From assembly GCA_037200125.1 (NCBI GenBank), contig JBBCGS010000002.1, positions 763,488 through 827,487 of the forward strand: a stretch of DNA of 64,000 nucleotides, given 5' to 3'. The translations under genes and the position numbers were made by a program. Shown piece by piece: positions 1 to 64,000 of this stretch. The notes beneath the pieces were generated by a model that made no database searches, had not been told where the DNA came from, and saw only the letters and a program-made list of their open reading frames with translations. Each line of letters begins with the position of its first letter. Within the stretch, counting starts at the first letter, position 1. The DNA is from Gammaproteobacteria bacterium. GTDB taxonomy: Bacteria > Pseudomonadota > Gammaproteobacteria > Steroidobacterales > Steroidobacteraceae.

Positions 1-383
1 AGTGCGCTCCCTCCCGTCGTGCGCGCGCCCGCCGTATCGATGATGTCCTTGATGGCAAGCGGCACGCCGTGCAGCGGCCCGCGAAGCTTGCCGGCCTTCT
101 GCTCGGCATCCAGCTGCGCCGCCTGCGCGCGGGCCTGGGCCTTCAGCACTGTGATGAAGGCGTCGAGTTTCGGGTCGAACACCGCGATCCGCGCGAGGCT
201 CGCTTCGGTGAGCTGGGTCGACGTCACGGAGCCCGATCGAACCGCGGCGGCCGCCTCGCTCAACGTCAACGTCGAGAGATCGGACGAGCTCGCGACCGCA
301 CTTGCGAGGCCGACTCGGGAGACCGCTTGAACCGCCATCGCGCCCGCCGCAACGGCGGTGAACTCACGTCGTGTCATCTTCAT
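1..383 (-). CDS. Amidase (amidase-signature family), 5' part only; gene continues past window start
   Basis: Reverse-strand translation from ATG at 383: MKMTRREFTAVAAGAMAVQAVSRV... Twin-arginine (RREF) signal. GAKLRGPLHGVPLAIKDIIDTAGARTTGGS is a typical amidase-signature N-terminal region. No stop before position 1. Confidence 0.7.
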   Translation of the reverse strand, partial: MKMTRREFTAVAAGAMAVQAVSRVGLASAVASSSDLSTLTLSEAAAAVRSGSVTSTQLTEASLARIAVFDPKLDAFITVLKAQARAQAAQLDAEQKAGKLRGPLHGVPLAIKDIIDTAGARTTGGSA

Positions 384-583
384 TTTTCTGGAACCCTGCT
401 CCGGTGACTGGCCAAGCGTCTTCCCCTTCAGACGGGCGATTCGGCCGCCGCCCCACCCGAGCACGTGTGCGTTTGTGACTTTTTGTGGTTCGTCCCCATC
501 GCCGCGACCGCCGCGCGCCCTATCCGGGCGTATGCAGGCAGCCGGCGAATTTCTCAGGATGTTTTGAGCAACGCTCGCGCGCG

Positions 584-1486
584 CTATCTCGTTCTCGACC
601 GCGCTACTCGACGATCGAAATTGAAGACTTTCGGCGCGCCGAACCTGAGCTTCCGAAAATCCGCGTGGAGTGGGTTCAGCAGGTAATTCCACTCCTCGAC
701 CACGATTGCCGAAGGCACCTTCAACACCGCGGTTTCACCCCGTTCCAGCCACTCTCCGCCGACTTTCTGCAGTTCCGTCGGCGCGTCCGCCGCATACCAA
801 TTGGCCGGCAGGTCTTTCGACGACACGCTTTGCACACGAACGCCTGACGGAATCGTGGCGCGCCCCAGCACGGTCGCCGGAACCCAACCGCGACGTCGAT
901 AGTTGACGGTGTACTCAAGCATCGCCAGCGAGATGCTGGCAGACGCGTACACGACCGGTCTTCCCCGCGGCGTCCACCGGCCGCTTGCGAATAACCCGCC
1001 TTGACCACCGAACAGTTGCGCCCGGTACGCATGCTTCCCGAGTCGAAAGACCGTGAGCGTCACGCATAAACCCCATGCTCCATTTGATAGAGCATGTTCG
1101 ATACCTTCTCGGCACCGGGGTCGGTCGCAATCGCCGCAAGCGGCGAACGGCCCGCGCAGCGCATCGCTAGGCTCACGAAGCCACGCCACGGCGTTCTCGC
1201 GACTCTCGAGCACCATCACGGCGAGAGCCAGAATTCGCGCAAGTCGCACGAGACGATCCGAAGTCGCTGGATCCAGTCGAGCACGACGTTTCCAGCGCGC
1301 GCGGGTCCGCAGACTGACCTGAAGGAGGCGATCCTCCTCAGCCGGCGTCAGTCCCAACGCCGCGATGACCGCCTCATAGGCGCGCACGGGAAGACCTCTC
1401 TCTACCTCGGCGAGCAGGTCAACGCCCGCAGCCCGCGTGCCGAACAGTCGTGGACCGCCCAGGAAGTCGATGACACTCGATGGCAC
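584..1486 (-). CDS. Xre-family (DUF2384) antitoxin and RES-domain toxin (ParS/ParT, MbcA/MbcT-like) encoded as one continuous 300-aa ORF
   Basis: N-terminal about 140 aa match the DUF2384 antitoxin pattern. The C-terminal half contains the RES core GGLFASGRWTPRGRPVVYASASISLAMLEYTVN. An internal in-frame GTG (..GAWGLC-V-TLTVFRL..) near 1060-1070 could be an independent toxin start. Confidence 0.75.
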   Translation of the reverse strand: MPSSVIDFLGGPRLFGTRAAGVDLLAEVERGLPVRAYEAVIAALGLTPAEEDRLLQVSLRTRARWKRRARLDPATSDRLVRLARILALAVMVLESRENAVAWLREPSDALRGPFAACGDCDRPRCREGIEHALSNGAWGLCVTLTVFRLGKHAYRAQLFGGQGGLFASGRWTPRGRPVVYASASISLAMLEYTVNYRRRGWVPATVLGRATIPSGVRVQSVSSKDLPANWYAADAPTELQKVGGEWLERGETAVLKVPSAIVVEEWNYLLNPLHADFRKLRFGAPKVFNFDRRVARSRTR

Positions 1487-1764
1487 AAGGAAGACCTCTG
1501 ATGCAAATTGGCAGCTATTCTAATGCCATTTGCCGGGCGGCGCGCCGGGAGTGGCCCACGACTCAGAATGCCACCAAAGCCCACCAAACGACTGACTCTC
1601 GGCCAGCGTACCGAATCGGCGACCGCAGACCGGCCACGCAAACCCGCCCGATCGCCTCGAGCACTCGAACATCATGAGCCAGCGCGTAGCCTCGCGTTGA
1701 ATCCGCACGGGGGCTGCCCTAGTCTCCCCTGAGCAACCAATCCCGCGTCCCGCCGAGGTTAGTC

Positions 1765-2244
1765 ATGAGCATCGTCAAACTGCGCGTCAACGGCGCGACT
1801 CACGAGGTGGACGTCGATCCGTCGACGCCTCTCCTTTACGTGCTGCGAAACGACCTCGATCTGCATGGGCCTCGCTTTGGATGCGGGATGGGCCAGTGCA
1901 GCGTGTGCACCGTCATCATTGACGGGGTGGCCACGCGCTCCTGTATCACGCCGGTATCAGCGGTGCGCGGTAGCGTCACAACGCTCGAGGGGCTCTCGAA
2001 GAACGGGAAGCGGCATCCGCTGCAACAAGCCTGGATCGACGAGCAGGCCGCGCAGTGTGGCTATTGCCAGAACGGCCAGATCATGACGGCCAAGGCACTG
2101 CTCGACAAGAATCCGAATCCGAGCGATGCCGAGATCCGCGCGGCGATGGACGGCGCACTGTGCCGATGCATGACCTACTACCGAGTCCAGGCGGCGATCC
2201 ATCGCGCGGTGCGCGCGACGAAAGCCGCGGGAGAAGGCAAGTGA
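1765..2244 (+). CDS. (2Fe-2S)-binding small subunit of a molybdopterin oxidoreductase (IorA/CoxS/aldehyde oxidase gamma-subunit type)
   Basis: Two [2Fe-2S] cysteine clusters: CGMGQCSVCTV and CGYCQNGQIMT...CRC. It is 159 aa and its stop overlaps the start of the next gene. Confidence 0.9.
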   Translation: MSIVKLRVNGATHEVDVDPSTPLLYVLRNDLDLHGPRFGCGMGQCSVCTVIIDGVATRSCITPVSAVRGSVTTLEGLSKNGKRHPLQQAWIDEQAAQCGYCQNGQIMTAKALLDKNPNPSDAEIRAAMDGALCRCMTYYRVQAAIHRAVRATKAAGEGK

Positions 2245-4628
2245 GCAACCTCCTGCAGCTGCCGAAGGCGGTGGAAGATGCAATCCCCGGGCTCACTCAG
2301 GCCTCGCGCCGAAGCTTTCTCAAAGCTTCCGGCGCACTGGTGATCAGCTTGAGCGTCGGCACTATGCCCGGCACAAACGCATTCGCGCAGACAGCCGCGG
2401 CTGCGGCCCCCGCCGGCCCCTACCCTGATCCCGACTTCCTGCAGGTCGACACGTGGATCGTGATTCATCCGGACAACAGCGCAACGTTCTACGTCGGCAA
2501 GACCGATGGCGGCCAGGGCACGGGCACGGCCTTCCGGCAGATGATGTGCGACGAACTGGACATCGCCTACGACAAGACCCGCCTCGTGATGGGTTGCACG
2601 GACATCACGCCTGACCAGGGCGGCTCGGGAGGTTCCGACGGCGTGGAGCGCGATGGCCTGGTGATGCGCCGAGTGGCGGCCGAAGCGCGGCGAGTCCTGC
2701 TGGACCTCGGTAGCCAGCATCTCGGCGCGCCGGTCGAAATGCTCGCGGTGGCCAACGCCACTATTGCGCTGAAGTCCGATCCCGCGAAGAAGGTGAGCTA
2801 CGCTCAACTGGTCGGCGGGAAACGCTTCAACGCCGCTCTCACCGGACGCAACGTCGACGCCGCGACCGGCAAAGCCCCCATAAAGCCGGTCACCGAGTTG
2901 CGCGTCGTCGGACAGTCACTGAAGCGCTACGACATTCCCGGCAAGGTGGACGGATCGTTGAAGTGGGCTGTGGACATGAAGCTGCCGCGCATGGTCCACG
3001 CGCGCAACGTCCGGCCGCCGTTCGCAGGCGCGACGCTACAGCGGATCGACGAATCGTCGGTGGCCGATGTGCCCGGCTTCATTCGCGTCGTCAGCCGTGG
3101 CAACTATGTCGCGGTGATCTGCGAGCGCGAAGAGCAGGCGATCCGCGCCGCGAGACAATTGAAGACGGAATGGAAACGGCCCGCCGCCGCGCCGTTCCCG
3201 TCCTCCGACGAGTTGTTCGACTACATGCGGCGTGCCACGCCCACTTCAGCCGGCGAGGCAAAGGTTGAGGGTGACCCGACCGCGGCGCTCGCGAGTGCCA
3301 GGCAGGTTGTCGAAGCCGACTACGAAGTGCCCTTTCAGGGACACTCATCCATTGGACCGGCACACGCGCTGGCCGACCCTTCCGACGGGCAGATGACGAT
3401 CTATTCGAACGACATGAAGTCGTACGGCCTGCGCATCGGCGTCGCGAAGTTCCTCGATATGCCGAAGGAGAAAGTGCGCGTCGTCTATATGGATGGCCCG
3501 CAAGTGTATGGCCGCACCGCTGCGGACGATGCCGGTTTCGAAGCCGCGTTCCTCGCCAAAGAGCTCGGCCGCCCGGTGCGCATGCAGTGGATGCGTGAAG
3601 AAGAAACGGGCTGGGATACCAAAGGCCCTGCGCACGTCTTCAAGATGCGCGGCGGGCTGGACGATCAAGGCAAAGTGGTGGCGCTCGAGTACGACGCCTG
3701 TGCCGCGGACTACAACCACCTTTGGTACAACGAACCCGACACGGTGCTGATTGCGCAGCTCATGGGCCGGCGCCCTCCCAGCCCGGCGAAGGGCAGTGTC
3801 GAAGCGCCGACCTCGATGTACGCCATTGCGAATCGGCGCACGACAACGCGCATCGTCGCGCTGCCGATGATCTGGGAGACACCGCTGCGGACCGGTAATC
3901 TGCGCGATCCCAATGGACCGCAGGTAACGTTCGCCTTCGAGTCGTTCATCGACGAGCTGGCGGCGGCGGCCAAGGCTGACCCCGTGCGGTTCCGCCTCGA
4001 TCTGCTCGAACAGGCGAAAGAAGATGAGGTGTTCCGCAAAGCGCGCTCCCTCGCCGCTGTGCGTGCCGCCGCAAAGACTTTTGGATGGGACGCGCGCCCG
4101 TCACCGAAGCCATTCGCGGCGGCATCGAGCGGCAAAACACTCTCGGGCCGAGGCATCGCGTACACCTACCGCAGCAACACCATTGCCGTCGTCATCGCCG
4201 AAGTCGAAGTGAATCGGGAGACCGGGCGTGTGTGGGCCAAGCGGCTCGTGTGCGCACACGACTGCGGACTGGTGATCAATCCCGAGGGCCTGAGTCACAC
4301 CGTGGAGTGCGGCATGTTGCACGGTCTGAGCCGTGCGCTCTGGGAAGAGGTCACCTTCGACACGGAGAATGTCACGAGCGTCAACTGGGCTTCATACCCC
4401 AGCTTGCGGCATTCGGACACGCCGCAATCCATCGACGTCGTGCTGGTCAACGGCGATCCGACGCCGGGCCGCCCCGACCTCGCGCCCTACGGCGCGGGCG
4501 AATGCAGCCACAAAGCCGTGATCGCCGCGATTGCCAACGCGATTTACGACGCAACGGGGGTTCGAATACGCCGGGCGCCCTTCCGCAGCGAGCGGGTGTT
4601 GGCGGCACTCGCGGCTGCGAGCACCTGA
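2241..4628 (+). CDS. Molybdopterin-binding large subunit (xanthine dehydrogenase/aldehyde oxidase family, IorB-like) with Tat signal
   Basis: GTG at 2241 overlaps the small-subunit stop (GTGA). Tat motif SRRSFLKASGALVISL. About 795 aa with homology along its length to Moco dehydrogenase beta subunits. The 2055 start given in the ORF track is an upstream alternative-start extension. Confidence 0.88.
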   Translation: MSNLLQLPKAVEDAIPGLTQASRRSFLKASGALVISLSVGTMPGTNAFAQTAAAAAPAGPYPDPDFLQVDTWIVIHPDNSATFYVGKTDGGQGTGTAFRQMMCDELDIAYDKTRLVMGCTDITPDQGGSGGSDGVERDGLVMRRVAAEARRVLLDLGSQHLGAPVEMLAVANATIALKSDPAKKVSYAQLVGGKRFNAALTGRNVDAATGKAPIKPVTELRVVGQSLKRYDIPGKVDGSLKWAVDMKLPRMVHARNVRPPFAGATLQRIDESSVADVPGFIRVVSRGNYVAVICEREEQAIRAARQLKTEWKRPAAAPFPSSDELFDYMRRATPTSAGEAKVEGDPTAALASARQVVEADYEVPFQGHSSIGPAHALADPSDGQMTIYSNDMKSYGLRIGVAKFLDMPKEKVRVVYMDGPQVYGRTAADDAGFEAAFLAKELGRPVRMQWMREEETGWDTKGPAHVFKMRGGLDDQGKVVALEYDACAADYNHLWYNEPDTVLIAQLMGRRPPSPAKGSVEAPTSMYAIANRRTTTRIVALPMIWETPLRTGNLRDPNGPQVTFAFESFIDELAAAAKADPVRFRLDLLEQAKEDEVFRKARSLAAVRAAAKTFGWDARPSPKPFAAASSGKTLSGRGIAYTYRSNTIAVVIAEVEVNRETGRVWAKRLVCAHDCGLVINPEGLSHTVECGMLHGLSRALWEEVTFDTENVTSVNWASYPSLRHSDTPQSIDVVLVNGDPTPGRPDLAPYGAGECSHKAVIAAIANAIYDATGVRIRRAPFRSERVLAALAAAST

Positions 4629-4801
4629 ATCGCGAAACGCGACTGGCGGGCAAGGGCAGAGATGCGTGTGAGCTGCGTGCGACCGCCAGCGCATATCACC
4701 CACCGCGGCCCGGCATCCGCGGCGGTGCATTGTCGGCACGAACGCCCGCAAACCCGTTAAAGTGCTGCCCGACCTACACATGACTCCGAGGCCAGATCAC
4801 C

Positions 4802-4918
4802 ATGTCAATGAACTCACACTATGCACGGTCGCCGGCACCTGCGACTCCCGAACAAAAGCCCGCCGCCAAGAAGGCGCAAAGCAAGCCGGCAAAGTCGAAG
4901 CCCGCGAAGAAGAAGTAA
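4802..4918 (+). CDS. Possible small Lys/Ala/Pro-rich protein (38 aa)
   Basis: ATG at 4802, TAA at 4916-4918, GAGG about 13 nt upstream. Translation: MSMNSHYARSPAPATPEQKPAAKKAQSKPAKSKPAKKK. It is below the 60-aa cutoff of the ORF track. Confidence 0.25.
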   Translation: MSMNSHYARSPAPATPEQKPAAKKAQSKPAKSKPAKKK

Positions 4919-5005
4919 TGCGCTGATCCCCGCCGGCCGGCGTTCGCGCGCCAGCCGGGGTGGGACGGCTCATGGTTCGTTCGCCGGTCACGCCACTCCT
5001 CGCTC

Positions 5006-5920
5006 TTGCACGCCGCACAGCCTCCCCGCCATCGCCCGGTCCTGGGCATCGGTCTGAAACTCGCTTCGCTCGTTCTGTTATCCGGCATGACGTTATGCGT
5101 CAAGCTGCTCGGCCAGGACACTCCGAGCGGCCAAATCATCTTTGCGCGAGGGGTGATCTCAGTCGCGGTCCTCGCGCTGATTGCGTGGCGTACCCACAGA
5201 CCGCATCTGCTGAAGACGAGCAACTGGCGCGGTCATGCCCTGCGCTCATTGGCCGGAACCGTGAGCATGTTCTGCCTGTTCGCGGCGGTCACGATGATTC
5301 CGTTGGCCGACGTCACCGCGATCACGTACGCGTCGCCGATGTTCATCACAGTGCTCGCCATGGTGTTTCTCGGTGAGCGGATTCACCGCTATCGCTGGAC
5401 GGCGCTGGCGCTGGGTTTCGTGGGAGTGCTGATCATGATTGGTCCCCATCTGTCCTTCGGGGCAGAGGGATCGATGGGCTCGCTGGCCGCGCTGGGCGCC
5501 GCCTTGTCCGCGGCGATCGCGATGACGTCCCTGCGCGCCATGAGTGGCGGCGAGCATGCGATCACGATTACGTTCTACTTTTCCCTCACGTTCATGGTCT
5601 GCGCGGGCCTGACCGCGATCCAGGGGTGGCCGGTGCCGACGCTGAGCCAATCCCTGCTGATCGTCCTCGCCGGTTTGTTCGGCGTGTTCGGCCAGCTCTT
5701 GATGACGTACTCCTATCGCTACGCCGAAGCGTCCACGATCGCGCCGCTCGAGTACACGAGCATGATCATGGCCGTCATCCTGGGCTATCTGTTCTTCGAC
5801 GAGATCCCGAAGCTCTCGGTGTGGATCGGCGCGCCGCTGGTCATCGCCGCGGGATCGATCGTGTTGTGGCGCGAGCATTTCCTGAAGAAGCAGATCAGCG
5901 CCGTCGGCTCGGAAGCGTGA
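5006..5920 (+). CDS. DMT-superfamily (EamA-like) transporter
   Basis: Ten predicted TM segments in a duplicated EamA pattern. TTG start at 5006; the true start may be the ATG at 5087. Confidence 0.8.
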   Translation: MHAAQPPRHRPVLGIGLKLASLVLLSGMTLCVKLLGQDTPSGQIIFARGVISVAVLALIAWRTHRPHLLKTSNWRGHALRSLAGTVSMFCLFAAVTMIPLADVTAITYASPMFITVLAMVFLGERIHRYRWTALALGFVGVLIMIGPHLSFGAEGSMGSLAALGAALSAAIAMTSLRAMSGGEHAITITFYFSLTFMVCAGLTAIQGWPVPTLSQSLLIVLAGLFGVFGQLLMTYSYRYAEASTIAPLEYTSMIMAVILGYLFFDEIPKLSVWIGAPLVIAAGSIVLWREHFLKKQISAVGSEA

Positions 5921-6142
5921 GAGCCACTCATCGGGAAACCCGCTCGACTTCGCGGTTCCCCCGCTGCGAGGTCCTGCCGCGAGAGTCTTGTCGCGCGCTC
6001 CTTTCGGTGATTGGCGGACTTCGGAACGGCTTTTCTTACACGTCCCGCAACCTTTGCGGCCTCCGCGGGCACATACCTTTCTTGCCTGTCTCCAGTTCGA
6101 TCCAGACCCCGGAAAACATCGGCTTTCACAGGGTTTTCCAGT

Positions 6143-6166
6143 TGCTAATACGAATGCTTCCTATTA
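6143..6166. promoter_or_regulatory. Candidate Fur-box-like AT-rich element upstream of the siderophore receptor
   Basis: GCTAATACGAATGCTTCCTATTAG is an AT-rich partial dyad (AATA...TATT) in an otherwise GC-rich leader, about 85 bp upstream of the receptor ATG. Confidence 0.25.
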
Positions 6167-6250
6167 GGGTCGCGACCGCTCACCTGCGGTTGAAGCCGCC
6201 GTGAGTCTTACCGATTCCTTACAAGTTTTCCGATTCGGGACTGAAAAGAC

Positions 6251-8635
6251 ATGAAAGCCAAACGCCGTACTCCCTTTGCCGGGGCCTTGATCGCCGGCTT
6301 ATCCATGCCGGTCGCGACTGCGGTGTTTGCCGCGGATCCGCCGCAGCCCCCGCCCGAGAAAGCAACCGCGCTGCCTCGTGTGAAGGTCGAGACAACCGAA
6401 GAGGACGGCTTCACCACTGACAGCACCGGCACCGCGACGCGCACCGACACGCCGATGCGTGACATTCCTCAGTACATCAACACCGTGCCCCAGCAGTTGA
6501 TTCGCTCGCAGGGCGCCACGTCTTTGCAGGATGCGCTTCGCAATGTCCCCGGCATCTCTTATGCGGCGCCCGAAGGCGGCACGCAGGCCAACCAGGTGTT
6601 CTTCCTGCGCGGCTTTCCGCTGAGCGCGGATCTCTTCATCGATGGCGTGCGCGACCTGGGTGAGTACAACCGCGATCTGTTCGACACCGAATCGGTCGAG
6701 GTGCTCAAAGGCTCCTCTTCTTTGTTGTTCGGCCGCGGCTCTACCGGCGGCCTCGTCAATCAGGACAGCAAGGTCGCCGATCGCGATGTGCATCGGGAAG
6801 TGGCGCTGCAGGCGGGGTCGTTCGACCAGAAGCGCGTGACGGCCGACTTCAGCACCGTCGCCGACAACAACAACTCGGCCTTGCGCGTCGTCGGGCTGCT
6901 CGAGGATTCGGGCAGCTATCGGTACCCGGAGCCGGTCAAGAAAACCGGCCTGGCGCCGAGCTTCTGGACACAGATTGGCGACGCCACCAACGCCACGCTG
7001 TCGTACTACTACCTGAAAGAAGACAGCGTCACCGACTACGCTCAGCCGGCGCTCTTCATCAACCAGGGCAAGGGCACCTTCCTGGGATTCAGCAAGGTGT
7101 CGCCTCGCACGTATTACGGCTTCGCCAACAACGACTTCTCCCACTACGACACGAGCATCGCGACGTTCAAGGTCGATCATGCGTTCAGCGACTCGCTCAA
7201 GCTGAAAAACACCCTGCGCTGGGCCAACTATCAGCGACAGACGGAAGCGACCATCACCGAAGGCATCGTGCCCACCGCGACCGATGGCACGCCCGTTACG
7301 GCGGCGACGCCCCTCAGCCTCATCCAGGTGATCCGCAATCACGACACCAACCGCAGCCGCGACAACGATGACGACGCGCTGATCAACCAGACCGACCTCA
7401 CCTGGAAAGTCAGCACCGGCGCGATCAAGCACTCCCTGCTCGCGGGCCTGGAACTGTCTCGTGAGCGGCTCCATCGCCAGAACTACCTGCTCGACGCGAA
7501 TCCAACGACCGCCGGCGTGCAGGCGCCTTCGGTGACCTCGCCGATCCTGGCCCCGCAATTGGTCGGCCCGCAGGTTTACACGAAGACTCCCAACCTGCTG
7601 GCGCTCGCCGAAGGCAAGAGCGTTGCCTTCCTCGTGCAGGATCAGATCGAGTTCTCCGAACAGTGGAAGGCGCTGGTCGGTGTGCGCCATGAACGATACG
7701 AGGCCGATGCGAGCGCGGTGTCCATCGCTCCCCCCGGCACAGTCGGCGCGGGCGTCGCGGCCGGCCCGTTCTCACGTACAGACAACATGGTCAGTGGCCG
7801 CGTTGGCCTCATCTGGCAGCCGACCGAGAAGTTGTCCTGGTACGTGTCGTGGAGCGATTCGTTCAACCCATCGGGTGAACTGGGCACGGGCGACAGTCCG
7901 ACGGGTTTTGGCGGTCGTACGGCGCAGACCAACCTGTCCGCGTCCAGCCAGAACGTGGATCCGGAAAAGAACCAGAACTACGAGCTCGGCGGCCAGTGGG
8001 ATGTCGGCGCGATCCAGCTGCGCTCGGCGATCTTCCGCAACGAAAAGACCAACGCGCGCGAGGTCGATCCGACAAACACAACGACAGTCACCGACGGCAA
8101 GCGCCGCGTCGACGGCATCGAGCTCGAAGCCAGCGGTTCCATCACGCGCGACTGGGACCTCTACAGCGGCTTCGCCTACATGGATGGCAAGATCATCGAC
8201 GCCTCGCCGTTCGGCACGATCGCCAACACCAACGGCACGCCGACCGGCCCCATCACTGATGTGCATGCCTTCTGCGCGCTGGCCACCACCCGTTGCCTCA
8301 ACGTGAATGGCAATACGCCATTTGGCGTCGCGAAGATCGCAGGCAACATCTGGACGGTGTACCGGCTCGGCGGTGGCTTTGAAGTCGGCGGCGGCGTACG
8401 CGGCCAGAAAGGCACCTGGCTGACCGATCGCAACGACCCGGGGTCGCAGATTCCCACGTACGTCCTCGTCGACGCGACGGTGGCCTATGTGCAGCCTCAG
8501 TACGAACTACGGCTCAACGGCAACAACCTCACCGACAAGCTGTATTACTACGGCGGCTACAACAATCGGCCGGACCGGGTACTGCCGGGCGCTCCGCGTT
8601 CCATCTCCGTGACACTGCGCTACTATTTCAAGTAG
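6251..8635 (+). CDS. TonB-dependent siderophore receptor
   Basis: Signal peptide, plug-domain motifs ([38 protein letters not shown]), long beta-barrel and C-terminal aromatic residue (..RYYFK). Confidence 0.9.
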
Positions 8636-8715
8636 TCGGATATTCGCGTCCCCGGCCATGCCGGCCGGGGACGCGGGTGTCGCGCGAAACGCTCACGCCC
8701 GCGCAGGGAGCCATC

Positions 8716-9396
8716 ATGCTGTTACAGATCCCCAAGGTGCTCACACCTGAGCAGGTCACGCGCTTTCGCGCGCGGATCGATGCTGCGCAGTGGGTCGATG
8801 GCAACATCACCTCGGGCCACCAATCCGCACAGGCCAAGTACAACCAGCAGTTGCCCGAGGAGTCCGTCGAGGCGCGCGAGATCGGCGAGGAGATCATTGC
8901 GGCGTTAGGGCGCAGCCCGCTGTTCTTTTCAGCGGCGCTACCCAAGCAGGTGTATCCGCCGCTGTTCAATCGCTACACGAGCGGCATGAATTTCGGCAGT
9001 CACGTTGACGGCGCGATGCGCGTGCATGCGCAGAGCGGGCGACGTATCCGCACCGACATCTCCGCCACCTTGTTCCTGACAGCGCCCGAGGATTACGACG
9101 GCGGCGAGTTGCTGGTGGAAGACGCTTACGGCGTGCACACAGTCAAGCTGCCCGCGGGGGATATGGTCATCTACCCCGCCACCAGCCTGCATCGCGTTAC
9201 CCCGGTGACGCGCGGTGCGCGAGTGTCTTCGTTCTTCTGGATCGAGAGCATGATTCGCAGCGATGAGCAGCGCAGCCTGCTGTTCGACATGGATATGGCT
9301 TTGGTGCGCCTGAGCCAGCAGGCGCGCGAGAACCCGTCGCTGATCACCCTCACCGGCTGCTATCACAACCTCCTGCGGATGTGGGGTCAGTCCTGA
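8716..9396 (+). CDS. piuC: PiuC-type Fe(II)/2-oxoglutarate-dependent dioxygenase (PKHD-type hydroxylase)
   Basis: Begins [14 protein letters not shown]. Has the HxD...H facial triad (HVDG...H). Classic pairing with a preceding siderophore receptor. Confidence 0.85.
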
Positions 9397-9860
9397 TTGT
9401 GAGCTACCGCCACTTCGTGATCCGCCGTTGAGGAAGGGCTCCACGGAGCCATGGCGGCGCAGATGAGTAGCATCGTCGTGAGCACCATCCTGGCCGGCCG
9501 CCTGAGCCACGCTTCGACCTGCAAACTGCGCGGCTCGCCACGAACAGACCATTCGCAGAAGTGCTCGCAGTTGTTCGTAAACAGACGATAGCGGCGCTCG
9601 CCTACGCGGGAGCGAGCGCGGCACACGATCTCCGCGGCGTCGAAGGCCGGTGCGGGGCTCGGCCTCAGCCAGAACGGCCGGCCGCTCGCGAAGCGGCCGA
9701 GCGGGACTTCTTCCACCGGGCCTCTCCGCAAGCCGTTCGCCAGACCCGCGTAGTGCACGACTTTGCCGTCGCCCACATAGATTCCATGATGCAGGTATCC
9801 GCGACGGGGCGTGATCACATGTGCGCCCAACGGCAATTCACGCGCGGATATCGCTTGCAT
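9387..9860 (-). CDS. LRAT/NlpC-P60 superfamily (permuted papain-like) protein with C-terminal TM helix
   Basis: H-box [16 protein letters not shown] and catalytic-Cys motif NCEHFCEW. C-terminal hydrophobic stretch [19 protein letters not shown] at 9860 verified on the reverse strand. The ORF track extends to 10082 from an alternative start. Confidence 0.6.
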
Positions 9861-10015
9861 GGTGGCGCTCTCCCATCGGGATCTCCTGACCGACAGGATG
9901 CGAGAACGGCACTGCGGGACCGTTTCCGCGGATTCCCGGCGCATTTCGGATGAAACCGATCGGGAGGATGGCACGATGGTGCAATTGACCGCCCCGATGC
10001 TCATAGTGTGATCAC

Positions 10016-11467
10016 GTGACGCCGCCTGAAAACCCCGCCCTAGTGCCGCCAGCCGAAGACTCCAGCCGCCGAATGCTCCCATGGCTGGTCGCGGTCGCGT
10101 TCTTCATGGAGTCGCTCGACACCACCATCCTGAACACGGCGGTGCCGACGATCGCGCACGATCTCGGTGTCGCGCCGCTCAGCATGAAAGCCGTGCTGTC
10201 CAGCTACACCCTCAGTCTGGCCGTGTTCATCCCTCTCAGCGGGTGGATGGCGAACCGCTTCGGCACGCGGCGCGTGTTCGCCTCGGCGATCGGTCTTTTC
10301 GTGGCGGGCTCGTTCTTGTGTGGCATCGCGCGCAACGTCCATTGGCTCGTGGCGTTCCGTATTCTGCAGGGTTGCGGTGGAGCGATGATGCTGCCGGTCG
10401 GCCGCCTGACGATGGTGCGCACGTTCGCCAAGTCGGAGCTCATTCGCGCGATGAGCTTCGTGGCCATTCCGGGGCTGATCGGTCCGATGGTGGGGCCGGT
10501 CGCGGGCGGCCTGATCGTGGGCTATCTGCACTGGAGCGTGATTTTCTTCGTCAACATCCCGATCGGTCTTGCGGGGCTCTACATGGTGTACCGGCATCTG
10601 CCGGATTACCGCGAGACGCAGCGAGTTCCGCTCGATACCGTTGGGTTCGTTCTGTTCGGCAGCGGCGTTGCCCTGTTGTCATACGTGCTCGAGGTGTTCG
10701 GCGAGCACACGCTCAGCGCGCGCGAGATCGGCGGGTTGCTCGCCTTGTCGTTCACGCTGCTGCTGGGGTATTGGCTTCATGCCCGCTCCGAAACGCATCC
10801 GTTGTTGCAAGTCGTGCTGTTTCGCATACGCACGTTTCGTGCGGCGGTGAGCGGCAGTTTCTTCACGCGACTCGGGATCGGCGGGCTGCCGTTTCTGTTT
10901 CCCCTGCTCTACCAGGTTGGCATGGGCTTCACGCCGGTTCAGTCCGGCGCGCTGATGATTCCGCAGACGTTCGCGGCCATGAGCCTGAAGATGACCATGC
11001 CGAAGCTGCTGGCACGGTTTGGCTACCGCAATATCCTGATCTCGAACACGCTGATGCTCGGCCTCCTCATCATGCTGTTTGCGACTGTTGGGCCAGGCAC
11101 GCCGGTGTGGTTGATCGTCGCGCAGGTGTTCTGCTTCGGGTTCTTCACATCGCTTCAGTACACGAGCATGAACACGCTCGTGTACGCCGATGTCGACCCG
11201 CAGAGCGCGAGCAGCGCAAGCACCATCGCGAGCACCGGGCAACAGATGGCGATCAGCTTCGGCGTGGCGACGGCCTCGCTGGCCACGGCGTTCTTCGTGC
11301 CCGACCGGTTCAATTCGAGCGCGACCGAGATGATTCACGGCATTCACCAGGCGTTGATTGCGCTCGGCGTGCTGACGATCGTCTCGACGGTGATTTTCGT
11401 GCGGCTGAAGCGCGATGACGGCAGCTCCGTGAGCCAGCATCGGGCGGAGTTGCCAGCGGCGGAGTGA
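10016..11467 (+). CDS. MFS transporter, DHA2 (14-TMS drug:H+ antiporter) family
   Basis: GTG start. 14 hydrophobic segments and a typical MFS motif region GxxxDrxGrR-like (MANRFGTRRV). Confidence 0.9.
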   Translation: MTPPENPALVPPAEDSSRRMLPWLVAVAFFMESLDTTILNTAVPTIAHDLGVAPLSMKAVLSSYTLSLAVFIPLSGWMANRFGTRRVFASAIGLFVAGSFLCGIARNVHWLVAFRILQGCGGAMMLPVGRLTMVRTFAKSELIRAMSFVAIPGLIGPMVGPVAGGLIVGYLHWSVIFFVNIPIGLAGLYMVYRHLPDYRETQRVPLDTVGFVLFGSGVALLSYVLEVFGEHTLSAREIGGLLALSFTLLLGYWLHARSETHPLLQVVLFRIRTFRAAVSGSFFTRLGIGGLPFLFPLLYQVGMGFTPVQSGALMIPQTFAAMSLKMTMPKLLARFGYRNILISNTLMLGLLIMLFATVGPGTPVWLIVAQVFCFGFFTSLQYTSMNTLVYADVDPQSASSASTIASTGQQMAISFGVATASLATAFFVPDRFNSSATEMIHGIHQALIALGVLTIVSTVIFVRLKRDDGSSVSQHRAELPAAE

Positions 11468-11531
11468 CTCACCGAAGCCAGCCGGGAGGTGCTCGGCCAG
11501 CCGCAGCCCGGCCCGCGCTTGGGCGGCGCTC

Positions 11532-13256
11532 ATGGCCGCCCCTTTCTTCAAGGGGAGTCCGACACAGAACCCGGCAGCGTATAGTCGCCCCGCAACCGGG
11601 GAGAAACCGTTGGTAAAGGCTTCCGATCTGCTCGTCGCCGCCCTCGAGAACGAGGGCGTGGACCGGGTGTTTGGCATACCGGGTGAAGAGAATCTCGATG
11701 TCGTGGAGTCGCTTCGCAAGTCCTCCATTGAGCTCATCCTGACACGGCACGAACAGGCCGCCGCATTCATGGCCGCGACCCACGGCCGGCTCACGGGCAA
11801 GCCCGGCGTCTGCATCGCGACGCTCGGACCTGGCGCGCTGAATCTTTCCACGGGCGCGGCATACGCGCTGCTGGGCGCGATGCCGATGATCATGATCACC
11901 GGCCAGAAAGGCATCCGCTCGGCCCGTCAGGCGCGCTTTCAAATGGTCGATACCGTCGCGGCGATGAAGCCGCTGACGAAGCTCTCGCGCCAGATCGCCT
12001 CCGCGACAATGATCCCCACCCTCGTGCGTGAGGCGTTCCGCATCGCCAGCGAGGAGCGGCCCGGGCCCGTTCATCTGGAGCTCCCCGAAGACATCGCGCA
12101 CGAGGAATGCGACGACACGCCGCTGATCCCGCCCCATCCGGTCGAGCTTCCGGTGGCGAGCCCCGAAGCGCTCGATCGGGCGGCGGCGATGATCCTGCGG
12201 GCGCGCAAGCCGCTCGTCATGCTCGGCGCGGCGGCCTCGCGACCGCGCTCGACCTCGGACCTTGCCCAGTTCGTCGTCCGCTCGCGCATTCCCTACTTCA
12301 CTACCCAGATGGGCAAAGGGACGGCGCCGGGAGGCACCGAGCTCTACATCGGCACCGCCGCCTTATCCGAGCGCGATTACGTGCACGAGGCGATCGAGCG
12401 CGCGGATCTCATCATCACCATCGGTCACGATACGGTGGAGAAGCCACCGTTCATCATGGGCGCACAGGGGCCGCAGGTAATCCACGTCGGCTATCTGCCC
12501 GCGAACGTCGAGCAGGTGTATTTTCCCCAGGCGGAAGTGATCGGCGATCTCGGCACATCGCTTCGGCTTCTCGCCGATCGCATCGAAGGCCGAATGCCGA
12601 ACGCGCAGGCGCTGCTGCCGCTTCGCGAAGGCATCCTGAGGCGAATCGCCTCCCGGGACACCGAAGATCGCTTTACCCCGCAACGGATCGTGCACGACGT
12701 ACGCGCGGTGATGCCCGCGGACGGCATCCTCGCGCTCGACAACGGCATGTACAAAATCTGGTTCGCGCGAAACTATCGCACCCGAATCGCGAACACGCTG
12801 CTCCTCGACAACGCGCTTGCGACCATGGGCGCGGGCTTGCCCTCCGCGATGATGGCCGCGCTGCTGTATCCGACACGGCGCGTGATGGCGGTGTGCGGGG
12901 ACGGCGGCTTCATGATGAACAGCCAGGAGCTCGAGACCGCGGTTCGCCTTCGACTGAACCTCGTGGTGCTCATCATCGCGGACGGCGCCTACGGCATGAT
13001 TCGATGGAAACAGGCCGTCGATCGGTTTCCGGATTTCGGCATGTCATTCACCAATCCGGACTTCACGAAATACGCGGAGGCCTACGGAGCACGCGGCACG
13101 CGCGTGGAAACGATCGGGGAGCTGGTGCCGACGCTCGAGAAGGCGTTCACGGACGGCGGAGTCCATCTCGTCGCGGTTCCCGTGGACTACTCGGAAAACG
13201 AGCGCGTACTGGTCCAGGAACTGCGTCAGCGCCTGCCCGTGACGAAGGAAGCCTAA
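11532..13256 (+). CDS. Thiamine-diphosphate enzyme of the acetolactate-synthase/2-ketoacid decarboxylase family (AlsS-like)
   Basis: N-terminal TPP-PYR domain (GIPGEENLDVVESL...LTGKPGVCIATLGPGALNL) and C-terminal TPP-binding GDG(X)24-27N motif (VCGDGGFMMNSQELET...). 574 aa. Confidence 0.85.
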   Translation: MAAPFFKGSPTQNPAAYSRPATGEKPLVKASDLLVAALENEGVDRVFGIPGEENLDVVESLRKSSIELILTRHEQAAAFMAATHGRLTGKPGVCIATLGPGALNLSTGAAYALLGAMPMIMITGQKGIRSARQARFQMVDTVAAMKPLTKLSRQIASATMIPTLVREAFRIASEERPGPVHLELPEDIAHEECDDTPLIPPHPVELPVASPEALDRAAAMILRARKPLVMLGAAASRPRSTSDLAQFVVRSRIPYFTTQMGKGTAPGGTELYIGTAALSERDYVHEAIERADLIITIGHDTVEKPPFIMGAQGPQVIHVGYLPANVEQVYFPQAEVIGDLGTSLRLLADRIEGRMPNAQALLPLREGILRRIASRDTEDRFTPQRIVHDVRAVMPADGILALDNGMYKIWFARNYRTRIANTLLLDNALATMGAGLPSAMMAALLYPTRRVMAVCGDGGFMMNSQELETAVRLRLNLVVLIIADGAYGMIRWKQAVDRFPDFGMSFTNPDFTKYAEAYGARGTRVETIGELVPTLEKAFTDGGVHLVAVPVDYSENERVLVQELRQRLPVTKEA

Positions 13257-13258
13257 CG

Positions 13259-14650
13259 ATGCCCCCAACGTTGCGTGTCGTTCAGGCGTTCGATCGCGCC
13301 GCCTTCGCCGAGCTCGAGACCGATGACCAGCAGGCGCTCGAACGCAAACTCGAGCTTGCGGCCCGGACCCTGCGCAATCGCGACGGGCGGTTACCCGCGC
13401 ACGAGAGGATGGCCCTCCTTCATCGCGCCGCCTCCCTTCTCGAGGCGCGTCAGCCGCAGTTCGCGAAGCTCATCGCGCAGGAAGGCGGCAAGCCCGCGAA
13501 GGATGCCGCGGTCGAAGTCGTGCGAGCGATCGATGGCCTGCGAAATGCCGCCGAAGAACTGCGGAATTTCGCCGGCCGCGAAGTCCCGATGGGCCTCACG
13601 CCCGCGAGCGACGGCCGCTGGGCCTTCACCACGCGCGAACCGATTGGCGTCGTGGCGGCGCTGTCCGCATTCAATCACCCGCTGAATCTGATCGTGCACC
13701 AGGTAGCGCCCGCCATTGCGGTGGGCTGCCCCGTGATCGTGAAGCCGGCGCCGGCAACACCGTTGTCGTGTGTGAGGCTGGTCGCCCTCCTGCGAGAAGC
13801 GGGGCTGAGCGAATGCTGGTGTCAAACGCTCATCACCGCCGACAATGCGCTCGCGGAACGTCTGGCCACCGATCCGCGGGTTGCGTTCCTGTCTTTCATC
13901 GGCTCGGCCCGTGTGGGCTGGTACTTGCGAACGCGCATTGCCCCTGGCACGCGATGCGCGCTGGAGCACGGCGGCGCCGCGCCGGTCATCGTCGATCGGA
14001 GCGCGAACCTCGATCGCATCATCGAGCCCATCGTCAAAGGCGGTTACTACCACGCGGGCCAGGTGTGCGTCTCCGTCCAACGCATCTTCGTGCACCGGTC
14101 GATACTGGCGGCATTTACCGAGCGGCTCGCCACACGCGTGCTTGCCTTGCATACGGGCGATTCGCTGCTGCCCGAAACAGAGGTCGGGCCACTCATTCAT
14201 CCTCGGGAGACCGAGCGTGTCGAATCGTGGATCGAAGAAGCGCGGGCGGCGGGCGCCAGGATGATCGGCGGTGGCCGCTATTCCGAGACGACGCTGCTGC
14301 CGAGCGTTCTCGTCGAACCGACCGCCGATGCCAAGGTATCGCAGCTCGAAATCTTCGGCCCCGTGACCTGCGTCTATGGATTCGATGAGCTCGATCGCGC
14401 CATAGAGGCCGCGAACGCGCTGCCCTTCGCGTTCCAGGCGAGCGTCTTCTCGAACGACATCGGTCCGGCGCTTCGGGTCGCTCAGCGGGTGGATGCGTCA
14501 ACAGTCCTGATCAACGACCATACCGCGTTCCGCACCGACTGGATGCCGTTCGCCGGCCGACATCAGTCGGGCTACGGCACGGGCGGCATCCCCGCATCCA
14601 TGAAGGACATGTCGCAGGAAAAGATGATCGTCCTGCGACAGGAACTCTAG
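13259..14650 (+). CDS. NAD(P)-dependent aldehyde dehydrogenase
   Basis: ATG at 13259, 3 nt after the TPP-enzyme stop. Catalytic region EHGGAAPVIV...GQVCVSVQRIFV (Glu/Cys active site). 463 aa. The 847-aa ORF at 12107..14650 in the track is an upstream same-frame alternative-start artefact. Confidence 0.9.
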   Translation: MPPTLRVVQAFDRAAFAELETDDQQALERKLELAARTLRNRDGRLPAHERMALLHRAASLLEARQPQFAKLIAQEGGKPAKDAAVEVVRAIDGLRNAAEELRNFAGREVPMGLTPASDGRWAFTTREPIGVVAALSAFNHPLNLIVHQVAPAIAVGCPVIVKPAPATPLSCVRLVALLREAGLSECWCQTLITADNALAERLATDPRVAFLSFIGSARVGWYLRTRIAPGTRCALEHGGAAPVIVDRSANLDRIIEPIVKGGYYHAGQVCVSVQRIFVHRSILAAFTERLATRVLALHTGDSLLPETEVGPLIHPRETERVESWIEEARAAGARMIGGGRYSETTLLPSVLVEPTADAKVSQLEIFGPVTCVYGFDELDRAIEAANALPFAFQASVFSNDIGPALRVAQRVDASTVLINDHTAFRTDWMPFAGRHQSGYGTGGIPASMKDMSQEKMIVLRQEL

Positions 14651-14686
14651 CCACACCGTTCACCACCTGACACTCGCGGAGAACCC

Positions 14687-15091
14687 ATGAGCAATCACTA
14701 TCACGCACTGGTCTGGCTCGACCATCGCGAAGCGAAAGTATTTCACTTCAACGCAACGGAATCCGAACACGTCGTCGTGAAAAGCACGCACCACGGAGAG
14801 CATATTCATCATCACGCCAACTCTGGCGACAGCGGCCATGTTCCCGTCGATCATGCGTACCTGGAAAAGGTGGCTCATGAGATAGCGAGTGCGGGCGCCA
14901 TCCTCGTCGCGGGACCGGGGAACGCAAGGAAGGAGCTGATGAGCTATCTCGAGAGCCGCAACCCCGCCCTGGCGGCGAAGGTCACCGGCCTGGAGGCGGC
15001 GGACCACCCGACCGATGGCGAATTGCTGGCACACGCGCGCAAGTTCTTCCATGCGGACGACCGGATGCATTCCCAGATTCACCCGCGCTGA
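14687..15091 (+). CDS. Small conserved His-rich hypothetical protein (134 aa)
   Basis: Clean ORF 37 nt after the aldehyde dehydrogenase stop. His-rich segment HHGEHIHHHANSGDSGHVPVDH. It may belong to the bacterial 'host-attachment/translational-machinery protein' group, but I cannot confirm this without a search. Confidence 0.55.
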   Translation: MSNHYHALVWLDHREAKVFHFNATESEHVVVKSTHHGEHIHHHANSGDSGHVPVDHAYLEKVAHEIASAGAILVAGPGNARKELMSYLESRNPALAAKVTGLEAADHPTDGELLAHARKFFHADDRMHSQIHPR

Positions 15092-15194
15092 GGCGCACCA
15101 TCACGAATGCCCTCTCGGCGGTGAGGGCATTGTTGCCGCGCGCAAACGGTAAGAGACACGTGTCGCGGCGCAGGCGGCGTCGCATTCTGATAGT

Positions 15195-18100
15195 TTGTTC
15201 ACCCTTATCCGGAAGATACCGAAAAGGGGACAGCAGGAAGTGACAGGCGCACCGCGCCCCGCTACCGCCCAGGTAGCGACGGTCTCCGCAATGATTCTGG
15301 GCTCGGCGCTCATCCTCGCGCTGTGCTACGTGCTCTACCGCCACGAGGCCGCGCAAGCCGTCACCCGGCAGGAAGAACGCGAAATCGTCCGGGTGGACCT
15401 GCTCACGCAGTTGATGCAGGACCAGCTCAGTCCCGCCGTCACCCACCTTCGCTATCTGGCGGACGGCGATGCGCTACGCGGCTACCTCGAAAACGGCGAC
15501 GCCGGCGCGCTCGAACGCGCCGCGCGACGGGCCGCCTTCTTCAGCGTGGAAACGCCGATCTACGACCAGGTGCGCTTCATTGACGCGAGTGGGCAGGAGG
15601 TCTTCCGCATCAATCAGGGCGGCGCCCGGGTCCCGCCGGATCAGCTGCAGAACAAGGCCGACCGGCGCTATGTTCAGGAAGCGAACCGGCTCGCGGCCGG
15701 CGAGATCTATATCTCCGCATTCGATCTCAACATCGAGAATGGGCGGATCGAGCAGCCGCTCAAGCCCACCGTGCGGTTCGCCATCCCGGTGTTCGATGCC
15801 GCGGGCCGGCGTCGCGGCGTATACGCCATCAATTTACTGGGGGGCCAGGCGATCACGCGGCTGCGGGAAGCCTCTTCGACGTTCGGCCATCGACTGCGAC
15901 TGCTGAACTCGCGCGGCTACTGGCTCAAGGCGGCGGACCCGAATCTCGAATGGGGGTTCGTGCTCCCGGACCGCGCTGAGTACACGCTGGCGCGGTCCGA
16001 CCCCGCATTGTGGTCGCGGATGGTGGCGCGGACCAACGGCCAGCTCACGACCGACAACGGGATTTTCACCTGGAAGAGACTCACGTCCGCGAACTACGTG
16101 CGTGCCGGCATAAGCGTTCGCAGCGACGACCCTTACCTCATCATGGCGTCCGAGGTACGCGGCGCCGAGTGGGACGCGCTGACCGTCGCGCCTCAGCGAA
16201 TCTACAGCACCGTCGCCGCGGCCCTTTTATTGCTCATGCTGATCAGCGTGTGGCTGTTTCGTGGCCGCCTGCTCGCGATGCGCGAACTGCGCGCCGCGAA
16301 TGACCGGCTCGAGCAGCGGGTCACCGAACGCACAGCGGAACTGGGCAAGACGCTCGAAGAACTGCGCTACCGCGAGGAGTTGCTGGAAGAGACCGGCCGG
16401 CTCGCAAGCGTCGGCGGCTGGGATTTCGACCCCGCCACCGGCGCCGGTCGCTGGACGACGGAAGTCGCGCGCATTCACGACCTCGATCCGGCGAAAGAAC
16501 CGAACAAGGAACTGGGGCTCACGTTCTATCCCGGCGAGTCGCGCCAACGGCTCCAAACCGCGCTTCAGGAGGCCCTGACGCACGGCACGCCGTACGACCT
16601 CGAGCTGGAGTTCGTCAGCGCGCTCGGCGTGCGCAAGTGGGTACGGACCATCTCGCGTCCGGTGATGCATGAGGGCAAGGTCGCGCATATGCGCGGCGCC
16701 TTGCAGGACGTGACGGCTCGCAAAGTGGGCGAGCTGAAGCTCAGCGCACAGTTGCAGCGGCTGCGATTGCTGGAGCAGATCACTCGCGCGATCGGCGAAC
16801 GGCAGGATCTCCCGAGCATCCTGCAGGTAGTGGCTCGCACGCTCGAAGAAGAGCTGCCGTTGGATTTCTCCTGCGTGTTTCTCTATCACGCCGACGAACG
16901 CATGCTCACCGTTGCCGCGGTGGGGTTCGCAAGCACACAGCTCGGCGAAGCGATGTCCCTCGTCGATCACGCGCGCATTCCCATCGACGAGAACGGGCTG
17001 TCCCGCTGCGTGCGCGGCCGGCTCGTGTACGAACCCGATATCGCCGAGCATCACTTCCCGTTCCCTCAACGGCTGCTGGCCGCCGGCCTCCGAGCCATGG
17101 TGGCGGCGCCGCTGCAGATCGAGAGCAAAGTCTTTGGCGTGCTCATCGCCGCGCGCCGCGAGCCAAACAGCTTCAGCAGCGGCGAATGCGAGTTCCTGCG
17201 ACAGTTGAGCGAGCACGTGGCCCTGGCCGCCAACCAGGCGCAGATGCACGGCGCGCTGGAACGGGCGTACGAAGAGCTGCGCACCACTCAACAGGCGATC
17301 ATTCAGCAAGAGCGGCTGCGAGTGCTTGGGCAGATGGCAAGTGGAATCGCGCACGACATCAACAACGCCATCTCGCCGATCATGCTCTACACGGATTCGC
17401 TGCTCGAGAACGAGACCGGCCTGAGCGAGCGAGCGCGAAGCAGTCTGCTCACCATCCAGCAAGCCGCGAGCGATGTGGCGGAAACCGTCGCGCGCATGCG
17501 AGAGTTCTATCGCGCACGCGACTCGCAGAGCGAGCTGCAGCCGATGCTTCTCAACGATCTGGTCCGCCAGACCATCGAGCTCACCCGCGCACGATGGGAG
17601 GCGATTCCTCAGCAGCGCGGCATCGTCATCGAGATCAGAACGGAGCTGGGCGTCCGAACGCAGGCCGCCCTGGGGATCGACAGCGAAACCCGCGAAGCGC
17701 TGACCAATCTCGTGTTCAACGCCGTGGACGCCATGCCTCGGGGCGGAACGCTCACGCTTCGCACCGGCACGCGCGCGGCGGACGGCCAGCCCGAGCGGGC
17801 GATGATCGAAATCATCGACACGGGCAGCGGCATGGACGAGCAGACGCGCCGCCGCTGCCTCGAGCCGTTCTTCACGACCAAGGGCGAGCGCGGCACGGGC
17901 CTGGGGCTCGCGATGGTGTACGGAGCCATGCAGCGTAATGGCGGCTCCATCGAGATCGATAGCGCGCCCGGCGCGGGCACCACGATTCGCCTGCTCTTCA
18001 CGATCGCCGGCGCATCGGAGAAGGCGAGCGACAGCGCCCTCTCCCTCAACGTGCCCTCCGGACTCACACTGCTGCTGGTGGACGACGACCCGACCGTGCT

Positions 18101-18458
18101 CAAGTCGCTGCGCGATACGCTCGAGCTGGACGGCCACACCATTCTTACCGCAAACGGTGGCCGGGACGGGATCGATGTGTTCCGCAGCGCCTGCCGCCCG
18201 GGCGGCCGCGCGATCTCAGTCGTCATCACCGACCTGGGCATGCCGCATGTGGACGGTCGTGCGATGGCAGCCGCGGTGAAGGAAAGCTCACCGCAGACAC
18301 CCGTCGTCATGCTCACCGGCTGGGGCGAACGGCTGATCGCCGAAGGCAACACGCCGAAACATGTGGACCGCGTACTGAGCAAGCCGCCGCGCATCCGCGA
18401 GCTGCGCAAGGTGCTCGCGGAACTGCTCGTTCCCGAGGGGAAGCAGGACCGCGCTTGA
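15195..18458 (+). CDS. Hybrid sensor histidine kinase (periplasmic Cache-like sensor, TM, coiled coil, PAS, GAF, HisKA, HATPase, C-terminal receiver)
   Basis: HisKA H-box GIAHDINNAISPI, N/G-boxes (NLVFNAVDAM, GSGMD, GTGLGLAMV) and receiver LLLVDDDPTVL...VVITDLGMP. The true start may be at MILGSALILALCY (about 15291). Confidence 0.9.
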   Translation: MFTLIRKIPKRGQQEVTGAPRPATAQVATVSAMILGSALILALCYVLYRHEAAQAVTRQEEREIVRVDLLTQLMQDQLSPAVTHLRYLADGDALRGYLENGDAGALERAARRAAFFSVETPIYDQVRFIDASGQEVFRINQGGARVPPDQLQNKADRRYVQEANRLAAGEIYISAFDLNIENGRIEQPLKPTVRFAIPVFDAAGRRRGVYAINLLGGQAITRLREASSTFGHRLRLLNSRGYWLKAADPNLEWGFVLPDRAEYTLARSDPALWSRMVARTNGQLTTDNGIFTWKRLTSANYVRAGISVRSDDPYLIMASEVRGAEWDALTVAPQRIYSTVAAALLLLMLISVWLFRGRLLAMRELRAANDRLEQRVTERTAELGKTLEELRYREELLEETGRLASVGGWDFDPATGAGRWTTEVARIHDLDPAKEPNKELGLTFYPGESRQRLQTALQEALTHGTPYDLELEFVSALGVRKWVRTISRPVMHEGKVAHMRGALQDVTARKVGELKLSAQLQRLRLLEQITRAIGERQDLPSILQVVARTLEEELPLDFSCVFLYHADERMLTVAAVGFASTQLGEAMSLVDHARIPIDENGLSRCVRGRLVYEPDIAEHHFPFPQRLLAAGLRAMVAAPLQIESKVFGVLIAARREPNSFSSGECEFLRQLSEHVALAANQAQMHGALERAYEELRTTQQAIIQQERLRVLGQMASGIAHDINNAISPIMLYTDSLLENETGLSERARSSLLTIQQAASDVAETVARMREFYRARDSQSELQPMLLNDLVRQTIELTRARWEAIPQQRGIVIEIRTELGVRTQAALGIDSETREALTNLVFNAVDAMPRGGTLTLRTGTRAADGQPERAMIEIIDTGSGMDEQTRRRCLEPFFTTKGERGTGLGLAMVYGAMQRNGGSIEIDSAPGAGTTIRLLFTIAGASEKASDSALSLNVPSGLTLLLVDDDPTVLKSLRDTLELDGHTILTANGGRDGIDVFRSACRPGGRAISVVITDLGMPHVDGRAMAAAVKESSPQTPVVMLTGWGERLIAEGNTPKHVDRVLSKPPRIRELRKVLAELLVPEGKQDRA

Positions 18459-18470
18459 AGAGGAGCCCCG

Positions 18471-19832
18471 TCAATACGAGGCGAGACTGTGGTCGCCAGG
18501 TGCGACGGCGGCGGTGGGCGCAAGCATCATCACCACCTTCGAGCGGGACGAGATCTTCGGTTGTTTCTTTGCCGGCACATACTCGTTCCAGACGAGGGCG
18601 AAACCGGCGCCCCATGGCGCAATCGCCGGGACCAGGGACCAGGGATCGCTGCGTGAAAGCCGATGCGCCTCTTCCCTCGGAGCGCCTGCGTCGTCGAACG
18701 TCTGGAAGTAGATTTCGTACTGCCCTTCGGTGTCGTCGGACCACGCTAGTCCCACGACACCACGATTCCACGCGAGGTACGCGCCAACGGAGCTACCACT
18801 CGATGTCGTGACCCTGTGGGCTCTCTGATCCACGGGGCTCTGGAACAGCGCGTCGGCATCACCGGCAAGCAAGTAGACCTCGGTGTTGCCATCGCGCGAG
18901 TCGAACCACGTCAGCGCGCCCTTGGCACCCTCGAACGCGATATCGGGATAGACGGACGCCGCTCCATCGTCATTCGAGAGGCGTTGTACTGAAACGGCGT
19001 CCGCTTCGGCGCGCACCAGATAGAGCTCGGATTGGCGCGTCCCGATCTTGGCATCGAACACCACCCATGCCCGCCCCTGGCCGTCCAGCGCGGCATTCAG
19101 GTTCCAGGTCGTGCGGCTCGCGACCGCCGCGCGCCGTCGGGGTACGACTTCACGGCCCTCGAGATCGAACCACGCGAACCACACGTCTGGCGCGTGGGGG
19201 CCCGAACCTTCGACCCAGGCGCAGAACACGCGATCGCCAGCGATGCGAATCACCGGGTTGCGCCCCATGTGGCCGTTGGCCGAGAGTCGTACTGTCCAGC
19301 GCGCGACGCCTTCACGTGTCCATGAGCCCAGGCGCGCCGTGAGCTCGCCGCTCCCGGGCATCTTGTCGTACCAACCTATGAAGATCTGGTCACGAGCCAT
19401 CTGCAACGACGGTTCATATGCGTTCCGTCGACCGTGGGTGAGCTGCAGCTCGCGCGAGACCGGCTCCGCGCCTCCAGTGAGACGCGCGAAGATCTGCGCG
19501 TACTTGCCACGGGTGTCGTACCACGCGACGGCGAGATCGCCGGTTCCCGGGGCGATGCTCGCCTCGTAGGCGCCGACATCCGAAGTGCTCATGACGAGGG
19601 GCGCGCCCGCCGCGACTTCGGCGCCCGATGCGCTCAATGCGCTCAATGCGCTCAATGCGCTCAATGCGCCCGATGCGCCCGATGCGCCCAATGCGCCCAA
19701 TGCGCTCGAAGCCGACGCCGACGCGCTGACCGAGGTGCTCGCGCCAACCGCGACAAATGCAAACGACGCGGCAACAGCCGCCACGGCCGCAAGCGCCGCT
19801 CTTATGCCCCGCCGGCCCGCGCGCCGTTCCAT
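18471..19832 (-). CDS. Secreted PD40-like (TolB-type) beta-propeller repeat protein with (S-A-L)n linker
   Basis: Signal peptide [28 protein letters not shown]. Repeated motifs AWYDTRG.., IGWYDKMPG.., FAWFDLEG.., LTWFDSRDGNTEVYLL, LAWSDDTEGQYEIYF fit the PD40 repeat consensus. The start overlaps the end of the CobN-like gene by about 30 nt. Confidence 0.7.
   Translation of the reverse strand: MERRAGRRGIRAALAAVAAVAASFAFVAVGASTSVSASASASSALGALGASGASGALSALSALSALSASGAEVAAGAPLVMSTSDVGAYEASIAPGTGDLAVAWYDTRGKYAQIFARLTGGAEPVSRELQLTHGRRNAYEPSLQMARDQIFIGWYDKMPGSGELTARLGSWTREGVARWTVRLSANGHMGRNPVIRIAGDRVFCAWVEGSGPHAPDVWFAWFDLEGREVVPRRRAAVASRTTWNLNAALDGQGRAWVVFDAKIGTRQSELYLVRAEADAVSVQRLSNDDGAASVYPDIAFEGAKGALTWFDSRDGNTEVYLLAGDADALFQSPVDQRAHRVTTSSGSSVGAYLAWNRGVVGLAWSDDTEGQYEIYFQTFDDAGAPREEAHRLSRSDPWSLVPAIAPWGAGFALVWNEYVPAKKQPKISSRSKVVMMLAPTAAVAPGDHSLASY
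19621..19710. repeat. 9-bp tandem repeat, about 10 copies (GCGCTCAAT/GCGCCCGAT/GCGCCCAAT)
   Basis: Directly visible. On the minus strand it encodes the in-frame (LSA)n / ALGASGASGALSALSALSALSASG linker of the PD40 protein. Confidence 0.9.
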
Positions 19833-22800
19833 CTGGAATGCCACCGTGAACGCCACGCAAACAGGAACATCAGCAGCGGGAGTGCGATCCACAGGAAGTC
19901 CCACGGCGTGTCGCGCACGAGCGCGCGGCCCTGGCTCACGGCCTGCGTGGCCTTCTGCTCCTGCTCCATCAGATAGCCGCGAAGCTGCGTGCTCGCGCCG
20001 ACGGGCGTCGCTTTCTCACCCGGTGCCTTGCCGTTCGCCGCGCTGCCAGCGGCTTTGCTGTCACTCGCCGCGCTGCTGGCCGTTTTGCTGTCACTCACCG
20101 TGTCCCTAGCTGCTTTGGTGTCACTCACCGCGCCGGCGGCGTTCGCCTGTGCGTACCGCGCTTCGTTCTGCTTCACGAACGCTTCAGCCGCACGCGCCGC
20201 CACCGGAATACTCCTTCGAATCTGCACCTCCATGGATTCGCGGAACCGCTCCAGCGCCGGCGCCGGCACATTCAACTCGCGACCGCGATCGAGCACATAT
20301 TCGAGCAGGCGTGGATTGCCGCACGTGAACTCGGCGCAACCGACGCCGTGCTCCTGCACGCTCTTCACGTATTCCTCGATCAGCCTTGTTTCGGTGGCGG
20401 CGTCGGCCTTCCAGTAGCCTTTGCGAATCGTCTCCACCATGCGCGCCGTCATGTCCTGATACGCGAAGGGCGAGTCCTTGTCGAAGAACGCTTTCAGCCC
20501 GAGCTTGTGTTTGTCCTGCACGTAGACGTCGAAGGTTTCCTTCCACATCGCGTCGTCGACAAGATCGGGCGCGGTCGCCTTCCAGCCCCAGAGATACTCG
20601 ACGAACGCGCGCATTTCGCCCGCGCCCGCATAGCCCTCCTTCTTCATTCCCTCGATCCACGTCGGGTTGACGTAGCGCGAGCGGAACTCGGTGCCGAGGA
20701 ACTCGTCCATCGAGGTCATCTGTGGCTTGCTGGGATTGCGAGTGTTCGTCACCACCATCTCGGGGCTCTTCCCATCGAGACTGCGGATCGCGTTCGCAAG
20801 ACCGCCCATGTACATGAACATGTCGTCGTTATCGAGCGCGCCGTACAGCATCGTGGAACTGCTGTGCACGACTTGGTCCGTGCCAGAGAGCGCCATGCGA
20901 AACACATCCGGCATCGCCTCGCCCCAGAAGCCATTGCCGTAGCCGTGACCCAGCTTGTTGATATAGTCGTCCGCCATGCCGCGATCGGTATCCCAGGTGC
21001 CGCTCGCCGCCGCGATCGTCGAGGTGTTCAGGTTGAACTGGCCGGGGGGCTCATCGAAGATGCGCACGCCGGCGTACCGATCCGCATCCTTCTCGCTGTA
21101 GCCCTTCGCGATGAGCGTGGCTTTCGCTTTCAGGTAGTGCTGGCGCACGAGGTTTTCCGCCTCGTCCATCGCCTTCACCTTCTGCACGGCATCGTCCATC
21201 AGGCGCGTGACGTTGTTGAACATGCCCTCGGCCGCCGAGGCGATGACGATATCGACGCGCGGCCGCTTCAGCTCCCGGCGCGGTATCACGCTGACGCCGA
21301 CGACTTTGCCGCGCACATCCCACACCGGTTTCGTGCCGAGCAGATGGAAGATCTGCGATTCGAGCACGCCTTCGTGCCGCATCGTCTCGTCGCCCCAGAT
21401 CACGAACGAGACTTTCTCGGGATAGCGCCCGTGCTTCGCCACGTATTGGGCGAGCATGTCGTCGGCGAGCTTCACGCCGAGCGCATACGCGGCGGGCTTG
21501 GGCACCTTGTCCGGATCGATGCCGAAGAAGTTCTTGCCGGTCGGGTAGGAGTCCGGGTTGCGGATCGGCTCGCCGCCAGTGCCTCCCGGGAGGAAGTGAC
21601 CCGATAGCGCACGCACGAAGTTACCAAGCTCCGCCGCGCCACTGGCGACAATCCGCTGCTCCATGTCGCCTGCGGCAACCTTCGCCTTGTTCGGGAGCAG
21701 GCTTCGATCGGCGCTCACGATCGCATCGATGGTGCTCTCGCGCAGCGGCTTCTCCGGCGTCAGCCCGAACGTGTGGAGCCCATAGGGAATGTTCTCGTTC
21801 TTCAGCACCAGCAGCTGATTCTCGACGCGATGAATCGCTTCATCGTCGAGCGGCTTCGTCGGGTCGAGGCCGAGATCCTTGGCGAGGCCCAGCTTCGCAA
21901 CCTGCTCCGTAATCGACTTCGCGTATGCTTCGGCAAGCTGCGGATTCTTGGTCTCATTCACCGAGTGATCGTTGATGGACTCGCTCAACGCCGCGAGATC
22001 CGCATACAGCCCGCCCTTCTTGAACGGCGGCACCATGTGATCCACGAGCGCCGCCATGCCGCGGCGTCGTGCAACGAGCCCTTCCCCGACCACATCGACG
22101 TTGTAGATGTAGATGTCTGGAAGGTCGGCAATGAGCGCATCGGGCGCGTCTTCCTCGGAGAGCCCGGCATCCTTGCCGTCGAGCCATTCGAGCGTGCCGT
22201 GGGTGCCGACATGCACAACCGCGTCGGCTTTGAAGCTGTTCTTCAGCCACGCATAACTGGCGACGTACTGATGATGAGGCGCGAGATCCTTCGCGTGATA
22301 CATCTTCTCCGCATCTTCACCCCAACCGCGCGCCGGCTGCGGCATGAGGATCACGTTGCCGTACTGGACGCGCGGAATGACGAGCGACATCTCGCCGCGT
22401 TCGGACGTGGTCATCAATTTCGTGCGCGACGGCGGCCCCCAGTCGTTCACGATCTTGTCGCGCAAGGCCGGCGGGAAACCGTCCAGCCAGCGCGTGTATT
22501 CCTTCACGCTCACCTGCGCCGCTCCGCCGTGCGTGAGCAATTCCGCCAGCTCACCGGGCGCGTAGCCGCCGACGTTGCGCGCCTTCGTCGTGATGTCGCT
22601 CAGCACACTCTTCGCCGCAAGATCCGCGTCGCCGAGGTCGTAGCCCTCGCGCTTCAACCGCTGAAGCATTCGCGCCAGCGATTCGGCGACGTTGAGATAG
22701 CTCGCCCCGATGTTCGCCTTACCCGGCGGGTAGTTGTAGTAAAGGATCGCGATGTGTTTATCCGCGTTGCGCTTCGAGCGCAGCGTGGCGTAGCGCAGCC

Positions 22801-23902
22801 CGCGCGCCACCGCCATCGAGACCCGCGACGGAATCGGATGCGTGACGACCACCGCGAGCCCGGTCTCCCGATCGCGCACTTTTTCCTTGCTGCCGACCAC
22901 GGTCGGCGCGACGGTCCCGGCCAGTTCCGGCACCGCCATCAGGAACGTGCCTTCGAACATCGAGAGCCCGGTCGCGGAGGATCGCCACTCCTTCTCGCTA
23001 CGCCCATAGAGGCTCACGAGGTTGATGATCGGCACATCGACTTTCGCCAGCACGTTCGACGAATCGAAATCCGCGAAGTTGAAGATGAATCCGAGCGCGA
23101 CATCCGCGCGCGCCGCGCCGTGCTCGTCCAACAGCATCTTCTCGGTGGCGAACGCGCCGGGATAGCCGAAATACGGAATGGCGTCGGCGCCCTGCCGCTC
23201 CACTTCCGCGATCATCGAATCGAGCAGCTCGGTGTCGCCGGTGTAGTAAGTCGACTTGTAGAAGCCGATTGCGACGCGTGGGCGGCCGGCGTGCGCCTTG
23301 CCGTTTTCACGGCGCCACGCGTCGAACTCATTCCAGGTGGCGAAAGCTCGCCCGCCTGAGGCGGAAGGGTAGTAGTAGCCGAAGTCCAGACTCCGCTCGG
23401 GCTCGGGCACCGTGAGCCCGGCAACGCCGGCCTTGGTGAGCGCGTACTTCATCAGCGCGAGCTGGTTGGTGGCACCCGCATGAGCCCAGTACGCGCGGGC
23501 GCGAGCATCCCAATCGACACCTTGTTCGAGATACCGCTCCTTCGGCAGCAGGCCCTCGCCGACGCCGAGAACCACGCCGTGACGACGCACGTCGGCGAGC
23601 AGGTCCACGCTATGCGCCTGGTTGAAGCGCTCGAGCATCTGCTCGTTCATCGTGTCGAGCACGAGCACGTCGGCGCCGGTCATCGCCTTCGCATCGGTTT
23701 CGTCGAACACGGATTCGGCGAGATAACCGAGAGTGACCTGGTCCTTGAGATCCGGCCGCTCGGCGAGCAGTTGCCGGTAAGCGCGCACCGTGCCGGGGAT
23801 GTTGCCGTCGGAATAGAGATAAACGATGCGAACGGGCTTCGCGACGGCCGCGAACGCCATGAACAGCAGCACTAGCGCAAGACTAAGGCTTCGCACCCGC
23901 AT
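19802..23902 (-). CDS. CobN/Mg-chelatase-H-like large chelatase subunit, extracytoplasmic: N-terminal signal peptide, C-terminal TM anchor (HmuS-like)
   Basis: CobN-family homology along about 1300 aa (e.g. [42 protein letters not shown]). N-terminus [21 protein letters not shown] is signal-like. C-terminus has an Asp/Ser/Lys low-complexity region then the TM helix [20 protein letters not shown] at 23902 verified; 23932 ([10 protein letters not shown]..) is an alternative. The ORF track's extension to 24121 is read-through of the hexanucleotide repeat. Confidence 0.85.
20044..20132. repeat. Three imperfect copies of an approximately 30-bp repeat (..TTTGCTGTCACTC(A/G)CCG..)
   Basis: Directly visible. 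It encodes the [29 protein letters not shown] low-complexity segment just before the C-terminal TM anchor of the CobN-like protein. Confidence 0.7.
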
Positions 23903-24458
23903 CACCCGGCGGCTGTGCGCCACTGGCGCCATCGCTTGGGCCGCCTCTGTCTCGGCCCCCGGCGCCAGTGCCGGTGCCAGTGCCAGTGCCGGTGCCAGTG
24001 CCAGTGCCGATGCCAGTGCCAGTGCCAGCGCCAGTGCCGGTGCCGGTGCCGGTGCCAGCGCCGGTGCCAGTGCCGGTGCCAGTGCCGGTGCCAGCGCCGG
24101 TGCCAGCGCCGGTGCCGGCATCCGCGCCTTCCGGCACGTAGATGACCTGCCCGTTCGCGAGCCGATACGCCACGCCGAGTCGCTCGCCGTTACCGGACAG
24201 CGCCTTGTCCGTCACCTTGTACGCTTTGATCTCGGTGCCCTTCTTCGTGATGATCTCGCGCTCCCCTTGCGCATTCGTCTTCACGAGCGTCACTTCGCTT
24301 TGCGCATCGACGAGATCGCCCATGCGATAGACGGAGAACAGCGTGATCATCAAGCCCACGATGAACACGATCGACACGTCGAACAGGTTCGCGACACCCG
24401 CGAGGGGATCTTCCTCAGGCGGTTCGTCCGGCGGCGGCAGTCGAAGAAAGCGACCCAC
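23883..24458 (-). CDS. DUF2149-family protein (ExbD/TolR-like partner of MotA/ExbB-type channels) with C-terminal (Gly-Thr/Gly-Ala)~28 tail
   Basis: N-terminal TM helix ([17 protein letters not shown]) and an about 110-aa core typical of DUF2149. The ORF reads without a stop through the GCCGGT/GCCAGT hexanucleotide repeat, giving ...[19 protein letters not shown]...[27 protein letters not shown]. Confidence 0.7.
23962..24120. repeat. Hexanucleotide tandem repeat (GCCAGT/GCCGGT/GCCAGC), about 27 copies
   Basis: Directly visible. One minus-strand frame gives the (GT/GA)n tail of the DUF2149 protein. Another gives a (PA/LA)n peptide in frame with, and upstream of, the CobN-like start. Confidence 0.95.
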
Positions 24459-24474
24459 GGTCAGACGCTCGCGC

Positions 24475-25119
24475 TCATCGGGCCTCGCCTGCCAGATGGC
24501 CTACCGGCTGGCCCGCCAACTCGCCCGCCACACGCTCGGCGAGATAGCGCTGTTCGCGCACCGCTTCGCTGGCCCACTTCTGGCGGATGGTGGTTACGAC
24601 ATAGGCCGCCGTCCCCGTCGCAAGCCCGATGATGGTCGTCGTGAACGCAACCACCATCTGCCCGGCCATCGCCTGCAGATTGCCGCTCGAGAGTGACGCG
24701 AGCGAGGCGCCCATGGGAATGAGTGTGCCGATGAGGCCGAGACTCGGACCAATGCGCACCAGCGCCCGCGCGAGATTCGCGCCGTGACGGGCCCGCTCTT
24801 CCTGCTCGAGCACGAGGTTCTCCAGATCGCCGCCGCCGAGCGGACCCTGCGCGACGCGCCCCGATACCTGCTCGACCAGCCCACGCAACGCCAGCGGCAA
24901 CTCGTTTCTGCGCTCGACGCTGGCGGCAAGCACCGGCCCCTTGTCGAGCCAGCGCGAGAGACGAAAGTCCCCGCGATCCCGCCGCCGCGCCAGCCACTCC
25001 ACCACGCACGCGGCGCCCACGAAGATCGTGGCGAACACGCACAGCCACAGCAGCACCATCACCGGGAATCTCAGCACCTGCCCCAACGCGAACAGGCCGT
25101 TTTCAAGCATCGACAACAT
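24475..25119 (-). CDS. MotA/TolQ/ExbB proton-channel family protein
   Basis: Three TM segments and the conserved C-terminal channel region [21 protein letters not shown]...[15 protein letters not shown]. 214 aa. Confidence 0.85.
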
Positions 25120-25121
25120 CG

Positions 25122-25742
25122 TCAGTTACGCCTCCAGCGTCGCGAGGCCGCGCCAGCCAGCGCGACCGCACCCACGCTCACCAGAACCCAAACCGGAATC
25201 GCGGTCGCCGCTTCCCCACGCGCCGAGGCGTTGAGCACCATCGCCGAAGTCCAGCCCGAGAGGACCTCGGGCACGGCGGCGAGGCAGATGCCCGACGCCA
25301 GCAGGAACAGCGCCGCCTCGTCACGAAGCTTGCGCGGCGCAAAGTCCGGCCGCAGCGCCACGAGCCCCGCGGCAAGCACCGGGAGCATCGCGCAGCACGG
25401 GAAGGCGATCATGGCCGGCGCGCCCTGGCTGACGAGAAAGGCACCGCCCTGCGCAGCGATGAAGCCCCCGCCGAGCAGCGCCACACCGTTTGCTATCCGG
25501 TACCACCTCGGCTGCCGCAAGTCGCCTTCAGGAGTCCCGACAAGTTGTATCAGCGCGAGCGACGCAATCAGGGCCGCGAGCACCACAGGCGGCACCTGCC
25601 ACTCCCCGATGAACAGCACCAGCCCCGCGCCAAAGCCGGCAATGAGCAGCGGCCCGACCAGACTGTGCCGAATCGCAGGCGCACCCGCCGCAAGCACCAC
25701 CGAGGCCAGCGCGAACAGCGTCCAGAAAGTGAAAAGACTCAT
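25122..25742 (-). CDS. Polytopic inner-membrane protein (6-7 TM), first gene of the CobN-like operon; possibly the DUF2162-type companion of DUF2149/ExbB-like proteins
   Basis: Almost entirely hydrophobic, 206 aa. Its stop is 3 nt before the ExbB-like start. I did not recognise a family at sequence level; the assignment rests on context only. Confidence 0.55.
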   Translation of the reverse strand: MSLFTFWTLFALASVVLAAGAPAIRHSLVGPLLIAGFGAGLVLFIGEWQVPPVVLAALIASLALIQLVGTPEGDLRQPRWYRIANGVALLGGGFIAAQGGAFLVSQGAPAMIAFPCCAMLPVLAAGLVALRPDFAPRKLRDEAALFLLASGICLAAVPEVLSGWTSAMVLNASARGEAATAIPVWVLVSVGAVALAGAASRRWRRN

Positions 25743-26016
25743 GGGTCGATCATCAACCGAGCGGTCCGCTCTTATTCAGCCAACGTACCGTCGCGCCGCT
25801 GTACGGTTTTGAAGTTAGGCGCAACCAACATATAGTCCGCGCCCACGAGCTCCGCTGTCGCCCTGTTACCGTTGATAAACATCTCGTGACGTAGGGCTTT
25901 TTCCGCAGAAACGTAGCGTAACGTCGCAGCGGCAGCGGTCTATCGCTTTTAACTTTTCAGCCGCACGACGCCCCGCCCATACTTGCGGCTATAACGAGAC
26001 CATCCTTAGGGATCCC

Positions 26017-27975
26017 ATGCACAAGAAGACTACTGCAGTCGGCGCAGCCGCCTGCCTCTTTGCCGTACCCGGCACCCTCCTCGCCCAGACCGCCCCGAAG
26101 GCCGATGACCTGAACGAAGAAGTCGTCGTCACGGCAACCCGCGCGGGCGACGGCATCCGTGCCGACCTCCTCGGCACCTCGTTCACGGTGCTGACGCCGG
26201 CGGACCTGGAACAGCGCCAGACCCGTTACCTGTCGGACATCCTCCGCGACGTGCCGGGCATCGCCGTCAGCCGCAGCGGCGGGGCCGGTCAATTCACCCA
26301 GGTCCGCATCCGCGGCGCCGAGGGCAACCAGACGCTGGTGATGATCGACGGCATCAAGGCGAGCGACCCGTACGCGGGCGAGTTCGACTTCGCGACCCTG
26401 ATCGCCGATGACGTGGCGAAGGTCGAGGTGCTGCGCGGCCAGCAGAGCGCGCTCTACGGCTCGGACGCGATCGGCGGCGTCATCAACTACATCACCCTCA
26501 CCGGCAGAGAAATGCCAGGCACACGCCTGCGGCTCGAGGGCGGCTCCTTCGGCACCGTCGATCTGTCGGCCCGCACGGCCGGGGTCGCGGGGCCGCTCGA
26601 CTACTCGCTGAGCGCCGGCTACCAGAACACCGATGGCACGCCGACGGCGCGGAACGGTTCGCGCGACCTGGGCTCGGACAACACGGCGGCCTCCGCCAAG
26701 CTCATCTATTCAGTGAGCGACGACGCCCGCGTCAAGGCGGTCGTGCGCTACAGCCGCACCAAGGCGGACGCGAACGATCAGGACTTCAACTTCCCGCCGG
26801 GCCCGAACTACGGGTTCGTCGTCGACTCGCCGGGCAGCTACTACGAGAACCGCGCCGTATATGGCCTGCTGCGAGGAGAGCTCGACACCTTCGGCGGCAA
26901 CTGGTCGCACGCCCTTCAGGTGCAGGGCGTGGACGCGAAGCGCGATGGCTTCTCCAATAACGACTTGAGCGGTGGCGACGACGGTGGACGCCAGCGGTAT
27001 TCCTACGAAACGACGGTGCGTTTCGGCAGCGACGCCGTGAAGCAGAGCCTGACTGGCGCGCTCGACTACGAGCGTGAGACTTTCCAGAATCGTGGCCCCT
27101 TCCTCACCGACGAGCAGGGTCTCGAGCGCAGCCTGACCACCAAGGGCGTGGTAGCGCAGTACGAAGCGATCATCAATGACCGCATCGGCCTCGGCGCCTC
27201 GCTCCGCTACGACGACAACAGTCGCTTCGACAGCGACACGACGTATCGGCTGCAGGGCAGCTACAAGCTCGATAGCGGCACGCGCCTGCACGCCGCGGCG
27301 GGCTCGGGCACCAAGAACCCGGGGATCTTCGAGCTCTTCGGCTTCGACCCGGATACCTTCACCGGCAATCCGAATCTCAAGCCCGAAAAGTCGCACGGCT
27401 GGGAAGCGGGCGTGGAGCAGAGCTTCCTCGACCACCGCGCGCGCATCGACGTGACTTACTTCGACAACAAGCTGCGCGACGAAATCTTCACGACATTCGA
27501 CGCGAACTTCTTCTCGAGCCCGCTGAACAAGCCGAACGACTCGACGCAGAAAGGCGTCGAAATATCGCTCAATGCGCGCATCGGGGACGCCTGGAGCATC
27601 GACGCAAGCTATACCCACCTCGATGCGAAGGAGTTCGACACCGCCACGCGGAAGATGGTCGAGGAAGTGCGGCGCGCACCGAACATCGCAAGCCTGAATG
27701 TCGGCTGGCGCGGCATCGAGCAGCGGCTCGGCTTCGATCTCACCGTGCGCTACAACGGCGCGCAGCTGGACAGCAACTTCACCCTCGTGATCCCGACGCC
27801 GCAGGTGCGGCTCGACTCCTTCACGCTGGTCGACCTGGGCGGCGATTTCAAGATCACCGACAAGGTGCAGCTCTACGCCCGCGTCGAGAACGCGTTCGAC
27901 GAGAAGTACGAAGAGGTCTTCACGTTCCGGACGCCGGGCCGTGCGGAATACGCGGGAGTGCGCGTCAGGTTCTGA
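26017..27975 (+). CDS. TonB-dependent receptor, BtuB/metal-chelate type (about 650 aa)
   Basis: Signal peptide, TonB-box-like EEVVVTATR, plug motifs (DILRDVPGIAVSRSGGAGQFTQVRIRGAEGNQTLVMIDGIKAS, VEVLRGQQSALYGSDAIGGVINYIT) and C-terminal Phe (..GVRVRF). Divergent from the CobN-like operon. Confidence 0.9.
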   Translation: MHKKTTAVGAAACLFAVPGTLLAQTAPKADDLNEEVVVTATRAGDGIRADLLGTSFTVLTPADLEQRQTRYLSDILRDVPGIAVSRSGGAGQFTQVRIRGAEGNQTLVMIDGIKASDPYAGEFDFATLIADDVAKVEVLRGQQSALYGSDAIGGVINYITLTGREMPGTRLRLEGGSFGTVDLSARTAGVAGPLDYSLSAGYQNTDGTPTARNGSRDLGSDNTAASAKLIYSVSDDARVKAVVRYSRTKADANDQDFNFPPGPNYGFVVDSPGSYYENRAVYGLLRGELDTFGGNWSHALQVQGVDAKRDGFSNNDLSGGDDGGRQRYSYETTVRFGSDAVKQSLTGALDYERETFQNRGPFLTDEQGLERSLTTKGVVAQYEAIINDRIGLGASLRYDDNSRFDSDTTYRLQGSYKLDSGTRLHAAAGSGTKNPGIFELFGFDPDTFTGNPNLKPEKSHGWEAGVEQSFLDHRARIDVTYFDNKLRDEIFTTFDANFFSSPLNKPNDSTQKGVEISLNARIGDAWSIDASYTHLDAKEFDTATRKMVEEVRRAPNIASLNVGWRGIEQRLGFDLTVRYNGAQLDSNFTLVIPTPQVRLDSFTLVDLGGDFKITDKVQLYARVENAFDEKYEEVFTFRTPGRAEYAGVRVRF

Positions 27976-28057
27976 TCGGATGACCGCGGCGGCGATGCGC
28001 CGCGGATTTCGTGGCGGTCAGGCCCGCTTCGAGGGCCTGATGTTCAAGGCAAGCCTC

Positions 28058-29266
28058 TCAGACCCACAAGCGAGTGGCGAGCCAGAACGTGCCGCATCCC
28101 GCCACAACCGCCGCGCTGGCATCGATCACAAAGGCGCGGGTACGTTCGAAGCCGCGCATGCGGAACAGCAGCAGTGCCCCCACGAGCAGACCGGCCACGA
28201 CCGTTTCGATGAGCAAGGCACCGAGATTGATGCTCGTCAGCAAGCTGACCTCGACCTGCGACGCTAGCCGCGCCGGCTCAATTGCCGCCGCCCACAGAAA
28301 TCCGTCCAGGAAGCCGAGCACCGCCGCGAGTAGCGGTGCCACCATCGGCGAGGTTTCACCGCGCGGAGTAGCTGCGGAGAACCCGGCGGAAATGACCGCT
28401 CCACCCAGCAGCAGCCACGCCGCCGCCGCGCGGTCGATCGACGCGGCGACGATCGCAGCGAGCAGCAGCAGACCGATCCATCCGGCGACGATTGGCCGCC
28501 GTTTCTCCGTTCGGGCAAGAACCACCGCGAGCGCTGCAAGCGCGGCAAGCAGGCCGACGAACGCGTGCACCGGTGTTGCGACGGGCGTGATCCAACCGGC
28601 CTGCGAGATCGCGATGGAGGCGCTGTAACCCAGCGCGAGAGCCAGAACCGCGTAAGCCAGGTCGCGACGTCTCCGGATGACCAGCGCCAGACCCAGAACG
28701 ACGCAAAGCAGGTCGGCGTTACGCAAGACCCGCTCGGCACCGAGGCGCAGATACATCGCCGCGTCCGGCCTTCTCAGCGCACCGTCGTCGGGAAGTTGCC
28801 ATTGCCGGTCGCTCGCCGTGAAGAGATGCTCGACGTCACGCCCCGCCTGGTAAACCCGCGCAATGTGGAGATGATCCGGAATACGCGCGAACAACGCGTC
28901 ATCCCGCAGCACTATCTGGCGTGGATCCTCACATCGATAAAAGATTTCGAAGCCATACAGACCAGCGCCCACCGACAACGGATCGACCCGGCCGAGGTCA
29001 TAGCCCTGATCGAGCGCCTCGCAGGCACCGCTTGCCGAACGTACCGACACCGTTCCGAGCAGGTACTGCGCGAGCTTCGCAACAGTGGCAACGGGCATGT
29101 CGCGCCCGATCAATCGCTGGGCGTCAGGAACGGGTAACAGGAATCGCAGCGTGACGGTTTTGCCGGAGATCACCCAGGTGGAGTAACTCACGCTCTGCGT
29201 TTCGGCGCAGGCCTGGCCCACCCACAGCGCCAGCAGGCCGAGCACGATCCAGCGCGGCGCTTTCAC
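28058..29266 (-). CDS. HupE/UreJ-family Ni/Co transporter with N-terminal periplasmic domain
   Basis: Signal peptide plus an about 170-aa soluble domain, then six TM helices of HupE/UreJ type. Its start overlaps the stop of the upstream SurA-like gene. Confidence 0.75.
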   Translation of the reverse strand: MKAPRWIVLGLLALWVGQACAETQSVSYSTWVISGKTVTLRFLLPVPDAQRLIGRDMPVATVAKLAQYLLGTVSVRSASGACEALDQGYDLGRVDPLSVGAGLYGFEIFYRCEDPRQIVLRDDALFARIPDHLHIARVYQAGRDVEHLFTASDRQWQLPDDGALRRPDAAMYLRLGAERVLRNADLLCVVLGLALVIRRRRDLAYAVLALALGYSASIAISQAGWITPVATPVHAFVGLLAALAALAVVLARTEKRRPIVAGWIGLLLLAAIVAASIDRAAAAWLLLGGAVISAGFSAATPRGETSPMVAPLLAAVLGFLDGFLWAAAIEPARLASQVEVSLLTSINLGALLIETVVAGLLVGALLLFRMRGFERTRAFVIDASAAVVAGCGTFWLATRLWV

Positions 29267-30216
29267 TGTGGCTGCTCGGGCGAATAGACGATTTCCGCTT
29301 GGCTGCGCAGCGCCTTCAGAGTCTCTTGAGTCGCGCGCTGTGCTTCGTCCGTTCGCAGATCGTCGTACACACGCGACCTGGCGGCGGCGAAGTCGGCCAC
29401 CCTCGCCGGCTCATGCCGCTGCATGATGAGAATGTGCACGCCGTCGGTCTCGACGACCGGGTCCGAAACTTCACCGTCACGCAGTGCTTCCGCAACCGGA
29501 TAGAGTTTCGGGCCCAGCTGTCGCCTGGCCAGGAGGTCTGACGCGGCGGCCTGCTCCATGCGCCCGGAGCTCACGAGGCCGAAATGCTCCCGCACCTGAT
29601 CGAGCGGTACACCTGCGCGCAGCTGATAGACCGCTTCAGCGGCGTCGGCCAGCGCCTGTGCGGTGGTCTGATCCGCATTCTGGTAACCCCCCACACCCAG
29701 CACGAGATCCACCAAGGTCATGTCGCTTCTCTGCGTGTAGCGCGAGAGGTTCGCCTCATAGAACGCGCGCAAATCCGCTTCGGTGGGCGTCCGGGCGAGC
29801 ACCTGCGCGGCAATCTGATTGTTGACCGCGACCGTCATGATGTCGCGCACGTCGATGGTGGTTTCCGGCAGATCGAGCGCCAGCGCGCGCTGGACGAGCA
29901 GTTCCTCGTCGATCATCCGCTCGAGCACCGCCTTGCGCGCGGCCGGGCTCGCTTCATCGAAACCGACGCCCTCATCACTCTGCGTCTGAGTGATCCAGTC
30001 GCTGACGAGAACGCCCTTCTGGTTGACGAGGGCGACGTAACCGGGCGGCACTTTCACCAGGTGCCGGGGGGCCGTGCGAAACAGCCCCAGCCCCGCGAGC
30101 ACGAGCCCGACGAATACCGCGAAAGCAGACAGTACCGCCGAGCGATGCGGGGTAGACGACGCCACATCGAGCAGGCGTCGGATCCGCAGCGAGCGTTTCT
30201 CCGGAGCAACCGACAT
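29263..30216 (-). CDS. Periplasmic SurA-N-terminal-domain chaperone-like protein (PPIase-family-like)
   Basis: ATG at 30216 verified (MSVAPEKRSLRI..). A signal-anchor is followed by a SurA_N-like helical domain (EELLVQRALALDLPETTIDVRDI...). No clear parvulin catalytic motif was recognised. Confidence 0.6.
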   Translation of the reverse strand: MSVAPEKRSLRIRRLLDVASSTPHRSAVLSAFAVFVGLVLAGLGLFRTAPRHLVKVPPGYVALVNQKGVLVSDWITQTQSDEGVGFDEASPAARKAVLERMIDEELLVQRALALDLPETTIDVRDIMTVAVNNQIAAQVLARTPTEADLRAFYEANLSRYTQRSDMTLVDLVLGVGGYQNADQTTAQALADAAEAVYQLRAGVPLDQVREHFGLVSSGRMEQAAASDLLARRQLGPKLYPVAEALRDGEVSDPVVETDGVHILIMQRHEPARVADFAAARSRVYDDLRTDEAQRATQETLKALRSQAEIVYSPEQPQ

Positions 30217-30218
30217 CT

Positions 30219-30956
30219 TCAAGGCTCTCCGGCGAGTTTCATTTCTGTCTGGGGCGGATGAGAGGCTTCGTGGAGGTAAACCGCCAGCGCGCGAATCTCC
30301 ACGAGACTCAGCGCCCTCCGCCATCCGGGCATGATGTGGCGCTGACCGTTGTAGATGGCATTGAAGAGCGCCTGCCGGTCGCCCCCGCTGTTCCACACAT
30401 TAGCGGTCAGATCCGGCGCCCCGTAATCCGTATTGCCGCGTCCATCCGGTCCGTGGCAATCGAAGCAACCCGCCGCTCCAAGAAACAGCTCGCGTCCGTC
30501 GGCGGCGGGCGCCGGCTGGAAGGCACGCCCGCTGAGTTGCAGGACGTACTCGACGACACTCTGGATCTGGGCGCTACTCAAGACTCCCGTCAGCCCGAAG
30601 GCAGGCATCGAGGTTATGTCGCGCCCCTTCGACTCTCCGGAACGAATGCCATACAACACGGTGCGTTCGATGTCGTAGACGTCGCCGCTGCCGTAGAGGG
30701 AAACGGCGTCGACGAGGTTTGGAGCGCCCAGGTCCGACCGGCCGCGCATGTCCGCGCCGTGGCAGGACGCGCAATGTTTCGCATACACGGGTGCCGCTTC
30801 GTCGGCGGCGAAGCGTACAAGGGCGGGGTCCGAGGCGGCAGCATTCGGCAACACTGACAGGAGGCGGTCTTCCATGCGAGCGTGCCGACCGTACAGCAGC
30901 GCGGCCACGACGGAGATGGAAATCAAAAGGACCAACAGTGCCGCGGTCTTTATCAC
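30219..30956 (-). CDS. Dihaem c-type cytochrome
   Basis: Two CxxCH motifs (CASCH, CFDCH) after an N-terminal membrane anchor/signal (VIKTAALLVLLISISVVAALL). GTG start at 30956. Its stop abuts the SurA-like start. Confidence 0.75.
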   Translation of the reverse strand: MIKTAALLVLLISISVVAALLYGRHARMEDRLLSVLPNAAASDPALVRFAADEAAPVYAKHCASCHGADMRGRSDLGAPNLVDAVSLYGSGDVYDIERTVLYGIRSGESKGRDITSMPAFGLTGVLSSAQIQSVVEYVLQLSGRAFQPAPAADGRELFLGAAGCFDCHGPDGRGNTDYGAPDLTANVWNSGGDRQALFNAIYNGQRHIMPGWRRALSLVEIRALAVYLHEASHPPQTEMKLAGEP

Positions 30957-31013
30957 GATCTGCGATGCCCTACACTCTGCGCTACTATACCGCGCCGCCC
31001 TACCGTAGCACCC

Positions 31014-32987
31014 ATGGTCACCCCCGAAACGGATCACACGAAGTCGGCCGAGCTCGTAGTGCCTCGCTCTCATCGCCTCGTGCGACGACTGGCCATGGTG
31101 TACGGAGCTCTCGCCCTCGCGATGGCCGGGCTGCTGTGCGCGGACGCGTTACCGCGCGGGATCGCGCTCCAAGCCGTCGCACATGAAGCGATCGTAGGTG
31201 GGCTCGCCGGGACGGTGCTGCCAACGCTGCTCCTTGCGTTGGCCGGCTTGCTCGGCACTCTTGCGCTGACGACCGCACGCTTCCGCTCCGGATCGCCCGC
31301 CGCCGCGAACGCCCGCTGGTCGCGACTTCTGCAGAACCCCGGATCCGCAGCGCGCCTCGGCCAGGCAGTCGTCATACCCGCCAGCGCGGTAGTCATCTAC
31401 GTGGTCGTGCGCTTGCTGTGGCCCGGCTCTGCTCCGTCGGTCAGCTCCACGAGCGCCAACATCGGTGGCGCGCTCACCTTCGCGCTGACGTTCACTTCAC
31501 TGGTCGCACAACGCACGATCGCGGAGTTCCCGGAACCGCAGTTGCCGGAAGCGCCGGCGCTACGTCGCTTGCTCCTTCTCGTGACCGTCCTGCTCGGAGT
31601 CGCCGCCTGTATCGAACTCGGTCGTGGCGCGATGCTCGATTGGGTGCGGTGGCCGCAGTACGCGATTGCGGTAGTCACGGTCCTGATTGCCGTTGAGCTT
31701 TCGCTGCGCGCGTTCGCACGCCTGTTCCTGCCGAGCCCTGCCGCCGCGAAGGCCAGAGCGGTGGTGGATAGCGTTCTGGTCGCTGCGCTCACGGGCCGCC
31801 CACGCTCACCCGGCTCGTTGTTACGCACCCACCTGGGCCTCGACTTCGCGCGCAGCTGGGCTCTCTCCTTCCTGAGCGCCGCCCTCCTGCCCGCGCTGTT
31901 GATCACGGCGTTGTTCTGCTGGGGCCTCACCGGATTGAAGCTCGTCGATCTCGGACACCGCGGTATCTACGAACGCTTCGGCGCCCCGGTCGAAGTGCTC
32001 GGCCCGGGTTTGCACCTGATACTGCCATGGCCCTTTGGGCGCCTGCGCCCCGTCGAGTTTGGCACCATTCACTCCGTGGCCATCGGCGTGGACAGCATGG
32101 CAAAGGACGACGCGCAGCAGATCGGTGCGGAAGATGTCCCGCAGGCCAGCCTGAATCGGCTGTGGGAAACCGCGCATTCCGGTCAGGCTTACTATCTCAT
32201 TGCGAGTCTCGGCAGCGGCCAGCAAGGCTTCCAAAGCGTCGCCACCGAGATCAGCGTGCTGTATCGGGTCGGGTTGTCGGACGAAGCAGCCCTGCAGTCG
32301 AACTACGCGGTCGCCGATCCCGAATCGCTGATTCGACAAGCGGGCAGCCGCATGGCGCTGCGCTACTTCAACTCCCGGACGCTCGAGTCGGTGCTCGGCG
32401 CGAGTCGCGAGACGGTGGCCGCCTCGATGCGTGACGCCCTCACCGCGGACGTGAACAGTCATCGCGCGGGGCTCGAAATCGTCTCCGTGCTGATCGAGGA
32501 AATCCATCCGCCCGCTGGCGCCGCCGCGGCTTATCACGCCGTGCAGGCGGCGCAGATCAACGCGAGCGCGAGCATCTCGAACGAGCGGGGGCGCGCGAAG
32601 CGCGTGGCCGGCGTCGCTCAGCAGGAGGCGCACCAGCTCACCGCGTCCGCCGATGCCACCGCCACCGAACGGTTGCGCGCGGCCGATGCCGATGCGTACC
32701 GTTTTGCCGCCGAGCGTCGAGCCCATGCGGAGGCCGGTCAGGCGTATCTGTTCGAGCGCTCGCTCACCGGCCTGCGGGCGGCGCTCGCGCAGAAACCGCT
32801 GATCCTGATCGATCATCGCCTGAGCGCGGCGCAAGCGCCGATCTTCGACCTGCGCTCCGCCGAACAGCAGAACGATACGTCCAGCGACCCGCTCAACGAG
32901 CTGCTATCGCCGCCGCCCGCGCCGGAAGGCGGCATACCGCCGAGCGCGCGCGAGCCGTTCGGGCCCGAGGCGCGGCCGTCGAAATGA
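31014..32987 (+). CDS. SPFH/band-7 (HflK-like) protein with large N-terminal polytopic membrane domain
   Basis: About 330 aa with 8 or more hydrophobic helices. Then an SPFH domain (LKLVDLGHRGIYERFGAPVEVLGPGLHLILPWPFGRL...) and an HflK-type Ala/Glu/Arg-rich coiled C-terminus. Confidence 0.75.
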   Translation: MVTPETDHTKSAELVVPRSHRLVRRLAMVYGALALAMAGLLCADALPRGIALQAVAHEAIVGGLAGTVLPTLLLALAGLLGTLALTTARFRSGSPAAANARWSRLLQNPGSAARLGQAVVIPASAVVIYVVVRLLWPGSAPSVSSTSANIGGALTFALTFTSLVAQRTIAEFPEPQLPEAPALRRLLLLVTVLLGVAACIELGRGAMLDWVRWPQYAIAVVTVLIAVELSLRAFARLFLPSPAAAKARAVVDSVLVAALTGRPRSPGSLLRTHLGLDFARSWALSFLSAALLPALLITALFCWGLTGLKLVDLGHRGIYERFGAPVEVLGPGLHLILPWPFGRLRPVEFGTIHSVAIGVDSMAKDDAQQIGAEDVPQASLNRLWETAHSGQAYYLIASLGSGQQGFQSVATEISVLYRVGLSDEAALQSNYAVADPESLIRQAGSRMALRYFNSRTLESVLGASRETVAASMRDALTADVNSHRAGLEIVSVLIEEIHPPAGAAAAYHAVQAAQINASASISNERGRAKRVAGVAQQEAHQLTASADATATERLRAADADAYRFAAERRAHAEAGQAYLFERSLTGLRAALAQKPLILIDHRLSAAQAPIFDLRSAEQQNDTSSDPLNELLSPPPAPEGGIPPSAREPFGPEARPSK

Positions 32988-33040
32988 GGACGCGCGATTT
33001 CATGAAGGCCCTTTACCCGACCGCCGCCGAGCCATAAGTC

Positions 33041-34153
33041 ATGTCCAACGATCACACCGCACGGCCTCATGATGATGACGATCACGATCATGACCATGAC
33101 CATGACCATGACCATGACCATGACCATGACCATGACGATGATCACGACCACGATCATGATGACGATCATCACGGGTTCGGCGCGCCGGCGCGCATTGGTG
33201 TCGCCGCGGCCATCCTGGTCGCCGCCGTTGCGGCGGCCTGCATCGTCATGATCCCAGCGGGCGAAGCGGGCGTTATCACGCGATTCGGTAATCCGAGTCG
33301 CGTCGTCACCGATCCCGGGCTCGCGTGGAAGTTACCGGTTCCCTTCGAGAACACGATTCCCATCGATCTGCGGCTGCGGACCACCTCCACCGGCTTGCAG
33401 GATGTGGGAACACGTGACGGTCTGCGCGTGCTCGTGCAGGCATACGTCGCGTGGCAGGTGCCCAACGATCCGCAGCGTATACGGCAGTTTCTGCGCTCGG
33501 TGCGCAACCAGCCGGACGAAGCCGCGCGCCAGCTGCGCAGCTTCGTGAGCGCGGCCATGCATATCACCTCGAGCAACTTCGAGCTCAGCGAGCTCGTCAA
33601 CGTGAGCGCCGACCGGGTTCGTCTCGAAGCGTTCGAGAACCAGCTGCGCGAGCAGGTTGCGCCTCGCATGCTGGAGGTCTACGGCATCGATATCCGCCAG
33701 GTCGGCGTCGAGCGGATGACGCTCCCCGATGAGACGCTCGCGGCGACCGTCGAGAGAATGCGCGCCGAACGAGAAACCGTCGCGGCCGAACGTACCGCCG
33801 AAGGTTTGCGGCAAGCCGCCGCCATCCGCGCCGATGCGGACCGCGATGCGCGCAAAGTAGTGGCCGAAGCGAAAACCCAGGCGGCACGTACCGAGGCCGA
33901 TGCGCAACAAGCGGCCGCGCGCACTTACGCGAAGGCTTATCAGACGGATCCGGGGCTCTACACCACGCTGCGTTCGCTCGATTCGATGAATCAGGTCATC
34001 GGCCGCAACACGAGTGTCGTGTTACGGACAGATGCCGCGCCGTTTCGAGTGTTGGTCGATGGCCCCGCAGGCGCAGGTGGACGTGCAAGCACCTCAGTAG
34101 CCGCGGGGGCGCCTGTCGCTGCAGCCGACGCGGCTAAAAAGAAGACGCCGTGA
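33041..34153 (+). CDS. SPFH/band-7 (HflC-like) protein with N-terminal (His-Asp)n metal-binding tract
   Basis: N-terminus MSNDHTARPHDDDDHDHDHDHDHDHDHDHDHDDDHDHDHDDDHHG, then a TM helix, an SPFH domain and an HflC-like coiled-coil tail. Confidence 0.85.
   Translation: MSNDHTARPHDDDDHDHDHDHDHDHDHDHDHDDDHDHDHDDDHHGFGAPARIGVAAAILVAAVAAACIVMIPAGEAGVITRFGNPSRVVTDPGLAWKLPVPFENTIPIDLRLRTTSTGLQDVGTRDGLRVLVQAYVAWQVPNDPQRIRQFLRSVRNQPDEAARQLRSFVSAAMHITSSNFELSELVNVSADRVRLEAFENQLREQVAPRMLEVYGIDIRQVGVERMTLPDETLAATVERMRAERETVAAERTAEGLRQAAAIRADADRDARKVVAEAKTQAARTEADAQQAAARTYAKAYQTDPGLYTTLRSLDSMNQVIGRNTSVVLRTDAAPFRVLVDGPAGAGGRASTSVAAGAPVAAADAAKKKTP
33068..33175. repeat. GATCAY/GACCAT hexanucleotide repeat encoding (His-Asp)n
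   Basis: Directly visible (gatcacgatcatgaccatgaccatgac...). The antisense 'MMIVIMIVVV..' ORF 32813..33172 is a translation artefact of this repeat. Confidence 0.9.
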
Positions 34154-35244
34154 ACGAGCCGGCGCACACCGCTGGCGCGGGCGAACACCCGGAGCGGGTG
34201 GGACCGCCCCCGGTACCACCACCGGGTCCGATCGCGCAGTCCGTCGCCATCGGTTTTCGCGCGGTGTATGTGGCGGGCGTTTTGCTCCTGTTGCTCTGGT
34301 TGTTGAGCAACGTGCACGAGATCCCCTCCGATAGTCAGGCGGTCGTGCAGCGATTCGGTCGCATCGTCCGAACCAAGGAAGCGGGGCTGCTGATTGCCTG
34401 GCCGCGGCCCATCGAGCAGATCCGGCTACTGCCCGGGCCCGACAGGCAACTGAGCCAGGAAGTCGGAACGTTGCCGCCGGCAACGGAAAAGGCGCGAAGC
34501 CTGGTGGGGCCATTCGCCAAGACACAGTCGATGCCGGCGAATGCCTCGGCGTATCTCACCGGCGATGGCAACGTCGTACTCCTGAGCGCGGCGCTGATCT
34601 ATCGCATCAGTGACGCGACCCGCTACTCGCTAGCGCAGACGCACGTGTCGCCGGCGCTCGATCGCCTCTTCCACTCCGCAACGGTGCGCGTCACGGCGGG
34701 ACGGAACCTGAATGACTTTCTGGTCGTACAGACCGGCAGTCAAGGGGCCAACAGCGCCGCGATAGCCCTGCGCAGCGAAGTGCGCGACGCGCTTCTGCAA
34801 TCCATGAACGCGCGCCTGCATGAGCTCGCGAAAGGCGGCGCGTCCCTTGGAGTCGAAGTCGAACGCATCGACATGACTGCCTGGCTGCCTCCGCAGGCCA
34901 AATCGGCATTCGATGCGGTGCTGATCGCCACCCAGGCCGCCGATCGCGGCGTGGCGGTTGCGCGTACCGACGCGGAGCGGCGCCGGCAGGAGGCCAATCG
35001 CCTTCGCGATCAGTTGTTGAGCGGAGCGCAGGCCACCGCGCAAGAACTGCTCAGCAGCGCAAGCGTGAACACCGCGGGCATCCTCGCGCTCGAGCAGGAA
35101 GCAACGCCCCAGACACGCGGCACACTGCTCTTGCGGGAGTATCGTGAGCAGGTCACCAACATCATGAACCGCGCCGGATCGGCCACACTGGTCGATCCGC
35201 AAGGCGGAACGCGCCTCGTACTACCGGGAAGAAAAGCCAAATGA
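34150..35244 (+). CDS. SPFH/band-7 (HflK-like) protein
   Basis: ATGA overlap with the previous gene. N-terminal TM (AVYVAGVLLLLLWLL), an SPFH domain and an Ala/Arg/Glu-rich C-terminal region. Confidence 0.8.
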   Translation: MNEPAHTAGAGEHPERVGPPPVPPPGPIAQSVAIGFRAVYVAGVLLLLLWLLSNVHEIPSDSQAVVQRFGRIVRTKEAGLLIAWPRPIEQIRLLPGPDRQLSQEVGTLPPATEKARSLVGPFAKTQSMPANASAYLTGDGNVVLLSAALIYRISDATRYSLAQTHVSPALDRLFHSATVRVTAGRNLNDFLVVQTGSQGANSAAIALRSEVRDALLQSMNARLHELAKGGASLGVEVERIDMTAWLPPQAKSAFDAVLIATQAADRGVAVARTDAERRRQEANRLRDQLLSGAQATAQELLSSASVNTAGILALEQEATPQTRGTLLLREYREQVTNIMNRAGSATLVDPQGGTRLVLPGRKAK

Positions 35245-37193
35245 GCGGCATGCACCATCTGTCTTCCGCCGCCGGTCATCATGGCCCGCGCCCCGGAGCA
35301 CTCCTCAACCGCGTCGAACGGCTGATGCTCGGGTTGCGCTTGTCGCTCGCCCTCGCGGCGCTGTGCCTGCTGCTCGTGGCGACGGCGATCAGTTACTTCC
35401 TGCCTTCCGAACGAGGCATCGCGGAGCTCGTCGCCGGCATCGCCGCCGCGCTCGTTGCGGTTCCGGTTTTTGTCGAGGCATGGGCGAGCCTGCGCCACCC
35501 GAGCCTGCACGGCATTACGGATCGTCTCGTCGCGCTGGCGCTCATCGCCGCGTGGGCGACCGGCGATCTCATGACCGCCGCGCTGTTGCCCATCATCATG
35601 ACCGTGGGCCATGTGCTCGAAGAGCGCAGCATGCTGGGCTCCCACGAAGCCGTGAAAGCACTCACGCGCCTGACCGCCGGCGATGCCCGTCGTCTGTTGC
35701 CCGGCGGGGCTACGGAAACGGTTCCGAACGAGCAGCTGCGTGTCGGCGACGTCATCGAGTTGCGTGCCGGCGAACGCGTGCCGGCGGACGGAGTCATTCG
35801 CAAGGGCAACTCGAGCCTCGACCTGGCATCGCTCACCGGTGAGTCGGTGCCGGTCGAAGTGCACGAAGGCGACGCCGCGCTGGCCGGCGCGATGAATCTC
35901 GACGGCCTGGTGCACCTCGAATTGACTCGCGTGGGCCAGGAAAGCACGGTCGGCCGCATCATCGAACTGATGCGCGAAGCCGAACATGCCAAGCCGCCGG
36001 TAACGCGACTCCTGGACCGCTATGCCGGGCAATACATGACGCTGGTGCTGCTGGTGGCCGGCGGAACGTGGCTTCTGAGCGGCAACGTGCCGGCGATGCT
36101 CGCGGTGCTGGTGGCTTCTTGCCCGTGCGCACTGGTTCTCGCGGCACCGGCAACCGCCGTGGCGGCGATCGCGGTGGCCTCCCGGCACGGCATCCTGATC
36201 AAGGGCTCGGGGTTCCTCGAGCACCTCGCGGATGTCTCCTCCGTCATCTTCGACAAGACCGGAACGCTGACCACGGGCGAGCTGCGCATGGCCGCGCTGG
36301 TGCCGGCCGAAGGCGTCGACCCCAACGCGCTTCGACAGCTTGCCGGTAGCCTGGGCGCCGGGAGCAACCATCCGCTCAGCCGCGCCGCCGCCGCGGCGGT
36401 TCCCAAATCCGAACGTCTCGTGATCGACGACGCGCGCGAGCTTGGTGGATTCGGCGTCACAGGCCTCTATGCCGGCGAAGTGGTGGCGCTCGGCCGTGCC
36501 GACCTCTTCGAACGCATCTCGGTGGCGGCGCCTCCTCCGCCCTCGCACAACGGACCGATCGCCGGCGTGAGCCGCGACGGACGCTTCCTCGGCTGGCTGC
36601 TCTTTTTCGATCAATTGCGCGTGAGCGCGCAAGGCGCCGTTCAGGATCTGAAGGGGCTCGGCATCGAACACATGGTGCTGCTCACGGGCGATCGCGAACC
36701 TGTCGCGCGGCAAGTGGCGGACGAGATCGGCATTCAGGAGATCTGGGCCGACATGCTGCCCGAGCAGAAAATGGATCGGGTGATGCACGAGATCAAGATC
36801 GGCCACCGCCCGATGGTGGTCGGTGACGGTATCAACGATTCGCTCGCGCTGCGCGCGGGCGCCGTGGGTGTCGCGATGGGGACGCAGGGCGCCGATGTGG
36901 CGCTCGCCTCCGCCGATATCGCACTGATGACCAACGATCTGCGGCGGCTCGGCACCTGCATCCGCCTGAGCCGGCGCTGCCGGCGCACGATCTATGTGAA
37001 CGTCGGGGTCGGGCTGGGATTCACTTTCGGGCTGATCGTGCTGTCCGGGGCGGGTGTTCTGGGACTGCAGGCGCCGATCATCGCGGCGCTGCTCCACAAC
37101 GTCAGCACCTTCATTGGGCTCGGGAACGCGGGCCGGCTGCTGTTGTTCGATGAGACGCAGACCGCAAATGCGGCCCCGTCGACGCATGGCTAA
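35241..37193 (+). CDS. Heavy-metal-translocating P1B-type ATPase, short P1B-4-like form (no N-terminal HMA domain); predicted Co/Ni/Zn exporter
   Basis: ATGA overlap with the upstream SPFH gene. TGES, SCPCAL in TM6, DKTGTLT, GDGINDS. The C-terminal helix HNVSTFIGLGNAGRLL resembles the P1B-4 HEGST..N..RLL signature. 650 aa with no CxxC metal-binding domain. Confidence 0.88.
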   Translation: MSGMHHLSSAAGHHGPRPGALLNRVERLMLGLRLSLALAALCLLLVATAISYFLPSERGIAELVAGIAAALVAVPVFVEAWASLRHPSLHGITDRLVALALIAAWATGDLMTAALLPIIMTVGHVLEERSMLGSHEAVKALTRLTAGDARRLLPGGATETVPNEQLRVGDVIELRAGERVPADGVIRKGNSSLDLASLTGESVPVEVHEGDAALAGAMNLDGLVHLELTRVGQESTVGRIIELMREAEHAKPPVTRLLDRYAGQYMTLVLLVAGGTWLLSGNVPAMLAVLVASCPCALVLAAPATAVAAIAVASRHGILIKGSGFLEHLADVSSVIFDKTGTLTTGELRMAALVPAEGVDPNALRQLAGSLGAGSNHPLSRAAAAAVPKSERLVIDDARELGGFGVTGLYAGEVVALGRADLFERISVAAPPPPSHNGPIAGVSRDGRFLGWLLFFDQLRVSAQGAVQDLKGLGIEHMVLLTGDREPVARQVADEIGIQEIWADMLPEQKMDRVMHEIKIGHRPMVVGDGINDSLALRAGAVGVAMGTQGADVALASADIALMTNDLRRLGTCIRLSRRCRRTIYVNVGVGLGFTFGLIVLSGAGVLGLQAPIIAALLHNVSTFIGLGNAGRLLLFDETQTANAAPSTHG

Positions 37194-37262
37194 CGATCTG
37201 GGCTAACGATCTGGGCTAACGATCTGGGCCAAGGATTCGGCTAGCGATTCTGGCCCATCGTC
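37185..37262. repeat. 13-bp direct repeat GGCTAACGATCTG x3, followed by 2 degenerate copies
   Basis: Directly visible: ggctaacgatctgggctaacgatctgggctaacgatctgggccaaggattcggctagcgattctggcc. It spans the 3' end of the ATPase gene and the convergent junction with cbtA. Confidence 0.8.
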
Positions 37263-38086
37263 CTCTCGCCGACGTAGCCGAACATCACGCCGATCGAGCC
37301 CCAGAGAACCGTCTGCAGCCCGATCGAGGCAACGCGGAAACTCCACAGCGTGTCGGCTGGGAAGCCGACCGGCACTTCGTTGATCGTGGGCAGAACGGTG
37401 AAGGCGAGCGCGATCACGACGAGGTACACGCCCACCGCCGCGACCGAGCTATTCCAGGCGCCGTGGCGCGCGAGCAGTCGCCGCCGCGTCATCCACGCGA
37501 CGACGGTCGCGGCGATCGAGATCGCGACCATGAGGAAGTAGAGGCCGGTTCGCAGCCGGATGGTGTCGGGCTCGCCCACCGCGGGCGGATTGGCCGGATA
37601 CTTGAGCGCCGGCACGAGATACACCGACAACAACCCGAGCGCGGAAAGCAGCGCCGCCGTGGGGCCCGCCGAGATCGCGCCGATACGCCCGTATGCCAGC
37701 GCGAACAACACCGCGAACAGGCAACCCAGGCCCGCACCGACAACCACCAGTCCGGTGAGAAGACCGATGCCACTCTGCACCGTTCGACTGAAGATCTCAG
37801 TCTCTTCATCGCCGTGATGGTGACCCGCCGGCTCCGCGGCGGCCGCTTCGGCGGCCTCGTTGTGATGATCGGCAGGCTCGGTGCCGGCTGGCTCGGCGGC
37901 CTCGGCCGCTTCATGGTGGTGACCGGCCGCTTCGGCTCCCGCCTCTTCATGCGCTTCGGAGTGCGCGGATTCGAAGGCGATAGCCGTTTCCACCTGCGCC
38001 TCGCCAAAGGCTCTCGCCCACCCGAAGGCCAGCAGCCCGGCCGCGATGCCGATGATCAACCCGAAAAGAATGAGCCGACCGACCAT
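37241..38086 (-). CDS. cbtA: Cobalt transporter subunit CbtA
   Basis: About 280 aa membrane protein with a His-rich loop (AAGHHHEAAEA...ADHHNEAAE...AGHHHGDEE) and a TM layout typical of CbtA. It follows cbtB. Confidence 0.78.
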   Translation of the reverse strand: MVGRLILFGLIIGIAAGLLAFGWARAFGEAQVETAIAFESAHSEAHEEAGAEAAGHHHEAAEAAEPAGTEPADHHNEAAEAAAAEPAGHHHGDEETEIFSRTVQSGIGLLTGLVVVGAGLGCLFAVLFALAYGRIGAISAGPTAALLSALGLLSVYLVPALKYPANPPAVGEPDTIRLRTGLYFLMVAISIAATVVAWMTRRRLLARHGAWNSSVAAVGVYLVVIALAFTVLPTINEVPVGFPADTLWSFRVASIGLQTVLWGSIGVMFGYVGERTMGQNR

Positions 38087-38120
38087 GGTTAGTTTTCCTG
38101 CTTGCGCGTCTGATGCTGGG

Positions 38121-38357
38121 CTAGTGGCAAGGAAAGCCGAGCAGGTGGCGGGCGTCGTGCACGAACTCGTGCACCCCCATGCCGCTCACGACCGACGTCG
38201 CGCCCTGCTCCGCACCCACGAAGTAGTAAGCGAAAACCATGACCAGACTTCCGAGGACCGCCCACGGCATGACTTTCCTGACGGGAATCGCAACCGGCGC
38301 GGCGGCGGCTGGGGCGGCGGCGGCGGCACTTTGTTCGGTGGGTGTGGCCATAGGCAT
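38121..38357 (-). CDS. cbtB: Cobalt transporter subunit CbtB
   Basis: 78 aa with a single TM (VMPWAVLGSLVMVFAYYFVG) and a C-terminal His-rich end (HEFVHDARH). It sits immediately upstream of cbtA. Confidence 0.72.
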   Translation of the reverse strand: MPMATPTEQSAAAAAPAAAAPVAIPVRKVMPWAVLGSLVMVFAYYFVGAEQGATSVVSGMGVHEFVHDARHLLGFPCH

Positions 38358-38462
38358 TTCCTCAGGAAAAATGTGGAAACAAGTTTAAGGCGGAAAATTC
38401 CTGTCGCCGCGGGATAATGCGCGCTCAGCGCCGCCAGCGCCCACTACGTCCATTAGACGAAC

Positions 38463-39047
38463 ATGGCTCCTCGAATAACCCTCATCTGCCATGCGACGAC
38501 TCGCGCGCTTCGCTCAGCCACGTTCGGCGGCGATGACTCGCTCGACGACATCGGCAAGAAGAAGGCGGAAAGCCTGGCCGGTTCCCTCGGCCGGGTCGAC
38601 CAGTGCTGGACCAGTCCCGCTCACGCGGCACGCGAGACCGCCGTCGCCCTTGACTTAACGGCGAACCCGGACGAGCGCCTGCGCAACTGCGATTTCGGGC
38701 GCTGGGAAGGCCTGCGCTTCCAGCAACTGCTGTTGCGCGAGCCGCGCAAGCTGGTGCGCTGGATTCGCGATCCGAGCTCGGCACCGCATGGGGGCGAATC
38801 CATCCCGCAGGTTCTCGAACGGGTGGCGGCATGGATGCATGAGCGCAGTCGCGACCCGGGCCATACTGTGGCGGTGACCCACGCCGCCGTGATCCGCGCG
38901 GCGATCGTCCACGTGATCCAGGCGCAGGTGCCCTCTTTCTGGCGCATCGATGTATTGCCGCTATCCCGCACGGAGTTCCGCACCAATGGGCGGCGCTGGG
39001 TGCTGCGATCACTGGCTTCCATGACTGGGGGCGACGATGCGGGCTGA
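38463..39047 (+). CDS. Histidine-phosphatase (phosphoglycerate-mutase) family protein, CobC/alpha-ribazole-phosphatase-like, with atypical RHG motif (CHA)
   Basis: ITLICHATTRAL...GLSPLGR-like region and a C-terminal VAVTHAAVIRA (second catalytic His). 194 aa. Divergent from cbtB. Confidence 0.6.
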   Translation: MAPRITLICHATTRALRSATFGGDDSLDDIGKKKAESLAGSLGRVDQCWTSPAHAARETAVALDLTANPDERLRNCDFGRWEGLRFQQLLLREPRKLVRWIRDPSSAPHGGESIPQVLERVAAWMHERSRDPGHTVAVTHAAVIRAAIVHVIQAQVPSFWRIDVLPLSRTEFRTNGRRWVLRSLASMTGGDDAG

Positions 39048-39080
39048 GTTCGTTATCCGTCTGAAAGGTCAAGGCGCCCA

Positions 39081-40910
39081 ATGGAGCTGACCCAAAAGCC
39101 GCTGCGGATCTTCGCAAGCTGCGTCATCGCGGCGCTGGTCGCCATCGCGCTGGTCAATCTCTACCAGGCCAAACACTCCCTGCCGGCGAGCAAAACGATC
39201 CCGTACACGCAGTTCCTGGATGCCGTCGAGCAAGGCCGCGTACGCACCGTGAAGATCGACGGAAACGAGATCGTCGGCGCATACACCGATCGCGGGCTCT
39301 TTCGCACGTATGCGATGAACGATCCCGACCTGCTGAGGCTGCTGCGACAAAAAACGGTCTCCATCACGGCGACAGCCGCTCCCGCTGGCGGCGGCTCCGC
39401 GTGGCCCGCCGTGTTGAGCGCTTTGATCCCGACGCTGCTGCTGGTAGGGCTCGTGCTGTTTTTCATGCGTCGTATGCCGGGGCTCAGCGGCGCGGGGGGG
39501 ATGGGTCTCGGCAAATCCAAGGCGAAGCTGCTGACCGCGGCCTCCGGCCGGGTCACGTTCGCCGACGTCGCGGGCGTCGATGAAGCCAGGGAGCGTTTGC
39601 AGGAGATCGTCGACTTCCTGCGCGATCCACAGAAATTCCAGCGCCTCGGCGGACGCATTCCGCGCGGCGTATTGATGGTGGGCGCGCCGGGCACCGGCAA
39701 AACCCTTCTCGCCCGCGCGGTTGCCGGCGAAGCGAACGTGCCGTTCTTCACGATCTCGGGCTCGGACTTCGTGGAAATGTTCGTGGGCGTCGGCGCGTCG
39801 CGCGTGCGGGACCTGTTCACGCAGGCGAAGAAGAGCGCCCCATGCATCATCTTCATGGATGAGATCGACGCGGTCGGCCGGCGCCGGGGCGCGGGCGTTG
39901 GCGGCGGCAACGACGAACGCGAGCAGACGTTGAACCAGCTGCTCGTGGAGATGGATGGCTTCGAATCGAACGAGAGCATCATCCTGATCGCCGCGACCAA
40001 TCGCCCGGACGTGCTCGATCCCGCCCTGCTGCGCCCCGGACGGTTCGATCGCGAGATCGTCGTCAGCAATCCCGACGTGCTCGGCCGGGAGCGGATTCTC
40101 GAGGTTCACCTCCGCAAGGTTCCACTCGCGCCGGAGGTGGACCTCAAGCTCATTGCGCGGCGCACGCCGGGCTTCTCGGGCGCGGATCTCATGAACCTCG
40201 TCAACGAGGCCGCCCTTCTCGCCGCGCGTCGTGCCCGGGAAACGGTGGGAATGCGGGAGTTCGAGGATGCCAAAGACACCGTGACCATGGGCGCCGAACG
40301 GCGCACCCACGTGATGACCGAAGACGAGAAGCGCCTCACCGCCTATCGCGAGGGCGGCCGCGCAATCGTGGCGCTGCACGTGCCCGCGGCCGATCCGGTG
40401 CACAAGGCCACGATTCTGACGCGCGGCCGGACGACCGGAATGGTCAAGCAGTTGCCCGAGACGGATCAGTTGTCCGTCACCCTCGAGCAGATGAACTCAC
40501 GCCTCGCCATCATGATGAGCGGCCGGGCGGCCGAGGAAATGATCTTCGGCCCGGAGAAAGTGACTTCCGGAACCGCGGGCGACATCGAAGAGGCGACTCA
40601 GCTTGCGCGCACGATGGTCACGCGCTGGGGACTTTCCGAAGCGCTGGGAACCGTGGCGTACGGCGAGAACACCGACGAGGTGTTCCTCGGGCACTCGGTG
40701 GCGCGTCGGCAAAATATCTCGGAACAGACCGCCCAGGTGATCGCGGTCGAGGTGCGCAAGCTCATCGACGCGGCTCGCACGGAAGCGCAGCGCATCCTCG
40801 GCGAGCAGCGCGCCCAGCTCGAAACGCTTGCGCAAGCGCTGCTCCAGCACGAAACGCTCAGCGGCGAGGACATCCAGAACCTGCTGGCGCGTAACACGCC
40901 AGGCGCATAA
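39081..40910 (+). CDS. ftsH: ATP-dependent zinc metalloprotease FtsH
   Basis: Walker [18 protein letters not shown] zinc-binding motif and N-terminal TM/periplasmic domain. Confidence 0.95.
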
Positions 40911-40932
40911 CTCGAAGGCCGGCGTACCGCGG

Positions 40933-41190
40933 TTACGGCCGATCGGGAACGGCGAGCGCGCTTCGGCTTCTCGACCAGCCGCGGCCCTTTTCACCGAGGC
41001 ACCAGACATCCTGAGCCGGCTCTCCGTCACGTTGCGCGGGATCGACGGCGGCTACGATGTAGCGCTGGTCGGCCAGCCACTGGCGCACGCGCTGGCCCTC
41101 CCGCTGACGCAGAGCGAGAGCGCCGGAAAGCTCGGTCCATCGCAAAGGCCGATGCGTGAGCTCGAGAAGCACCAGCACTCGTTCCGCCAT
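40933..41190 (-). CDS. Possible small winged-helix DNA-binding protein
   Basis: MAERVLVLLELTHRPLRWTELSGAL...RVRQWLADQRYIV resembles a wHTH recognition region. Weak evidence. Confidence 0.3.
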   Translation of the reverse strand: MAERVLVLLELTHRPLRWTELSGALALRQREGQRVRQWLADQRYIVAAVDPAQRDGEPAQDVWCLGEKGRGWSRSRSALAVPDRP

Positions 41191-41382
41191 CGCGCGAGGC
41201 GATTCAACCGAGCTTGCGGCAGTGGATATCTGGCGTGGTTCGACCGTTGCCATGGGGCTAGTCCTTCCGCGAATGCTCGGCGGACTTCAGATTAGTGGCG
41301 CGGCCCAATCGATGACACGCGCGTCGCTCGGCGCGTTCGTGAGGCGGGCAGTCGCGAGGCCGCGCGCTATACTTCGCGGCGA

Positions 41383-42009
41383 ATGCGCAAAAAATCCAAG
41401 ACGCCCACCGAAACGAAAAGCTTCCGTTCGTTCGCTTCGTTCCGCCTGCACAAGCTCGCGAGACTTTCAGATCGCATGCACGAGCGGCAGTACCAGCGCG
41501 ACTTCGGGCTGAATCTGCGTGAATACCGCATCATCGGCCTGACCGGGTCGCTGGGCGGTGCCTCGTTCCGGCGTATCTGCGCGGAGTCGGGCCTCGACAA
41601 GGCGCATGTAAGCCGGCTCATCGCGCGACTCATCAAGCGTGGCTTCCTCAGCAAGCGGGCCGATCCAACCGACCAGCGAACGGTGAACGTCACTCTCACC
41701 GAGCGTGGCAAGGCGGTGCGCGATGGCCTGCATGCCGCTTCGGCCAAGCTGAATGAGCAATGGCTTGCAGCGCTCCCGGCGACCCAGCGAACGGCGTTCT
41801 TGTCCGCGCTGGATACGCTCCACGAGCGCGCGCAGGCCATCGCGGACGACCGCGAGCAGGCCGCCGCCGCCTCGGGGAGCAAGCGGATCGTCCGCAAAAA
41901 AGCCCCGGCCGGCGCGCGCCCGGCTCCGAAAGGCAAGGTCGTGCTGAACAAGGCGATGGCCACCCAGCTTCTCGGCGTGCTGAACGCCGCGCTCGGCAAG
42001 CGCGGCTGA
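41383..42009 (+). CDS. MarR-family transcriptional regulator
   Basis: wHTH core LNLREYRIIGLTG...SRLIARLIKRGFLSKRADPTDQRTVNVTLTERG matches MarR. Confidence 0.8.
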   Translation: MRKKSKTPTETKSFRSFASFRLHKLARLSDRMHERQYQRDFGLNLREYRIIGLTGSLGGASFRRICAESGLDKAHVSRLIARLIKRGFLSKRADPTDQRTVNVTLTERGKAVRDGLHAASAKLNEQWLAALPATQRTAFLSALDTLHERAQAIADDREQAAAASGSKRIVRKKAPAGARPAPKGKVVLNKAMATQLLGVLNAALGKRG

Positions 42010-42321
42010 GCCGCGAGCCCGGGCCGCGCGCGCCCGCACGCCTCGCTCGCAAGGCGATGAATCGCCGCGCAATGCCGTCTCAACTTTCGTTGACGGTGAC
42101 AACGTTGTATGTTCACCCGGTCGGGATGCCGTTTTTTGGCCGTGCCACGCAGCGTGGGGGGACGGTGCAGCCTGTTGGTGTGAATACCATCATTGGCCGC
42201 CCGTAGACACCGGTGGGTTGCCGAGCTAAGAAGGACGCATCGCGATACGGGGCAACGAGGGGACAACTGCTTGTACTGGCGGTTCGGCGTTGGCGTTGAT
42301 GAATACTCGAGGCGCATCGCC

Positions 42322-44724
42322 ATGGCGACCTGCGCCGCCGCGATGCTGTTCGGTTTCCATTCCCACTCCGCTCAGGCCGCTGACGCCGCCGCGGGCGCTT
42401 CCGCCGACAAACGCATTGCCATCGTCGAGAAGCTCTTCGATACCCACTGTTCCGAATGTCATAACGCCACGGACTGGGCCGGTGGGCTCGCGCTCGATAC
42501 CCTCGACGTCGCTCACATCGGGGAAGAAGCCGAGACCGGCGAGAAGATCATCGCCAAGCTGCGCGCCGGGGTAATGCCTCCTTACGGCAAGCACCGCCCG
42601 CTCCGCTCGGAGTTGCTGGCCGCGGTGAACGTCATCGAAGCGAAGATCGACGAAGCGGCGGCCCAAGCCCCCGCCTCTATTCCACCGCCGGGCGTGCATC
42701 GACTGAATCGCCGTGAGTACGCGAACGCCATCCGCGACCTGCTTGCGCTCGAGATAGACCCGGGGTCGATGCTGCCGGTCGACGACTCGAGCTATGGTTT
42801 CGACAACATCGCCGGCACGCTCGGCTCGTCTCCGGCGCTGGTCGGCGCGTACGTATCGGCGGCCTCGAAAATAAGCCGCCTCGCGCTCGGCCACGAAACC
42901 GAGCCGAAGCTTGCGACCTATCACGCGGCGCCGGACTACTCCCAGGATCGCCACATCGAAGGCCTGCCCTTCGGCACGCGCGGCGGCCTCATGGTGCGCC
43001 ACTATTTCCCCGCCGATGGCGAGTACGTTTTCAACTGGACGCCGGTGCGAACAAACGCTGGCGGGATCTTCGGGAATACGGCGGGCGAGAAACTCGAGCT
43101 GAGCGTCGACGGCCAGACCGTCAAGGTCTACGACATCGATGCCGAGATCGAACGCAATTCGCCAAAGGACGAGCATCCGGTACGCATCGCGGTGCGCGCC
43201 GGAATGCGCACGGTAGGACTCACCTTCGTGTCCCTGGCCGAGAGCCCGCGCGACGATCTCAACGCGCATTTCGAACGCACCACGCTCACGCAGAACCTGG
43301 ATGGGTTCAATTTCGCGCCGCACGTGAACTCGATGACGATTCTCGGCCCCTACAGCGGCAAGCGACCGGCCAGCACGGCGAGCCGCGACAAAGCCCTGAC
43401 GTGCCGGCCGGCTCAGCCCGCCGAAGAAACGGCGTGCGCTTCGAAGATCTTCACGGACCTGGCATTGCGCGCGTTTCGCCGACCCATTGGCGACGACGAT
43501 CTGAAGGCGATTCTCGCGCTGTATCGGAAGACGCGGGAGCAAGGCGGGGACTTCGAGGAAGGCGTTCAGATCGGGCTGCAGTTGATCCTCTCCGACCCAC
43601 ACTTCATCTATCGCACCGAGCCTGCGCCCGCCGGCGTTGCGCCCGGGCAGTCCTGGGCGGTGAGCGACCTGGAGCTGGCGTCGCGCCTTTCGTTTTTCCT
43701 GTGGAGCACGATTCCCGATCAGGAACTGCTCAACCTCGCGAGTGCCGGCAAGTTGCGTGAGCCCCGAGTGCTGGAGCAACAGGTCAGGCGCATGCTGGCC
43801 GATCCCCGCTCGCAGGAGCTCGTAAGCAACTTCGTCGGGCAATGGCTCCAGCTTCGCAACCTGAACGCCGCGGCGCCGGTGGCGGACATCTTCCCGAACT
43901 TCGACGACAACCTGCGCCAGGATTTCCGCACGGAAGTCGAGATGCTGTTCGCATCGCTGCTCCACGAAGATCGAAGCGTGCGGGAGCTGCTCGATGCGCG
44001 ATACAGCTTCCTGAACGAGCGTCTTGCCAGGCACTACGGCATTCCGAACGTGTACGGCAGCCAGTTCCGCCGGGTGGAGCTCGGTCCTGAGTTCGACATG
44101 CGCCGCGGCCTGCTCGGCAAAGGCGCGATCCTCACGGTCACCTCCAACGCGGATCGCACTTCGACGATCCGGCGCGGGCAGTGGGTCGACGTGAACATCC
44201 TCGGGGTGCGTCCTCCCGATCCGCCACCGAACGTTCCGGGGCTCGCCGCGCAAGAAGAAAACCCCGCCGGCGGCAAGAAGCTACAGACACTTCGTCAACG
44301 CATGACGGAACACGCGACGAACCCCGCCTGTGCCGCTTGCCATCAAATGATGGATCCCATTGGCTTCGCGATGGAGAGCTTCGACGGCATCGGACGCGTG
44401 CGCACGAAAGACGCCGGCCAGTCGCTCGACTTGTCCGGCTGGCTCGTCGATGGCACGCGGTTCAATGGCGTCTCGCAATTGCGCGAGGCGTTGATGACGT
44501 ACTCGCCGGAGTTCATCAAAACGATGACGATTCGGCTGATGACCTACGCCCTCGGCCGAGGCGTTGAGTATTACGACATGCCGGTCGTGCGAAGCATCCT
44601 CAAGGACGCCGACGCCAGGGACGACCGGTTCTCCGCGCTGGTTCTAGGCATCGTGAAGAGCGACTCGTTTCAGAAAAACCAGGCCGTCGAAAAGCGCGTC
44701 GCGGCAGTTCAAGGAGCCCAGTGA
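42322..44724 (+). CDS. DUF1592/DUF1587/DUF1588-family haem-c protein (PSD-type 'planctomycete cytochrome c' family)
   Basis: Signal peptide MATCAAAMLFGFHSHSAQA and a CxxCH site (CSECH) in the N-terminal domain. A second CxxCH (CAACH) lies near the C-terminus. About 800 aa, followed by a DUF1552 partner. Confidence 0.78.
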   Translation: MATCAAAMLFGFHSHSAQAADAAAGASADKRIAIVEKLFDTHCSECHNATDWAGGLALDTLDVAHIGEEAETGEKIIAKLRAGVMPPYGKHRPLRSELLAAVNVIEAKIDEAAAQAPASIPPPGVHRLNRREYANAIRDLLALEIDPGSMLPVDDSSYGFDNIAGTLGSSPALVGAYVSAASKISRLALGHETEPKLATYHAAPDYSQDRHIEGLPFGTRGGLMVRHYFPADGEYVFNWTPVRTNAGGIFGNTAGEKLELSVDGQTVKVYDIDAEIERNSPKDEHPVRIAVRAGMRTVGLTFVSLAESPRDDLNAHFERTTLTQNLDGFNFAPHVNSMTILGPYSGKRPASTASRDKALTCRPAQPAEETACASKIFTDLALRAFRRPIGDDDLKAILALYRKTREQGGDFEEGVQIGLQLILSDPHFIYRTEPAPAGVAPGQSWAVSDLELASRLSFFLWSTIPDQELLNLASAGKLREPRVLEQQVRRMLADPRSQELVSNFVGQWLQLRNLNAAAPVADIFPNFDDNLRQDFRTEVEMLFASLLHEDRSVRELLDARYSFLNERLARHYGIPNVYGSQFRRVELGPEFDMRRGLLGKGAILTVTSNADRTSTIRRGQWVDVNILGVRPPDPPPNVPGLAAQEENPAGGKKLQTLRQRMTEHATNPACAACHQMMDPIGFAMESFDGIGRVRTKDAGQSLDLSGWLVDGTRFNGVSQLREALMTYSPEFIKTMTIRLMTYALGRGVEYYDMPVVRSILKDADARDDRFSALVLGIVKSDSFQKNQAVEKRVAAVQGAQ

Positions 44725-46073
44725 TGTTCATTACGAAGAAGCACCTGAGTCGGCGCGCGGTTCTGCGCGGAACGGGCGCCCTGCTCGCATTGCCGCTCCT
44801 TGACTCCATGATTCCCGCCGGGACGGCGCTCGCGAAGACCGCCGCCAATCCGGTACCGCGTTTCGTCGCGGTCTTTGCCGCACACGGCTGGGCGACGACG
44901 TGGTGGCACGATGGACGCTGGACCGAGCAGCCCCGGACACCGGGGCGCAACGTCGGGCTCGGCTACATTCACGAACCGCTCGATCCCTACAAGGACATGC
45001 TCACCTTGTGCGCGGGACTGGACGCCACCTCCTCGATGCCCCCGGCGGGCTCGAGCGGTGGCGATCACGCTCGCGCAGCCGCCTCGCTCACGGGCGCGCC
45101 GCCGAAGAGAACCTCCGGTCCCGACATCCACTGCGGCGTGAGCGTCGACCAGGTGGTCGCGCAGAAGTACGGGCAGAACACGTTGCTGCCTTCCATGCAG
45201 CTCGGAATTGAGGATCCGGGCGCCAATACAGGTGTCTGCGGGTGGGGATACAGCTGCGCCTATTCCAACTCCGTATCCTGGGCCGGCCCGAGCAGGCCGC
45301 TCCCGCACGAGGTCAATCCGCTCGTGATCTTCGAGCAGTTGTTCGGAGACGGAGCGACGCCTGAAGAACGCATTGCCCGCCGTCGCGCCGATGCCAGCAT
45401 TCTCGACGCGGTGCTCGAGCGAGTCACCGACCTGAAGAAGACGTTGCCGGGCGATGATCAGTCGAAGCTCAGCGACTACCTGGAAAACGTGCGCGAAGTG
45501 GAGCGCCGGGCGCAGCTCGCCGCCTCGCGGTCGGGCGCGATTGCCGGTATGGAAAAGCCCGAGGGTCAGCCGCAGTCCATCGACGCGCGGATCAAGCTCA
45601 TGTGGGACCTGCAGCACGTCGCCTTCCAGGCCGACATCACGCGCGTGAGCTCCCTGCTCTTCTGCCGCGACGAAAGTGGAACGGTGTATCCGGAGTCGGG
45701 AATCATGACGCCGAATCATCCGGCCTCGCACCACGGCGAAGACCCGGCGCGTCGCAGGGAATGGGCGCAGGTCAATCGTTACCACATGGGCACGCTCGCG
45801 TACTTCCTGAAGAAGCTCAAGGAAACGCCCGACGGCGACGGCACGCTGCTCGACCATTCGTTGCTGCTGTGGACGAGCAACATGGGCAACGCCAACCAGC
45901 ACAGCCACGTGGGCGTCGGCCAGATGCTCGTCGGTGGCGGTGCCGGGCGCCACAAGGCGCGCCTGAATCTCGTCGAGAAAGGTCACACGTCGAACTTTCT
46001 GCTCTCGATTCTTCACATGTACGACATTGAAGCGGAGACCTTCGGCGACAGCGACGGTGTGGTCTCGATCTGA
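44721..46073 (+). CDS. DUF1552-family protein with Tat signal
   Basis: ATGA overlap with the upstream gene. Tat motif SRRAVLRGTGALLALPLL. Canonical partner of DUF1592 proteins. Confidence 0.8.
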   Translation: MMFITKKHLSRRAVLRGTGALLALPLLDSMIPAGTALAKTAANPVPRFVAVFAAHGWATTWWHDGRWTEQPRTPGRNVGLGYIHEPLDPYKDMLTLCAGLDATSSMPPAGSSGGDHARAAASLTGAPPKRTSGPDIHCGVSVDQVVAQKYGQNTLLPSMQLGIEDPGANTGVCGWGYSCAYSNSVSWAGPSRPLPHEVNPLVIFEQLFGDGATPEERIARRRADASILDAVLERVTDLKKTLPGDDQSKLSDYLENVREVERRAQLAASRSGAIAGMEKPEGQPQSIDARIKLMWDLQHVAFQADITRVSSLLFCRDESGTVYPESGIMTPNHPASHHGEDPARRREWAQVNRYHMGTLAYFLKKLKETPDGDGTLLDHSLLLWTSNMGNANQHSHVGVGQMLVGGGAGRHKARLNLVEKGHTSNFLLSILHMYDIEAETFGDSDGVVSI

Positions 46074-47770
46074 TGGTCCAGGGCGTGAAGAAACTCGTCC
46101 TGCATGCACTGTCGGGCATCGCGCTGGCCGTCATCGACGTCGCGGCGTTCGGGGCCGCGGCTGCGGCGCCAGCTGCCGCGATCGTCGCCGAGCCCCCGGC
46201 CGCGAGCCCCGTGGCGGACGCCGCGCAGCGACGCGACTTCGTGGCGGTGAAGGAACTGCTCGCCGGAAAGGCGGACGTAAACCAGCCGCAAGCGGACGGC
46301 ACGACCGCCCTGCATTGGGCGGCGCGCTGGGACACTCTCGACGCCGCTCGCCTGCTCATCAAGGCTCGCGCGGACGTCAACGCCACGACACCGTTGGGCG
46401 CCACCCCTCTTTACCTCGCCGCGCTGAACGGCAGCGCGCCGATGATCGAGCTGCTCTTGAGCGCGCGCGCCGATGCCAGGCGACGAGTTCTCGCCGACGA
46501 GTCGACTCCGCTCATGTTCGCCGCGCGTTCGGGCAACGCCGAGAGCGTTGGCTTGTTGTTGAAGGCCGGCGCCGACATCAACGCGGCGGAAAACTATCGC
46601 GGCACTTCCGCACTCATGTGGGCGGCGGAGCGAAACAATCTAGAGGTGGTGAAGCTCCTGCTGGCCCACGGCGCGAACGCGTCGCAGAGCTCGAAAGTCA
46701 CCGAGCGCGGCACGAGCGGGAAAGTCCCGGCGCGCAACGCCGCCCCTGCGGACCCGAATCTGGCCAAACCCCAGCCCGCCGCCAAAGCGTCGGGTCCCAA
46801 GGACCCCCAAGGCGGGCTGACGGCGCTCATCCTCGCCGTGCGCGAGAACGCATCCCCGGTCGTCGAAGCGCTGCTGACCGCAGGCGCACCCGTCAACCAG
46901 CAATCCGGCGACGGCAGCACCGCGCTGGTCGTTGCTGTTCAGAACGTCTATCTCGACCTCGCGAAGCTGCTGATCGAGCACGGCGCCGACGTCAACCTCT
47001 CGAACCAGAAAGGATGGAGTCCGCTTTACCTCGCGATCAAGGACCGCTCGATGGAATACGGCACGATGCCGCCGCCGCCGATCGATCGCGAGGCCCTGCT
47101 GGCGTTCATCAAGCTGCTCATCGCAAAGGGTGCGGACACCAACGCGCGCGTCAAGGATGACACCGAGATGCGCAATGCCATCAAGGCCACCTGGCTGAAC
47201 GAAGCCGGCGCCACGCCGTTCCTGCGCGCCTCCCTCTGCGGCGACTACACCGTGATGAAGCTTCTGCTGGAGCACGGAGCCGATCCGAAGATTCCAACGG
47301 AAGACGGCACCACCGCTCTCGCGGCGCTTTCGGGCGTGGGTTTCACCAAGGGCTTCATGCAGGACATCGAAGGTCCGGAGACCTCACTGCGGGCCATCAA
47401 GCTTCTGATCGACTCCGGCATCGACGTCAATGCCGCAAACAAGGACAACGTGACCGCGCTGCACGGCGCCGCCCATAAGAACTTCGCCGCTGCGATTCAG
47501 CTGCTCGTGGACCATGGCGGCGACCTTACCGTCGTAAGCCAGCGTCGCGGCACCTTCGAGCGCAGCAAGGAGTTCAAGGGAAATACCGTGCTGGACTGGG
47601 CGTACGGGGTGCAGACGGGTGGCGAAGCCTCGATCTTCCATCCGGAAGCGGTTGCGCTGGTGGAAAAGCTGCTCAAGGAGCGCAACCTCCCGCTGACCCG
47701 ATTTGGATTCACGGACGGCGGCATTGCCGGCCAGCCCGCCTCCGTCACGAAGACCACCACCGCGAACTAG
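46073..47770 (+). CDS. Secreted ankyrin-repeat protein (10 or more ANK repeats)
   Basis: Start overlaps the DUF1552 stop. Signal peptide, then repeated -G-TALH-AA--G---VV-LLL--GADVN- units. Confidence 0.8.
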   Translation: MVQGVKKLVLHALSGIALAVIDVAAFGAAAAAPAAAIVAEPPAASPVADAAQRRDFVAVKELLAGKADVNQPQADGTTALHWAARWDTLDAARLLIKARADVNATTPLGATPLYLAALNGSAPMIELLLSARADARRRVLADESTPLMFAARSGNAESVGLLLKAGADINAAENYRGTSALMWAAERNNLEVVKLLLAHGANASQSSKVTERGTSGKVPARNAAPADPNLAKPQPAAKASGPKDPQGGLTALILAVRENASPVVEALLTAGAPVNQQSGDGSTALVVAVQNVYLDLAKLLIEHGADVNLSNQKGWSPLYLAIKDRSMEYGTMPPPPIDREALLAFIKLLIAKGADTNARVKDDTEMRNAIKATWLNEAGATPFLRASLCGDYTVMKLLLEHGADPKIPTEDGTTALAALSGVGFTKGFMQDIEGPETSLRAIKLLIDSGIDVNAANKDNVTALHGAAHKNFAAAIQLLVDHGGDLTVVSQRRGTFERSKEFKGNTVLDWAYGVQTGGEASIFHPEAVALVEKLLKERNLPLTRFGFTDGGIAGQPASVTKTTTAN

Positions 47771-47843
47771 CGGCCGGGTCCCAAAGCTCACCACGCGCGC
47801 GCAATGGTGGATGCCGATTCATCAGGCGGGATAGACTGGCCGA

Positions 47844-48605
47844 ATGCTTCTGATTGGAATTGCCGCCGCCGCATTCTGCGCAACGCTGGCCGGCGGCTGG
47901 TTTGCGCTTCGACTCAAGGACAACCTGCATCTCGTGCTGGGATTCAGCGCGGGCGCGGTGGTGGCGGTGTCGTTCTTCGACCTGCTTCCGGAAGCGATGA
48001 GCCTGGGGTTGCCGTTCTATTCGCCCGCCGTGCTGATGTCGTTCACCGCGCTCGGCTTCCTGCTCTATCTCGTTCTGGATCGTGTTCAGCTGCTCCACGG
48101 CGCCCACGATCATGGTCATGATCATGATCATGATCACGGGCACGACCATTCGAAGAACGTGCGCCCGGTTCGACGCGGCGCTCTGGGAGCCGGCAGCCTC
48201 GTCGCGCACAGTTTCCTGGACGGGATCTCCATTGGCCTCGCCTTCCAGACCTCCCAACCGGCCGGAGTGATCGTCGCGGTTGCCGTCGTGGCGCATGACT
48301 TCTCCGACGGCATCAACACCATGAGTGTCGTGCTCAAGGACGGTGGGAATCGCCGGCAAGGCCTGCGCTGGTTGCTGATGGACGCGCTAGCGCCGATTGC
48401 CGGGGTGGCCTCCACGCTTCTCTTCACGCTTCCGGAAAAAGGGTTCGGCCTCGTGCTGGCCCTGTTCGCAGGTTTCTTCCTTTACATCGGCGCGAGCGAT
48501 CTCATTCCGGAAAGCCACCACGCGCACCCGAAATTTCTCACGACTGTCATGACGCTGCTGGGCGCGGGCGCGTTGTACGTCATCATCACGCTGGTGGGGC
48601 GCTAG
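47844..48605 (+). CDS. ZIP-family divalent-metal transporter (ZupT-like) with His-Asp-rich cytoplasmic loop
   Basis: 8 TM. Loop GAHDHGHDHDHDHGHDHSKN. ZIP signature HSFLDGISIGLAF...HDFSDG. Confidence 0.88.
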   Translation: MLLIGIAAAAFCATLAGGWFALRLKDNLHLVLGFSAGAVVAVSFFDLLPEAMSLGLPFYSPAVLMSFTALGFLLYLVLDRVQLLHGAHDHGHDHDHDHGHDHSKNVRPVRRGALGAGSLVAHSFLDGISIGLAFQTSQPAGVIVAVAVVAHDFSDGINTMSVVLKDGGNRRQGLRWLLMDALAPIAGVASTLLFTLPEKGFGLVLALFAGFFLYIGASDLIPESHHAHPKFLTTVMTLLGAGALYVIITLVGR

Positions 48606-48782
48606 GCGTCGCTCAGAGCCGCCGCGGCGAGATGGATTTCAGGGTAGACGGGGCCCGCATCCGTTGGGACAAGAGAGGTCGTCGCTATGTGGCGGACGTG
48701 GCGGCGCCGGCTCCAGCACAACGCGCCGCGCATCACTCTCGGTCGAAGCGTACTGAGAACACTTGCGGCGGCCAGGCGCGCG

Positions 48783-49877
48783 CTAGCAACCGCCTCCACA
48801 TCGCCGATCGGGTGTGCTCTTGCAGCCCCGCGCCATGCTACTTCCGAGGACCGCGCCCCCCTGTGCCGAATATCGAGGATTCGACAGGAAACACTCGTCC
48901 GTCAGCGTTTGAAGGAACGCGAGCAAGTCGGCTTTCTCCACTTCAGTCAGGCTCATCTCCCCAACGAGCTCGCTGCGATATGGACTCAACCGACCGTCTC
49001 CGGCCAGCGGTCCCGCAGCGATCCGCCGCCCGCCCGCCGCGTAGAAGTCGATGACCTCACGCAGCGTCTTGATGGAACCGTCATGCATATACGGCGCTGT
49101 GACGGCGACGTTGCGAAGGCTCGGCGCGCGGAAGCGTCCCATATCCTCCGGCGCGCCCGTGATTTCATACAGCCCGCGATTGGGCGCCGGAAACCCACCC
49201 TTCCCATCGATGTTATAGAGACCCGTGTTGTGAAACGGCGTCTCGACCACCCGAGCGTTCACGTACGTGACCTGATCGTTGAAGTTGAAACTGCCGTGGC
49301 AATGATCGCAGCCGGTTTTGTCGCCGAAGAACAGATCCTTGCCGCGCATTTCAGCCGCGCTGAGCTTCACTTCACCGCGCTGGTAACGATCGAACTTCGA
49401 GTCCGCCGATACGAGGCCACGCAGGAACACCGCGATCGCCTTGATGACGTGCGGGAAGCTCACCGCCGCGCCGTCGCCCTTGAACGCTTGCGCAAACGCC
49501 GTTCGGTAAGCGGCGTCCTGGCGGATGCGATTCAGTATCTGTGGAGCGTTCTGATCGGTCACTCCCATCTCGACAGGGTTATCACCGTATAGCGGCACTT
49601 CCATCTGCCGCTCGAGTGTCACCAGTGCCGGATTCGCCCAGGTCAGCGTGGCATTCCAGGCCACGTTTGCGAGACCCGGCGCGTTTCGCGGCGTGCGTTG
49701 CCCCGCCGACCCGACGGACACCGCACGGCCATCTGTAAACGCATGCTCCGGAGTCGCAGTGCGCGGCACGCCTCGGTATATTACTGTAAGCATTGAGAAA
49801 ACAGGGCGATTCGTAGCTCCAAGCCGACTGCCGGGAGACGCGTCCCACACGCACACCACCTTCGCGGCGCCGGACAC
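48783..49877 (-). CDS. Di-haem cytochrome-c-peroxidase/MauG-family protein with degenerate N-terminal haem site and no signal peptide (possibly truncated)
   Basis: C-terminal haem motif GKDLFFGDKTGCDHCHGSF and the conserved region FRAPSLRNVAVTAPYMHDGS are present. The position of the first CxxCH reads PRTATPEH. There is an in-frame stop just upstream of the GTG start. Confidence 0.6.
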   Translation of the reverse strand: MSGAAKVVCVWDASPGSRLGATNRPVFSMLTVIYRGVPRTATPEHAFTDGRAVSVGSAGQRTPRNAPGLANVAWNATLTWANPALVTLERQMEVPLYGDNPVEMGVTDQNAPQILNRIRQDAAYRTAFAQAFKGDGAAVSFPHVIKAIAVFLRGLVSADSKFDRYQRGEVKLSAAEMRGKDLFFGDKTGCDHCHGSFNFNDQVTYVNARVVETPFHNTGLYNIDGKGGFPAPNRGLYEITGAPEDMGRFRAPSLRNVAVTAPYMHDGSIKTLREVIDFYAAGGRRIAAGPLAGDGRLSPYRSELVGEMSLTEVEKADLLAFLQTLTDECFLSNPRYSAQGGAVLGSSMARGCKSTPDRRCGGGC

Positions 49878-49922
49878 GCGGTGCGCGGCACTGGTCCGGC
49901 TTTCGACCGCAATGTTATCTGA

Positions 49923-50324
49923 ATGCCGCTAGCCTCCAGCCCAGTCGTCTCACTCCCGCGGAGCAAAGCCATGACTGCAGGAATCGCATCGCTGCCAGCC
50001 CACGGTTTCGGTAGTGTCGTCATCGTTCGCGCACAGGAGTCGGCCGATACGCTTTCGGCATTTCGCGACCGCCGCTACGCGGTGAACGAGTCCGACTCGC
50101 TCAGCCTGGGGAATTTCGTTCGGGCGGCGCTGCAGACGCCGGTCGAGGTCTACAAGTTCTTCGAATCCGTCCATTTCAGCGGCTCGCATCGGCAAAGCGT
50201 GGAGATGGTTGCCGGCTATGAAGCGGACGTCGCGGCCGTAGACAGCTCCGCACTCGCCCACCTCGCAAGACTCTATCCGGCCCTCTTGGAGAAGGTGCGC
50301 GTGCTGTGCTGGTTGCCCGAGTGA
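49923..50324 (+). pseudogene. Internal fragment of a PhnD/SsuA-like periplasmic substrate-binding protein
   Basis: Aligns with the middle of the paralogue at 63298-64000 (..FSGSHRQSVEMVAGYEADVAAVDSSALAHL.. versus ..VSGSHRRSLEMIAANDADVAAIDCVTFAHL..). It lacks both the N-terminal signal region and the C-terminal about 70 aa. Confidence 0.45.
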
Positions 50325-50512
50325 GGGTCCCCGTTTAACCGGGACCCGTGCGGAACGCGCGACCATACGCGCGACGTGATTTCTGTTGCGGCGAGCGATG
50401 CGGTGGCCGACGTTCCCGCGAAGTTCCTGCCACGCGGGCACGGGGAACGACTGGAAGCGGGACGACCGGCCGCCCCGCTCCCATGCGTCAGCGATAACTG
50501 ATCCGATGAGCC

Positions 50513-50929
50513 TCAGGGCTTGAGCTGGGTACGAATCTCGCCGCTCTTGTGCTCGGCGCTGTGCACGTTCACGTACAGGTTGCCCGCTTTGAAGCTCTCG
50601 TACTGTGCGTCGGTCAACTTGGAACCTGCCGGCACGGCCCACTCGCTGTCGCCCTTCTTCTCGAGCGTGATCACGGGCGGGCCGTTCTTGCCTGCGGGCG
50701 CCTCGTGAATGTGGGCGGCGACACCGGTGATGCCGGTGGTCTTGATGCTGCCCGAAACGCTCTTGTCATCGCCAATCGTGATCTTGCCGGCGCCCTTGGC
50801 GGCGCTCGTCACGGCCGGCACTTCCTGCTCTCCGGTCAGTGAAACCGCCACGTCCTTGGCGCTCACCGCGGCAACCGCGGCCAGCAGCAACGCGCCCGCG
50901 GTCGCAGCCGCGAACATTCTGTTCTTCAT
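50513..50929 (-). CDS. Secreted CHRD-domain protein
   Basis: ATG at 50929 verified (MKNRMFAAATAGALLLAAVAAVSA). The CHRD-like beta region ends ..LYVNVHSAEHKSGEIRTQL. Confidence 0.72.
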   Translation of the reverse strand: MKNRMFAAATAGALLLAAVAAVSAKDVAVSLTGEQEVPAVTSAAKGAGKITIGDDKSVSGSIKTTGITGVAAHIHEAPAGKNGPPVITLEKKGDSEWAVPAGSKLTDAQYESFKAGNLYVNVHSAEHKSGEIRTQLKP

Positions 50930-51101
50930 ATTGGCCTCTCTCGAATGGGGTAAGGATGCGGGCCGGCCCCACAATGCCGGCCCTCGCGCGGGCACTCTAG
51001 ACCTGAGCGCAGCGTGAACCGAATGAATGTCTGCTATGTCGTCATGCCCCGGCAAGCGAAAACGTGCCGATGCGGCGCGCATGCGCTACCCTCCCGGAGC
51101 G

Positions 51102-52865
51102 ATGCGAAGTCCCACTGCCCTGGCGAGCCCACGCGCTCTGCGTGCCCTCGCTGTTTCGATATTCACCTGGTTGATCCTGACGCCCGCCGCGTGGGCTCAG
51201 CGCGACCCCGTTGAGGCCGAACACGGCATCGTTGCCTCGGCAAGCGTGCTCGCCTCCCGAGTCGGTACGGAAGTTCTCCAGCGCGGCGGAAACGCGGCTG
51301 ACGCCGCCGTCGCAACCGGCCTCGCGCTCGCGGTCACCTACCCTCGAGCGGGCAATATCGGCGGTGGCGGGTTCGCGGTACTGCGGCTCGCCGACGGCAC
51401 CGCCACGTCGATCGACTTCCGCGAAATGGCGCCTTCCGCCGCGACCCGCGACCTTTTCCTGGACGCGAACGGCAATGTCGTACCCGGCCGCTCAACGGTC
51501 GGACATCTCGCGTCCGGCGTGCCGGGCACGGTCGCGGGGCTGCAGCTCCTGTACGAAAAGTACGGTTCGCATCACTTCACGTGGGCTCAACTGGTGGAGC
51601 CTGCGCGCCGTCTGGCTGAAAAAGGCTTTGCCGTGAGTCCCGCGCTCGCACGCGACATGCAGGCCAGTTCCGCATTGCTCGGACGATTCGCAGAGTCCCG
51701 GCGCGTCTTCCTCCGGGACGCTCGTCCATATGAGCCGGGAGAGGTGTTCAAACAGCCCGACCTGGCCGCGACACTCCGGCGAATCGAGCGACAGGGCGCA
51801 CAGGAGTTCTATTCAGGAAAGACCGCGCAGCTCATCGCGCGCGAAATGGCGGCGAACGGCGGCCTCATCACGCTCGCGGATCTGGGCGCGTACCGCGCGG
51901 TGGAGCGGCCCGCGCTACAAGGAAGCTATCGCGGCTACCAGATCGTGACGATGGCCCCGCCGAGCTCCGGCGGCATCGCGCTTCTGCAGATGCTCGGCAT
52001 GCTCGAGCGACACGATGTGGCAAGCCTCGGCCTCAATTCCGCCGCGAAGATCCACCTCTTCACCGAGGTCATGCGCCGTGCGTTCCGCGATCGTGCGCAG
52101 TTCCTGGGCGACCCGGATTTCGTGCGGGTTCCGGTCGCGTCGCTGCTCGACCGCGCTTATCTCGACAAGAGCATGAGCACGTTCGACCGCGCGCACGCCA
52201 CGCCCAACTCCGCCTTGGCGCCCGCGGATCTTCCGCCGCCGGAGTCCACCGAGACAACCCAGTTCTCCATCGTCGATTCACAAGGCAATGCGGTCAGCAT
52301 CACGTACACACTGAACGGCCTGTGGGGCAACGGCGTAACGGTGGGGGGCGCGGGCTTTCTGCTGAACAACGAGATGGACGACTTCACGTCGAAAGTAGGC
52401 GTACGCAATGGATACGGCCTGCTACAGGGCGAATCCAACGCCGTGGGGCCGCGCAAGCGACCGCTCTCCTCCATGACGCCGACGATCGTACTGAAAGACG
52501 GGCAAACCTTCCTCGTGACCGGCAGCCCCGGCGGGCCGACGATCATCAACACCGTGCTGCTGGTGATCACGAACGTCGTCGACTTTCACATGAGCGTTAC
52601 TCAGGCCGTCGACACGCCACGCTTCCATCATCAATGGCAACCGGACGTGATCAATCACGAGCCGTTCTTCACCTCGCCGGACACGGTTGCGTTGCTCGAG
52701 GCGCAGGGCCACAAGCTCGCGACGCGCAAGCTCTACCCGAACTCTCCCGAGGCGGAAGGGCACACGTGGGGTGATGCGGAGTCGATCCTGATCGATCCGC
52801 GAACGAAGCGGCGACTTGGAGCCTCCGATCCGCGCAGCCCGGACTCGGCGGCGGTGGGCTGGTAA
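51102..52865 (+). CDS. ggt: Gamma-glutamyltransferase
   Basis: Signal peptide, then GGT N-terminal domain. The autoprocessing site T in ..SSMTPTIVL.. and the GSPGGPTIINTVL motif are present. Confidence 0.9.
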   Translation: MRSPTALASPRALRALAVSIFTWLILTPAAWAQRDPVEAEHGIVASASVLASRVGTEVLQRGGNAADAAVATGLALAVTYPRAGNIGGGGFAVLRLADGTATSIDFREMAPSAATRDLFLDANGNVVPGRSTVGHLASGVPGTVAGLQLLYEKYGSHHFTWAQLVEPARRLAEKGFAVSPALARDMQASSALLGRFAESRRVFLRDARPYEPGEVFKQPDLAATLRRIERQGAQEFYSGKTAQLIAREMAANGGLITLADLGAYRAVERPALQGSYRGYQIVTMAPPSSGGIALLQMLGMLERHDVASLGLNSAAKIHLFTEVMRRAFRDRAQFLGDPDFVRVPVASLLDRAYLDKSMSTFDRAHATPNSALAPADLPPPESTETTQFSIVDSQGNAVSITYTLNGLWGNGVTVGGAGFLLNNEMDDFTSKVGVRNGYGLLQGESNAVGPRKRPLSSMTPTIVLKDGQTFLVTGSPGGPTIINTVLLVITNVVDFHMSVTQAVDTPRFHHQWQPDVINHEPFFTSPDTVALLEAQGHKLATRKLYPNSPEAEGHTWGDAESILIDPRTKRRLGASDPRSPDSAAVGW

Positions 52866-52962
52866 GCCGAAAAACACCGGGAATCGCCGACTCCGCGCTC
52901 ATTCGAAGTGATTCGAATGGAGCCGCCGAGCCGGCGACTGTCGCGATCGATGCAGTTGCGGA

Positions 52963-55461
52963 TCAGAACCGCGCGTGCAACACCACCCCGACCCAGCGCC
53001 GCTGCCCGATGCCGTCATACGTGACGCGATCCGTTCCCGCGCCGCTCACACTGGTCGTGTACTGCGTGTCGAAGGCATTGCGTGCCAGCAGATCGACCTC
53101 GAACTTGCCCTCCTTGCCAATGAGTCCGACGCCGAGGTCCGTGACGGAATACGCCCCCTGCCAGGCATACCGCGACAACGTGACATCGAAGTTCTGCCGA
53201 GTGCGATACACGTTGGTTCCCCAGACGTGTGCCGTGAACCCCGAGAACACGGGGTGACGGTAATCCACGTCGACGGTGCCGGTGAACTTGGGCGCGGCGA
53301 CCACCGTCTTTCCGGTGTTATCGCACACCACGTTCTTGGCCGTGATGTTGAGCTCCCCCGGGCACGTGCCGGTGCGCCAGTCCGTGTAAATGGCATCGTT
53401 GTACGCGCCGCCGAGGCTGACACTCAGGTCGTGACTGGGACTCCAGGCGATATCGAACTCGAGGCCGCGCGCGCGAATCTCGGGAATGTTGCCCAGGACC
53501 GACTGATAGTAGAGCGTGCCGTCGTTCTGACGCTGAGTGGTCAGCTCATCGACGATACTCGTGACCTGCTGGTAATCCCGGACGCGCGTCTGATAGAGAT
53601 TGACGTTCAGCTGCAACGTGCGATTCAACAGCAGGCTCTTGATACCCGCCTCGATGTCGAACACCTTCTCCGGGTCGACATTCAGCGGTGCTCCGGTGCT
53701 GCTGAACTGAACGGAGCCGGACTTCTCCCCCGAAGCGACCGAGGCGTACAGCAACGAGTCGTCCGTGAGCTGATAGCTCGGGCTCACGAGCCAGCTCAGC
53801 GCGCTGCCTTTCACGGGCACGCCGATTTGCTTGCTGAACGATGCGCCCAGTGTCGTGGTCCGCGTGTTGTTGGCGGCCGCGATCTGCGCGGCGGTCGCAC
53901 CGAGCGTGGCACCCAGGGCGCCCAGGTCATTCAATGCCGAACCGTCGAAGAACGTCGGCAGCTTGGTCGTCGCGTTCGTCTTCTTCTCGTAGGTGTCGCG
54001 TAACCCGAGCGTGAGGGTGGTCTTGTCCGCCAGATGCCAGTTGACCTGGCCAAATCCCGCGTAACTCTTCGTGTCCGGGTTGATGACGGTCGTCGAGTAC
54101 ACGTTGTTCAGCGACGCGTTCAGGAGCTCACGGCCAGCCGCAGTGGCGTAGAGCGTGTTGTAGGACGCGTTGCTCGCGAACCACGCTCCCGCGTCTTGCC
54201 CGTAGAACGTTCGGCTATACGACGCATTCCAGCCGTGCAAATAGAACAGCCCGACCTGATAGTCGAAGCGCTCATTGACGGCCGACGACAGCCGAATCTC
54301 CTCGGACGTCTGGCCGGCATCGATATGGTTGCCGCCCCAGCCCACGTCGTACTTCGTGTAGTCCGAGTCGTTCTTCGCGTCGAAATAGTAGTTACGCACC
54401 GCGCTGATCGAAGTGAGCGTGGCACCGCCCAGATCCCAGTCCACCTGGACGCTGGCGCCATCATTCCGGGTGAGCACCGGCACGATCTGGTTGAGGTCTT
54501 CCTCCGTCCATACACCGACGAGCGGCACGTAGCCGGCGAAGGACGCCCGGTCGAAACGGCTGAGATACGTCGTCTTCGCGGCCGTCGCGCGCGGCGACCC
54601 ATCGTCATACGTCGTGGGCAGGGCCATCGTCGGCTGCGTGTTACTGCGCTCGTTCGACTCCGCATAGTCGAGATCGAGACGCACGGAGAGGTCCGACGAC
54701 GGCTTGTAAAGGAGCTGCACTCGCCCGCCCTCGCGATTCTTCTCGTGCGTGCGGCCACCCTGGGCATTGATGTTGGCGATGTCACCATCCTGCTTGTCGA
54801 CGAATATCGAGGCGCGATAGGCCAGCACGTCGTCGACGATGGCATCGGAGTACGACGCGTTCCCGCTGCGCGTGGTGCGAATGCCTGCGAAGAAGTTGGC
54901 CGAACCTTGCGGAGTGAAGCTCGGCGCGCGGCTGACATAGTTCAGCGCGCCGATGGTGGTGTTCTTGCCGAGCAGGGTTCCCTGCGGACCGCGCAACAGC
55001 TCGACGCGGTCGAGATCCGTGAAGTCCTGGTAGGTCATGCCGGGATGGGTGAGAAACACCCCGTTGACGATGACGCCCATCGACGCCTCGAGCGCATCGT
55101 TGCCCGCCGACTTGCCGATGCCGCGAATCGAGATGCCGGTGCGGCGTGAGTTCGGTGTCGTGGCTTCGAGACCCGGCGCCTTCTTGACGAGATCTTCGAG
55201 AGCAACCACCGCATCGCGCTCGAGTATCGCACCGCCGACCACCGACACCGGGATCGGCACATCCTGCACGGACTCTTCGCGGTTTCGCGAAGTGACCACC
55301 ACCGTCGCGATTTCCGGCCCCGCCGCGTCGGCGCTGTCGGCGGCATCAACCGCCCAGGCGCGCCCGGACGGCAGCAGCAAACCCGCGCCGAGCGCGGTGG
55401 AAATGATTGTAGTACCCAGCAGGTGCGCTGCGGGTTTGCGCTTGCGCGCCTCGATCGTCAT
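52963..55461 (-). CDS. TonB-dependent receptor (832 aa)
   Basis: Signal peptide, plug motifs (QDVPIPVSVVGG, ISIRGIGKS, VELLRGPQGTLLGKNTTIGALNYVS), 22-strand-length barrel and C-terminal ..HARF. Confidence 0.9.
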   Translation of the reverse strand: MTIEARKRKPAAHLLGTTIISTALGAGLLLPSGRAWAVDAADSADAAGPEIATVVVTSRNREESVQDVPIPVSVVGGAILERDAVVALEDLVKKAPGLEATTPNSRRTGISIRGIGKSAGNDALEASMGVIVNGVFLTHPGMTYQDFTDLDRVELLRGPQGTLLGKNTTIGALNYVSRAPSFTPQGSANFFAGIRTTRSGNASYSDAIVDDVLAYRASIFVDKQDGDIANINAQGGRTHEKNREGGRVQLLYKPSSDLSVRLDLDYAESNERSNTQPTMALPTTYDDGSPRATAAKTTYLSRFDRASFAGYVPLVGVWTEEDLNQIVPVLTRNDGASVQVDWDLGGATLTSISAVRNYYFDAKNDSDYTKYDVGWGGNHIDAGQTSEEIRLSSAVNERFDYQVGLFYLHGWNASYSRTFYGQDAGAWFASNASYNTLYATAAGRELLNASLNNVYSTTVINPDTKSYAGFGQVNWHLADKTTLTLGLRDTYEKKTNATTKLPTFFDGSALNDLGALGATLGATAAQIAAANNTRTTTLGASFSKQIGVPVKGSALSWLVSPSYQLTDDSLLYASVASGEKSGSVQFSSTGAPLNVDPEKVFDIEAGIKSLLLNRTLQLNVNLYQTRVRDYQQVTSIVDELTTQRQNDGTLYYQSVLGNIPEIRARGLEFDIAWSPSHDLSVSLGGAYNDAIYTDWRTGTCPGELNITAKNVVCDNTGKTVVAAPKFTGTVDVDYRHPVFSGFTAHVWGTNVYRTRQNFDVTLSRYAWQGAYSVTDLGVGLIGKEGKFEVDLLARNAFDTQYTTSVSGAGTDRVTYDGIGQRRWVGVVLHARF

Positions 55462-55476
55462 TGAGAGACCCTCGAA

Positions 55477-56331
55477 TCAATATGGTTTGGACTTGTCGCC
55501 CTGATATAGATGTTCGACGTCGTGCTCACCCTCGTGGCACTCCATCTCCCACCATTCGTAGTCCGGCTCATCCTTGTGCGCTCGGGAGAAGCTCGAGGCC
55601 AGCGTCCATGGCTGCGTGTACACCGCCGGATCCTCGTATCTCTGTTCCAGTTTGAAGTTGTTGGCGTCGATGAATGTGTAGCGCTCGGTGATGTGCACCT
55701 TGTCGCTCGCGAAATCACCCTCGTTGCTCAGGCGATGCTTCGAGTTGCTGTTCGTCACGTCGACGACGAGGGTGTTGCCCTCCCAATGGCCACGGGAGTC
55801 GGACATCCATAGTTTTATTTTTTCCGGGATGTGGGGACGCCCATCGAGTGGGATCACGCGATACGGATGATTCATGTCGAACACGAACACGACGTAGCCC
55901 GGATACTGGCGAATCTCGAGCTGCGACCAGAACAACGTGCGTGTCACGCCGCCGGGAACGCAGCGCGCTTGCGGGTCGATGTGTTCGGGCTTGACCCACT
56001 TTTCGATGTTCGCCTCGGTTTCCTGCTGTCGCGCGCGGGCCCAGGCCTGATAGGGAATCTGCCCGTCCGCCGGATCGACGACGCGAGAGTTCTCCGGCGG
56101 TGGCAGTTTCTTGCCGGCCTTCAAAGTCTGATCGATCTTTTCGAGCTGCTCGATACCCGGTGCGCGCGCCGGCCGGATCAGCGAGTAGGTGCCTTCGACT
56201 TCAGGTTTGTAGAAGCCGCGCACGTCGGGTTGACCATCCGGCAGATGGGCCGGCTGCCAGTCCGCCGCAGCAGCGGTACTCAGCGCCAGGACGCACACGA
56301 CACCCTGGCAAATTCGAGATGCGGTACTCAT
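55477..56331 (-). CDS. Secreted protein of unknown function, paralogue A (shared core WxSDSRGHWEGxTLVVDVT..)
   Basis: ATG at 56331 verified, signal peptide present. Shares about 40% identity blocks with the next gene (DSRGHWEGNTLVVDVTNSNSKHRLSNEGDFASDKVHITERYTF versus DSRGHWEGDTLVVDVTHFNDQTWFDRAGNFHSDALHVIERYTL). Confidence 0.7.
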   Translation of the reverse strand: MSTASRICQGVVCVLALSTAAAADWQPAHLPDGQPDVRGFYKPEVEGTYSLIRPARAPGIEQLEKIDQTLKAGKKLPPPENSRVVDPADGQIPYQAWARARQQETEANIEKWVKPEHIDPQARCVPGGVTRTLFWSQLEIRQYPGYVVFVFDMNHPYRVIPLDGRPHIPEKIKLWMSDSRGHWEGNTLVVDVTNSNSKHRLSNEGDFASDKVHITERYTFIDANNFKLEQRYEDPAVYTQPWTLASSFSRAHKDEPDYEWWEMECHEGEHDVEHLYQGDKSKPY

Positions 56332-57125
56332 GGATAGAACCGCTCGTAGTCGAACGTGTAGCACTCGTGCTCCAGAAGCTGGAAGTTCTTTTCCTTGTGG
56401 CGATAGAGAACCAGGTTGATGTTCCACGGCCGGGTGAACACCTTCGGATCCTCTATCGTCGCGCGGTACTCGATGTGATCAGGACCGATGAGGGTGTAGC
56501 GCTCGATGACGTGCAATGCGTCGCTGTGGAAGTTGCCGGCGCGGTCGAACCACGTCTGATCGTTGAAGTGGGTCACGTCCACGACCAGCGTGTCACCCTC
56601 CCAATGACCGCGCGAGTCGCCGAGCCACCAATCGATGTGCCCGGGCGGATGCGGCGCTCCGTTCGCATGAACCGTGCGCACGCTGTGCGCGTACTGGTAG
56701 AGGAACGTCAGCTCTTTCTCGGACTGAAAGATCTGAAAAGGCAAAGGCGTGTACGTGATGCGCGGTACGCCCGGCATGAAGCACTTCGCCAGCGGGTCGA
56801 GCTTCGCGCGCTTCGCGAAATTCTGATCACGACGCGCAAGCGCCCACGGCTGGTACGGAATGACGTCGCCTTCGACGATGCCGAGGCCTGCCGGCGCGTC
56901 CTTGCGTGCGGCATGCGGCTCGACGCCCCATTCCGCCGTGCTCAGCGCTTCCCATATGCCGGTGAGATCGGGTTTGCCATCTGTGCCGCGAGGCAAGCCG
57001 GGCCGGGAAGCCGTAGTGGCATCCTGCGCATTTACAACCGTCGCGGGGGCGCCGACTACGACAGCGAATGCAACGCTCGCAAGCAACGTGCGCCCGAAAA
57101 ATAGAGCCGTACGAGATCCGAACAT
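56328..57125 (-). CDS. Secreted protein of unknown function, paralogue B
   Basis: Signal peptide MFGSRTALFFGRTLLASVAFAVVVGAPATVVNAQD. Its stop overlaps the paralogue A start (ATGA). Confidence 0.7.
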   Translation of the reverse strand: MFGSRTALFFGRTLLASVAFAVVVGAPATVVNAQDATTASRPGLPRGTDGKPDLTGIWEALSTAEWGVEPHAARKDAPAGLGIVEGDVIPYQPWALARRDQNFAKRAKLDPLAKCFMPGVPRITYTPLPFQIFQSEKELTFLYQYAHSVRTVHANGAPHPPGHIDWWLGDSRGHWEGDTLVVDVTHFNDQTWFDRAGNFHSDALHVIERYTLIGPDHIEYRATIEDPKVFTRPWNINLVLYRHKEKNFQLLEHECYTFDYERFYP

Positions 57126-57131
57126 ATGCGG

Positions 57132-57536
57132 TTACTGCTTCGGAGCGTCGGCGTTATTGGAGCCCGCGTAGAAGTCCTGGCCGTTGGGCAGCCGGACGGT
57201 CGTCGCCGCCAGGATGGGCTTGCCGCTCTTGGCGAGGTATCCCTTGACGGTGACTTCGCCGCCGATCGGAAAGTCGGTCTTGCGCAGGCCCCTGCGCAGA
57301 AGCGCGTTCGGGCTGCCGAACTCGCAGGCCCAGTTGATTACATTGCCTTTCGGGTCCTTCACGTCGACATGGATCCACCCATGCGGGTTGACCCACTCGG
57401 TGCGTGTGAGCTTGCCCTTCAAGGTAGCGGGCTTGTCGATGTCGTATTCGGCGGCGAAGGCGTGGTGCGAAATCGCCGGCGCGCCAGCCGCGAGCATTGC
57501 GACGACAATTGCGAGGCGCAAGACCTGTTTATTCAT
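57132..57536 (-). CDS. Small secreted protein (about 134 aa) of unknown function
   Basis: Signal peptide MNKQVLRLAIVVAMLAAGAPAISHHAFA. Its stop is 3 nt upstream of paralogue B. Coordinates are from the ORF-track frame; my own base count of this stretch was off by one. Confidence 0.6.
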   Translation of the reverse strand: MNKQVLRLAIVVAMLAAGAPAISHHAFAAEYDIDKPATLKGKLTRTEWVNPHGWIHVDVKDPKGNVINWACEFGSPNALLRRGLRKTDFPIGGEVTVKGYLAKSGKPILAATTVRLPNGQDFYAGSNNADAPKQ

Positions 57537-57969
57537 AACTTCGTTCTCGAAAAAATCACCACGAAAATCGATCGGTTTCGCGCGGACGCGTGGGCGCCTG
57601 CGCAATCCGCGCTCTTCTCTTCCCGAAAATTGCTTTCCTTGTGACCGGACGGTCTACGGATCACCTGACAGGGAAGCCTCGATGCGAGGCTTACGCGTCA
57701 TGCACAGGCGAAGTGTTTCAAACTCAACAGCGGCGAACAAATACGATTTGCGAATCTCCGGATGACGGAGGGACATGAGAGCCGCCAGAGATCACGCTCT
57801 GTTATCTACTCTCGTACATGCCGGTTACACCTCGGGAAACCATCGAACATCCCATTTCGCTATCTAACCGAGTTGTTACGGCGACGTACTCTTACCGTCG
57901 CAACGCGAAGGCATCCAGCGCGATCGATCGCGCCCCGCAAGCCAGGGCGCGATTCAGGAACGGAAAAGA

Positions 57970-59343
57970 CTACAGCTTGCGCGCGACAGCGTCGCCGCCG
58001 GTCCGCGACGCATCGGTCAGCGTTGTCGCCGCGCCGGTTGCTTTCTCCGCGAGCAACTGCTCGATACGCTCGGTGAACTCCTTTCTCAACTGCGCGTGAT
58101 ACTGCCCACTCGCCCGCGACGCGAAACCCGAGTGCACCGTTCGCACCGTGCCGTCACGGCCAACGAACACCGTGGCGGGCCACGTGTTGAGATTCACGAG
58201 CTGCGGCACCTTCTCCCACATCTCAGCGGGCGCGCCCGCGATGAGATACGGGTATTTCACGCCGTATTGCTTCACGAACGCATGCACGCGCACGAGGCTG
58301 TCCTGCTGCTCCGGCTCCTCGAAATCGAGTGCAACGATCGCAAGACCCTTGTCGCGGTACTTCCGATCGAGCTCGACCAGGAGTTGCGCTTCATCATGGC
58401 AATTCGGGCACCAGGTGCCGGTCACGATCGCCAGCACCACCTTGCCCTTGAAATCCTCGTTCGAGACCGGCTTGCCGTTGACGTCCGGGAAGTTGAACGC
58501 AAACCGCTCCTTCGCATCGCGCGCCGTCGTGTGCGTCAGAAAGTTCGCGGGCTCCGGAAAGCCTTTGCTGCGCGCAACTTCCGGGCGGTAGGCGATGTAC
58601 TTGGGCGCCGCATCCCCATAGCGCTCTTCCGAGTAGCCCTTGCTGTCATTCCCCTGCAAGGCGTGGATGATCGCCTCGTTGTGCGCCAGCACGTCGAGCG
58701 TGCCATCACTGCGCGCACTGACTTCGATGACTCCCGGGCGCTGCCCGTCGAAGTGACTCAGCACCCACTTGCCGTCCTTGTACGCACCGCTGTAGGCGCC
58801 CGTATCGCCATCGACGCGCAGAATGGAAGCGGCCACCTCCGCCCCCTTCTGCCGCACGATGAAACGGAACGCCTTCTCGCCCTTGGACGAGGGCGAATCC
58901 AGCGGAATCTCCCACGCACCGTCGATCGACGGAACGTTCCGCGCGGTCGCGGCTGGCGCATCGACGTGACGAACGGCCCGGAAACCATACTTGAGGTGAT
59001 AGCCGGGCCCCGTCAGCTCGGTGTCGCCGATCAGCGCGCCGTCCTTCAGATCCGCGCTGATCGTCGTCAGGTAATGCTCGGCCTTCAGAACCAGTTTGCC
59101 GTCCTTGAACGTCGCATTCGTCGTCGTCTCGTACGGCTGAAAGCCATCGTAGAACGTTCCCTTGAGCGACGAATCGGTTCCGGAGATGTCCAGGCGGAAG
59201 GCCACCGGCGGTCCGTTATCGAGCAGCACCGCATCCCAGCGTCCGCTGATGGCGTCCGGCGAAGCGCCGGACGCACCAAACGCGACAGGTAACGCGCCAC
59301 CCACGAGAATCGCGAGAGTGGTTGTTCTCAGCAGCGTTTTCAT
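57970..59343 (-). CDS. TlpA/ResA-family thioredoxin-fold protein fused to a duplicated approximately 2 x 130-aa N-terminal beta-rich domain (paralogue 1)
   Basis: Signal peptide. Two similar modules (GRWDAVLLDNGPPVAFRLDISG..KGTFYDGF.. and GAWEIPLDSPSSKGEKAFRFIV..GAYKDGKWVLSHFDG..) precede a thioredoxin domain with WCPNC. Confidence 0.8.
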   Translation of the reverse strand: MKTLLRTTTLAILVGGALPVAFGASGASPDAISGRWDAVLLDNGPPVAFRLDISGTDSSLKGTFYDGFQPYETTTNATFKDGKLVLKAEHYLTTISADLKDGALIGDTELTGPGYHLKYGFRAVRHVDAPAATARNVPSIDGAWEIPLDSPSSKGEKAFRFIVRQKGAEVAASILRVDGDTGAYSGAYKDGKWVLSHFDGQRPGVIEVSARSDGTLDVLAHNEAIIHALQGNDSKGYSEERYGDAAPKYIAYRPEVARSKGFPEPANFLTHTTARDAKERFAFNFPDVNGKPVSNEDFKGKVVLAIVTGTWCPNCHDEAQLLVELDRKYRDKGLAIVALDFEEPEQQDSLVRVHAFVKQYGVKYPYLIAGAPAEMWEKVPQLVNLNTWPATVFVGRDGTVRTVHSGFASRASGQYHAQLRKEFTERIEQLLAEKATGAATTLTDASRTGGDAVARKL

Positions 59344-59374
59344 TGTCAGGATTCCTTGTCCTGCTGGGCAACGC

Positions 59375-60742
59375 TCAGCGAGCGTCGGCAACGAGCGCCG
59401 AAGAGCCAGCGTTCGCTTCCGTTGCGGACGTCAACTGCGCGGGCGCCTTCTCGGCGAGCAACTGCTCGATGCGGCCCGAGAACTCCTTCTTCAGCTGGGC
59501 ATGGAACTCACCGCTCGCGGGGGACGCGAAACCCGCATGCACCGCACGGACCGTGCCGTCACGTCCAACGAACACTGTCGCGGGCCACGTGTTGAGATTC
59601 ACGAGCTGCGGCACCTTCTCCCACATCTCCGCCGGCGCGCCGGCGATGAGGTACGGATACTTCACCCCATACTGCTTCACGAACGCGTGCACGCGGGTGA
59701 GCGAGTCCTGCTGCTCGGCTTCCTCGAAGTCCAACGCGACGATGGCCAGGCCCTTCTCGCGATACTTCTTGTCGAGCTGCACGAGGTATTGCGCCTCATC
59801 GTGGCAATTCGGGCACCAGGTACCGGTCACGATCGCAACGATCACTTTGCCTTTGAACTGCGGATCGTCGCTCGAGACCGGCTTGCCATTCACATCCTTG
59901 AAGTTGAAGGCGAACTTCTCGTTCGGGTCACGCGCCGTGGTGTGCGTCAGATAGTTGGCGGGCTCCGGGAAACCCTTCGCGCGCGCGACTTCCGTGCGGT
60001 AGGCAACGAGCTTGGAGGCATAACGACCGTCCGGAGCCGATTCGCCATACGCCTTTTCGCCGCCGCTCTTGGTCTCGGCCGTCTGCTGCGGGCGGTCCAC
60101 CCGCTGCTGAATTTCCAGTGTGCCCTCCTTCCCCGGCGTGACGACGATGACACCCGGACGTGAGCCGTCGAAGTGACTCAGCACCCACTTGCCGTCCTTG
60201 AACGTTCCGCTGTACGCGCCTGTGTCGCCATCGACGCGCAGGATCGAGGCCGCGACCTCGGCACCCTTCTGGTCGACGATGAGGCGGAAGGCCTTCTCGC
60301 CTTTCGAAGATGGCGCCTCGAGCGGGATCTCCCACGAACCCGCGATCGCGGGCGCGTTGACCGCGGCGGGCGGCGCATCCACATGAGGCGCGGCAACGAA
60401 TTTGTAGTCGGCGCGATTCTCGCGGTTCTGCGCGACGACGGTTCCGACGAGCTTGCCGTCTTCGAATTTCGCCGAGATCGTCGTGAGATAGTGCTCGATG
60501 TTCAGCGTGAGCTGGCCATCCTTGAAGCTCGCGCTCGTGGTGTCTTCGTACGGGCGGAAGCCGTCGTACAGCGTGCCCTTGAGCGTCGGCCCCGATCCGG
60601 AGATATCGAGCCGGAACGGAATGACGTTGTCGCCCCGGACGAGCTGGGCATCCCAGCGGCCGTCGAGCTTGTCGGCGGCCATTGCCGCCGCGCTGCCGGA
60701 TGCAATGACTGCAAGCCCGGCGATCTTCAAGAAGGTTCTCAT
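59375..60742 (-). CDS. TlpA/ResA-family thioredoxin-fold fusion protein (paralogue 2)
   Basis: Same architecture as paralogue 1 and about 60% identical (GRWDAQLVRGDNVIPFRLDISGSGPTLKGTLYDGF...WCPNCHDEAQYLVQLDKKYREKGLAIVALDFEE). Start at MRTFLKIAGLAVIASGSAAAMA. Confidence 0.8.
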   Translation of the reverse strand: MRTFLKIAGLAVIASGSAAAMAADKLDGRWDAQLVRGDNVIPFRLDISGSGPTLKGTLYDGFRPYEDTTSASFKDGQLTLNIEHYLTTISAKFEDGKLVGTVVAQNRENRADYKFVAAPHVDAPPAAVNAPAIAGSWEIPLEAPSSKGEKAFRLIVDQKGAEVAASILRVDGDTGAYSGTFKDGKWVLSHFDGSRPGVIVVTPGKEGTLEIQQRVDRPQQTAETKSGGEKAYGESAPDGRYASKLVAYRTEVARAKGFPEPANYLTHTTARDPNEKFAFNFKDVNGKPVSSDDPQFKGKVIVAIVTGTWCPNCHDEAQYLVQLDKKYREKGLAIVALDFEEAEQQDSLTRVHAFVKQYGVKYPYLIAGAPAEMWEKVPQLVNLNTWPATVFVGRDGTVRAVHAGFASPASGEFHAQLKKEFSGRIEQLLAEKAPAQLTSATEANAGSSALVADAR

Positions 60743-62127
60743 TTCCGCGTTCCTCTCTGCTGCAAATGGTGTGATTGCGCGTAGTCCAGCCATTCCTGCG
60801 GAAGACCGGGCTTGGTCTCGAGCAGGATTTCGAGAATCGCCTGACGGTCCTGGGCCGACAGCGAATCGAAATCGGCGTCTTTGTCCCGCCCGCTCAGGAT
60901 CTCGAGCAGGCGGTGATACACGTAGGTCTTCGACGGTTCGGGCAGCTCGTCGAAGGCGTCCGAGTAGATGAGATAGCTGCACGGGTAGCGAAAGATCCGC
61001 GTGCTCAGGTCGAAGTCCCGTAGCGACCGGCCTTTCGAGTCGCGCGGCCCGCGTGCGGCGAACTCTCGCGCGAAGGCGGACGACGCGATGACACTCTTCG
61101 CATCGAGCGACGGAAGCTCCGTTTCGTTCGCGAACAGCAGATAGCGCAGCAGCTGTTCGGCGGGTCGCTCGAACTGCTTGCGGGTCGCTTCAGGCAGTGG
61201 CGCATCCGCGGACACCTGCGCAACCGCGCCCTCCGCCGAACCCGCCGCGGCGGATTGACCGGCCAACGCATGCAGCGCGATCCGCGTCTTGTAGTTGGTG
61301 AGCGTGACGAGGTTGTGCATCTGGGTCTGGTGCCCGAGCACCAGAAGCGCAACCGCATCGCTTCCCGGCGTGAGATACGCGGAAGCGTCGAAAGGCTTCT
61401 CCAGCGTCGTGAGCTTCACGTCCTTCCCCGAGGCCCCGTCGGGTGCGGTCGCGTTCGCCAGCGTGCCGTCCGCGAGCTTGCCGGTGACATACCAACCGCC
61501 CCAGCGCTGGTTGAACGGACTGTCCTGGTCCGTGATGTAAGTCGACGCGCCGGTCACCAGCGTGCCGGTGCCGGTCGGCTGTACCGATCGCACCAGAACT
61601 CCGGGAATCCCGCGCGTACCCGCGGCGATGTGGCACTGGGTGCAGTCGAGCTCGGCTCGCTCGAAGGCGGGCTTGTCGGCCTTCTGCTCGTGCAGCAGGT
61701 AAAAGATGGCGCCCTGGCGCGCGTCGAAGGAAACGATCTCGATCTCCTTGCCCTCGTGCACCGAGCCCACGTACACGTCGTCGTTGTAATAGAGCGCGCG
61801 CGGATGCTCGGGCGAGATCTTGGGATATTGAAAGCTGGTCTTCGAGAAGACGAGCGTCTGCGAGCTGACGGGAACATCCAGCAGCTTCAGCACGGACTTC
61901 AGATACCCGTGATCCTTCTCGTCATAGACGAGATCCGCCTTGCCCTGCTCCAGCTTCTTCCGCGCCTTCGCGACCGGATCGTTGATGTCGTCGGAGCGGT
62001 AGAAGATCGGCGCGTCGCTGTAGGGGATGTAACCCTGGTTCTTCACGGCGATCTGCGCAAACGCCGCCGGCAACGTGGCGAATGAGAGCGCGAGCGCCAA
62101 CCCGAGCCGCCTGAGTTTCAGGTTCAT
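60739..62127 (-). CDS. Secreted mono-haem c-type cytochrome-domain protein (about 460 aa) of unknown function
   Basis: Signal peptide MNLKLRRLGLALALSFATLPAAFAQ. Single CxxCH (CTQCH). Its stop overlaps the start of TlpA paralogue 2. Confidence 0.65.
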   Translation of the reverse strand: MNLKLRRLGLALALSFATLPAAFAQIAVKNQGYIPYSDAPIFYRSDDINDPVAKARKKLEQGKADLVYDEKDHGYLKSVLKLLDVPVSSQTLVFSKTSFQYPKISPEHPRALYYNDDVYVGSVHEGKEIEIVSFDARQGAIFYLLHEQKADKPAFERAELDCTQCHIAAGTRGIPGVLVRSVQPTGTGTLVTGASTYITDQDSPFNQRWGGWYVTGKLADGTLANATAPDGASGKDVKLTTLEKPFDASAYLTPGSDAVALLVLGHQTQMHNLVTLTNYKTRIALHALAGQSAAAGSAEGAVAQVSADAPLPEATRKQFERPAEQLLRYLLFANETELPSLDAKSVIASSAFAREFAARGPRDSKGRSLRDFDLSTRIFRYPCSYLIYSDAFDELPEPSKTYVYHRLLEILSGRDKDADFDSLSAQDRQAILEILLETKPGLPQEWLDYAQSHHLQQRGTRK

Positions 62128-62549
62128 CGCCACTTCCCCTCGAACGCCGGCGGGCTCGTCTGCCCCTGATGACAACTGCCGCAGGTCACCGGCACGGCAT
62201 AGCGGGCGTCGCCTCCGAGTTGGGCCAGATACTTCTCGTTGATGTCCGTGAGCATGGAAATCATGATCCGTGCGCTCTGCTTCCTCGGGTTCTCGTCGGA
62301 GGCGTAGTCGAGCTTCAGTGTCTGCGGGTTCTCCACATGACAGTGGCTACACTTGACGCCGAGATCCTGTTCGAAGCGCTTCATGAGCTTGCCGAGCTTC
62401 GCCGCCGAAAGATCCTTGGGCAGCACCTGGAGGTTCACCGGCTTCGACCGGGGAATCTCCTCGCTGCCCTCTTCCGAATACGCGGCCACGGCTGCACCGA
62501 ACGAAAGACAACTCAACGCTGCGAGAACAACCCCGCGATAGACAGTCAT
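62124..62549 (-). CDS. Small dihaem c-type cytochrome (about 140 aa)
   Basis: Signal peptide MTVYRGVVLAALSCLSFGAAVAA and two CxxCH motifs (CSHCH, CGSCH). ATGA overlap with the downstream gene. First gene of the minus-strand cluster. Confidence 0.7.
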   Translation of the reverse strand: MTVYRGVVLAALSCLSFGAAVAAYSEEGSEEIPRSKPVNLQVLPKDLSAAKLGKLMKRFEQDLGVKCSHCHVENPQTLKLDYASDENPRKQSARIMISMLTDINEKYLAQLGGDARYAVPVTCGSCHQGQTSPPAFEGKWR

Positions 62550-62705
62550 AGGCCCGCGATACTCGATGTCCTGACGCAGCGGCAATGTATGCAGCCGCGA
62601 CCGCACCGAACAAGACACAAATGACCTGAAACAGTGCTTTCGCTCATGACGCTTTCTCATGTGGCGAATCCGATTCGCGATGTGACCACAATGTCACTGC
62701 CCCGC

Positions 62706-63167
62706 TCAGAATGTGTATGCGCCTTTCACGTAGTAATAACCGCCGCTGATACCGAGAGGGCCGTTCGCATACTGTCCCGCCGCGAAGGGGAATCCCGCCT
62801 TTTGATACGCCGCCAGCAGGTTCGCGTTCACCTTGCCGGGGTACCGGTTGAACACGTTCTCCGCGCCCACGGTGAGCTTCAGCGATTTCAGCACCTCATA
62901 CCCGAGATCGATGTTCGTGACCGGAATGACGCCTGAACGCGTGGTGTAGAACGTGACGGTGCTTCCCGTGGTGGCGCCGTTGTCGCCCTGAACGACCTGT
63001 GTCGTGTCGTGCGCGATCTCGTGCAGGCCGATCGTGATCGGGCCGTGCGCCCACTGCGCGCCAAGATTGATGTTGTAGTTCGGCTGCGCGTCGCTCAGGC
63101 CCGAGAACGCGGTGGGATCGAGAACGGTGAGGCCCTGTGCCGCAAGCTGCGGCGGTGTGGCGCGCAC
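62706..63167 (-). pseudogene. C-terminal fragment (about 150 aa) of a TonB-dependent receptor
   Basis: Ends with the canonical barrel terminus ..LTVGAENVFNRYPG...YYVKGAYTF, but there is no plug or N-terminal barrel upstream. The next gene starts 130 bp away. Confidence 0.5.
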
Positions 63168-63297
63168 GCCCGGAACAGTCGTCTTGTTGTAGTTGGCCTT
63201 GAGAGACCAGTCGACTCCGCCGAGCCGATCGAAATCGGTCAGGACGTGGACCGCCGTCGTCGTCGCCGGACGCTGGTTGGGCCTGATCTAGGGAAAG

Positions 63298-64000
63298 CTA
63301 ATGAACGTGAGGGTAGCGTAGCTCTACGGCGTCCCGTTCGAGCTTCAATACCCGGCTCAGCGTCGCATCCGGAGCCAGATCGATCCCGTCGAGAAGCAGG
63401 CGTTGCCGCACAGGCGTCAACGCGGAATCGACGAAGACCGCGGCGAGCGCCGAACGAAGTTTAGCGAGCGTCCCCGCGCCGATCGTACGCGCGGTCACCA
63501 ACGGCAGGCACGGGCTCGGCGGCGTCCAGCCCAGCACTCGGATTTTGCGAGTCAGGGGAAGATCGATCCTCTGCAGGTGCGCGAACGTCACGCAGTCGAT
63601 TGCGGCGACATCGGCGTCGTTCGCCGCGATCATCTCGAGGCTGCGCCGATGCGAGCCGCTCACGACCACCGAATCGAAGAACCGCGCGCCCGCCGCGAGC
63701 GGCGCCAGCGCCGCGCGCAACAGGTTCATGCCGCTATTGGAGTCGAGCTCGTTGACCACACAGCGCCGCCCTCGCATGCCGGCGAGGGATCCGACCGGAT
63801 CCTCGGCGCGCACGACTATGGCGCTCTTATAAAGGATGCCCACGCAGCCTGGCGCCGAATAGCGCGGCGTGGCAACGATGATCAGATGCTCGTCGAACGA
63901 CTTCGCGAGCGGATACTCGCACGCTTGCGCGAGCAACAATTCGGGGTGACGCCAGACCGCCCGATGATCCAGATCACGGGTCAGGCTGCGTGGCACGTTT
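63298..64000 (-). CDS. PhnD/SsuA/transferrin-family periplasmic substrate-binding protein, N-terminus beyond window end
   Basis: ..VVSGSHRRSLEMIAANDADVAAIDCVTFAHL.. is the PhnD-like core. The ORF reaches the window edge with no upstream stop. Confidence 0.65.
   Translation of the reverse strand, partial: NVPRSLTRDLDHRAVWRHPELLLAQACEYPLAKSFDEHLIIVATPRYSAPGCVGILYKSAIVVRAEDPVGSLAGMRGRRCVVNELDSNSGMNLLRAALAPLAAGARFFDSVVVSGSHRRSLEMIAANDADVAAIDCVTFAHLQRIDLPLTRKIRVLGWTPPSPCLPLVTARTIGAGTLAKLRSALAAVFVDSALTPVRQRLLLDGIDLAPDATLSRVLKLERDAVELRYPHVH

What the first reader, a model, noticed from the sequence alone, without database searches (positions are those of the whole stretch)
584..1486. Xre-RES toxin-antitoxin encoded as a single fused 300-aa ORF
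RES toxins (NAD+-degrading MbcT/ParT-type) and their DUF2384 antitoxins are normally two genes. Here the reading frame runs uninterrupted from the antitoxin into the RES core. An in-frame GTG sits at the expected toxin start (about 1060-1070), but there is no antitoxin stop. This could be a genuine fusion (a self-neutralised module), a single-base sequencing frameshift, or translational coupling through the internal start.
Basis: partly seen in the sequence, partly recalled or inferred. Interest (0 to 1): 0.55.

Follow-up and report, generated by a model that had tools for sequence, protein, structure and literature searches.

The report
Frameshifted Xre-RES toxin-antitoxin operon
The 300-codon "fused" toxin-antitoxin gene is an ordinary two-gene Xre-RES (ParS/ParT-like) operon in which one extra base in the antitoxin gene shifts its frame into the overlapping toxin gene; it is not an evolved fusion.

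Summary
Window 584-1486 (- strand) is one uninterrupted 300-codon ORF with an Xre-like HTH at its N-terminus, a RES domain at its C-terminus and an in-frame GTG at 1063-1061.

The fusion reading does not hold.
- The antitoxin's last 29 codons and its TGA stop are all present, one frame over (1149-1060). The stop overlaps the toxin GTG as GTGA.
- The window has CC at 1150/1149 where 19 of 19 aligned relatives have a single C.
- Removing one C restores a 141-aa antitoxin that matches curated models end to end (NF049845: 99 bits against 59.5 as sequenced, cut-off 90).
- The 11 closest loci all encode 141-aa and 159-aa genes with a 4-nt overlap. None of 101 other related loci has both domains in one ORF.
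- Differences from relatives after the insertion are nearly all synonymous in the antitoxin frame.

The window comes from a PacBio HiFi metagenome co-assembly (JBBCBH010010861.1). An independent re-assembly of raw run SRR28211700 carries the same base, so it is in the reads. I cannot tell a very recent real mutation from a residual HiFi error. As written, the product lacks the antitoxin's neutralising C-terminus. Low interest.

The parts
584..1486 (-). The 300-codon ORF as sequenced. It consists of antitoxin residues 1-112, then 29 out-of-frame residues (PFAACGDCDRPRCREGIEHALSNGAWGLC), then the complete 159-residue RES toxin.
   Evidence: The exact product is also on Logan contig L103, re-assembled from run SRR28211700.
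1060..1486 (-). Antitoxin gene (Xre/ParS-like). It is 427 nt as sequenced, which is 141 codons plus the stop plus one extra base. The start is GTG at 1486-1484.
   Evidence: With one C removed the product matches NF049845 over 1-112/112 (99.1 bits, cut-off 90), TIGR02293 to its last position, and PF09722 over 2-51/51. It aligns to the C-terminal ends of 8GUG_B, 6GW6_B and MbcA 6FKG_C. It is 94% identical to the 141-aa antitoxins of the closest loci.
1235..1420 (-). Xre-like helix-turn-helix domain of the antitoxin (aa 23-84).
   Evidence: PF20432, 46.7-48.6 bits, profile 1-63/63.
1149..1150 (-). The frameshift site. The window has CC (GG on the + strand) where relatives have a single C. Context on the - strand is CTGCGCGGG-CC-GTTCG. 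It falls at antitoxin codon 113.
   Evidence: This is the only gap column in the DNA alignments with 9 relatives and 19 relatives. Coordinates were checked.
1060..1149 (-). Antitoxin codons 113-141 (RSPLAAIATDPGAEKVSNMLYQMEHGVYA) plus the TGA stop. They are intact but lie in the +1 frame relative to the ORF. This segment is most of the toxin-binding and neutralising domain.
   Evidence: The peptide is 29/29 identical to those of L093, L085, L089, L001, L094, L087 and L088, despite 7-15 nucleotide differences.
1060..1063 (-). GTGA, the 4-nt overlap of the toxin start (GTG 1063-1061) and the antitoxin stop (TGA 1062-1060).
   Evidence: Conserved in every aligned relative. Gene calls in 10 of the 11 closest loci show the same 4-nt overlap; the eleventh, L116, has only a cut upstream gene that ends in the same overlap.
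584..1063 (-). RES toxin gene (ParT-like), 159 aa plus a TAG stop.
   Evidence: NF049844 scores 141.7 bits against a cut-off of 110, and PF08808 scores 74 bits. PDB matches are ParT 6D0H at E = 2.5e-17 and Res 6GW6/9R35. The invariant residues R7, R29, Y39, E50 and S118 are kept. It shows no deviation from columns conserved in at least 90% of relatives.
1495..1498 (-). GAGG, 8 nt upstream of the antitoxin GTG. A possible ribosome-binding site (inferred only).
   Evidence: Read from the sequence. No sigma-70-like promoter and no inverted-repeat operator were found in 1440-1770.
584..1213 (-). The CDS that GenBank annotates here: MEJ0035779.1, a 209-aa 'RES domain-containing protein'. It starts at GTG 1213, inside the antitoxin part of the fused ORF.

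Best explanation
This is a standard bicistronic type II Xre-RES (ParS/ParT-like) toxin-antitoxin operon on the - strand. It has a 141-codon antitoxin gene (1486->1060) and a 159-codon RES toxin gene (1063->584). Their stop and start overlap as GTGA.

One extra C at 1150/1149, in antitoxin codon 113, moves the reading frame by one base into the frame of the toxin gene. The next 29 codons happen to contain no stop in that frame. The ORF therefore runs on through the toxin GTG to the toxin stop, giving 300 codons.

Shown:
- the extra base;
- the intact out-of-frame antitoxin end and its stop;
- the two-gene layout in all relatives;
- purifying selection on the antitoxin frame;
- the presence of the base in raw HiFi reads.

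Inferred:
- The change is either very recent or not biological. Nothing else in either gene has decayed.
- I put about 55% on a real, very recent mutation in the sampled population and about 40% on a residual PacBio HiFi read or consensus error.
- If the base is real, translation from GTG 1486 gives an HTH-plus-toxin chimera that lacks the antitoxin's neutralising C-terminus. The locus would then be a damaged toxin-antitoxin module that is probably deleterious or silenced. It would not be a self-neutralised single-chain module.
For: -: the +1 frame reads ...RSPLAAIATDPGAEKVSNMLYQMEHGVYA*, and the TGA overlaps the toxin GTG.
- there is exactly one gap column. The window has an extra C, and 19 of 19 aligned relatives lack it.
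- the antitoxin model scores rise from partial and below cut-off (59.5 bits; PF09722 2-25/51) to full length and above cut-off (99.1 bits; PF09722 2-51/51) when one base is removed.
- the repaired antitoxin aligns to the last residues of solved antitoxins.
- 10 of the 11 loci with toxins about 92% identical carry a 141-aa antitoxin and a 159-aa toxin overlapping by 4 nt; in the eleventh (L116) the contig cuts the upstream gene.
- none of 80 genome loci and none of 21 metagenome loci has both domains in one stop-to-stop ORF.
- the 87 nt after the insertion differ from relatives at 3-19 positions. These give 0-3 amino-acid changes in the antitoxin frame and 2-16 in the fused frame.
- the window's toxin and repaired antitoxin show no deviation from columns conserved in at least 90% of 24 unique homologs.
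- the window is from GenBank JBBCBH010010861.1, a hifiasm-meta co-assembly of HiFi reads. A Logan re-assembly of raw run SRR28211700 is 100% identical over window 1-1814, including the extra base.
- I found no other frameshifted gene in the 64-kb window.
Against: - No read-level data could be inspected, so real mutation and HiFi error cannot be separated.
- An intact toxin beside an antitoxin without its neutralising end should be harmful, which argues against a real fixed mutation.
- The clean rest of the window, the short sequence context (C to CC, not a long homopolymer) and the agreement of two assemblers argue against an error.
- Nothing contradicts the frameshift origin itself.
Confidence: 0.93

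Rival explanations
1. The extra C is a residual PacBio HiFi read or consensus error. The organism carries an intact two-gene operon (141 aa plus 159 aa), and the fused ORF exists only in the deposited sequence. This is a sub-case of the frameshift explanation.
For: - Both genes are otherwise pristine.
- A toxin left without a working antitoxin should be counter-selected. MbcA lacking its last 10 residues fails to neutralise MbcT (PMC6436930).
- The source is a long-read metagenome co-assembly without short-read polishing.
- From my own knowledge, residual HiFi errors are mostly single-base indels in G/C-rich runs.
- Other assemblies of this gene family show single-base indels within 15 bp of the same spot: L081/P0021, L098 and P0039.
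Against: - The same base is present in an independent k-mer re-assembly of raw run SRR28211700, so an assembler or read-correction artefact is excluded.
- No other frameshift is visible in the 64-kb window, although it holds 381 homopolymers of 4 or more bases and 63 of 5 or more.
- The change is C to CC, not a long homopolymer.
Confidence: 0.4
2. This is an evolved single-chain Xre-RES module. The antitoxin and toxin are made as one polypeptide that neutralises itself in cis.
For: - The ORF is open from the HTH to the end of the RES domain.
- One 305-aa protein with both domains, P0059, appears among the best 150 of 5959 hits in the 1.84-billion-protein library.
Against: - The fused frame lacks 29 of the roughly 50 residues of the toxin-binding domain, including the part needed for neutralisation in MbcA.
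- That part is still encoded intact in the other frame, with its own stop.
- None of 112 related loci is fused.
- Substitutions are synonymous in the antitoxin frame and would change the protein in the fused frame.
- P0059 is also a frameshift product. Its PF09722 match stops at 37/51 and is followed by scrambled sequence.
Confidence: 0.03
3. The extra base is real and is bypassed by programmed +1 ribosomal frameshifting. The cell would then make both full-length antitoxin and some fusion protein.
For: Only that the downstream antitoxin frame is perfectly preserved. A very recent mutation or an error explains this equally well.
Against: - The sequence around the site (CUG CGC GGG CCG UUC) has no recognisable shift-prone motif, in-frame stop or rare codon (my reading, against known sites such as prfB).
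- The insertion is unique to this one sequence among 19 aligned relatives, so no recoding signal is conserved.
Confidence: 0.02

Closest known systems
ParS/ParT of Sphingobium sp. YBL2 (PDB 6D0H/6D0I; NCBIfam NF049845 and NF049844)
   Same: - This is the best solved-structure match of the toxin (E = 2.5e-17, aa 10-154).
- Both NCBIfam subfamily models are passed above their cut-offs, the antitoxin only after repair.
- The antitoxin-then-toxin gene order is the same.
   Different: - The two proteins are distant homologues: phmmer scores only 66.5 bits over ~145 aligned residues (no percent identity was reported).
- The window's antitoxin gene carries a +1-nt insertion.
- The biochemical activity (ADP-ribosylation of Prs by ParT, from my own knowledge, versus NAD+ degradation) cannot be assigned from sequence.
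MbcA/MbcT of Mycobacterium tuberculosis (Rv1990c/Rv1989c; PDB 6FKG)
   Same: - Same Xre-RES architecture.
- The repaired antitoxin aligns with MbcA residues 13-114 of 115 (E = 2.7e-4).
- The antitoxin C-terminus blocks the toxin active site, and deleting its last 10 residues abolishes neutralisation (PMC6436930).
   Different: - A distant relative. MbcT itself was not among the PDB hits at E <= 0.01.
- MbcT is an NAD+ phosphorylase. Whether this toxin shares that activity is untested.
Res-Xre of Pseudomonas putida (PDB 6GW6, 9R35) and 8GUG
   Same: - The toxin matches at E = 2e-12 to 4e-13.
- The antitoxin matches at E = 3e-9 (6GW6_B) and 1e-10 (8GUG_B), running to their C-termini.
[quoted passage not shown]
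   Different: Low sequence identity, and nothing here has been tested experimentally.
Evolved single-chain toxin-antitoxin proteins (for example EzeT of E. coli and CapRel SJ46), recalled from my own knowledge
   Same: Only the superficial point that antitoxin-like and toxin domains lie in one ORF.
   Different: - Those proteins carry a complete, conserved neutralising domain in frame.
- Here the neutralising segment is out of frame, the junction is unique to one sequence, and it shows no selection.

Membership tests
Xre-RES (ParS/ParT, MbcA/MbcT) type II toxin-antitoxin system | The toxin has a RES domain that scores above the curated cut-offs. | tested here: met
   PF08808 scores 72.7-74 bits (cut-off 23.2). 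NF049844 scores 139-142 bits (cut-off 110), covering 1-146/147.
Xre-RES (ParS/ParT, MbcA/MbcT) type II toxin-antitoxin system | The conserved Arg, Glu and Ser of the RES signature, plus the N-terminal Arg and Tyr, are present. | tested here: met
   R7, R29, Y39, E50 and S118 are invariant across 17 aligned toxins and are kept in the window. Their equivalence to MbcT R27, R47, E69 and S126 is inferred from order and spacing only (PMC6436930).
Xre-RES (ParS/ParT, MbcA/MbcT) type II toxin-antitoxin system | The antitoxin has an N-terminal Xre-like HTH and a complete C-terminal toxin-binding domain in one reading frame. | tested here: not met
   As sequenced, PF09722 covers only 2-25/51 (16.5 bits, cut-off 24.5), and NF049845 scores 59.5 bits (cut-off 90). 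With one C removed the feature is met: PF09722 2-51/51 at 49.5 bits, and NF049845 1-112/112 at 99.1 bits. The locus is therefore a member at the DNA level with a disrupted antitoxin frame.
Xre-RES (ParS/ParT, MbcA/MbcT) type II toxin-antitoxin system | Two adjacent co-oriented genes, antitoxin first, with overlapping stop and start. | tested here: met
   The GTGA overlap at 1063-1060 is conserved in all aligned relatives. Ten of the 11 closest loci are called as 141 aa plus 159 aa with a 4-nt overlap; in the eleventh (L116) the contig cuts the upstream gene.
Xre-RES (ParS/ParT, MbcA/MbcT) type II toxin-antitoxin system | The toxin arrests growth through NAD+ consumption or ADP-ribosylation, and the antitoxin neutralises it. 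| not testable with these tools
   This needs expression and toxicity assays and NAD+ measurements.
Evolved single-chain (fused) toxin-antitoxin protein | A complete neutralising domain lies in frame with the toxin domain. | tested here: not met
   The last 29 antitoxin residues are replaced by out-of-frame sequence in the 300-aa ORF.
Evolved single-chain (fused) toxin-antitoxin protein | The fusion is shared by relatives, and the junction is under purifying selection. | tested here: not met
   No fused ORF occurs in 80, 21 and 11 related loci. Differences from relatives are nearly all synonymous in the antitoxin frame and mostly change the protein in the fused frame.
Programmed ribosomal frameshift site | A shift-prone motif with a stimulatory element, conserved among relatives. 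| tested here: not met
   I recognise no such motif at CUG CGC GGG CCG UUC (my reading). The insertion is absent from all 19 aligned relatives.

The most novel reading that the evidence does not exclude
The extra base is real, and the population carrying it is viable. The 300-aa HTH-RES chimera would then be made and tolerated. Tolerance could arise in three ways:
- the N-terminal 141 residues blunt the toxin in cis;
- loss of termination-reinitiation at GTGA starves the internal toxin start;
- the retained HTH keeps the operon tightly repressed.

That would be a natural snapshot of how a two-gene toxin-antitoxin module can survive loss of its neutralising segment, and a possible first step toward a single-chain module.
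Probability: 0.1. Interest if true: 0.4.

Novelty: already known. Interest (0 to 1): 0.12.

Why it matters
It matters mainly as a caution for annotation.

- A single-base indel near the end of an upstream gene that overlaps its partner by 4 nt will merge the two ORFs about half the time in G+C-rich DNA. The result looks like a domain fusion.
- GenBank annotates this locus as a 209-aa RES protein with no antitoxin and without flagging the frameshift.
- At least four other database proteins of this family (P0021, P0039, P0043, P0059) are frameshift products of the same kind. Domain-architecture surveys that count Xre-RES fusions would be inflated by them.

If the base is real, the locus is an example of a toxin left without its neutralising partner. 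That is of modest interest for how toxin-antitoxin modules decay.

Tried and rejected
- GC3 frame plot across the locus. It was not informative, because the frames are poorly separated in this module.
- Consensus promoter and terminator scan of 300-1800, and inverted-repeat search of 1440-1770 for an operator. Nothing was found, so no regulatory elements are claimed.
- Exact-pattern scan of metagenome contigs for same-species copies of the junction. No hits. A degenerate pattern then gave 21 relatives, none closer than 87% DNA identity.
- Synteny of the flanking genes with related loci. There is none, apart from a distant iorA match. Close relatives sit in other contexts.
- Search for other frameshifts in the window as a gauge of assembly quality. 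Suspicious gaps and overlaps all resolved into intact genes or tandem paralogues.
- Look-up of the exact 159-aa toxin and the repaired 141-aa antitoxin. Neither is on record, so no intact allele of this strain was found.
- Structure prediction was not run. It could not separate the hypotheses.

Full report
**Observation.** Window 584-1486 on the - strand is a single GTG-started ORF of 300 aa. Pfam places an Xre-like HTH (PF20432) at aa 23-84 and a RES domain (PF08808) at aa 146-280. NCBIfam places the ParT-type RES toxin model NF049844 at aa 147-293. An in-frame GTG lies at 1063-1061, which is codon 142.

The domain matches already show a problem. The antitoxin's C-terminal toxin-binding domain (PF09722) is matched only over profile positions 2-25 of 51, at 16.5 bits against a cut-off of 24.5. 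The full antitoxin models stop at aa 110-112, and NF049845 scores 59.5 bits against a cut-off of 90.

**The missing piece is in the next frame.** I translated the same strand one base over. That frame reads ...AGRSPLAAIATDPGAEKVSNMLYQMEHGVYA*. This is the canonical end of this antitoxin family, and its TGA overlaps the toxin start as GTGA (1063-1060).

Joining the two frames by deleting one base gives a 141-aa protein with these matches:
- NF049845 over 1-112/112, at 99.1 bits.
- TIGR02293 to its last position.
- PF09722 over 2-51/51, at 49.5 bits.
- Alignment to the C-terminal ends of the solved antitoxins 8GUG_B, 6GW6_B and MbcA 6FKG_C.

The downstream 159-aa protein, starting at GTG 1063, has these matches:
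- NF049844 at 141.7 bits.
- ParT 6D0H at E = 2.5e-17 as the best solved structure.

**Locating the indel.** DNA alignments with 9 relatives and then 19 relatives contain exactly one gap column in this region. The window reads CTGCGCGGG-CC-GTTCG. Every relative has a single C there; L094 and L087, for example, read TTGCGCGGG-C-GCTCG. The extra base is the C at window 1150/1149 on the - strand (G on the + strand), in antitoxin codon 113. The ORF therefore holds antitoxin residues 1-112, a 29-residue out-of-frame bridge (PFAACGDCDRPRCREGIEHALSNGAWGLC), and then the whole toxin.

At 64.6% G+C a 29-codon stretch stays free of stops by chance about half the time. This is my own estimate from base composition. 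The read-through itself is therefore unremarkable.

**Relatives.**
- All 36 hits of the 300-aa query in the 5.8-billion-protein set are either toxins or antitoxins. None covers both halves.
- Among 80 related genome loci, none has both domains in one stop-to-stop ORF. Only the window does.
- The same holds for 21 metagenome loci.
- The cluster that contains the fused protein also holds 159-aa toxins about 92% identical to it.
- In 10 of the 11 loci that encode these toxins, the genes are called as 141 aa plus 159 aa with a 4-nt overlap. In the eleventh (L116) the contig cuts the upstream gene, which ends in the same overlap. This layout matches the reconstruction exactly.

**Which frame has been under selection.** The 87 nt after the insertion differ from relatives at 3-19 positions. 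Read in the antitoxin frame, these differences cause 0-3 amino-acid changes, and the peptide is 29/29 identical in seven relatives. Read in the fused frame, they would cause 2-16 changes. The window's toxin and its repaired antitoxin show no deviation from columns conserved in at least 90% of 24 unique homologs. The RES signature residues R29, E50 and S118, together with R7 and Y39, are all kept. The locus is thus pristine apart from one base. The change is either very recent or not biological.

**Consequence if translated as written.** In MbcTA the main contacts are made by the antitoxin C-terminus inside the toxin's active-site cleft. MbcA lacking its last 10 residues cannot neutralise MbcT. 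The same blocking by the C-terminal region is reported for the P. putida complex (PMC6436930). The 300-aa product lacks the homologous 29 residues, so it cannot be a self-neutralised module by the known mechanism. Ribosomes in the fused frame also do not terminate at the GTGA. By inference, the normal termination-reinitiation route to free toxin would then be lost.

**Provenance, and error versus mutation.**
- The neighbouring IorA protein led to GenBank contig JBBCBH010010861.1 (1.246 Mb, GCA_037975565.1). That contig is 100% identical to window 1-6244.
[quoted passage not shown] No short-read polishing is described (PMC11613949).
- The exact 300-aa product is also encoded on a Logan contig re-assembled from raw HiFi run SRR28211700. 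That contig is 100% identical to window 1-1814. The extra base is therefore in the reads and is not an artefact of the submitters' assembler.
- Every long gene in the 64-kb window is intact (1439, 1087, 857, 844 and 833 aa, among others). Every suspicious gap or overlap resolved into complete genes. This holds even though the window contains 63 homopolymers of 5 or more bases.
- These points favour a real mutation. The expected harm of an un-neutralised toxin and the complete lack of any other decay favour an error.
- I put about 55% on a real, very recent mutation, about 40% on a HiFi error, and about 5% on the exotic readings together. Matched Illumina data exist and would settle the question.

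**Other frameshifted family members.**
- P0021/L081 and P0039 shift frame right after ALGG(RSP).
- L098 has lost one G in the adjacent G-run.
- P0043 runs into the toxin frame, as the window does.
- P0059 is the only two-domain protein among the best 150 of 5959 hits in the 1.84-billion-protein library. It has a truncated PF09722 match (2-37/51) followed by scrambled sequence.

Apparent Xre-RES fusions in databases are thus recurrent frameshift products around this G/C-rich stretch.

**Comparison with known systems and verdict.**
- The locus belongs to the Xre-RES family first predicted as COG5642-COG5654 (PMC2701414) and closest to ParS/ParT. It meets every sequence-level criterion except an uninterrupted antitoxin frame.
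- It fails all three tests for an evolved fusion: a complete in-frame neutralising domain, conservation of the junction, and selection on the junction.
- It shows no sign of programmed frameshifting.
- Whether the toxin degrades NAD+ or ADP-ribosylates a target cannot be decided here.
- Novelty is nil beyond a caution for annotation. GenBank's own annotation (MEJ0035779.1, 209 aa, 584-1213) starts inside the antitoxin part and omits the antitoxin.
- Interest is 0.12.

Noticed in passing
L098 (Ga0105239_10072994) about 1356-2591; L081 (ERZ25039574 contig_24013) about 2878-3891: Two more distant relatives carry independent single-base deletions within 15 bp of the window's insertion site. One is in the G-run and one is in the following C-run. 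Each also has a second frameshift in the toxin gene near profile position 82-84. This G/C-rich stretch looks like a hotspot for indels, whether mutational or technical.
   Followed up: partly
window 584-1213 (-): GenBank annotates this locus as MEJ0035779.1, a 209-aa 'RES domain-containing protein' that starts at GTG 1213 inside the antitoxin part. No antitoxin and no frameshift are flagged. The collection's own gene calls on the same contig record a 122-aa RES fragment and a spurious 135-aa antisense ORF (window 1094-1501, + strand).
   Followed up: yes
window 23964-24116, 19621-19709 and 20038-20133: Tandem repeats flank and enter the CobN-like gene (19802-24121, - strand, 1439 aa). A 12-nt unit repeated 12.8 times encodes (PALA)n at its N-terminus. 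A 9-nt unit repeated 9.4 times lies near the start of the neighbouring 477-aa ORF (18471-19904, - strand), which has no Pfam match. A 30-nt unit is repeated 3.2 times.
   Followed up: no
window 57970-59391 and 59375-60982 (-); 55477-56427 and 56328-57125 (-): There are two pairs of tandem paralogues. One pair of roughly 470-530-aa proteins has a C-terminal AhpC/Redoxin domain and a long shared N-terminal region with no Pfam match. The other pair of roughly 265-316-aa proteins has no Pfam match at all.
   Followed up: partly
window 1765-2244 (+), iorA-like 2Fe-2S subunit: The identical 159-aa protein is also on a 1208-bp contig of a second, very large assembly (GCA_015689235.1). The same or a very close organism was therefore sampled elsewhere. 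I could not fetch that DNA.
   Followed up: no
L106/L113, L112, L107 (closest relatives of the module): The nearly identical toxin-antitoxin module sits in unrelated neighbourhoods. In some loci it lies next to a Fic-domain gene, and in others next to a DUF433/DUF5615 pair. None shares the window's amidase and iorAB flanks. This fits a small mobile module.
   Followed up: partly

Follow-up and report, generated by a model that had tools for sequence, protein, structure and literature searches.

A locus for an exported CobN-like chelatase homologue, a BtuB-like receptor and ExbB-like/DUF2149 partners in a gammaproteobacterium, with a possible role in corrinoid or cobalt salvage

The window, i.e., the whole stretch of 64,000 nucleotides that was analysed, contains a BtuB-like TonB-dependent receptor gene that is divergent from a five-gene operon for a small polytopic membrane protein, a MotA/ExbB-like channel, a DUF2149 protein, a CobN-like protein, and a beta-propeller. 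All six open reading frames were confirmed and had strong coding signatures (GC3 0.75-0.88); overlaps between adjacent genes were 14-31 nt, here as well as in relatives. The features of the locus are as follows:

26017-27975, plus strand: BtuB-like TonB-dependent outer-membrane receptor, 652 aa (Plug and TonB-dependent barrel)
25743-26016: divergent intergenic region with the predicted promoters of receptor and operon
25122-25742, minus strand: small polytopic inner-membrane protein, 206 aa, hydrophobic, first operon gene (here called MembX)
24475-25119, minus strand: MotA/TolQ/ExbB-like proton-channel protein, 214 aa (PF01618 MotA_ExbB, E = 3.9e-12)
23883-24458, minus strand: DUF2149 protein, 191 aa (PF09919, E = 2.2e-30)
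19802-23902, minus strand: CobN-like (BtuS-type) class I chelatase homologue, 1366 aa (PF02514 CobN-Mg_chel, E = 1.9e-302)
18471-19832, minus strand: beta-propeller protein, exported or membrane-anchored, 453 aa, final operon gene (AlphaFold model)

The CobN, MotA_ExbB, and DUF2149 assignments, first made in an earlier note on this DNA, thus passed the profile searches. The CobN-like protein starts with a signal peptide, with KP after the predicted cleavage point, and ends in a hydrophobic transmembrane helix with an R-rich basic tail. Signal peptide, helix, and tail were kept in every CobN-like homologue inspected, which supports the extracytoplasmic, membrane-tethered chelatase that had been proposed; by prediction, most of the protein lies in the periplasm and is tethered to the inner membrane. 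The Pfam scan of ORFs across the 64-kb window yielded FtsH as the sole AAA+ protein and nothing of the ChlI/ChlD or CobS/CobT type, in agreement with the earlier remark that an AAA+ partner is absent. The CobN-like protein scored below every NCBIfam CobN/BchH equivalog cut-off (e.g., 830 vs. 1248 bits), and its PDB relatives were HmuS (top match, 482 bits) and CobN (466 bits). The residues proposed as the Co2+ site of CobN (H554, E593, and D1100; bioRxiv 10.64898/2026.07.21.739949) align with H568, E607, and D1026 of the window protein and are invariant in the family; they are followed by an LDNDD motif resembling LDSDDYYQFEGG of CobN. HxGTHG, GEG, and LDNDD (active-site cavity residues) are invariant across phyla. 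In place of the HmuS family motif LSLDHxxEFMGG, the protein has Asp for His-1209 and Met for Glu-1212, as was observed in 73 of the 81 CobN-like ORFs of the set; the HmuS-type insertion of about 200 residues with its Met-rich region is absent, and similarity to the haem-binding head/neck region of HmuS was not detectable. Lacking both the DHxxE motif and the Met-rich insertion, the protein was rejected as an HmuS-type haem dechelatase.

The ExbB-like protein carries the motifs GPSLGLxGTLIPMG and AFTTTIIGL, which were conserved across 49 sequences. The DUF2149 protein consists of a conserved core of about 113 aa (24120-24458) and a C-terminal (GT/GA)n tail derived from a 12-bp tandem repeat (23964-24116), and homologues from different phyla share about 80% identity. 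It has a single transmembrane helix with an invariant Asp27 at the helix's cytoplasmic end; ExbD, TolR, and MotB likewise have an Asp at the start of their single transmembrane helix. The locus thereby shares with ExbB-ExbD, TolQ-TolR, and MotA-MotB a MotA_ExbB channel and a small bitopic partner with an invariant helix Asp, but its partner is DUF2149 instead of ExbD, TolR, or MotB, and TonB, TolA, or a peptidoglycan-binding partner is missing. The structure model of the DUF2149 periplasmic fold reached a pLDDT of only 57. MembX had no match in Pfam and NCBIfam searches and had a conserved counterpart at its position in 33 loci; DUF2162 occupies this position in distant loci. A DUF2162 identity, as suspected earlier, was not borne out by profile comparison (no similarity, hhalign probability 0.1%). 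The last operon gene had been described as a PD40/TolB-like propeller. Its AlphaFold model (pLDDT 88) begins with an N-terminal helix, continues with a repeat linker, and then forms all-beta blades, so that the beta-propeller stands, but a PD40 match was not obtained with Pfam (PD40 in just 2 of 40 homologues), and the propeller matches in Foldseek (TM 0.43-0.57) were best for CylK and sialidase propellers, not TolB.

In the receptor, Plug (1.7e-26) and barrel (1.4e-39) domains and a TonB box (EEVVVTA, near the N-terminus) were identified. Its best NCBIfam match was TonB-B12 (258 bits, under the 599.7 cut-off) and in the PDB it came closest to E. coli BtuB, aligned along the entire length (E about 1e-40), with CirA and PhuR far behind (plug-only matches). 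The intergenic region 25743-26016 had no Rfam match even at E<=10, no match to Zur, Fur, or NikR consensus sequences, an RNA fold z-score of -0.98, and one sigma-70-like site (25809-25836, plus strand) that was not above chance. Throughout the window, Rfam recovered neither a cobalamin riboswitch nor another recognisable B12 signal, and Zur boxes of gammaproteobacterial or Pseudomonas type as well as Fur boxes were not found.

The gene neighbourhood was compared across 79 species-level loci/genomes of Acidobacteriota, Alphaproteobacteria, and Gammaproteobacteria. The core was conserved in all of them, and the co-occurrence of the CobN-like gene with DUF2149, ExbB-like, and receptor genes, which the earlier note had suggested checking, recurred across this set. 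Cultured carriers of the system include Altererythrobacter fulvus KACC 19119 (L046) and Aurantiacibacter flavus DGU5 (L033). The CobN-like gene was adjoined by DUF2149 in 66 and by the ExbB-like gene in 64 of the 79 loci, accompanied by the receptor in 33-47, and followed downstream by the propeller in 29-31; PepSY_TM proteins were frequent neighbours. Cobalamin riboswitches (Rfam RF00174, 53-96 bits) were located beside the system in 10 of the 79 loci (about 13%), at least eight of them with the riboswitch at an orthologous-position receptor. Four of the ten have the riboswitch on the strand of the CobN-like gene and upstream of it, and three of these four also carry a corrinoid adenosyltransferase or CbiZ:

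L061: riboswitch, receptor, DUF2162, ExbB-like, DUF2149, CobN-like, CbiZ, on a single strand
L053 and L018: riboswitch, PduO-type corrinoid adenosyltransferase, receptor, CobN-like, propeller
L067: riboswitch about 1.4 kb upstream of DUF2149 and CobN-like, same strand, intervening genes uncalled
L010: riboswitch, receptor, ABC ATPase, FecCD, Peripla_BP_2, divergent from the CobN-like operon
L025, L041, L022, and L048: riboswitch then receptor, divergent from the operon
L049: riboswitch upstream of FecCD and ABC ATPase, about 2.4 kb from the receptor

The riboswitch-linked CobN-like proteins share 57-65% identity with the window protein, about as much as its nearest species-level relatives. In L085, whose CobN-like protein is 75% identical, the system is adjoined by Peripla_BP_2 and PepSY_TM and lies amid riboswitch-controlled metE, nrdAB, and a Rieske gene.

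The genes flanking the locus had all been regarded as Ni/Co-related, and the substrate had been argued from them. CbtA and CbtB were confirmed. The 'HupE/UreJ' gene is a weak HupE_UreJ_2 match, the (HD)n tracts sit in an SPFH protein and a ZIP/ZupT-like transporter, and the P-type ATPase carries a CPC motif and exceeds the TIGR01512 (IB2, Cd/Zn) cut-off and is therefore not of the P1B-4 type that had been assigned. With the IB2 ATPase, three SPFH genes, and ZIP, part of the flank has the look of a zinc-type cluster. The flanking genes were conserved in none of the 79 related loci, nor in relatives with a 77-84% identical CobN-like protein, and the argument from the flanks thus fails.

This kind of system is already known: CobN-like proteins in btuB loci were named 'BtuS' by Rodionov et al. 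2003 (J Biol Chem; as cited in PMC6460266), and the citing paper refers to a 'CobN-like chelatase BtuS for metalloporphyrin salvage' defined via comparative genomics. As far as that account describes it, BtuS shares with the present protein the position beside btuB-like TonB-dependent receptors, the predicted export and membrane attachment, and the membership in the B12 regulon in some genomes; it differs from the present type, which has the order ExbB-like, DUF2149, CobN-like, propeller, the LDNDD motif, and a distribution in Acidobacteriota and Alpha-/Gammaproteobacteria. To our knowledge, a subtype with this order and motif has not been described before. The Hmu-like partner set proposed earlier was also recovered, as the gene set resembles that of the hmu operon (HmuR receptor, HmuS CobN-like, HmuT membrane protein, HmuU MotA/ExbB, HmuV DUF2149; PMC10434189, PMC13227078). 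HmuS of the hmuYRSTUV systems of Bacteroides thetaiotaomicron and Porphyromonas gingivalis (PDB 9d26; PMC12583661) is likewise an extracytoplasmic class I chelatase homologue that is membrane-anchored at its termini and has these same partner types, no AAA+ partner, and a conserved HxG(T/A)HG histidine. Besides the differences in the protein itself given above, the window locus departs from hmu in its gene order, the lack of HmuY, the extra propeller gene, and the BtuB-like receptor, and its type is tied to B12 riboswitches in relatives, whereas hmu is tied to iron limitation. With CobN of the aerobic cobaltochelatase CobNST (PDB 7c6o, 9uk9), the protein shares the superfamily, the six-domain body, the three proposed Co2+-site residues, an LDxDD motif, and B12-regulon membership of the family in several genomes; unlike CobN, it is exported and membrane-tethered and has a divergent head domain, and CobS/CobT, which are not near the gene, would be separated from the protein by the membrane.

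The system probably handles cobalt or corrinoids, given its place in the B12 regulon of related genomes. The link to corrinoids follows from the riboswitches and corrinoid-salvage genes in orthologous loci, from the BtuB-like receptor, and from the CobN Co2+-site residues being kept together with the loss of the HmuS His/Glu motif, and this evidence also favours a cobalt chelate or corrinoid over haem, as the earlier note had guessed. The more specific reading, in which a periplasmic module of BtuS type salvages corrinoids or cobalt, has in our judgement about an even chance of being correct. The substrate, direction of reaction, and energy coupling that we infer, on the premise that the window copy, which has no riboswitch, would behave like its relatives, are as follows. 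The receptor would carry a macrocycle that contains or accepts cobalt, with a corrinoid as the likeliest candidate, to the periplasm, where it would meet the CobN-like enzyme held at the inner membrane by its C-terminal helix. With the CobN metal site retained, the enzyme may perform cobalt insertion or removal on the macrocycle. The cytoplasmic AAA+ motor of CobNST would be out of reach of the periplasm, and the MotA/ExbB-like channel with DUF2149 could replace it, coupling the proton gradient via the transmembrane Asp to the enzyme and/or the receptor; MembX and the presumably periplasmic beta-propeller would complete the machine.

Several observations count against the corrinoid or cobalt reading. 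The window itself has no B12 signal, riboswitches are present at only about 13% of related loci, and other upstream signals occur elsewhere, i.e., TGAAG-N6-TGAAG direct repeats with two-component genes nearby in acidobacterial loci and a common GTAAATTACCGTTAC motif in alpha- and gammaproteobacterial loci. The TGAAG repeats resemble PmrA/BqsR-type boxes. PepSY_TM proteins, frequent here as neighbours, are usually linked to ferric reduction. Cobalt removal from corrin is chemically hard, with no enzyme known to perform it, and metal-free corrinoids are not known to be common in nature. A BtuCDF-type importer adjoins the receptor at L010; therefore, intact corrinoid import seems to occur, which leaves the need for a periplasmic chelatase unexplained. 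Among relatives with the same partners, only HmuS has been characterised biochemically, and it acts on haem; Pseudomonas aeruginosa PA1922-PA1925 is zinc-controlled.

The latter operon combines the same four gene types (receptor, CobN-like, ExbB-like, DUF2149; compared by gene types alone), is repressed by Zur, and is induced more than 100-fold by zinc depletion (PMC4542158, PMC8531726, PMC9431628). The window locus could accordingly be its counterpart for uptake under zinc starvation, importing zinc or substitute cobalt, free or chelated, which we consider unlikely. In its favour, three SPFH (HflK/C-like) genes followed by the CPC-type IB2 ATPase, similar in gene content and order to the Zur-regulated PA2439-PA2435 hmtA locus, and the ZIP/ZupT-like transporter with its (HD)n loop lie within 10-22 kb. 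Yet these neighbours were conserved in none of the related loci, the window has no Zur box of the types searched, and the gene order is receptor-CobN-ExbB-DUF2149 in PA1922-PA1925 and hmu vs. ExbB-DUF2149-CobN here, with no propeller or first membrane protein reported in PA1922-PA1925. Moreover, L035 encodes, beside the present type, a paralogue with the PA1922/hmu order, an HmuS-like DHxxE motif, and 30% identity to the window protein; the two are therefore distinct subfamilies.

Similarly improbable is a non-catalytic escort, in which the ExbB-like and DUF2149 proteins would do no more than energise the receptor as a private TonB-type system and the CobN-like protein, as a large binding protein of the periplasm, would capture the ligand and pass it to an inner-membrane transporter, neither inserting nor removing metal. 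The hmu literature draws HmuU and HmuV as the power source of the receptor and likens the head/neck domains of CobN to periplasmic binding proteins (PMC12583661), Bacteroides fragilis btuS mutants retain haem dechelation (PMC6460266), and the CobN-like gene of L018 and L053 comes after the receptor without a nearby ExbB-like or DUF2149 gene. The invariance of HxGTHG, GEG, and LDNDD is, however, difficult to account for unless the protein catalyses a reaction or binds metal, a TonB-like gene is absent alongside the ExbB-like/DUF2149 pair, and the TonB box of the receptor is ordinary. Least probable is haem iron harvest, with the CobN-like protein taking Fe(II) from imported periplasmic haem, since the top PDB match to HmuS, the shared topology and HmuU/HmuV-type partners (PMC12583661, PMC10434189), and the PepSY_TM neighbours are set against the lost LSLDHxxEFMGG motif, the absent insertion and alignable head/neck, the nearly equal CobN score, a receptor far closer to BtuB than to haem receptors, and a window with neither an HmuY-type gene nor a Fur box.

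Three homologues of the propeller (P0128, P0131, and P0141) are fused to PepSY_TM, and this fusion suggests a redox step in some genomes.

All six open reading frames (ORFs) named in the earlier note exist, with a strong third-position GC bias in each at a window G+C of about 65%, and profile searches bore out five of their identities, the CobN, MotA_ExbB, and DUF2149 profiles being matched as anticipated:

18471-19832, minus strand: propeller protein, predicted beta-propeller, without a Pfam or NCBIfam match
19802-23902, minus strand: CobN-like protein, CobN-Mg_chel (PF02514), E=1.9e-302, 1006.6 bits versus a cut-off of 24.5
23883-24458, minus strand: DUF2149 protein, profile E=2.2e-30
24475-25119, minus strand: MotA_ExbB channel subunit (ExbB-like), PF01618, E=3.9e-12, conserved transmembrane (TM) motifs
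25122-25742, minus strand: MembX, the first operon gene product, hydrophobic and polytopic, without a family match
26017-27975, plus strand: TonB-dependent receptor, Plug and TonB-dependent barrel profiles

Adjoining operon genes overlap by 20–31 nt in the window and by 14–31 nt in close relatives, and the operon thus fits one transcription unit. The earlier description was largely right, with the labels TolB-like, DUF2162, P1B-4, and uniform Ni/Co context being wrong. In-frame tandem repeats in three operon proteins represent expanded low-complexity linkers: 12 bp × 12.8 at 23964-24116 (the (GT/GA)n tail of DUF2149, 191 aa here and about 117 aa elsewhere), 9 bp × 9.4 at 19621-19705 (N-terminal linker of the propeller protein), and 30 bp × 3.2 at 20038-20133 (C-terminal linker of the CobN-like protein).

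The best-supported account of this system, in which our confidence is about even, has three steps: the BtuB-like receptor would import a corrinoid or related cobalt macrocycle, the tethered CobN-like enzyme would perform cobalt chemistry on it, and the ExbB-like/DUF2149 pair would use the proton-motive force to power the enzyme and/or the receptor. The window carries an example of a system type that is known but poorly understood (BtuS, HmuS, Pseudomonas aeruginosa PA1922-25), and the subtype of this example is defined by the motif LDNDD, the order ExbB-DUF2149-CobN-propeller, and membership in the B12 regulon. This subtype is undescribed in the literature searched; of the seven papers there that mention DUF2149, none dealt with this clade.

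A scan of one genome per GTDB species matched at least 592 genomes at the species level, so that the clade is widespread among Acidobacteriota and Proteobacteria of soil and sea, and the 79 best loci were analysed. They derive from Vicinamibacteria and other Acidobacteriota, Steroidobacteraceae, Woeseiaceae, Pseudohongiella, Sphingomonadales, and Hyphomonadaceae. Desulfobacterota-like MAGs, Deferribacteres, Gemmatimonadota, and Sphingobacterium make up a more distant tier (34–39% identity). As expected in the earlier note, the CobN-like gene co-occurs with its proposed partners: tblastn placed DUF2149 next to it in 66 of the 79 loci, the ExbB-like gene in 64, the propeller gene in 31, and the receptor in 33 (47 by clustering, which also recovered MembX in 33). 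In the closest relatives, the CobN-like proteins of which are 77–84% identical to the window protein, the six-gene core is kept and the flanks are wholly different. None of the window's flanking genes examined (HupE_UreJ_2, rotamase, cytochrome c, three SPFH genes; P-type ATPase, CbtA/CbtB, histidine phosphatase, FtsH, ZIP) was found in any of the 79 loci. The use of the flanking HupE, CbtAB, and ATPase genes as a substrate clue was rejected, since none is kept beside the operon in any relative; with flanks this mixed and unconserved, the "Ni/Co context" argument carries no weight, and of the earlier interpretation the outline stands without this reasoning. CbtA (E=9e-74) and CbtB do belong to cobalt-transporter families, but the context is not uniformly Ni/Co, as the P-type ATPase, formerly labelled P1B-4, has a CPC motif and scores above the cut-off of the IB2 Cd/Zn subfamily. 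The (HD)n tracts lie in an SPFH protein and the ZIP transporter.

The link to B12 comes from the receptor and from related loci. E. coli BtuB is the best solved relative of the window receptor over its full length, in agreement with the BtuB-like assignment made earlier, and the score against the NCBIfam TonB-B12 equivalog was 258 bits, below the cut-off of 599.7. Cobalamin riboswitches (RF00174, 53–96 bits) lie beside the system in 10 of the 79 loci, with an eleventh, unlinked one 9 kb away in L039. In L061, a single strand carries riboswitch, receptor, DUF2162, ExbB-like, DUF2149, CobN-like, and CbiZ genes; in L053 and L018, the riboswitch is followed by a PduO-type corrinoid adenosyltransferase, receptor, CobN-like, and propeller genes, with about 23–30 nt between receptor and CobN-like gene. 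Riboswitch, receptor, ABC ATPase, FecCD permease, and Peripla_BP_2 succeed one another in L010, divergent from the CobN-like operon, and riboswitch then receptor are likewise divergent from the operon in L025, L041, L022, and L048. In L067, the riboswitch precedes the DUF2149 and CobN-like genes by about 1.4 kb on the same strand (intervening genes uncalled), and in L049 it lies upstream of FecCD and ABC ATPase genes, about 2.4 kb from the receptor. In L085 (CobN-like protein 75% identical), the system sits among riboswitch-controlled metE, nrdAB, and Rieske genes with Peripla_BP_2 and PepSY_TM alongside. Ten riboswitches in about 1.45 Mb, each of them beside the system, would be well above a background of roughly one per megabase. 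The riboswitch-linked CobN-like proteins are 57–65% identical to the window protein, i.e., no further from it than its nearest species-level relatives, and share its topology. No Rfam family was detected in the window, including a permissive search of the divergent promoter region (25500-26300), and the leader folded no better than shuffled sequence. Rodionov 2003, as cited in PMC6460266, gave the name BtuS to CobN-like proteins encoded next to btuB-type receptors and predicted that they act in metalloporphyrin salvage; the window has such a CobN-related protein beside a btuB-like receptor, with riboswitches in the related loci and none of its own. The L085 riboswitches (1894-2128, 5750-5980, and 18536-18744, on metE, nrdAB, and Rieske/ring-hydroxylase genes) are three within 24 kb and surround the CobN-like locus, near which a Fur-family gene is also found.

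Other upstream signals differed between loci. A TCATC-N8-GATGA dyad found in 18 loci by de novo operator search was rejected as DUF2149 coding sequence, and once it was masked, no motif common to all loci was found. Direct repeats CTGAAGAnTTC (TGAAG-N6-TGAAG, 2–4 copies) occur upstream of the receptor or operon in acidobacterial loci (L016 8163-8240, L020 8045-8115, L075 8186-8215, L001 6768-6830, and others) and resemble the PmrA/BqsR type of response-regulator box; several acidobacterial loci (also L082) have genes for a histidine kinase, a response regulator, and PepSY nearby. Six loci of Alpha- and Gammaproteobacteria (L015 at about 6120-6145, L014 at about 7120-7150, L043 at about 6310-6335, L008, L007, and L058) share the motif GTAAATTACCGTTAC upstream of the receptor or of the operon, with scores of 17.6–23.6 versus a null maximum of 12.9; the motif is absent from the window (score 5.1). 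Two-component or other control is suggested by the repeats in Acidobacteriota and by GTAAATTACCGTTAC in the six proteobacterial loci. Neither the window nor the proteobacterial loci gave a convincing match to Fur, Zur (three consensus forms), NikR, or Irr sites, the exception being a single Fur-like site in L058 at a long distance from the operon. P. aeruginosa PA1922-25 is a known but unexplained Zur target (PMC4542158, PMC8531726), and the likeness of the window to it rests on published descriptions. A Zur box of the PA1922-25 type was not found in the window, the consensus being gammaproteobacterial or that of P. aeruginosa and possibly not that of this lineage. Zinc uptake, as in PA1922-25, is an improbable role for the window system.

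Class I chelatases are ATP-driven machines of the cytoplasm, and HmuS, which acts on haem in gut Bacteroidota, is to our knowledge the only extracytoplasmic relative characterised. By similarity (HmuS 482 bits, CobN 466 bits, ChlH 362 bits), the window protein is about equally distant from HmuS and CobN, with ChlH further off, and its scores were below the cut-offs of all nine NCBIfam CobN/BchH equivalog models (best 830.7 bits versus 1248). The class I chelatase motif HxG(T/A)HG is present as HVGTHGTLE with an invariant H568, the superfamily-wide histidine (HmuS His-538, CobN H554). [quoted passage not shown]

The C-terminus of the window protein is a hydrophobic helix followed by RSRWHSRW, and the N-terminus is signal-like with a cleavage site before KP. 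The same pattern (positive N-terminus, hydrophobic stretch, small-x-small site, C-terminal helix, and Arg-rich tail) was present in every homologue inspected, i.e., 17 fetched proteins, 28 locus-derived ORFs, and riboswitch-linked and distant members. The signal peptide and C-terminal TM helix reported earlier thus have their sequence pattern throughout, from which we infer an exported protein tethered by its C-terminal anchor and facing the periplasm. An extracytoplasmic location is also reported for HmuS and BtuS1/2 (PMC12583661, PMC6460266). The NCBI start of the CobN-like gene (P0001, 1352 aa) is the second Met, 14 codons downstream of ours (23861-23902); with this start, the signal peptide is lost and the protein would look cytoplasmic. 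Neither ChlI/ChlD nor CobS/CobT was encoded among the Pfam-scanned ORFs of the 64-kb window, as the earlier note had claimed. Weighed alongside the invariant chelatase residues, a non-catalytic escort role is unlikely.

HmuS (BtuS2) was demonstrated to be a haem dechelatase in 2025, and His-1209 and Glu-1212 of its motif LSLDHxxEFMGG face His-538 across the cavity (PMC12583661). This motif is not kept in the window protein, in which Asp1027 and Met1030 take these two positions; CobN structures read LDSDDYYQFEGG or ADSDDYFQYHGG there, and the window protein has LDNDD, as do 73 of the 81 CobN-like ORFs of the collected loci, distant tier included. HmuS also has about 200 extra residues including a Met-rich insertion, residues 690-919 being without counterpart and the gap being spanned by 22 residues (722-743) of the window protein. 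In sequence searches with the N-terminal 341 residues, no HmuS match was obtained even at E≤10, and the one weak match was to the CobN neck (the HmuS haem site is Met-79 and His-254 in an HGR motif). The window operon shares the hmu-type gene set (receptor, membrane protein, MotA/ExbB, DUF2149) but has the order ExbB-DUF2149-CobN versus CobN-T-ExbB-DUF2149 in hmu, and lacks HmuY. Of the Hmu-like claim the gene set holds; the DHxxE motif and Met-rich insertion of HmuS are absent, and the harvest of haem iron as in HmuS is very unlikely here. Both subtypes lie side by side in L035, from a Caenibius genome (10001-14020 and 16619-22153). The first copy is of the LDNDD type with the order ExbB-DUF2149-CobN; its paralogue, 30% identical to the window protein, reads ISTDHPFEHLGG, the sole DHxxE among the 81 ORFs, and has the receptor-CobN-ExbB-DUF2149 order of hmu and PA1922-25. 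Two subfamilies hence coexist in one genome, with the window protein in the CobN-like one.

Among the partners, DUF2149 (P0241-P0360) shares about 80% identity across Acidobacteriota and Proteobacteria, against about 65% for its CobN-like partner, which is an unusual degree of constraint in a bitopic protein of 117 aa. Its single TM helix carries Asp27 at the cytoplasmic end, invariant in 40 and in 33 sequences. Its AlphaFold model was too poor for a fold search (pLDDT 56.7, pTM 0.25), and the alignment is shallow as the homologues are about 80% identical. A MotA_ExbB subunit and a bitopic partner with a conserved TM Asp, the components of ExbB/ExbD-type stators, are both present, and by this analogy the pair matches the logic of proton-driven stators. 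A DUF2162 identity of the first operon gene, raised in the earlier note as a profile to search for, was rejected because MembX had no Pfam match and hhalign against the DUF2162 proteins of distant loci, where these occupy the MembX position, gave a probability of 0.1%. The TolB-like/PD40 label of the propeller protein was likewise not upheld: PD40 was unmatched in the window protein and matched in 2 of 40 homologues. A model built with 40 homologues (AlphaFold pLDDT 88) comprises a beta-propeller preceded by an N-terminal helix and the repeat linker alone, with CylK and sialidase propellers as best fold matches (about 10% identity). In some propeller homologues PepSY_TM is part of the same protein, and elsewhere it is often encoded by a separate neighbouring gene. 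Since siderophore reductases of the PepSY_TM type are known, a periplasmic redox step may be involved.

Within the corrinoid/cobalt account, the CobN-like site and the salvage-gene neighbours argue for cobalt insertion, and the analogy to HmuS together with the putative reductase link would argue for cobalt removal. The clade keeps the proposed cobalt-site residues of CobN, and in several lineages it forms part of the B12 regulon. A tentative, rather doubtful extension is that it holds the first enzyme to insert or strip corrinoid cobalt outside the cytoplasm, with a MotA/ExbB-DUF2149 proton motor replacing the AAA+ CobS/CobT; if true, bacteria could rescue metal-free or unusable corrinoids, or mine corrinoids for cobalt. 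If the clade acts on corrinoids, a periplasmic step would be added to B12 salvage, a concrete case of a proton-gradient-powered chelatase would be at hand, and the so far unexplained CobN-like genes found in the Zur regulon of P. aeruginosa and in many archaea would be easier to understand. LDNDD versus DHxxE offers a simple annotation criterion for cobalt-type and haem-type members, and the system is a testable lead on periplasmic corrinoid/cobalt chemistry and proton-driven chelatases.

Several further features of the window were recorded. At 30882-37193 (plus strand), three SPFH/HflK-C-like genes, the second encoding an N-terminal (HD)n tract from a 6-bp repeat (33089-33159), precede a short CPC-motif IB2 ATPase with a His-rich N-terminus; in gene content and order, this cluster is similar to what has been published for the Zur-regulated hmtA locus (PA2439-PA2435) of P. 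aeruginosa (PMC4542158, PMC8531726). Between the ATPase and cbtA genes, which converge, a 13-bp tandem repeat (GGCTAACGATCTG × 5, 37188-37253) extends into the 3' end of cbtA. In the 105-bp region upstream of cbtB-cbtA (37241-38357, minus strand), a family usually under riboswitch control, a cobalamin riboswitch was not found. At 52963-57605 (minus strand), two paralogous proteins without assigned family and a DUF6152 protein come after a second TonB-dependent receptor; the same pair of unnamed protein and DUF6152 directly adjoins the CobN-like operon in 13–16 other genomes, where DUF6644 and a CxxCH protein are often present too, which suggests a functional tie. At 6251-9396 (plus strand), a TonB-dependent receptor precedes a PKHD-type 2OG-Fe(II) oxygenase (PiuC-like pair), and a possible Fur-type site, the AT-rich element TGCTAATACGAATGCTTCCTATTAG, lies about 80–115 bp upstream of the start codon of the receptor gene.

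Follow-up and report, generated by a model that had tools for sequence, protein, structure and literature searches.

In the period gene of Drosophila, a hexanucleotide repeat encoding Thr-Gly forms an in-frame coding minisatellite. Simple-sequence tracts are also found in the phase-variable contingency loci of host-adapted bacteria, which are driven by slippage. A low-complexity region of another kind is present in TonB, where a Pro-rich segment (Glu-Pro/Lys-Pro) spans the periplasm.

The DUF2149 family corresponds to HmuV of the hmuYRSTUV haem-uptake operon of Bacteroidota, in which HmuU is of the MotA/ExbB type and HmuS is a CobN-like dechelatase (PMC11681262, PMC10434189, PMC12583661). The pair that energises the receptor is taken in the literature to be HmuU/HmuV (PMC12583661).

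The window analyzed here, a stretch of 64,000 nucleotides in all, holds an hmu-type set consisting of a TonB-dependent receptor and CobN-like, MotA/ExbB-like and DUF2149 proteins, and the same cluster was found on the contigs of relatives. One operon was delimited on the minus strand at 18.4-25.8 kb (Table 1). With hmuYRSTUV of Porphyromonas and Bacteroides the locus shares the Pfam family of HmuV as well as the HmuU, HmuS, HmuT-position and receptor partners (PMC11681262, PMC10434189, PMC12583661). The gene order is different, however. It is Y-R-S-T-U-V, including HmuY, in the Bacteroidota operon. In the window the minus strand carries T-like, U, V, S in this order, the receptor gene is divergent, and no HmuY was seen among the identified neighbours of the operon. 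The Bacteroidota HmuV-like proteins end 0-1 residue past the YIPE motif, whereas the window protein continues for 81 residues past YVPE. The best solved relative of the CobN-like protein was the HmuS haem dechelatase 9d26 (E = 2.6e-143), and the match to CobN 7c6o was about equal (E = 2.5e-138). Neighbouring genes are of the cobalt type (HupE_UreJ_2, CbtA and a CbtB-like ORF), and a rotamase and a cytochrome c were also identified among the neighbours. No cobalamin riboswitch or other Rfam family was found at positions 15000-40000.

Table 1. Features of the hmu-like operon and of the repeat array, in window positions (SD, Shine-Dalgarno).
Feature	Position	Strand	Remarks
Third lineage-specific in-frame repeat	19621..19709	-	9 nt x 9.4; N-terminal linker of the 453-residue protein; about 41-residue insertion compared with L057
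CobN/HmuS-like chelatase-superfamily gene	19802..23902	-	1,366 residues; N-terminal signal peptide, C-terminal TM anchor
Second lineage-specific in-frame repeat	20038..20133	-	30 nt x 3.2; C-terminal linker of the CobN-like protein; 26-residue insertion compared with L057
453-residue protein	downstream of CobN-like gene	-	no Pfam match
DUF2149/HmuV-like gene	23883..24458	-	GTG start, 191 codons plus TAG; start matches N-terminus of homologues
Conserved 20-nt overlap	23883..23902	-	DUF2149 stop over CobN-like start ATG 23902 (homologous to the start in relatives)
Non-conserved C-terminal tail	23886..24128	-	residues 111-191, predicted disordered; net +72 codons (216 nt) compared with P0001
ATG 23902		-	SD -3.8 kcal/mol; mean unpaired probability 0.23 (ATG itself 0.08)
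Non-repeat part of lineage-specific insertion	23904..23960	-	holds AGAGG SD-like site and ATG 23932
ATG 23932	23930..23932	-	in non-repeat insert; start chosen by both NCBI and Logan gene calls; AGAGG, -7.5 kcal/mol, unpaired 0.46
Hexanucleotide array	23961..24116	-	imperfect; 26 units GGC-RYY; 156 bases
ATG 24121	24119..24121	-	ancestral CCGGAAGG SD 5 nt upstream; -5.7 kcal/mol; unpaired 0.27; would add 73-residue (Pro-Ala/Leu-Ala)n
Conserved DUF2149 core	24129..24404	-	Pfam residues 19-110; TM helix, small beta-rich domain, conserved YVPE end
MotA/TolQ/ExbB-family (HmuU-like) gene	24475..25119	-	Pfam
Polytopic membrane protein, HmuT position	25122..25742	-	206 residues, no Pfam match; first operon gene
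TonB-dependent receptor	26017..27975	+	divergent; sub-threshold B12/haem-type matches

Sequence and reliability of the array

The strongest tandem array of the window was located by Tandem Repeats Finder at 23964-24116, with a period of 12, 12.8 copies, 89% matches and a score of 215. In the DUF2149 frame the hexamers, running from 24116 to 23961, are GGCACC (10 copies), GGCACT (10), GGCGCT (4), GGCATC (1) and GGCGCC (1), and the encoded peptide is made up of 20 Gly-Thr, 5 Gly-Ala and 1 Gly-Ile. Beyond the last hexamer comes a single degenerate unit, GGGGGC. The pattern (GGCRYY)x4 matched the window 23 times and all 23 matches fell within the array, compared with 0.00 expected from 100 dinucleotide-preserving shuffles. 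The sequence-only reading had described about 27 copies translated without a stop as part of the DUF2149 ORF. Counting the degenerate unit this was a fair estimate, the array coordinates and the translation of the ORF (23883-24458, minus strand) were correct, and the ORF stays open down to 23883.

The array is interrupted, with perfect hexamer runs of at most 23 nt (3.8 copies). Perfect tracts of longer period are nested in it (period 12, 2.9 copies; 18, 2.6 copies; 36, 1.7 copies), and every period (6, 12, 18 or 36 nt) is a multiple of 3. The codons are atypical. In the DUF2149 frame ACT makes up 50% of the Thr codons compared with 6.3% in the genome background, and GCT 80% of the Ala codons compared with 5.4%. 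GCA accounts for 81% of the Ala codons of the CobN frame (21 of 26), against a background of 7.2%. Since both frames are rich in rare codons, codon usage was uninformative as a means of telling the coding frame of the array. The third frame (HRRW) has a GC3 of 0.98, but stop codons are present just upstream of the array, in the DUF2149 core. Taken together, the atypical codons and the nested periodicities suggest that a T-containing founder unit was multiplied by block duplication and slippage, and speak against selection on the peptide. A probable founder is GCG-GGC-GCG (Ala-Gly-Ala) in the ancestral DAGAKP tail, and two copies of GAT-GCS-GGY flank the insertion. No promoter-like site was found in 23600-24700, and no terminator in the array.

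The units of the array are arranged head to tail and are multiples of 3, the ORF stays open through them, and the array is absent or different in orthologues. It is thus an in-frame coding minisatellite of a known kind, with a single unusual feature, its position in a conserved gene overlap. As in Drosophila period and in the bacterial (GT)n linkers of P0292, P0369 and the MscS-like L071 and L082, a hexanucleotide Gly/Thr tract preserves the frame, differs in length and is predicted to be disordered. The window array differs from these in that it lies in a gene-overlap region holding the initiation site of the next gene, and in that one allele is known. Contingency loci are similar in having a tandem simple-sequence tract within a gene and slippage as the presumed generator. 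In the window, by contrast, the unit length is divisible by 3, the tract is interrupted and no on/off outcome results; neither a shift of frame or promoter spacing nor a long perfect tract was found.

The window was 100% identical to a 1.25-Mb hifiasm-meta contig, JBBCBH010010861.1 (assembly GCA_037975565.1), from a PacBio HiFi metagenome of deadwood, and HiFi reads with a mean length of 18 kb span the array. A Logan contig of 4,144 nt from SRR28211700, obtained by a separate k-mer assembly, was identical across the whole array. An assembly artefact is unlikely, because two assemblers agree base for base and the frame is intact through the whole insertion to the ancestral stop. An error adding a stop after the DUF2149 core, which had been named earlier as a possible weakness, is contradicted by the two identical assemblies, in which no such stop occurs. 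The contigs of several relatives stop or become chimeric at the DUF2149/CobN junction. The array is a clean, well-resolved case of a long-read metagenome keeping a coding minisatellite where short-read assemblies break.

Scanning of the genome collection gave a best DUF2149 match of 86% identity, to a Gammaproteobacteria MAG, and no relative at the species level. A second allele with another copy number was found neither by exact protein look-up nor by full-length protein search. Among metagenome contigs, an exact 24-mer of the non-repeat insert gave 0 matches, and a degenerate pattern of the P-E-G codons followed by the array gave 13 matches, 0 of them in DUF2149 genes. The FtsH encoded in the window matched one NCBI protein at 100% identity, and the next-best comparable database proteins were 78-79% identical.

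The DUF2149 tail and its relatives

The window protein matched PF09919 (DUF2149) with 105.3 bits, against a curated cut-off of 27.1, and residues 19-110 covered model positions 1-92 of 92. Invariant columns in an alignment of 35 sequences were N24, L25, F26 and D27 (NLFD) and, at the other end, Y107 and P109. AlphaFold2 was run with 36 close homologues and gave a mean pLDDT of 54.6. A helix was predicted with confidence at residues 18-52, and residues 54-110 formed a small beta domain of low confidence, with a pLDDT below 50. In the tail, residues 111-191, no secondary structure was predicted and the pLDDT was about 40-48.

Like ExbD and TolR, the DUF2149 protein is a small single-pass protein encoded beside a MotA/ExbB-family gene, and its membrane Asp lies in a similar motif (compared on the ExbD side with FIDVMLVLLIIFM). 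Similarity to ExbD by sequence was not significant: hhalign against E. coli ExbD gave a probability of 0.7%, with a 13-residue TM motif alone aligned. No PF02472 match was found, and a PDB profile search returned no ExbD or TolR. ExbD has no low-complexity tail, unlike the window protein. The tail resembles the Pro-rich spacer of TonB in being a low-complexity segment, presumed periplasmic, in a TonB-type energy-transduction system. However, the window tail is Gly/Thr-rich and flexible, terminal, and absent from nearly all of the family, whereas the TonB spacer is Pro-rich and rigid.

About 1,900 family members were found in a search with the DUF2149 core. Nearly all of them have 114-120 residues, and in more than 90% the tail consists of 5-10 residues. 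In 53 genome loci, ranging from Acidobacteriota to Bacteroidota and Methanosarcinaceae, 0-24 residues follow YVPE/D and no column is conserved. The closest relative, P0001, occurs on 62 Logan contigs and has a core of 94% identity. It has 119 aa, carries no array and is 72 codons shorter than the window protein. The C-terminus of P0001 is ...YVPEGQADAGAKP (...PEGQADAGAKP), and that of the window protein reads ...YVPEGADAG, then the array and then the insert to DAGAKP*, so that beyond the array the window ORF regains the same ancestral ending. The flanking DNA aligns on both sides, and the net difference is exactly 72 codons (216 nt). The junction sequence is ATG CGG G(T/C)G CGA AGC CTT AG in both, with both stops located 20 nt inside the CobN-like ORF.

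Repeat-built tails were found at the same site in two sister lineages with cores of 91% identity, P0003 (15- and 45-nt units) and P0002 (15- and 27-nt units). These tails are rich in Gly, Ala, Asn and Ser, comprise 54-60 residues and keep the frame as far as a stop that overlaps the CobN ATG. On sequence comparison, the P0002 and P0003 lineages are independent expansions of the same site. No Gly-Thr tail was found on another DUF2149 protein, either by full-length search of 5.8 billion proteins or by a degenerate DNA scan of metagenome contigs. Four further candidates for long-tailed homologues were rejected: P0122 was a chimeric, inverted contig end, and P0084, P0124 and P0126 were frameshifted or DUF2149-CobN fusions. 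The sequence-only reading had proposed that tail length could vary between strains by frame-preserving gain and loss of repeats. This agrees with the differences between the P0001, P0002 and P0003 lineages, but no variation was seen within the lineage of the window and the collections searched contained one allele. Instability of the array is accordingly read from the comparison between lineages. The same reading had suggested that the repeat may act as a flexible disordered linker. Disorder is in agreement with the AlphaFold2 values, but a linker role is not, since the segment is a terminal tail with no domain beyond it.

The explanation we favour, with a probability of roughly 70%, is a translated, lineage-specific and near-neutral expansion of a minisatellite at a permissive site. 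Duplication and replication slippage would have built up the array within the C-terminal tail of DUF2149, which is short and unconserved. Ribosomes on DUF2149 would read through the array, adding about 72 residues, mostly (Gly-Thr/Ala)26, to this small single-pass membrane protein, which partners a MotA/ExbB-type protein within an hmu-like TonB-receptor/CobN-like operon. Since nothing in the sequence of the tail itself is conserved, the site would tolerate expansion. Two constraints are visible, namely that the DUF2149 frame is open to a stop inside the CobN start and that a usable CobN start is kept. The C-terminal tail of HmuV/DUF2149 is accordingly seen as a permissive hotspot, limited mainly by the overlapping CobN/HmuS-like start. 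By analogy with ExbD the tail would be on the periplasmic side. Most likely the tail is neutral, or serves at most as a non-specific spacer, and it could be clipped after synthesis. The expansion looks like ordinary slippage at a tolerant site and calls for no new mechanism.

The junction with the CobN-like gene

In most loci of Proteobacteria and Acidobacteriota the CobN-like ORF begins 4-26 nt before the DUF2149 stop, mostly 17, 20, 23 or 26 nt. Short-tailed members have conserved Pro-Glu-Gly codons (CCGGARGG), which are SD-like, 5-8 nt upstream of the CobN ATG. In the window some 220 nt now separate this ancestral SD from the homologous ATG 23902 downstream of it, with the stop/start geometry the same as before, and a new SD/ATG pair (AGAGG and ATG 23932) is present within the insertion. 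In the long-tailed sister lineages the upstream ATG close to the P-E-G codons has been lost, and the terminal ATG is preceded at 5 nt by a strong GGAGGG. Of the three in-frame ATGs of the CobN-like gene, the one at 23932 has the best SD duplex and the highest accessibility. From the SD and accessibility values of the three ATGs, and from the sister lineages that have no upstream ATG, the most likely start of the CobN-like protein is ATG 23932 or 23902, both downstream of the array, and the protein would have its normal signal peptide. With three in-frame ATGs the start is ambiguous, and caution is needed in annotation.

The DUF2149 ORF had been described as ending about 20 nt inside the CobN-like gene, which is right provided that CobN starts at ATG 23902. 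The accompanying statement that the repeat overlaps the CobN start region needs to be amended. The array itself stops short of both downstream starts, by 59 nt for ATG 23902 and by 29 nt for ATG 23932, and it is the non-repeat end of the tail that overlaps CobN. A (PA/LA)n reading of the repeat had also been pointed out, and this frame is truly open from ATG 24121 to the CobN body.

The open frame raises the question of dual coding, in which the same hexamers would be read both as the (Gly-Thr)n tail of DUF2149 and as a 73-residue (Pro-Ala/Leu-Ala)n extension of the CobN-like protein ahead of its signal sequence. A 6-nt unit keeps both frames at each gain or loss. The sole start of the closest relative is an ATG 7 nt past the P-E-G codons, and the window keeps this arrangement at 24121, where the SD duplex of -5.7 kcal/mol compares with -7.2 kcal/mol in L056. 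At the homologous position the SD of ATG 23902 is very weak, and the ATG itself is mostly base-paired. Gene callers are unable to pick 24121, as a same-strand overlap of 239 nt would be implied. Against dual coding, ATG 23932 has the better SD, is the most accessible and leaves the signal peptide normal. No ATG is present close to the P-E-G codons in the long-tailed sister lineages, and in one of them a stop interrupts the CobN frame within the tail. An uncharged stretch of 55 Pro, Ala and Leu residues before the signal peptide was found in no homologue and could disturb export, and the dominance of GCA among the Ala codons also argues against a translated CobN frame. Some initiation could take place at ATG 24121, making the array readable in two frames, but dual coding is considered improbable and a (PA/LA)n extension of the CobN-like protein unlikely.

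Possible roles of the array and repeats elsewhere

The operon occupies about 11% of the window and holds 3 of its 5 strongest arrays, although this enrichment statistic is post hoc. Three lineage-specific insertions are present in the operon (Table 1), each in a linker adjoining a membrane anchor. An explanation for this pattern could be a selected tether, the DUF2149 tail being a length-tuned flexible periplasmic spacer toward the CobN-like enzyme, peptidoglycan or the outer-membrane receptor, lengthened together with the two downstream linkers. The lengthening of the same tail in sister lineages and the use of (GT)n as an inter-domain spacer in P0292 fit this explanation. The closest relative and more than 90% of the family manage with a short tail, however, and the tails have no common motif or length. 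The rare codons of the array speak against long-term selection, and a (His-Asp)n tract in an unrelated nearby gene is more in line with a general tendency to repeat expansion. A selected tether is for these reasons regarded as doubtful.

The (His-Asp)n tract was observed in an unrelated SPFH protein 9 kb from the array. Together with the two other operon repeats it points to a genome prone to expanding low-complexity linkers.

The array could also act as an RNA element. Structure in the GC-rich array would block independent initiation of CobN, and ribosomes translating DUF2149 would unwind it, enforcing translational coupling, on which an effect of the repeat had been suggested earlier. The 271-nt RNA around the array had a folding energy of -159.3 kcal/mol (z = -3.8), with none of 200 dinucleotide shuffles as stable. 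ATG 23902 and ATG 24121 were largely paired in the ensemble, and the stop/start overlap is conserved throughout the family. However, such stability follows automatically from the repeated CCGG, CUGG and GGCGCC motifs, relatives couple the DUF2149 and CobN genes in loci that have no array, and ATG 23932 is fairly open. This explanation is given little credence. A coordinated tuning of tethers driven by repeats, in which slippage in two frames lengthens both partners alongside the two other linker expansions of the operon, is likewise very doubtful; if true, each slippage event would lengthen two partners of one TonB-type uptake complex together. Should the tail or the two-frame reading be functional, this would bear on the periplasmic assembly of the poorly understood HmuU/HmuV/HmuS module. 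The present findings require no functional role for either.

Simple-sequence tracts are classic sites of slippage switching and of assembly error, but a phase-variable contingency locus or a sequencing or assembly artefact is extremely improbable here, since the unit and the higher periods are multiples of 3 and the frame cannot be switched by copy change, the longest perfect hexamer run of 3.8 units is not of a fast-switching kind, the array lies outside any promoter, and the spanning HiFi reads, the two concurring assemblers and the intact frame speak for a genuine sequence.

Gly-Thr tracts of similar length were found in other proteins. A HMMER scan with the tail alone against 1.84 billion representatives gave 234 proteins at E<=1e-3, with (GT)n tracts of 40-60 residues in unrelated proteins. 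Examples include tracts located between two repeated domains (P0292), after signal peptides and in C-terminal tails. Two related MscS-like proteins from metagenome contigs, L071 and L082, have (GT/GA)n C-terminal tails that differ in length. Gly-Thr tracts of such length are thus uncommon, but not unique.

The DUF2149/CobN junction and the contigs that break at it

At the family junctions of loci L002-L038, the codons for the conserved Pro-Glu-Gly of DUF2149 were found to read CCGGARGG (24117-24131 in the window), and this stretch likely also provides the CobN-like gene with its Shine-Dalgarno site. At these junctions DUF2149 usually stopped 17-26 nt into CobN, with CobN always in the +1 frame relative to DUF2149. 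For the most part, the DUF2149 "tail" is what results when the initiation region of CobN is read in the other frame.

Short-read contigs of relatives terminate or fold back as inverted chimeras at the DUF2149/CobN junction, as observed for L062, L068 (DUF2149 homologue P0122) and L069 (P0005), the last of which breaks off at the N-terminus of CobN, inside a tract of (Ala-Asp-Ala)n. Short-read metagenomes probably under-sample repeat-bearing alleles. The DUF2149 ORFs of three homologues from another lineage (P0084, P0124 and the 249-residue P0126) extend into frameshifted sequence, and that of P0126 reaches into the CobN-like N-terminal domain. These run-on ORFs are either sequencing errors or else real fusions or pseudogenes.

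Other repeats in the operon and similar tails elsewhere

Two further in-frame tandem repeats were found in the hmu-like operon, and both correspond to insertions compared to the closest relative, L057: 26 residues in the CobN-like linker and about 41 residues in the 453-residue protein downstream. Tails of the type (Gly-Thr/Gly-Ala/Asp-Thr)n also end two related metagenome genes for MscS-like mechanosensitive channels (L071, 2709-2771; L082, 1196-1252). The tail length differs between L071 and L082, so that these genes offer an independent case of a variable tail like that of the DUF2149 protein of the window.

Repeats and gene trio located in the window
Feature	Position	Strand	Location or content
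9 nt x9.4, in frame, (Ala-Leu-Ser/Gly)n	19621-19709	-	453-residue protein, past N-terminal anchor
30 nt x3.2, in frame	20038-20133	-	CobN-like C-terminal linker, ahead of TM anchor
CATGAC x11.8, in frame	33089-33159	+	Inside ORF 33041-34153
GGCTAACGATCTG, 13 nt, about 5 copies, last two degenerate	37188-37253		P-type ATPase gene end, short gap and 3' end of convergent CbtA gene
Gene trio	42193-47770		Planctomycete-type PSD/PSCyt multidomain cytochrome-like protein (DUF1592/1588/1585/1587/1595), then DUF1552 (HXXSHH) protein, then 565-residue ankyrin-repeat protein

Metal-transport neighbours and an unusual gene trio

The hmu-like operon is flanked by a cobalt/nickel-type gene set (28058-29266 and 35241-38357) comprising HupE_UreJ_2, a P-type ATPase, a CbtA whose loops are His-rich and a CbtB-like ORF of 78 residues. 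The stretch 15000-40000 gave no match to any Rfam family, cobalamin riboswitches included. Haem, a corrinoid or a metal are candidate substrates of the CobN-like system. The unit of the repeat that spans the ends of the P-type ATPase and CbtA genes is not a multiple of three nucleotides. The CATGAC array, the second in-frame hexanucleotide repeat of the window, gives an SPFH/Band7 (HflC-like) protein its N-terminal (His-Asp)n tract, DDDDHDHDHDHDHDHDHDHDDDHDHDHDDDHH. The gene of this protein sits among metal-transport genes, and the tract could be metal-binding. The trio at 42193-47770 is unusual for a gammaproteobacterial MAG.
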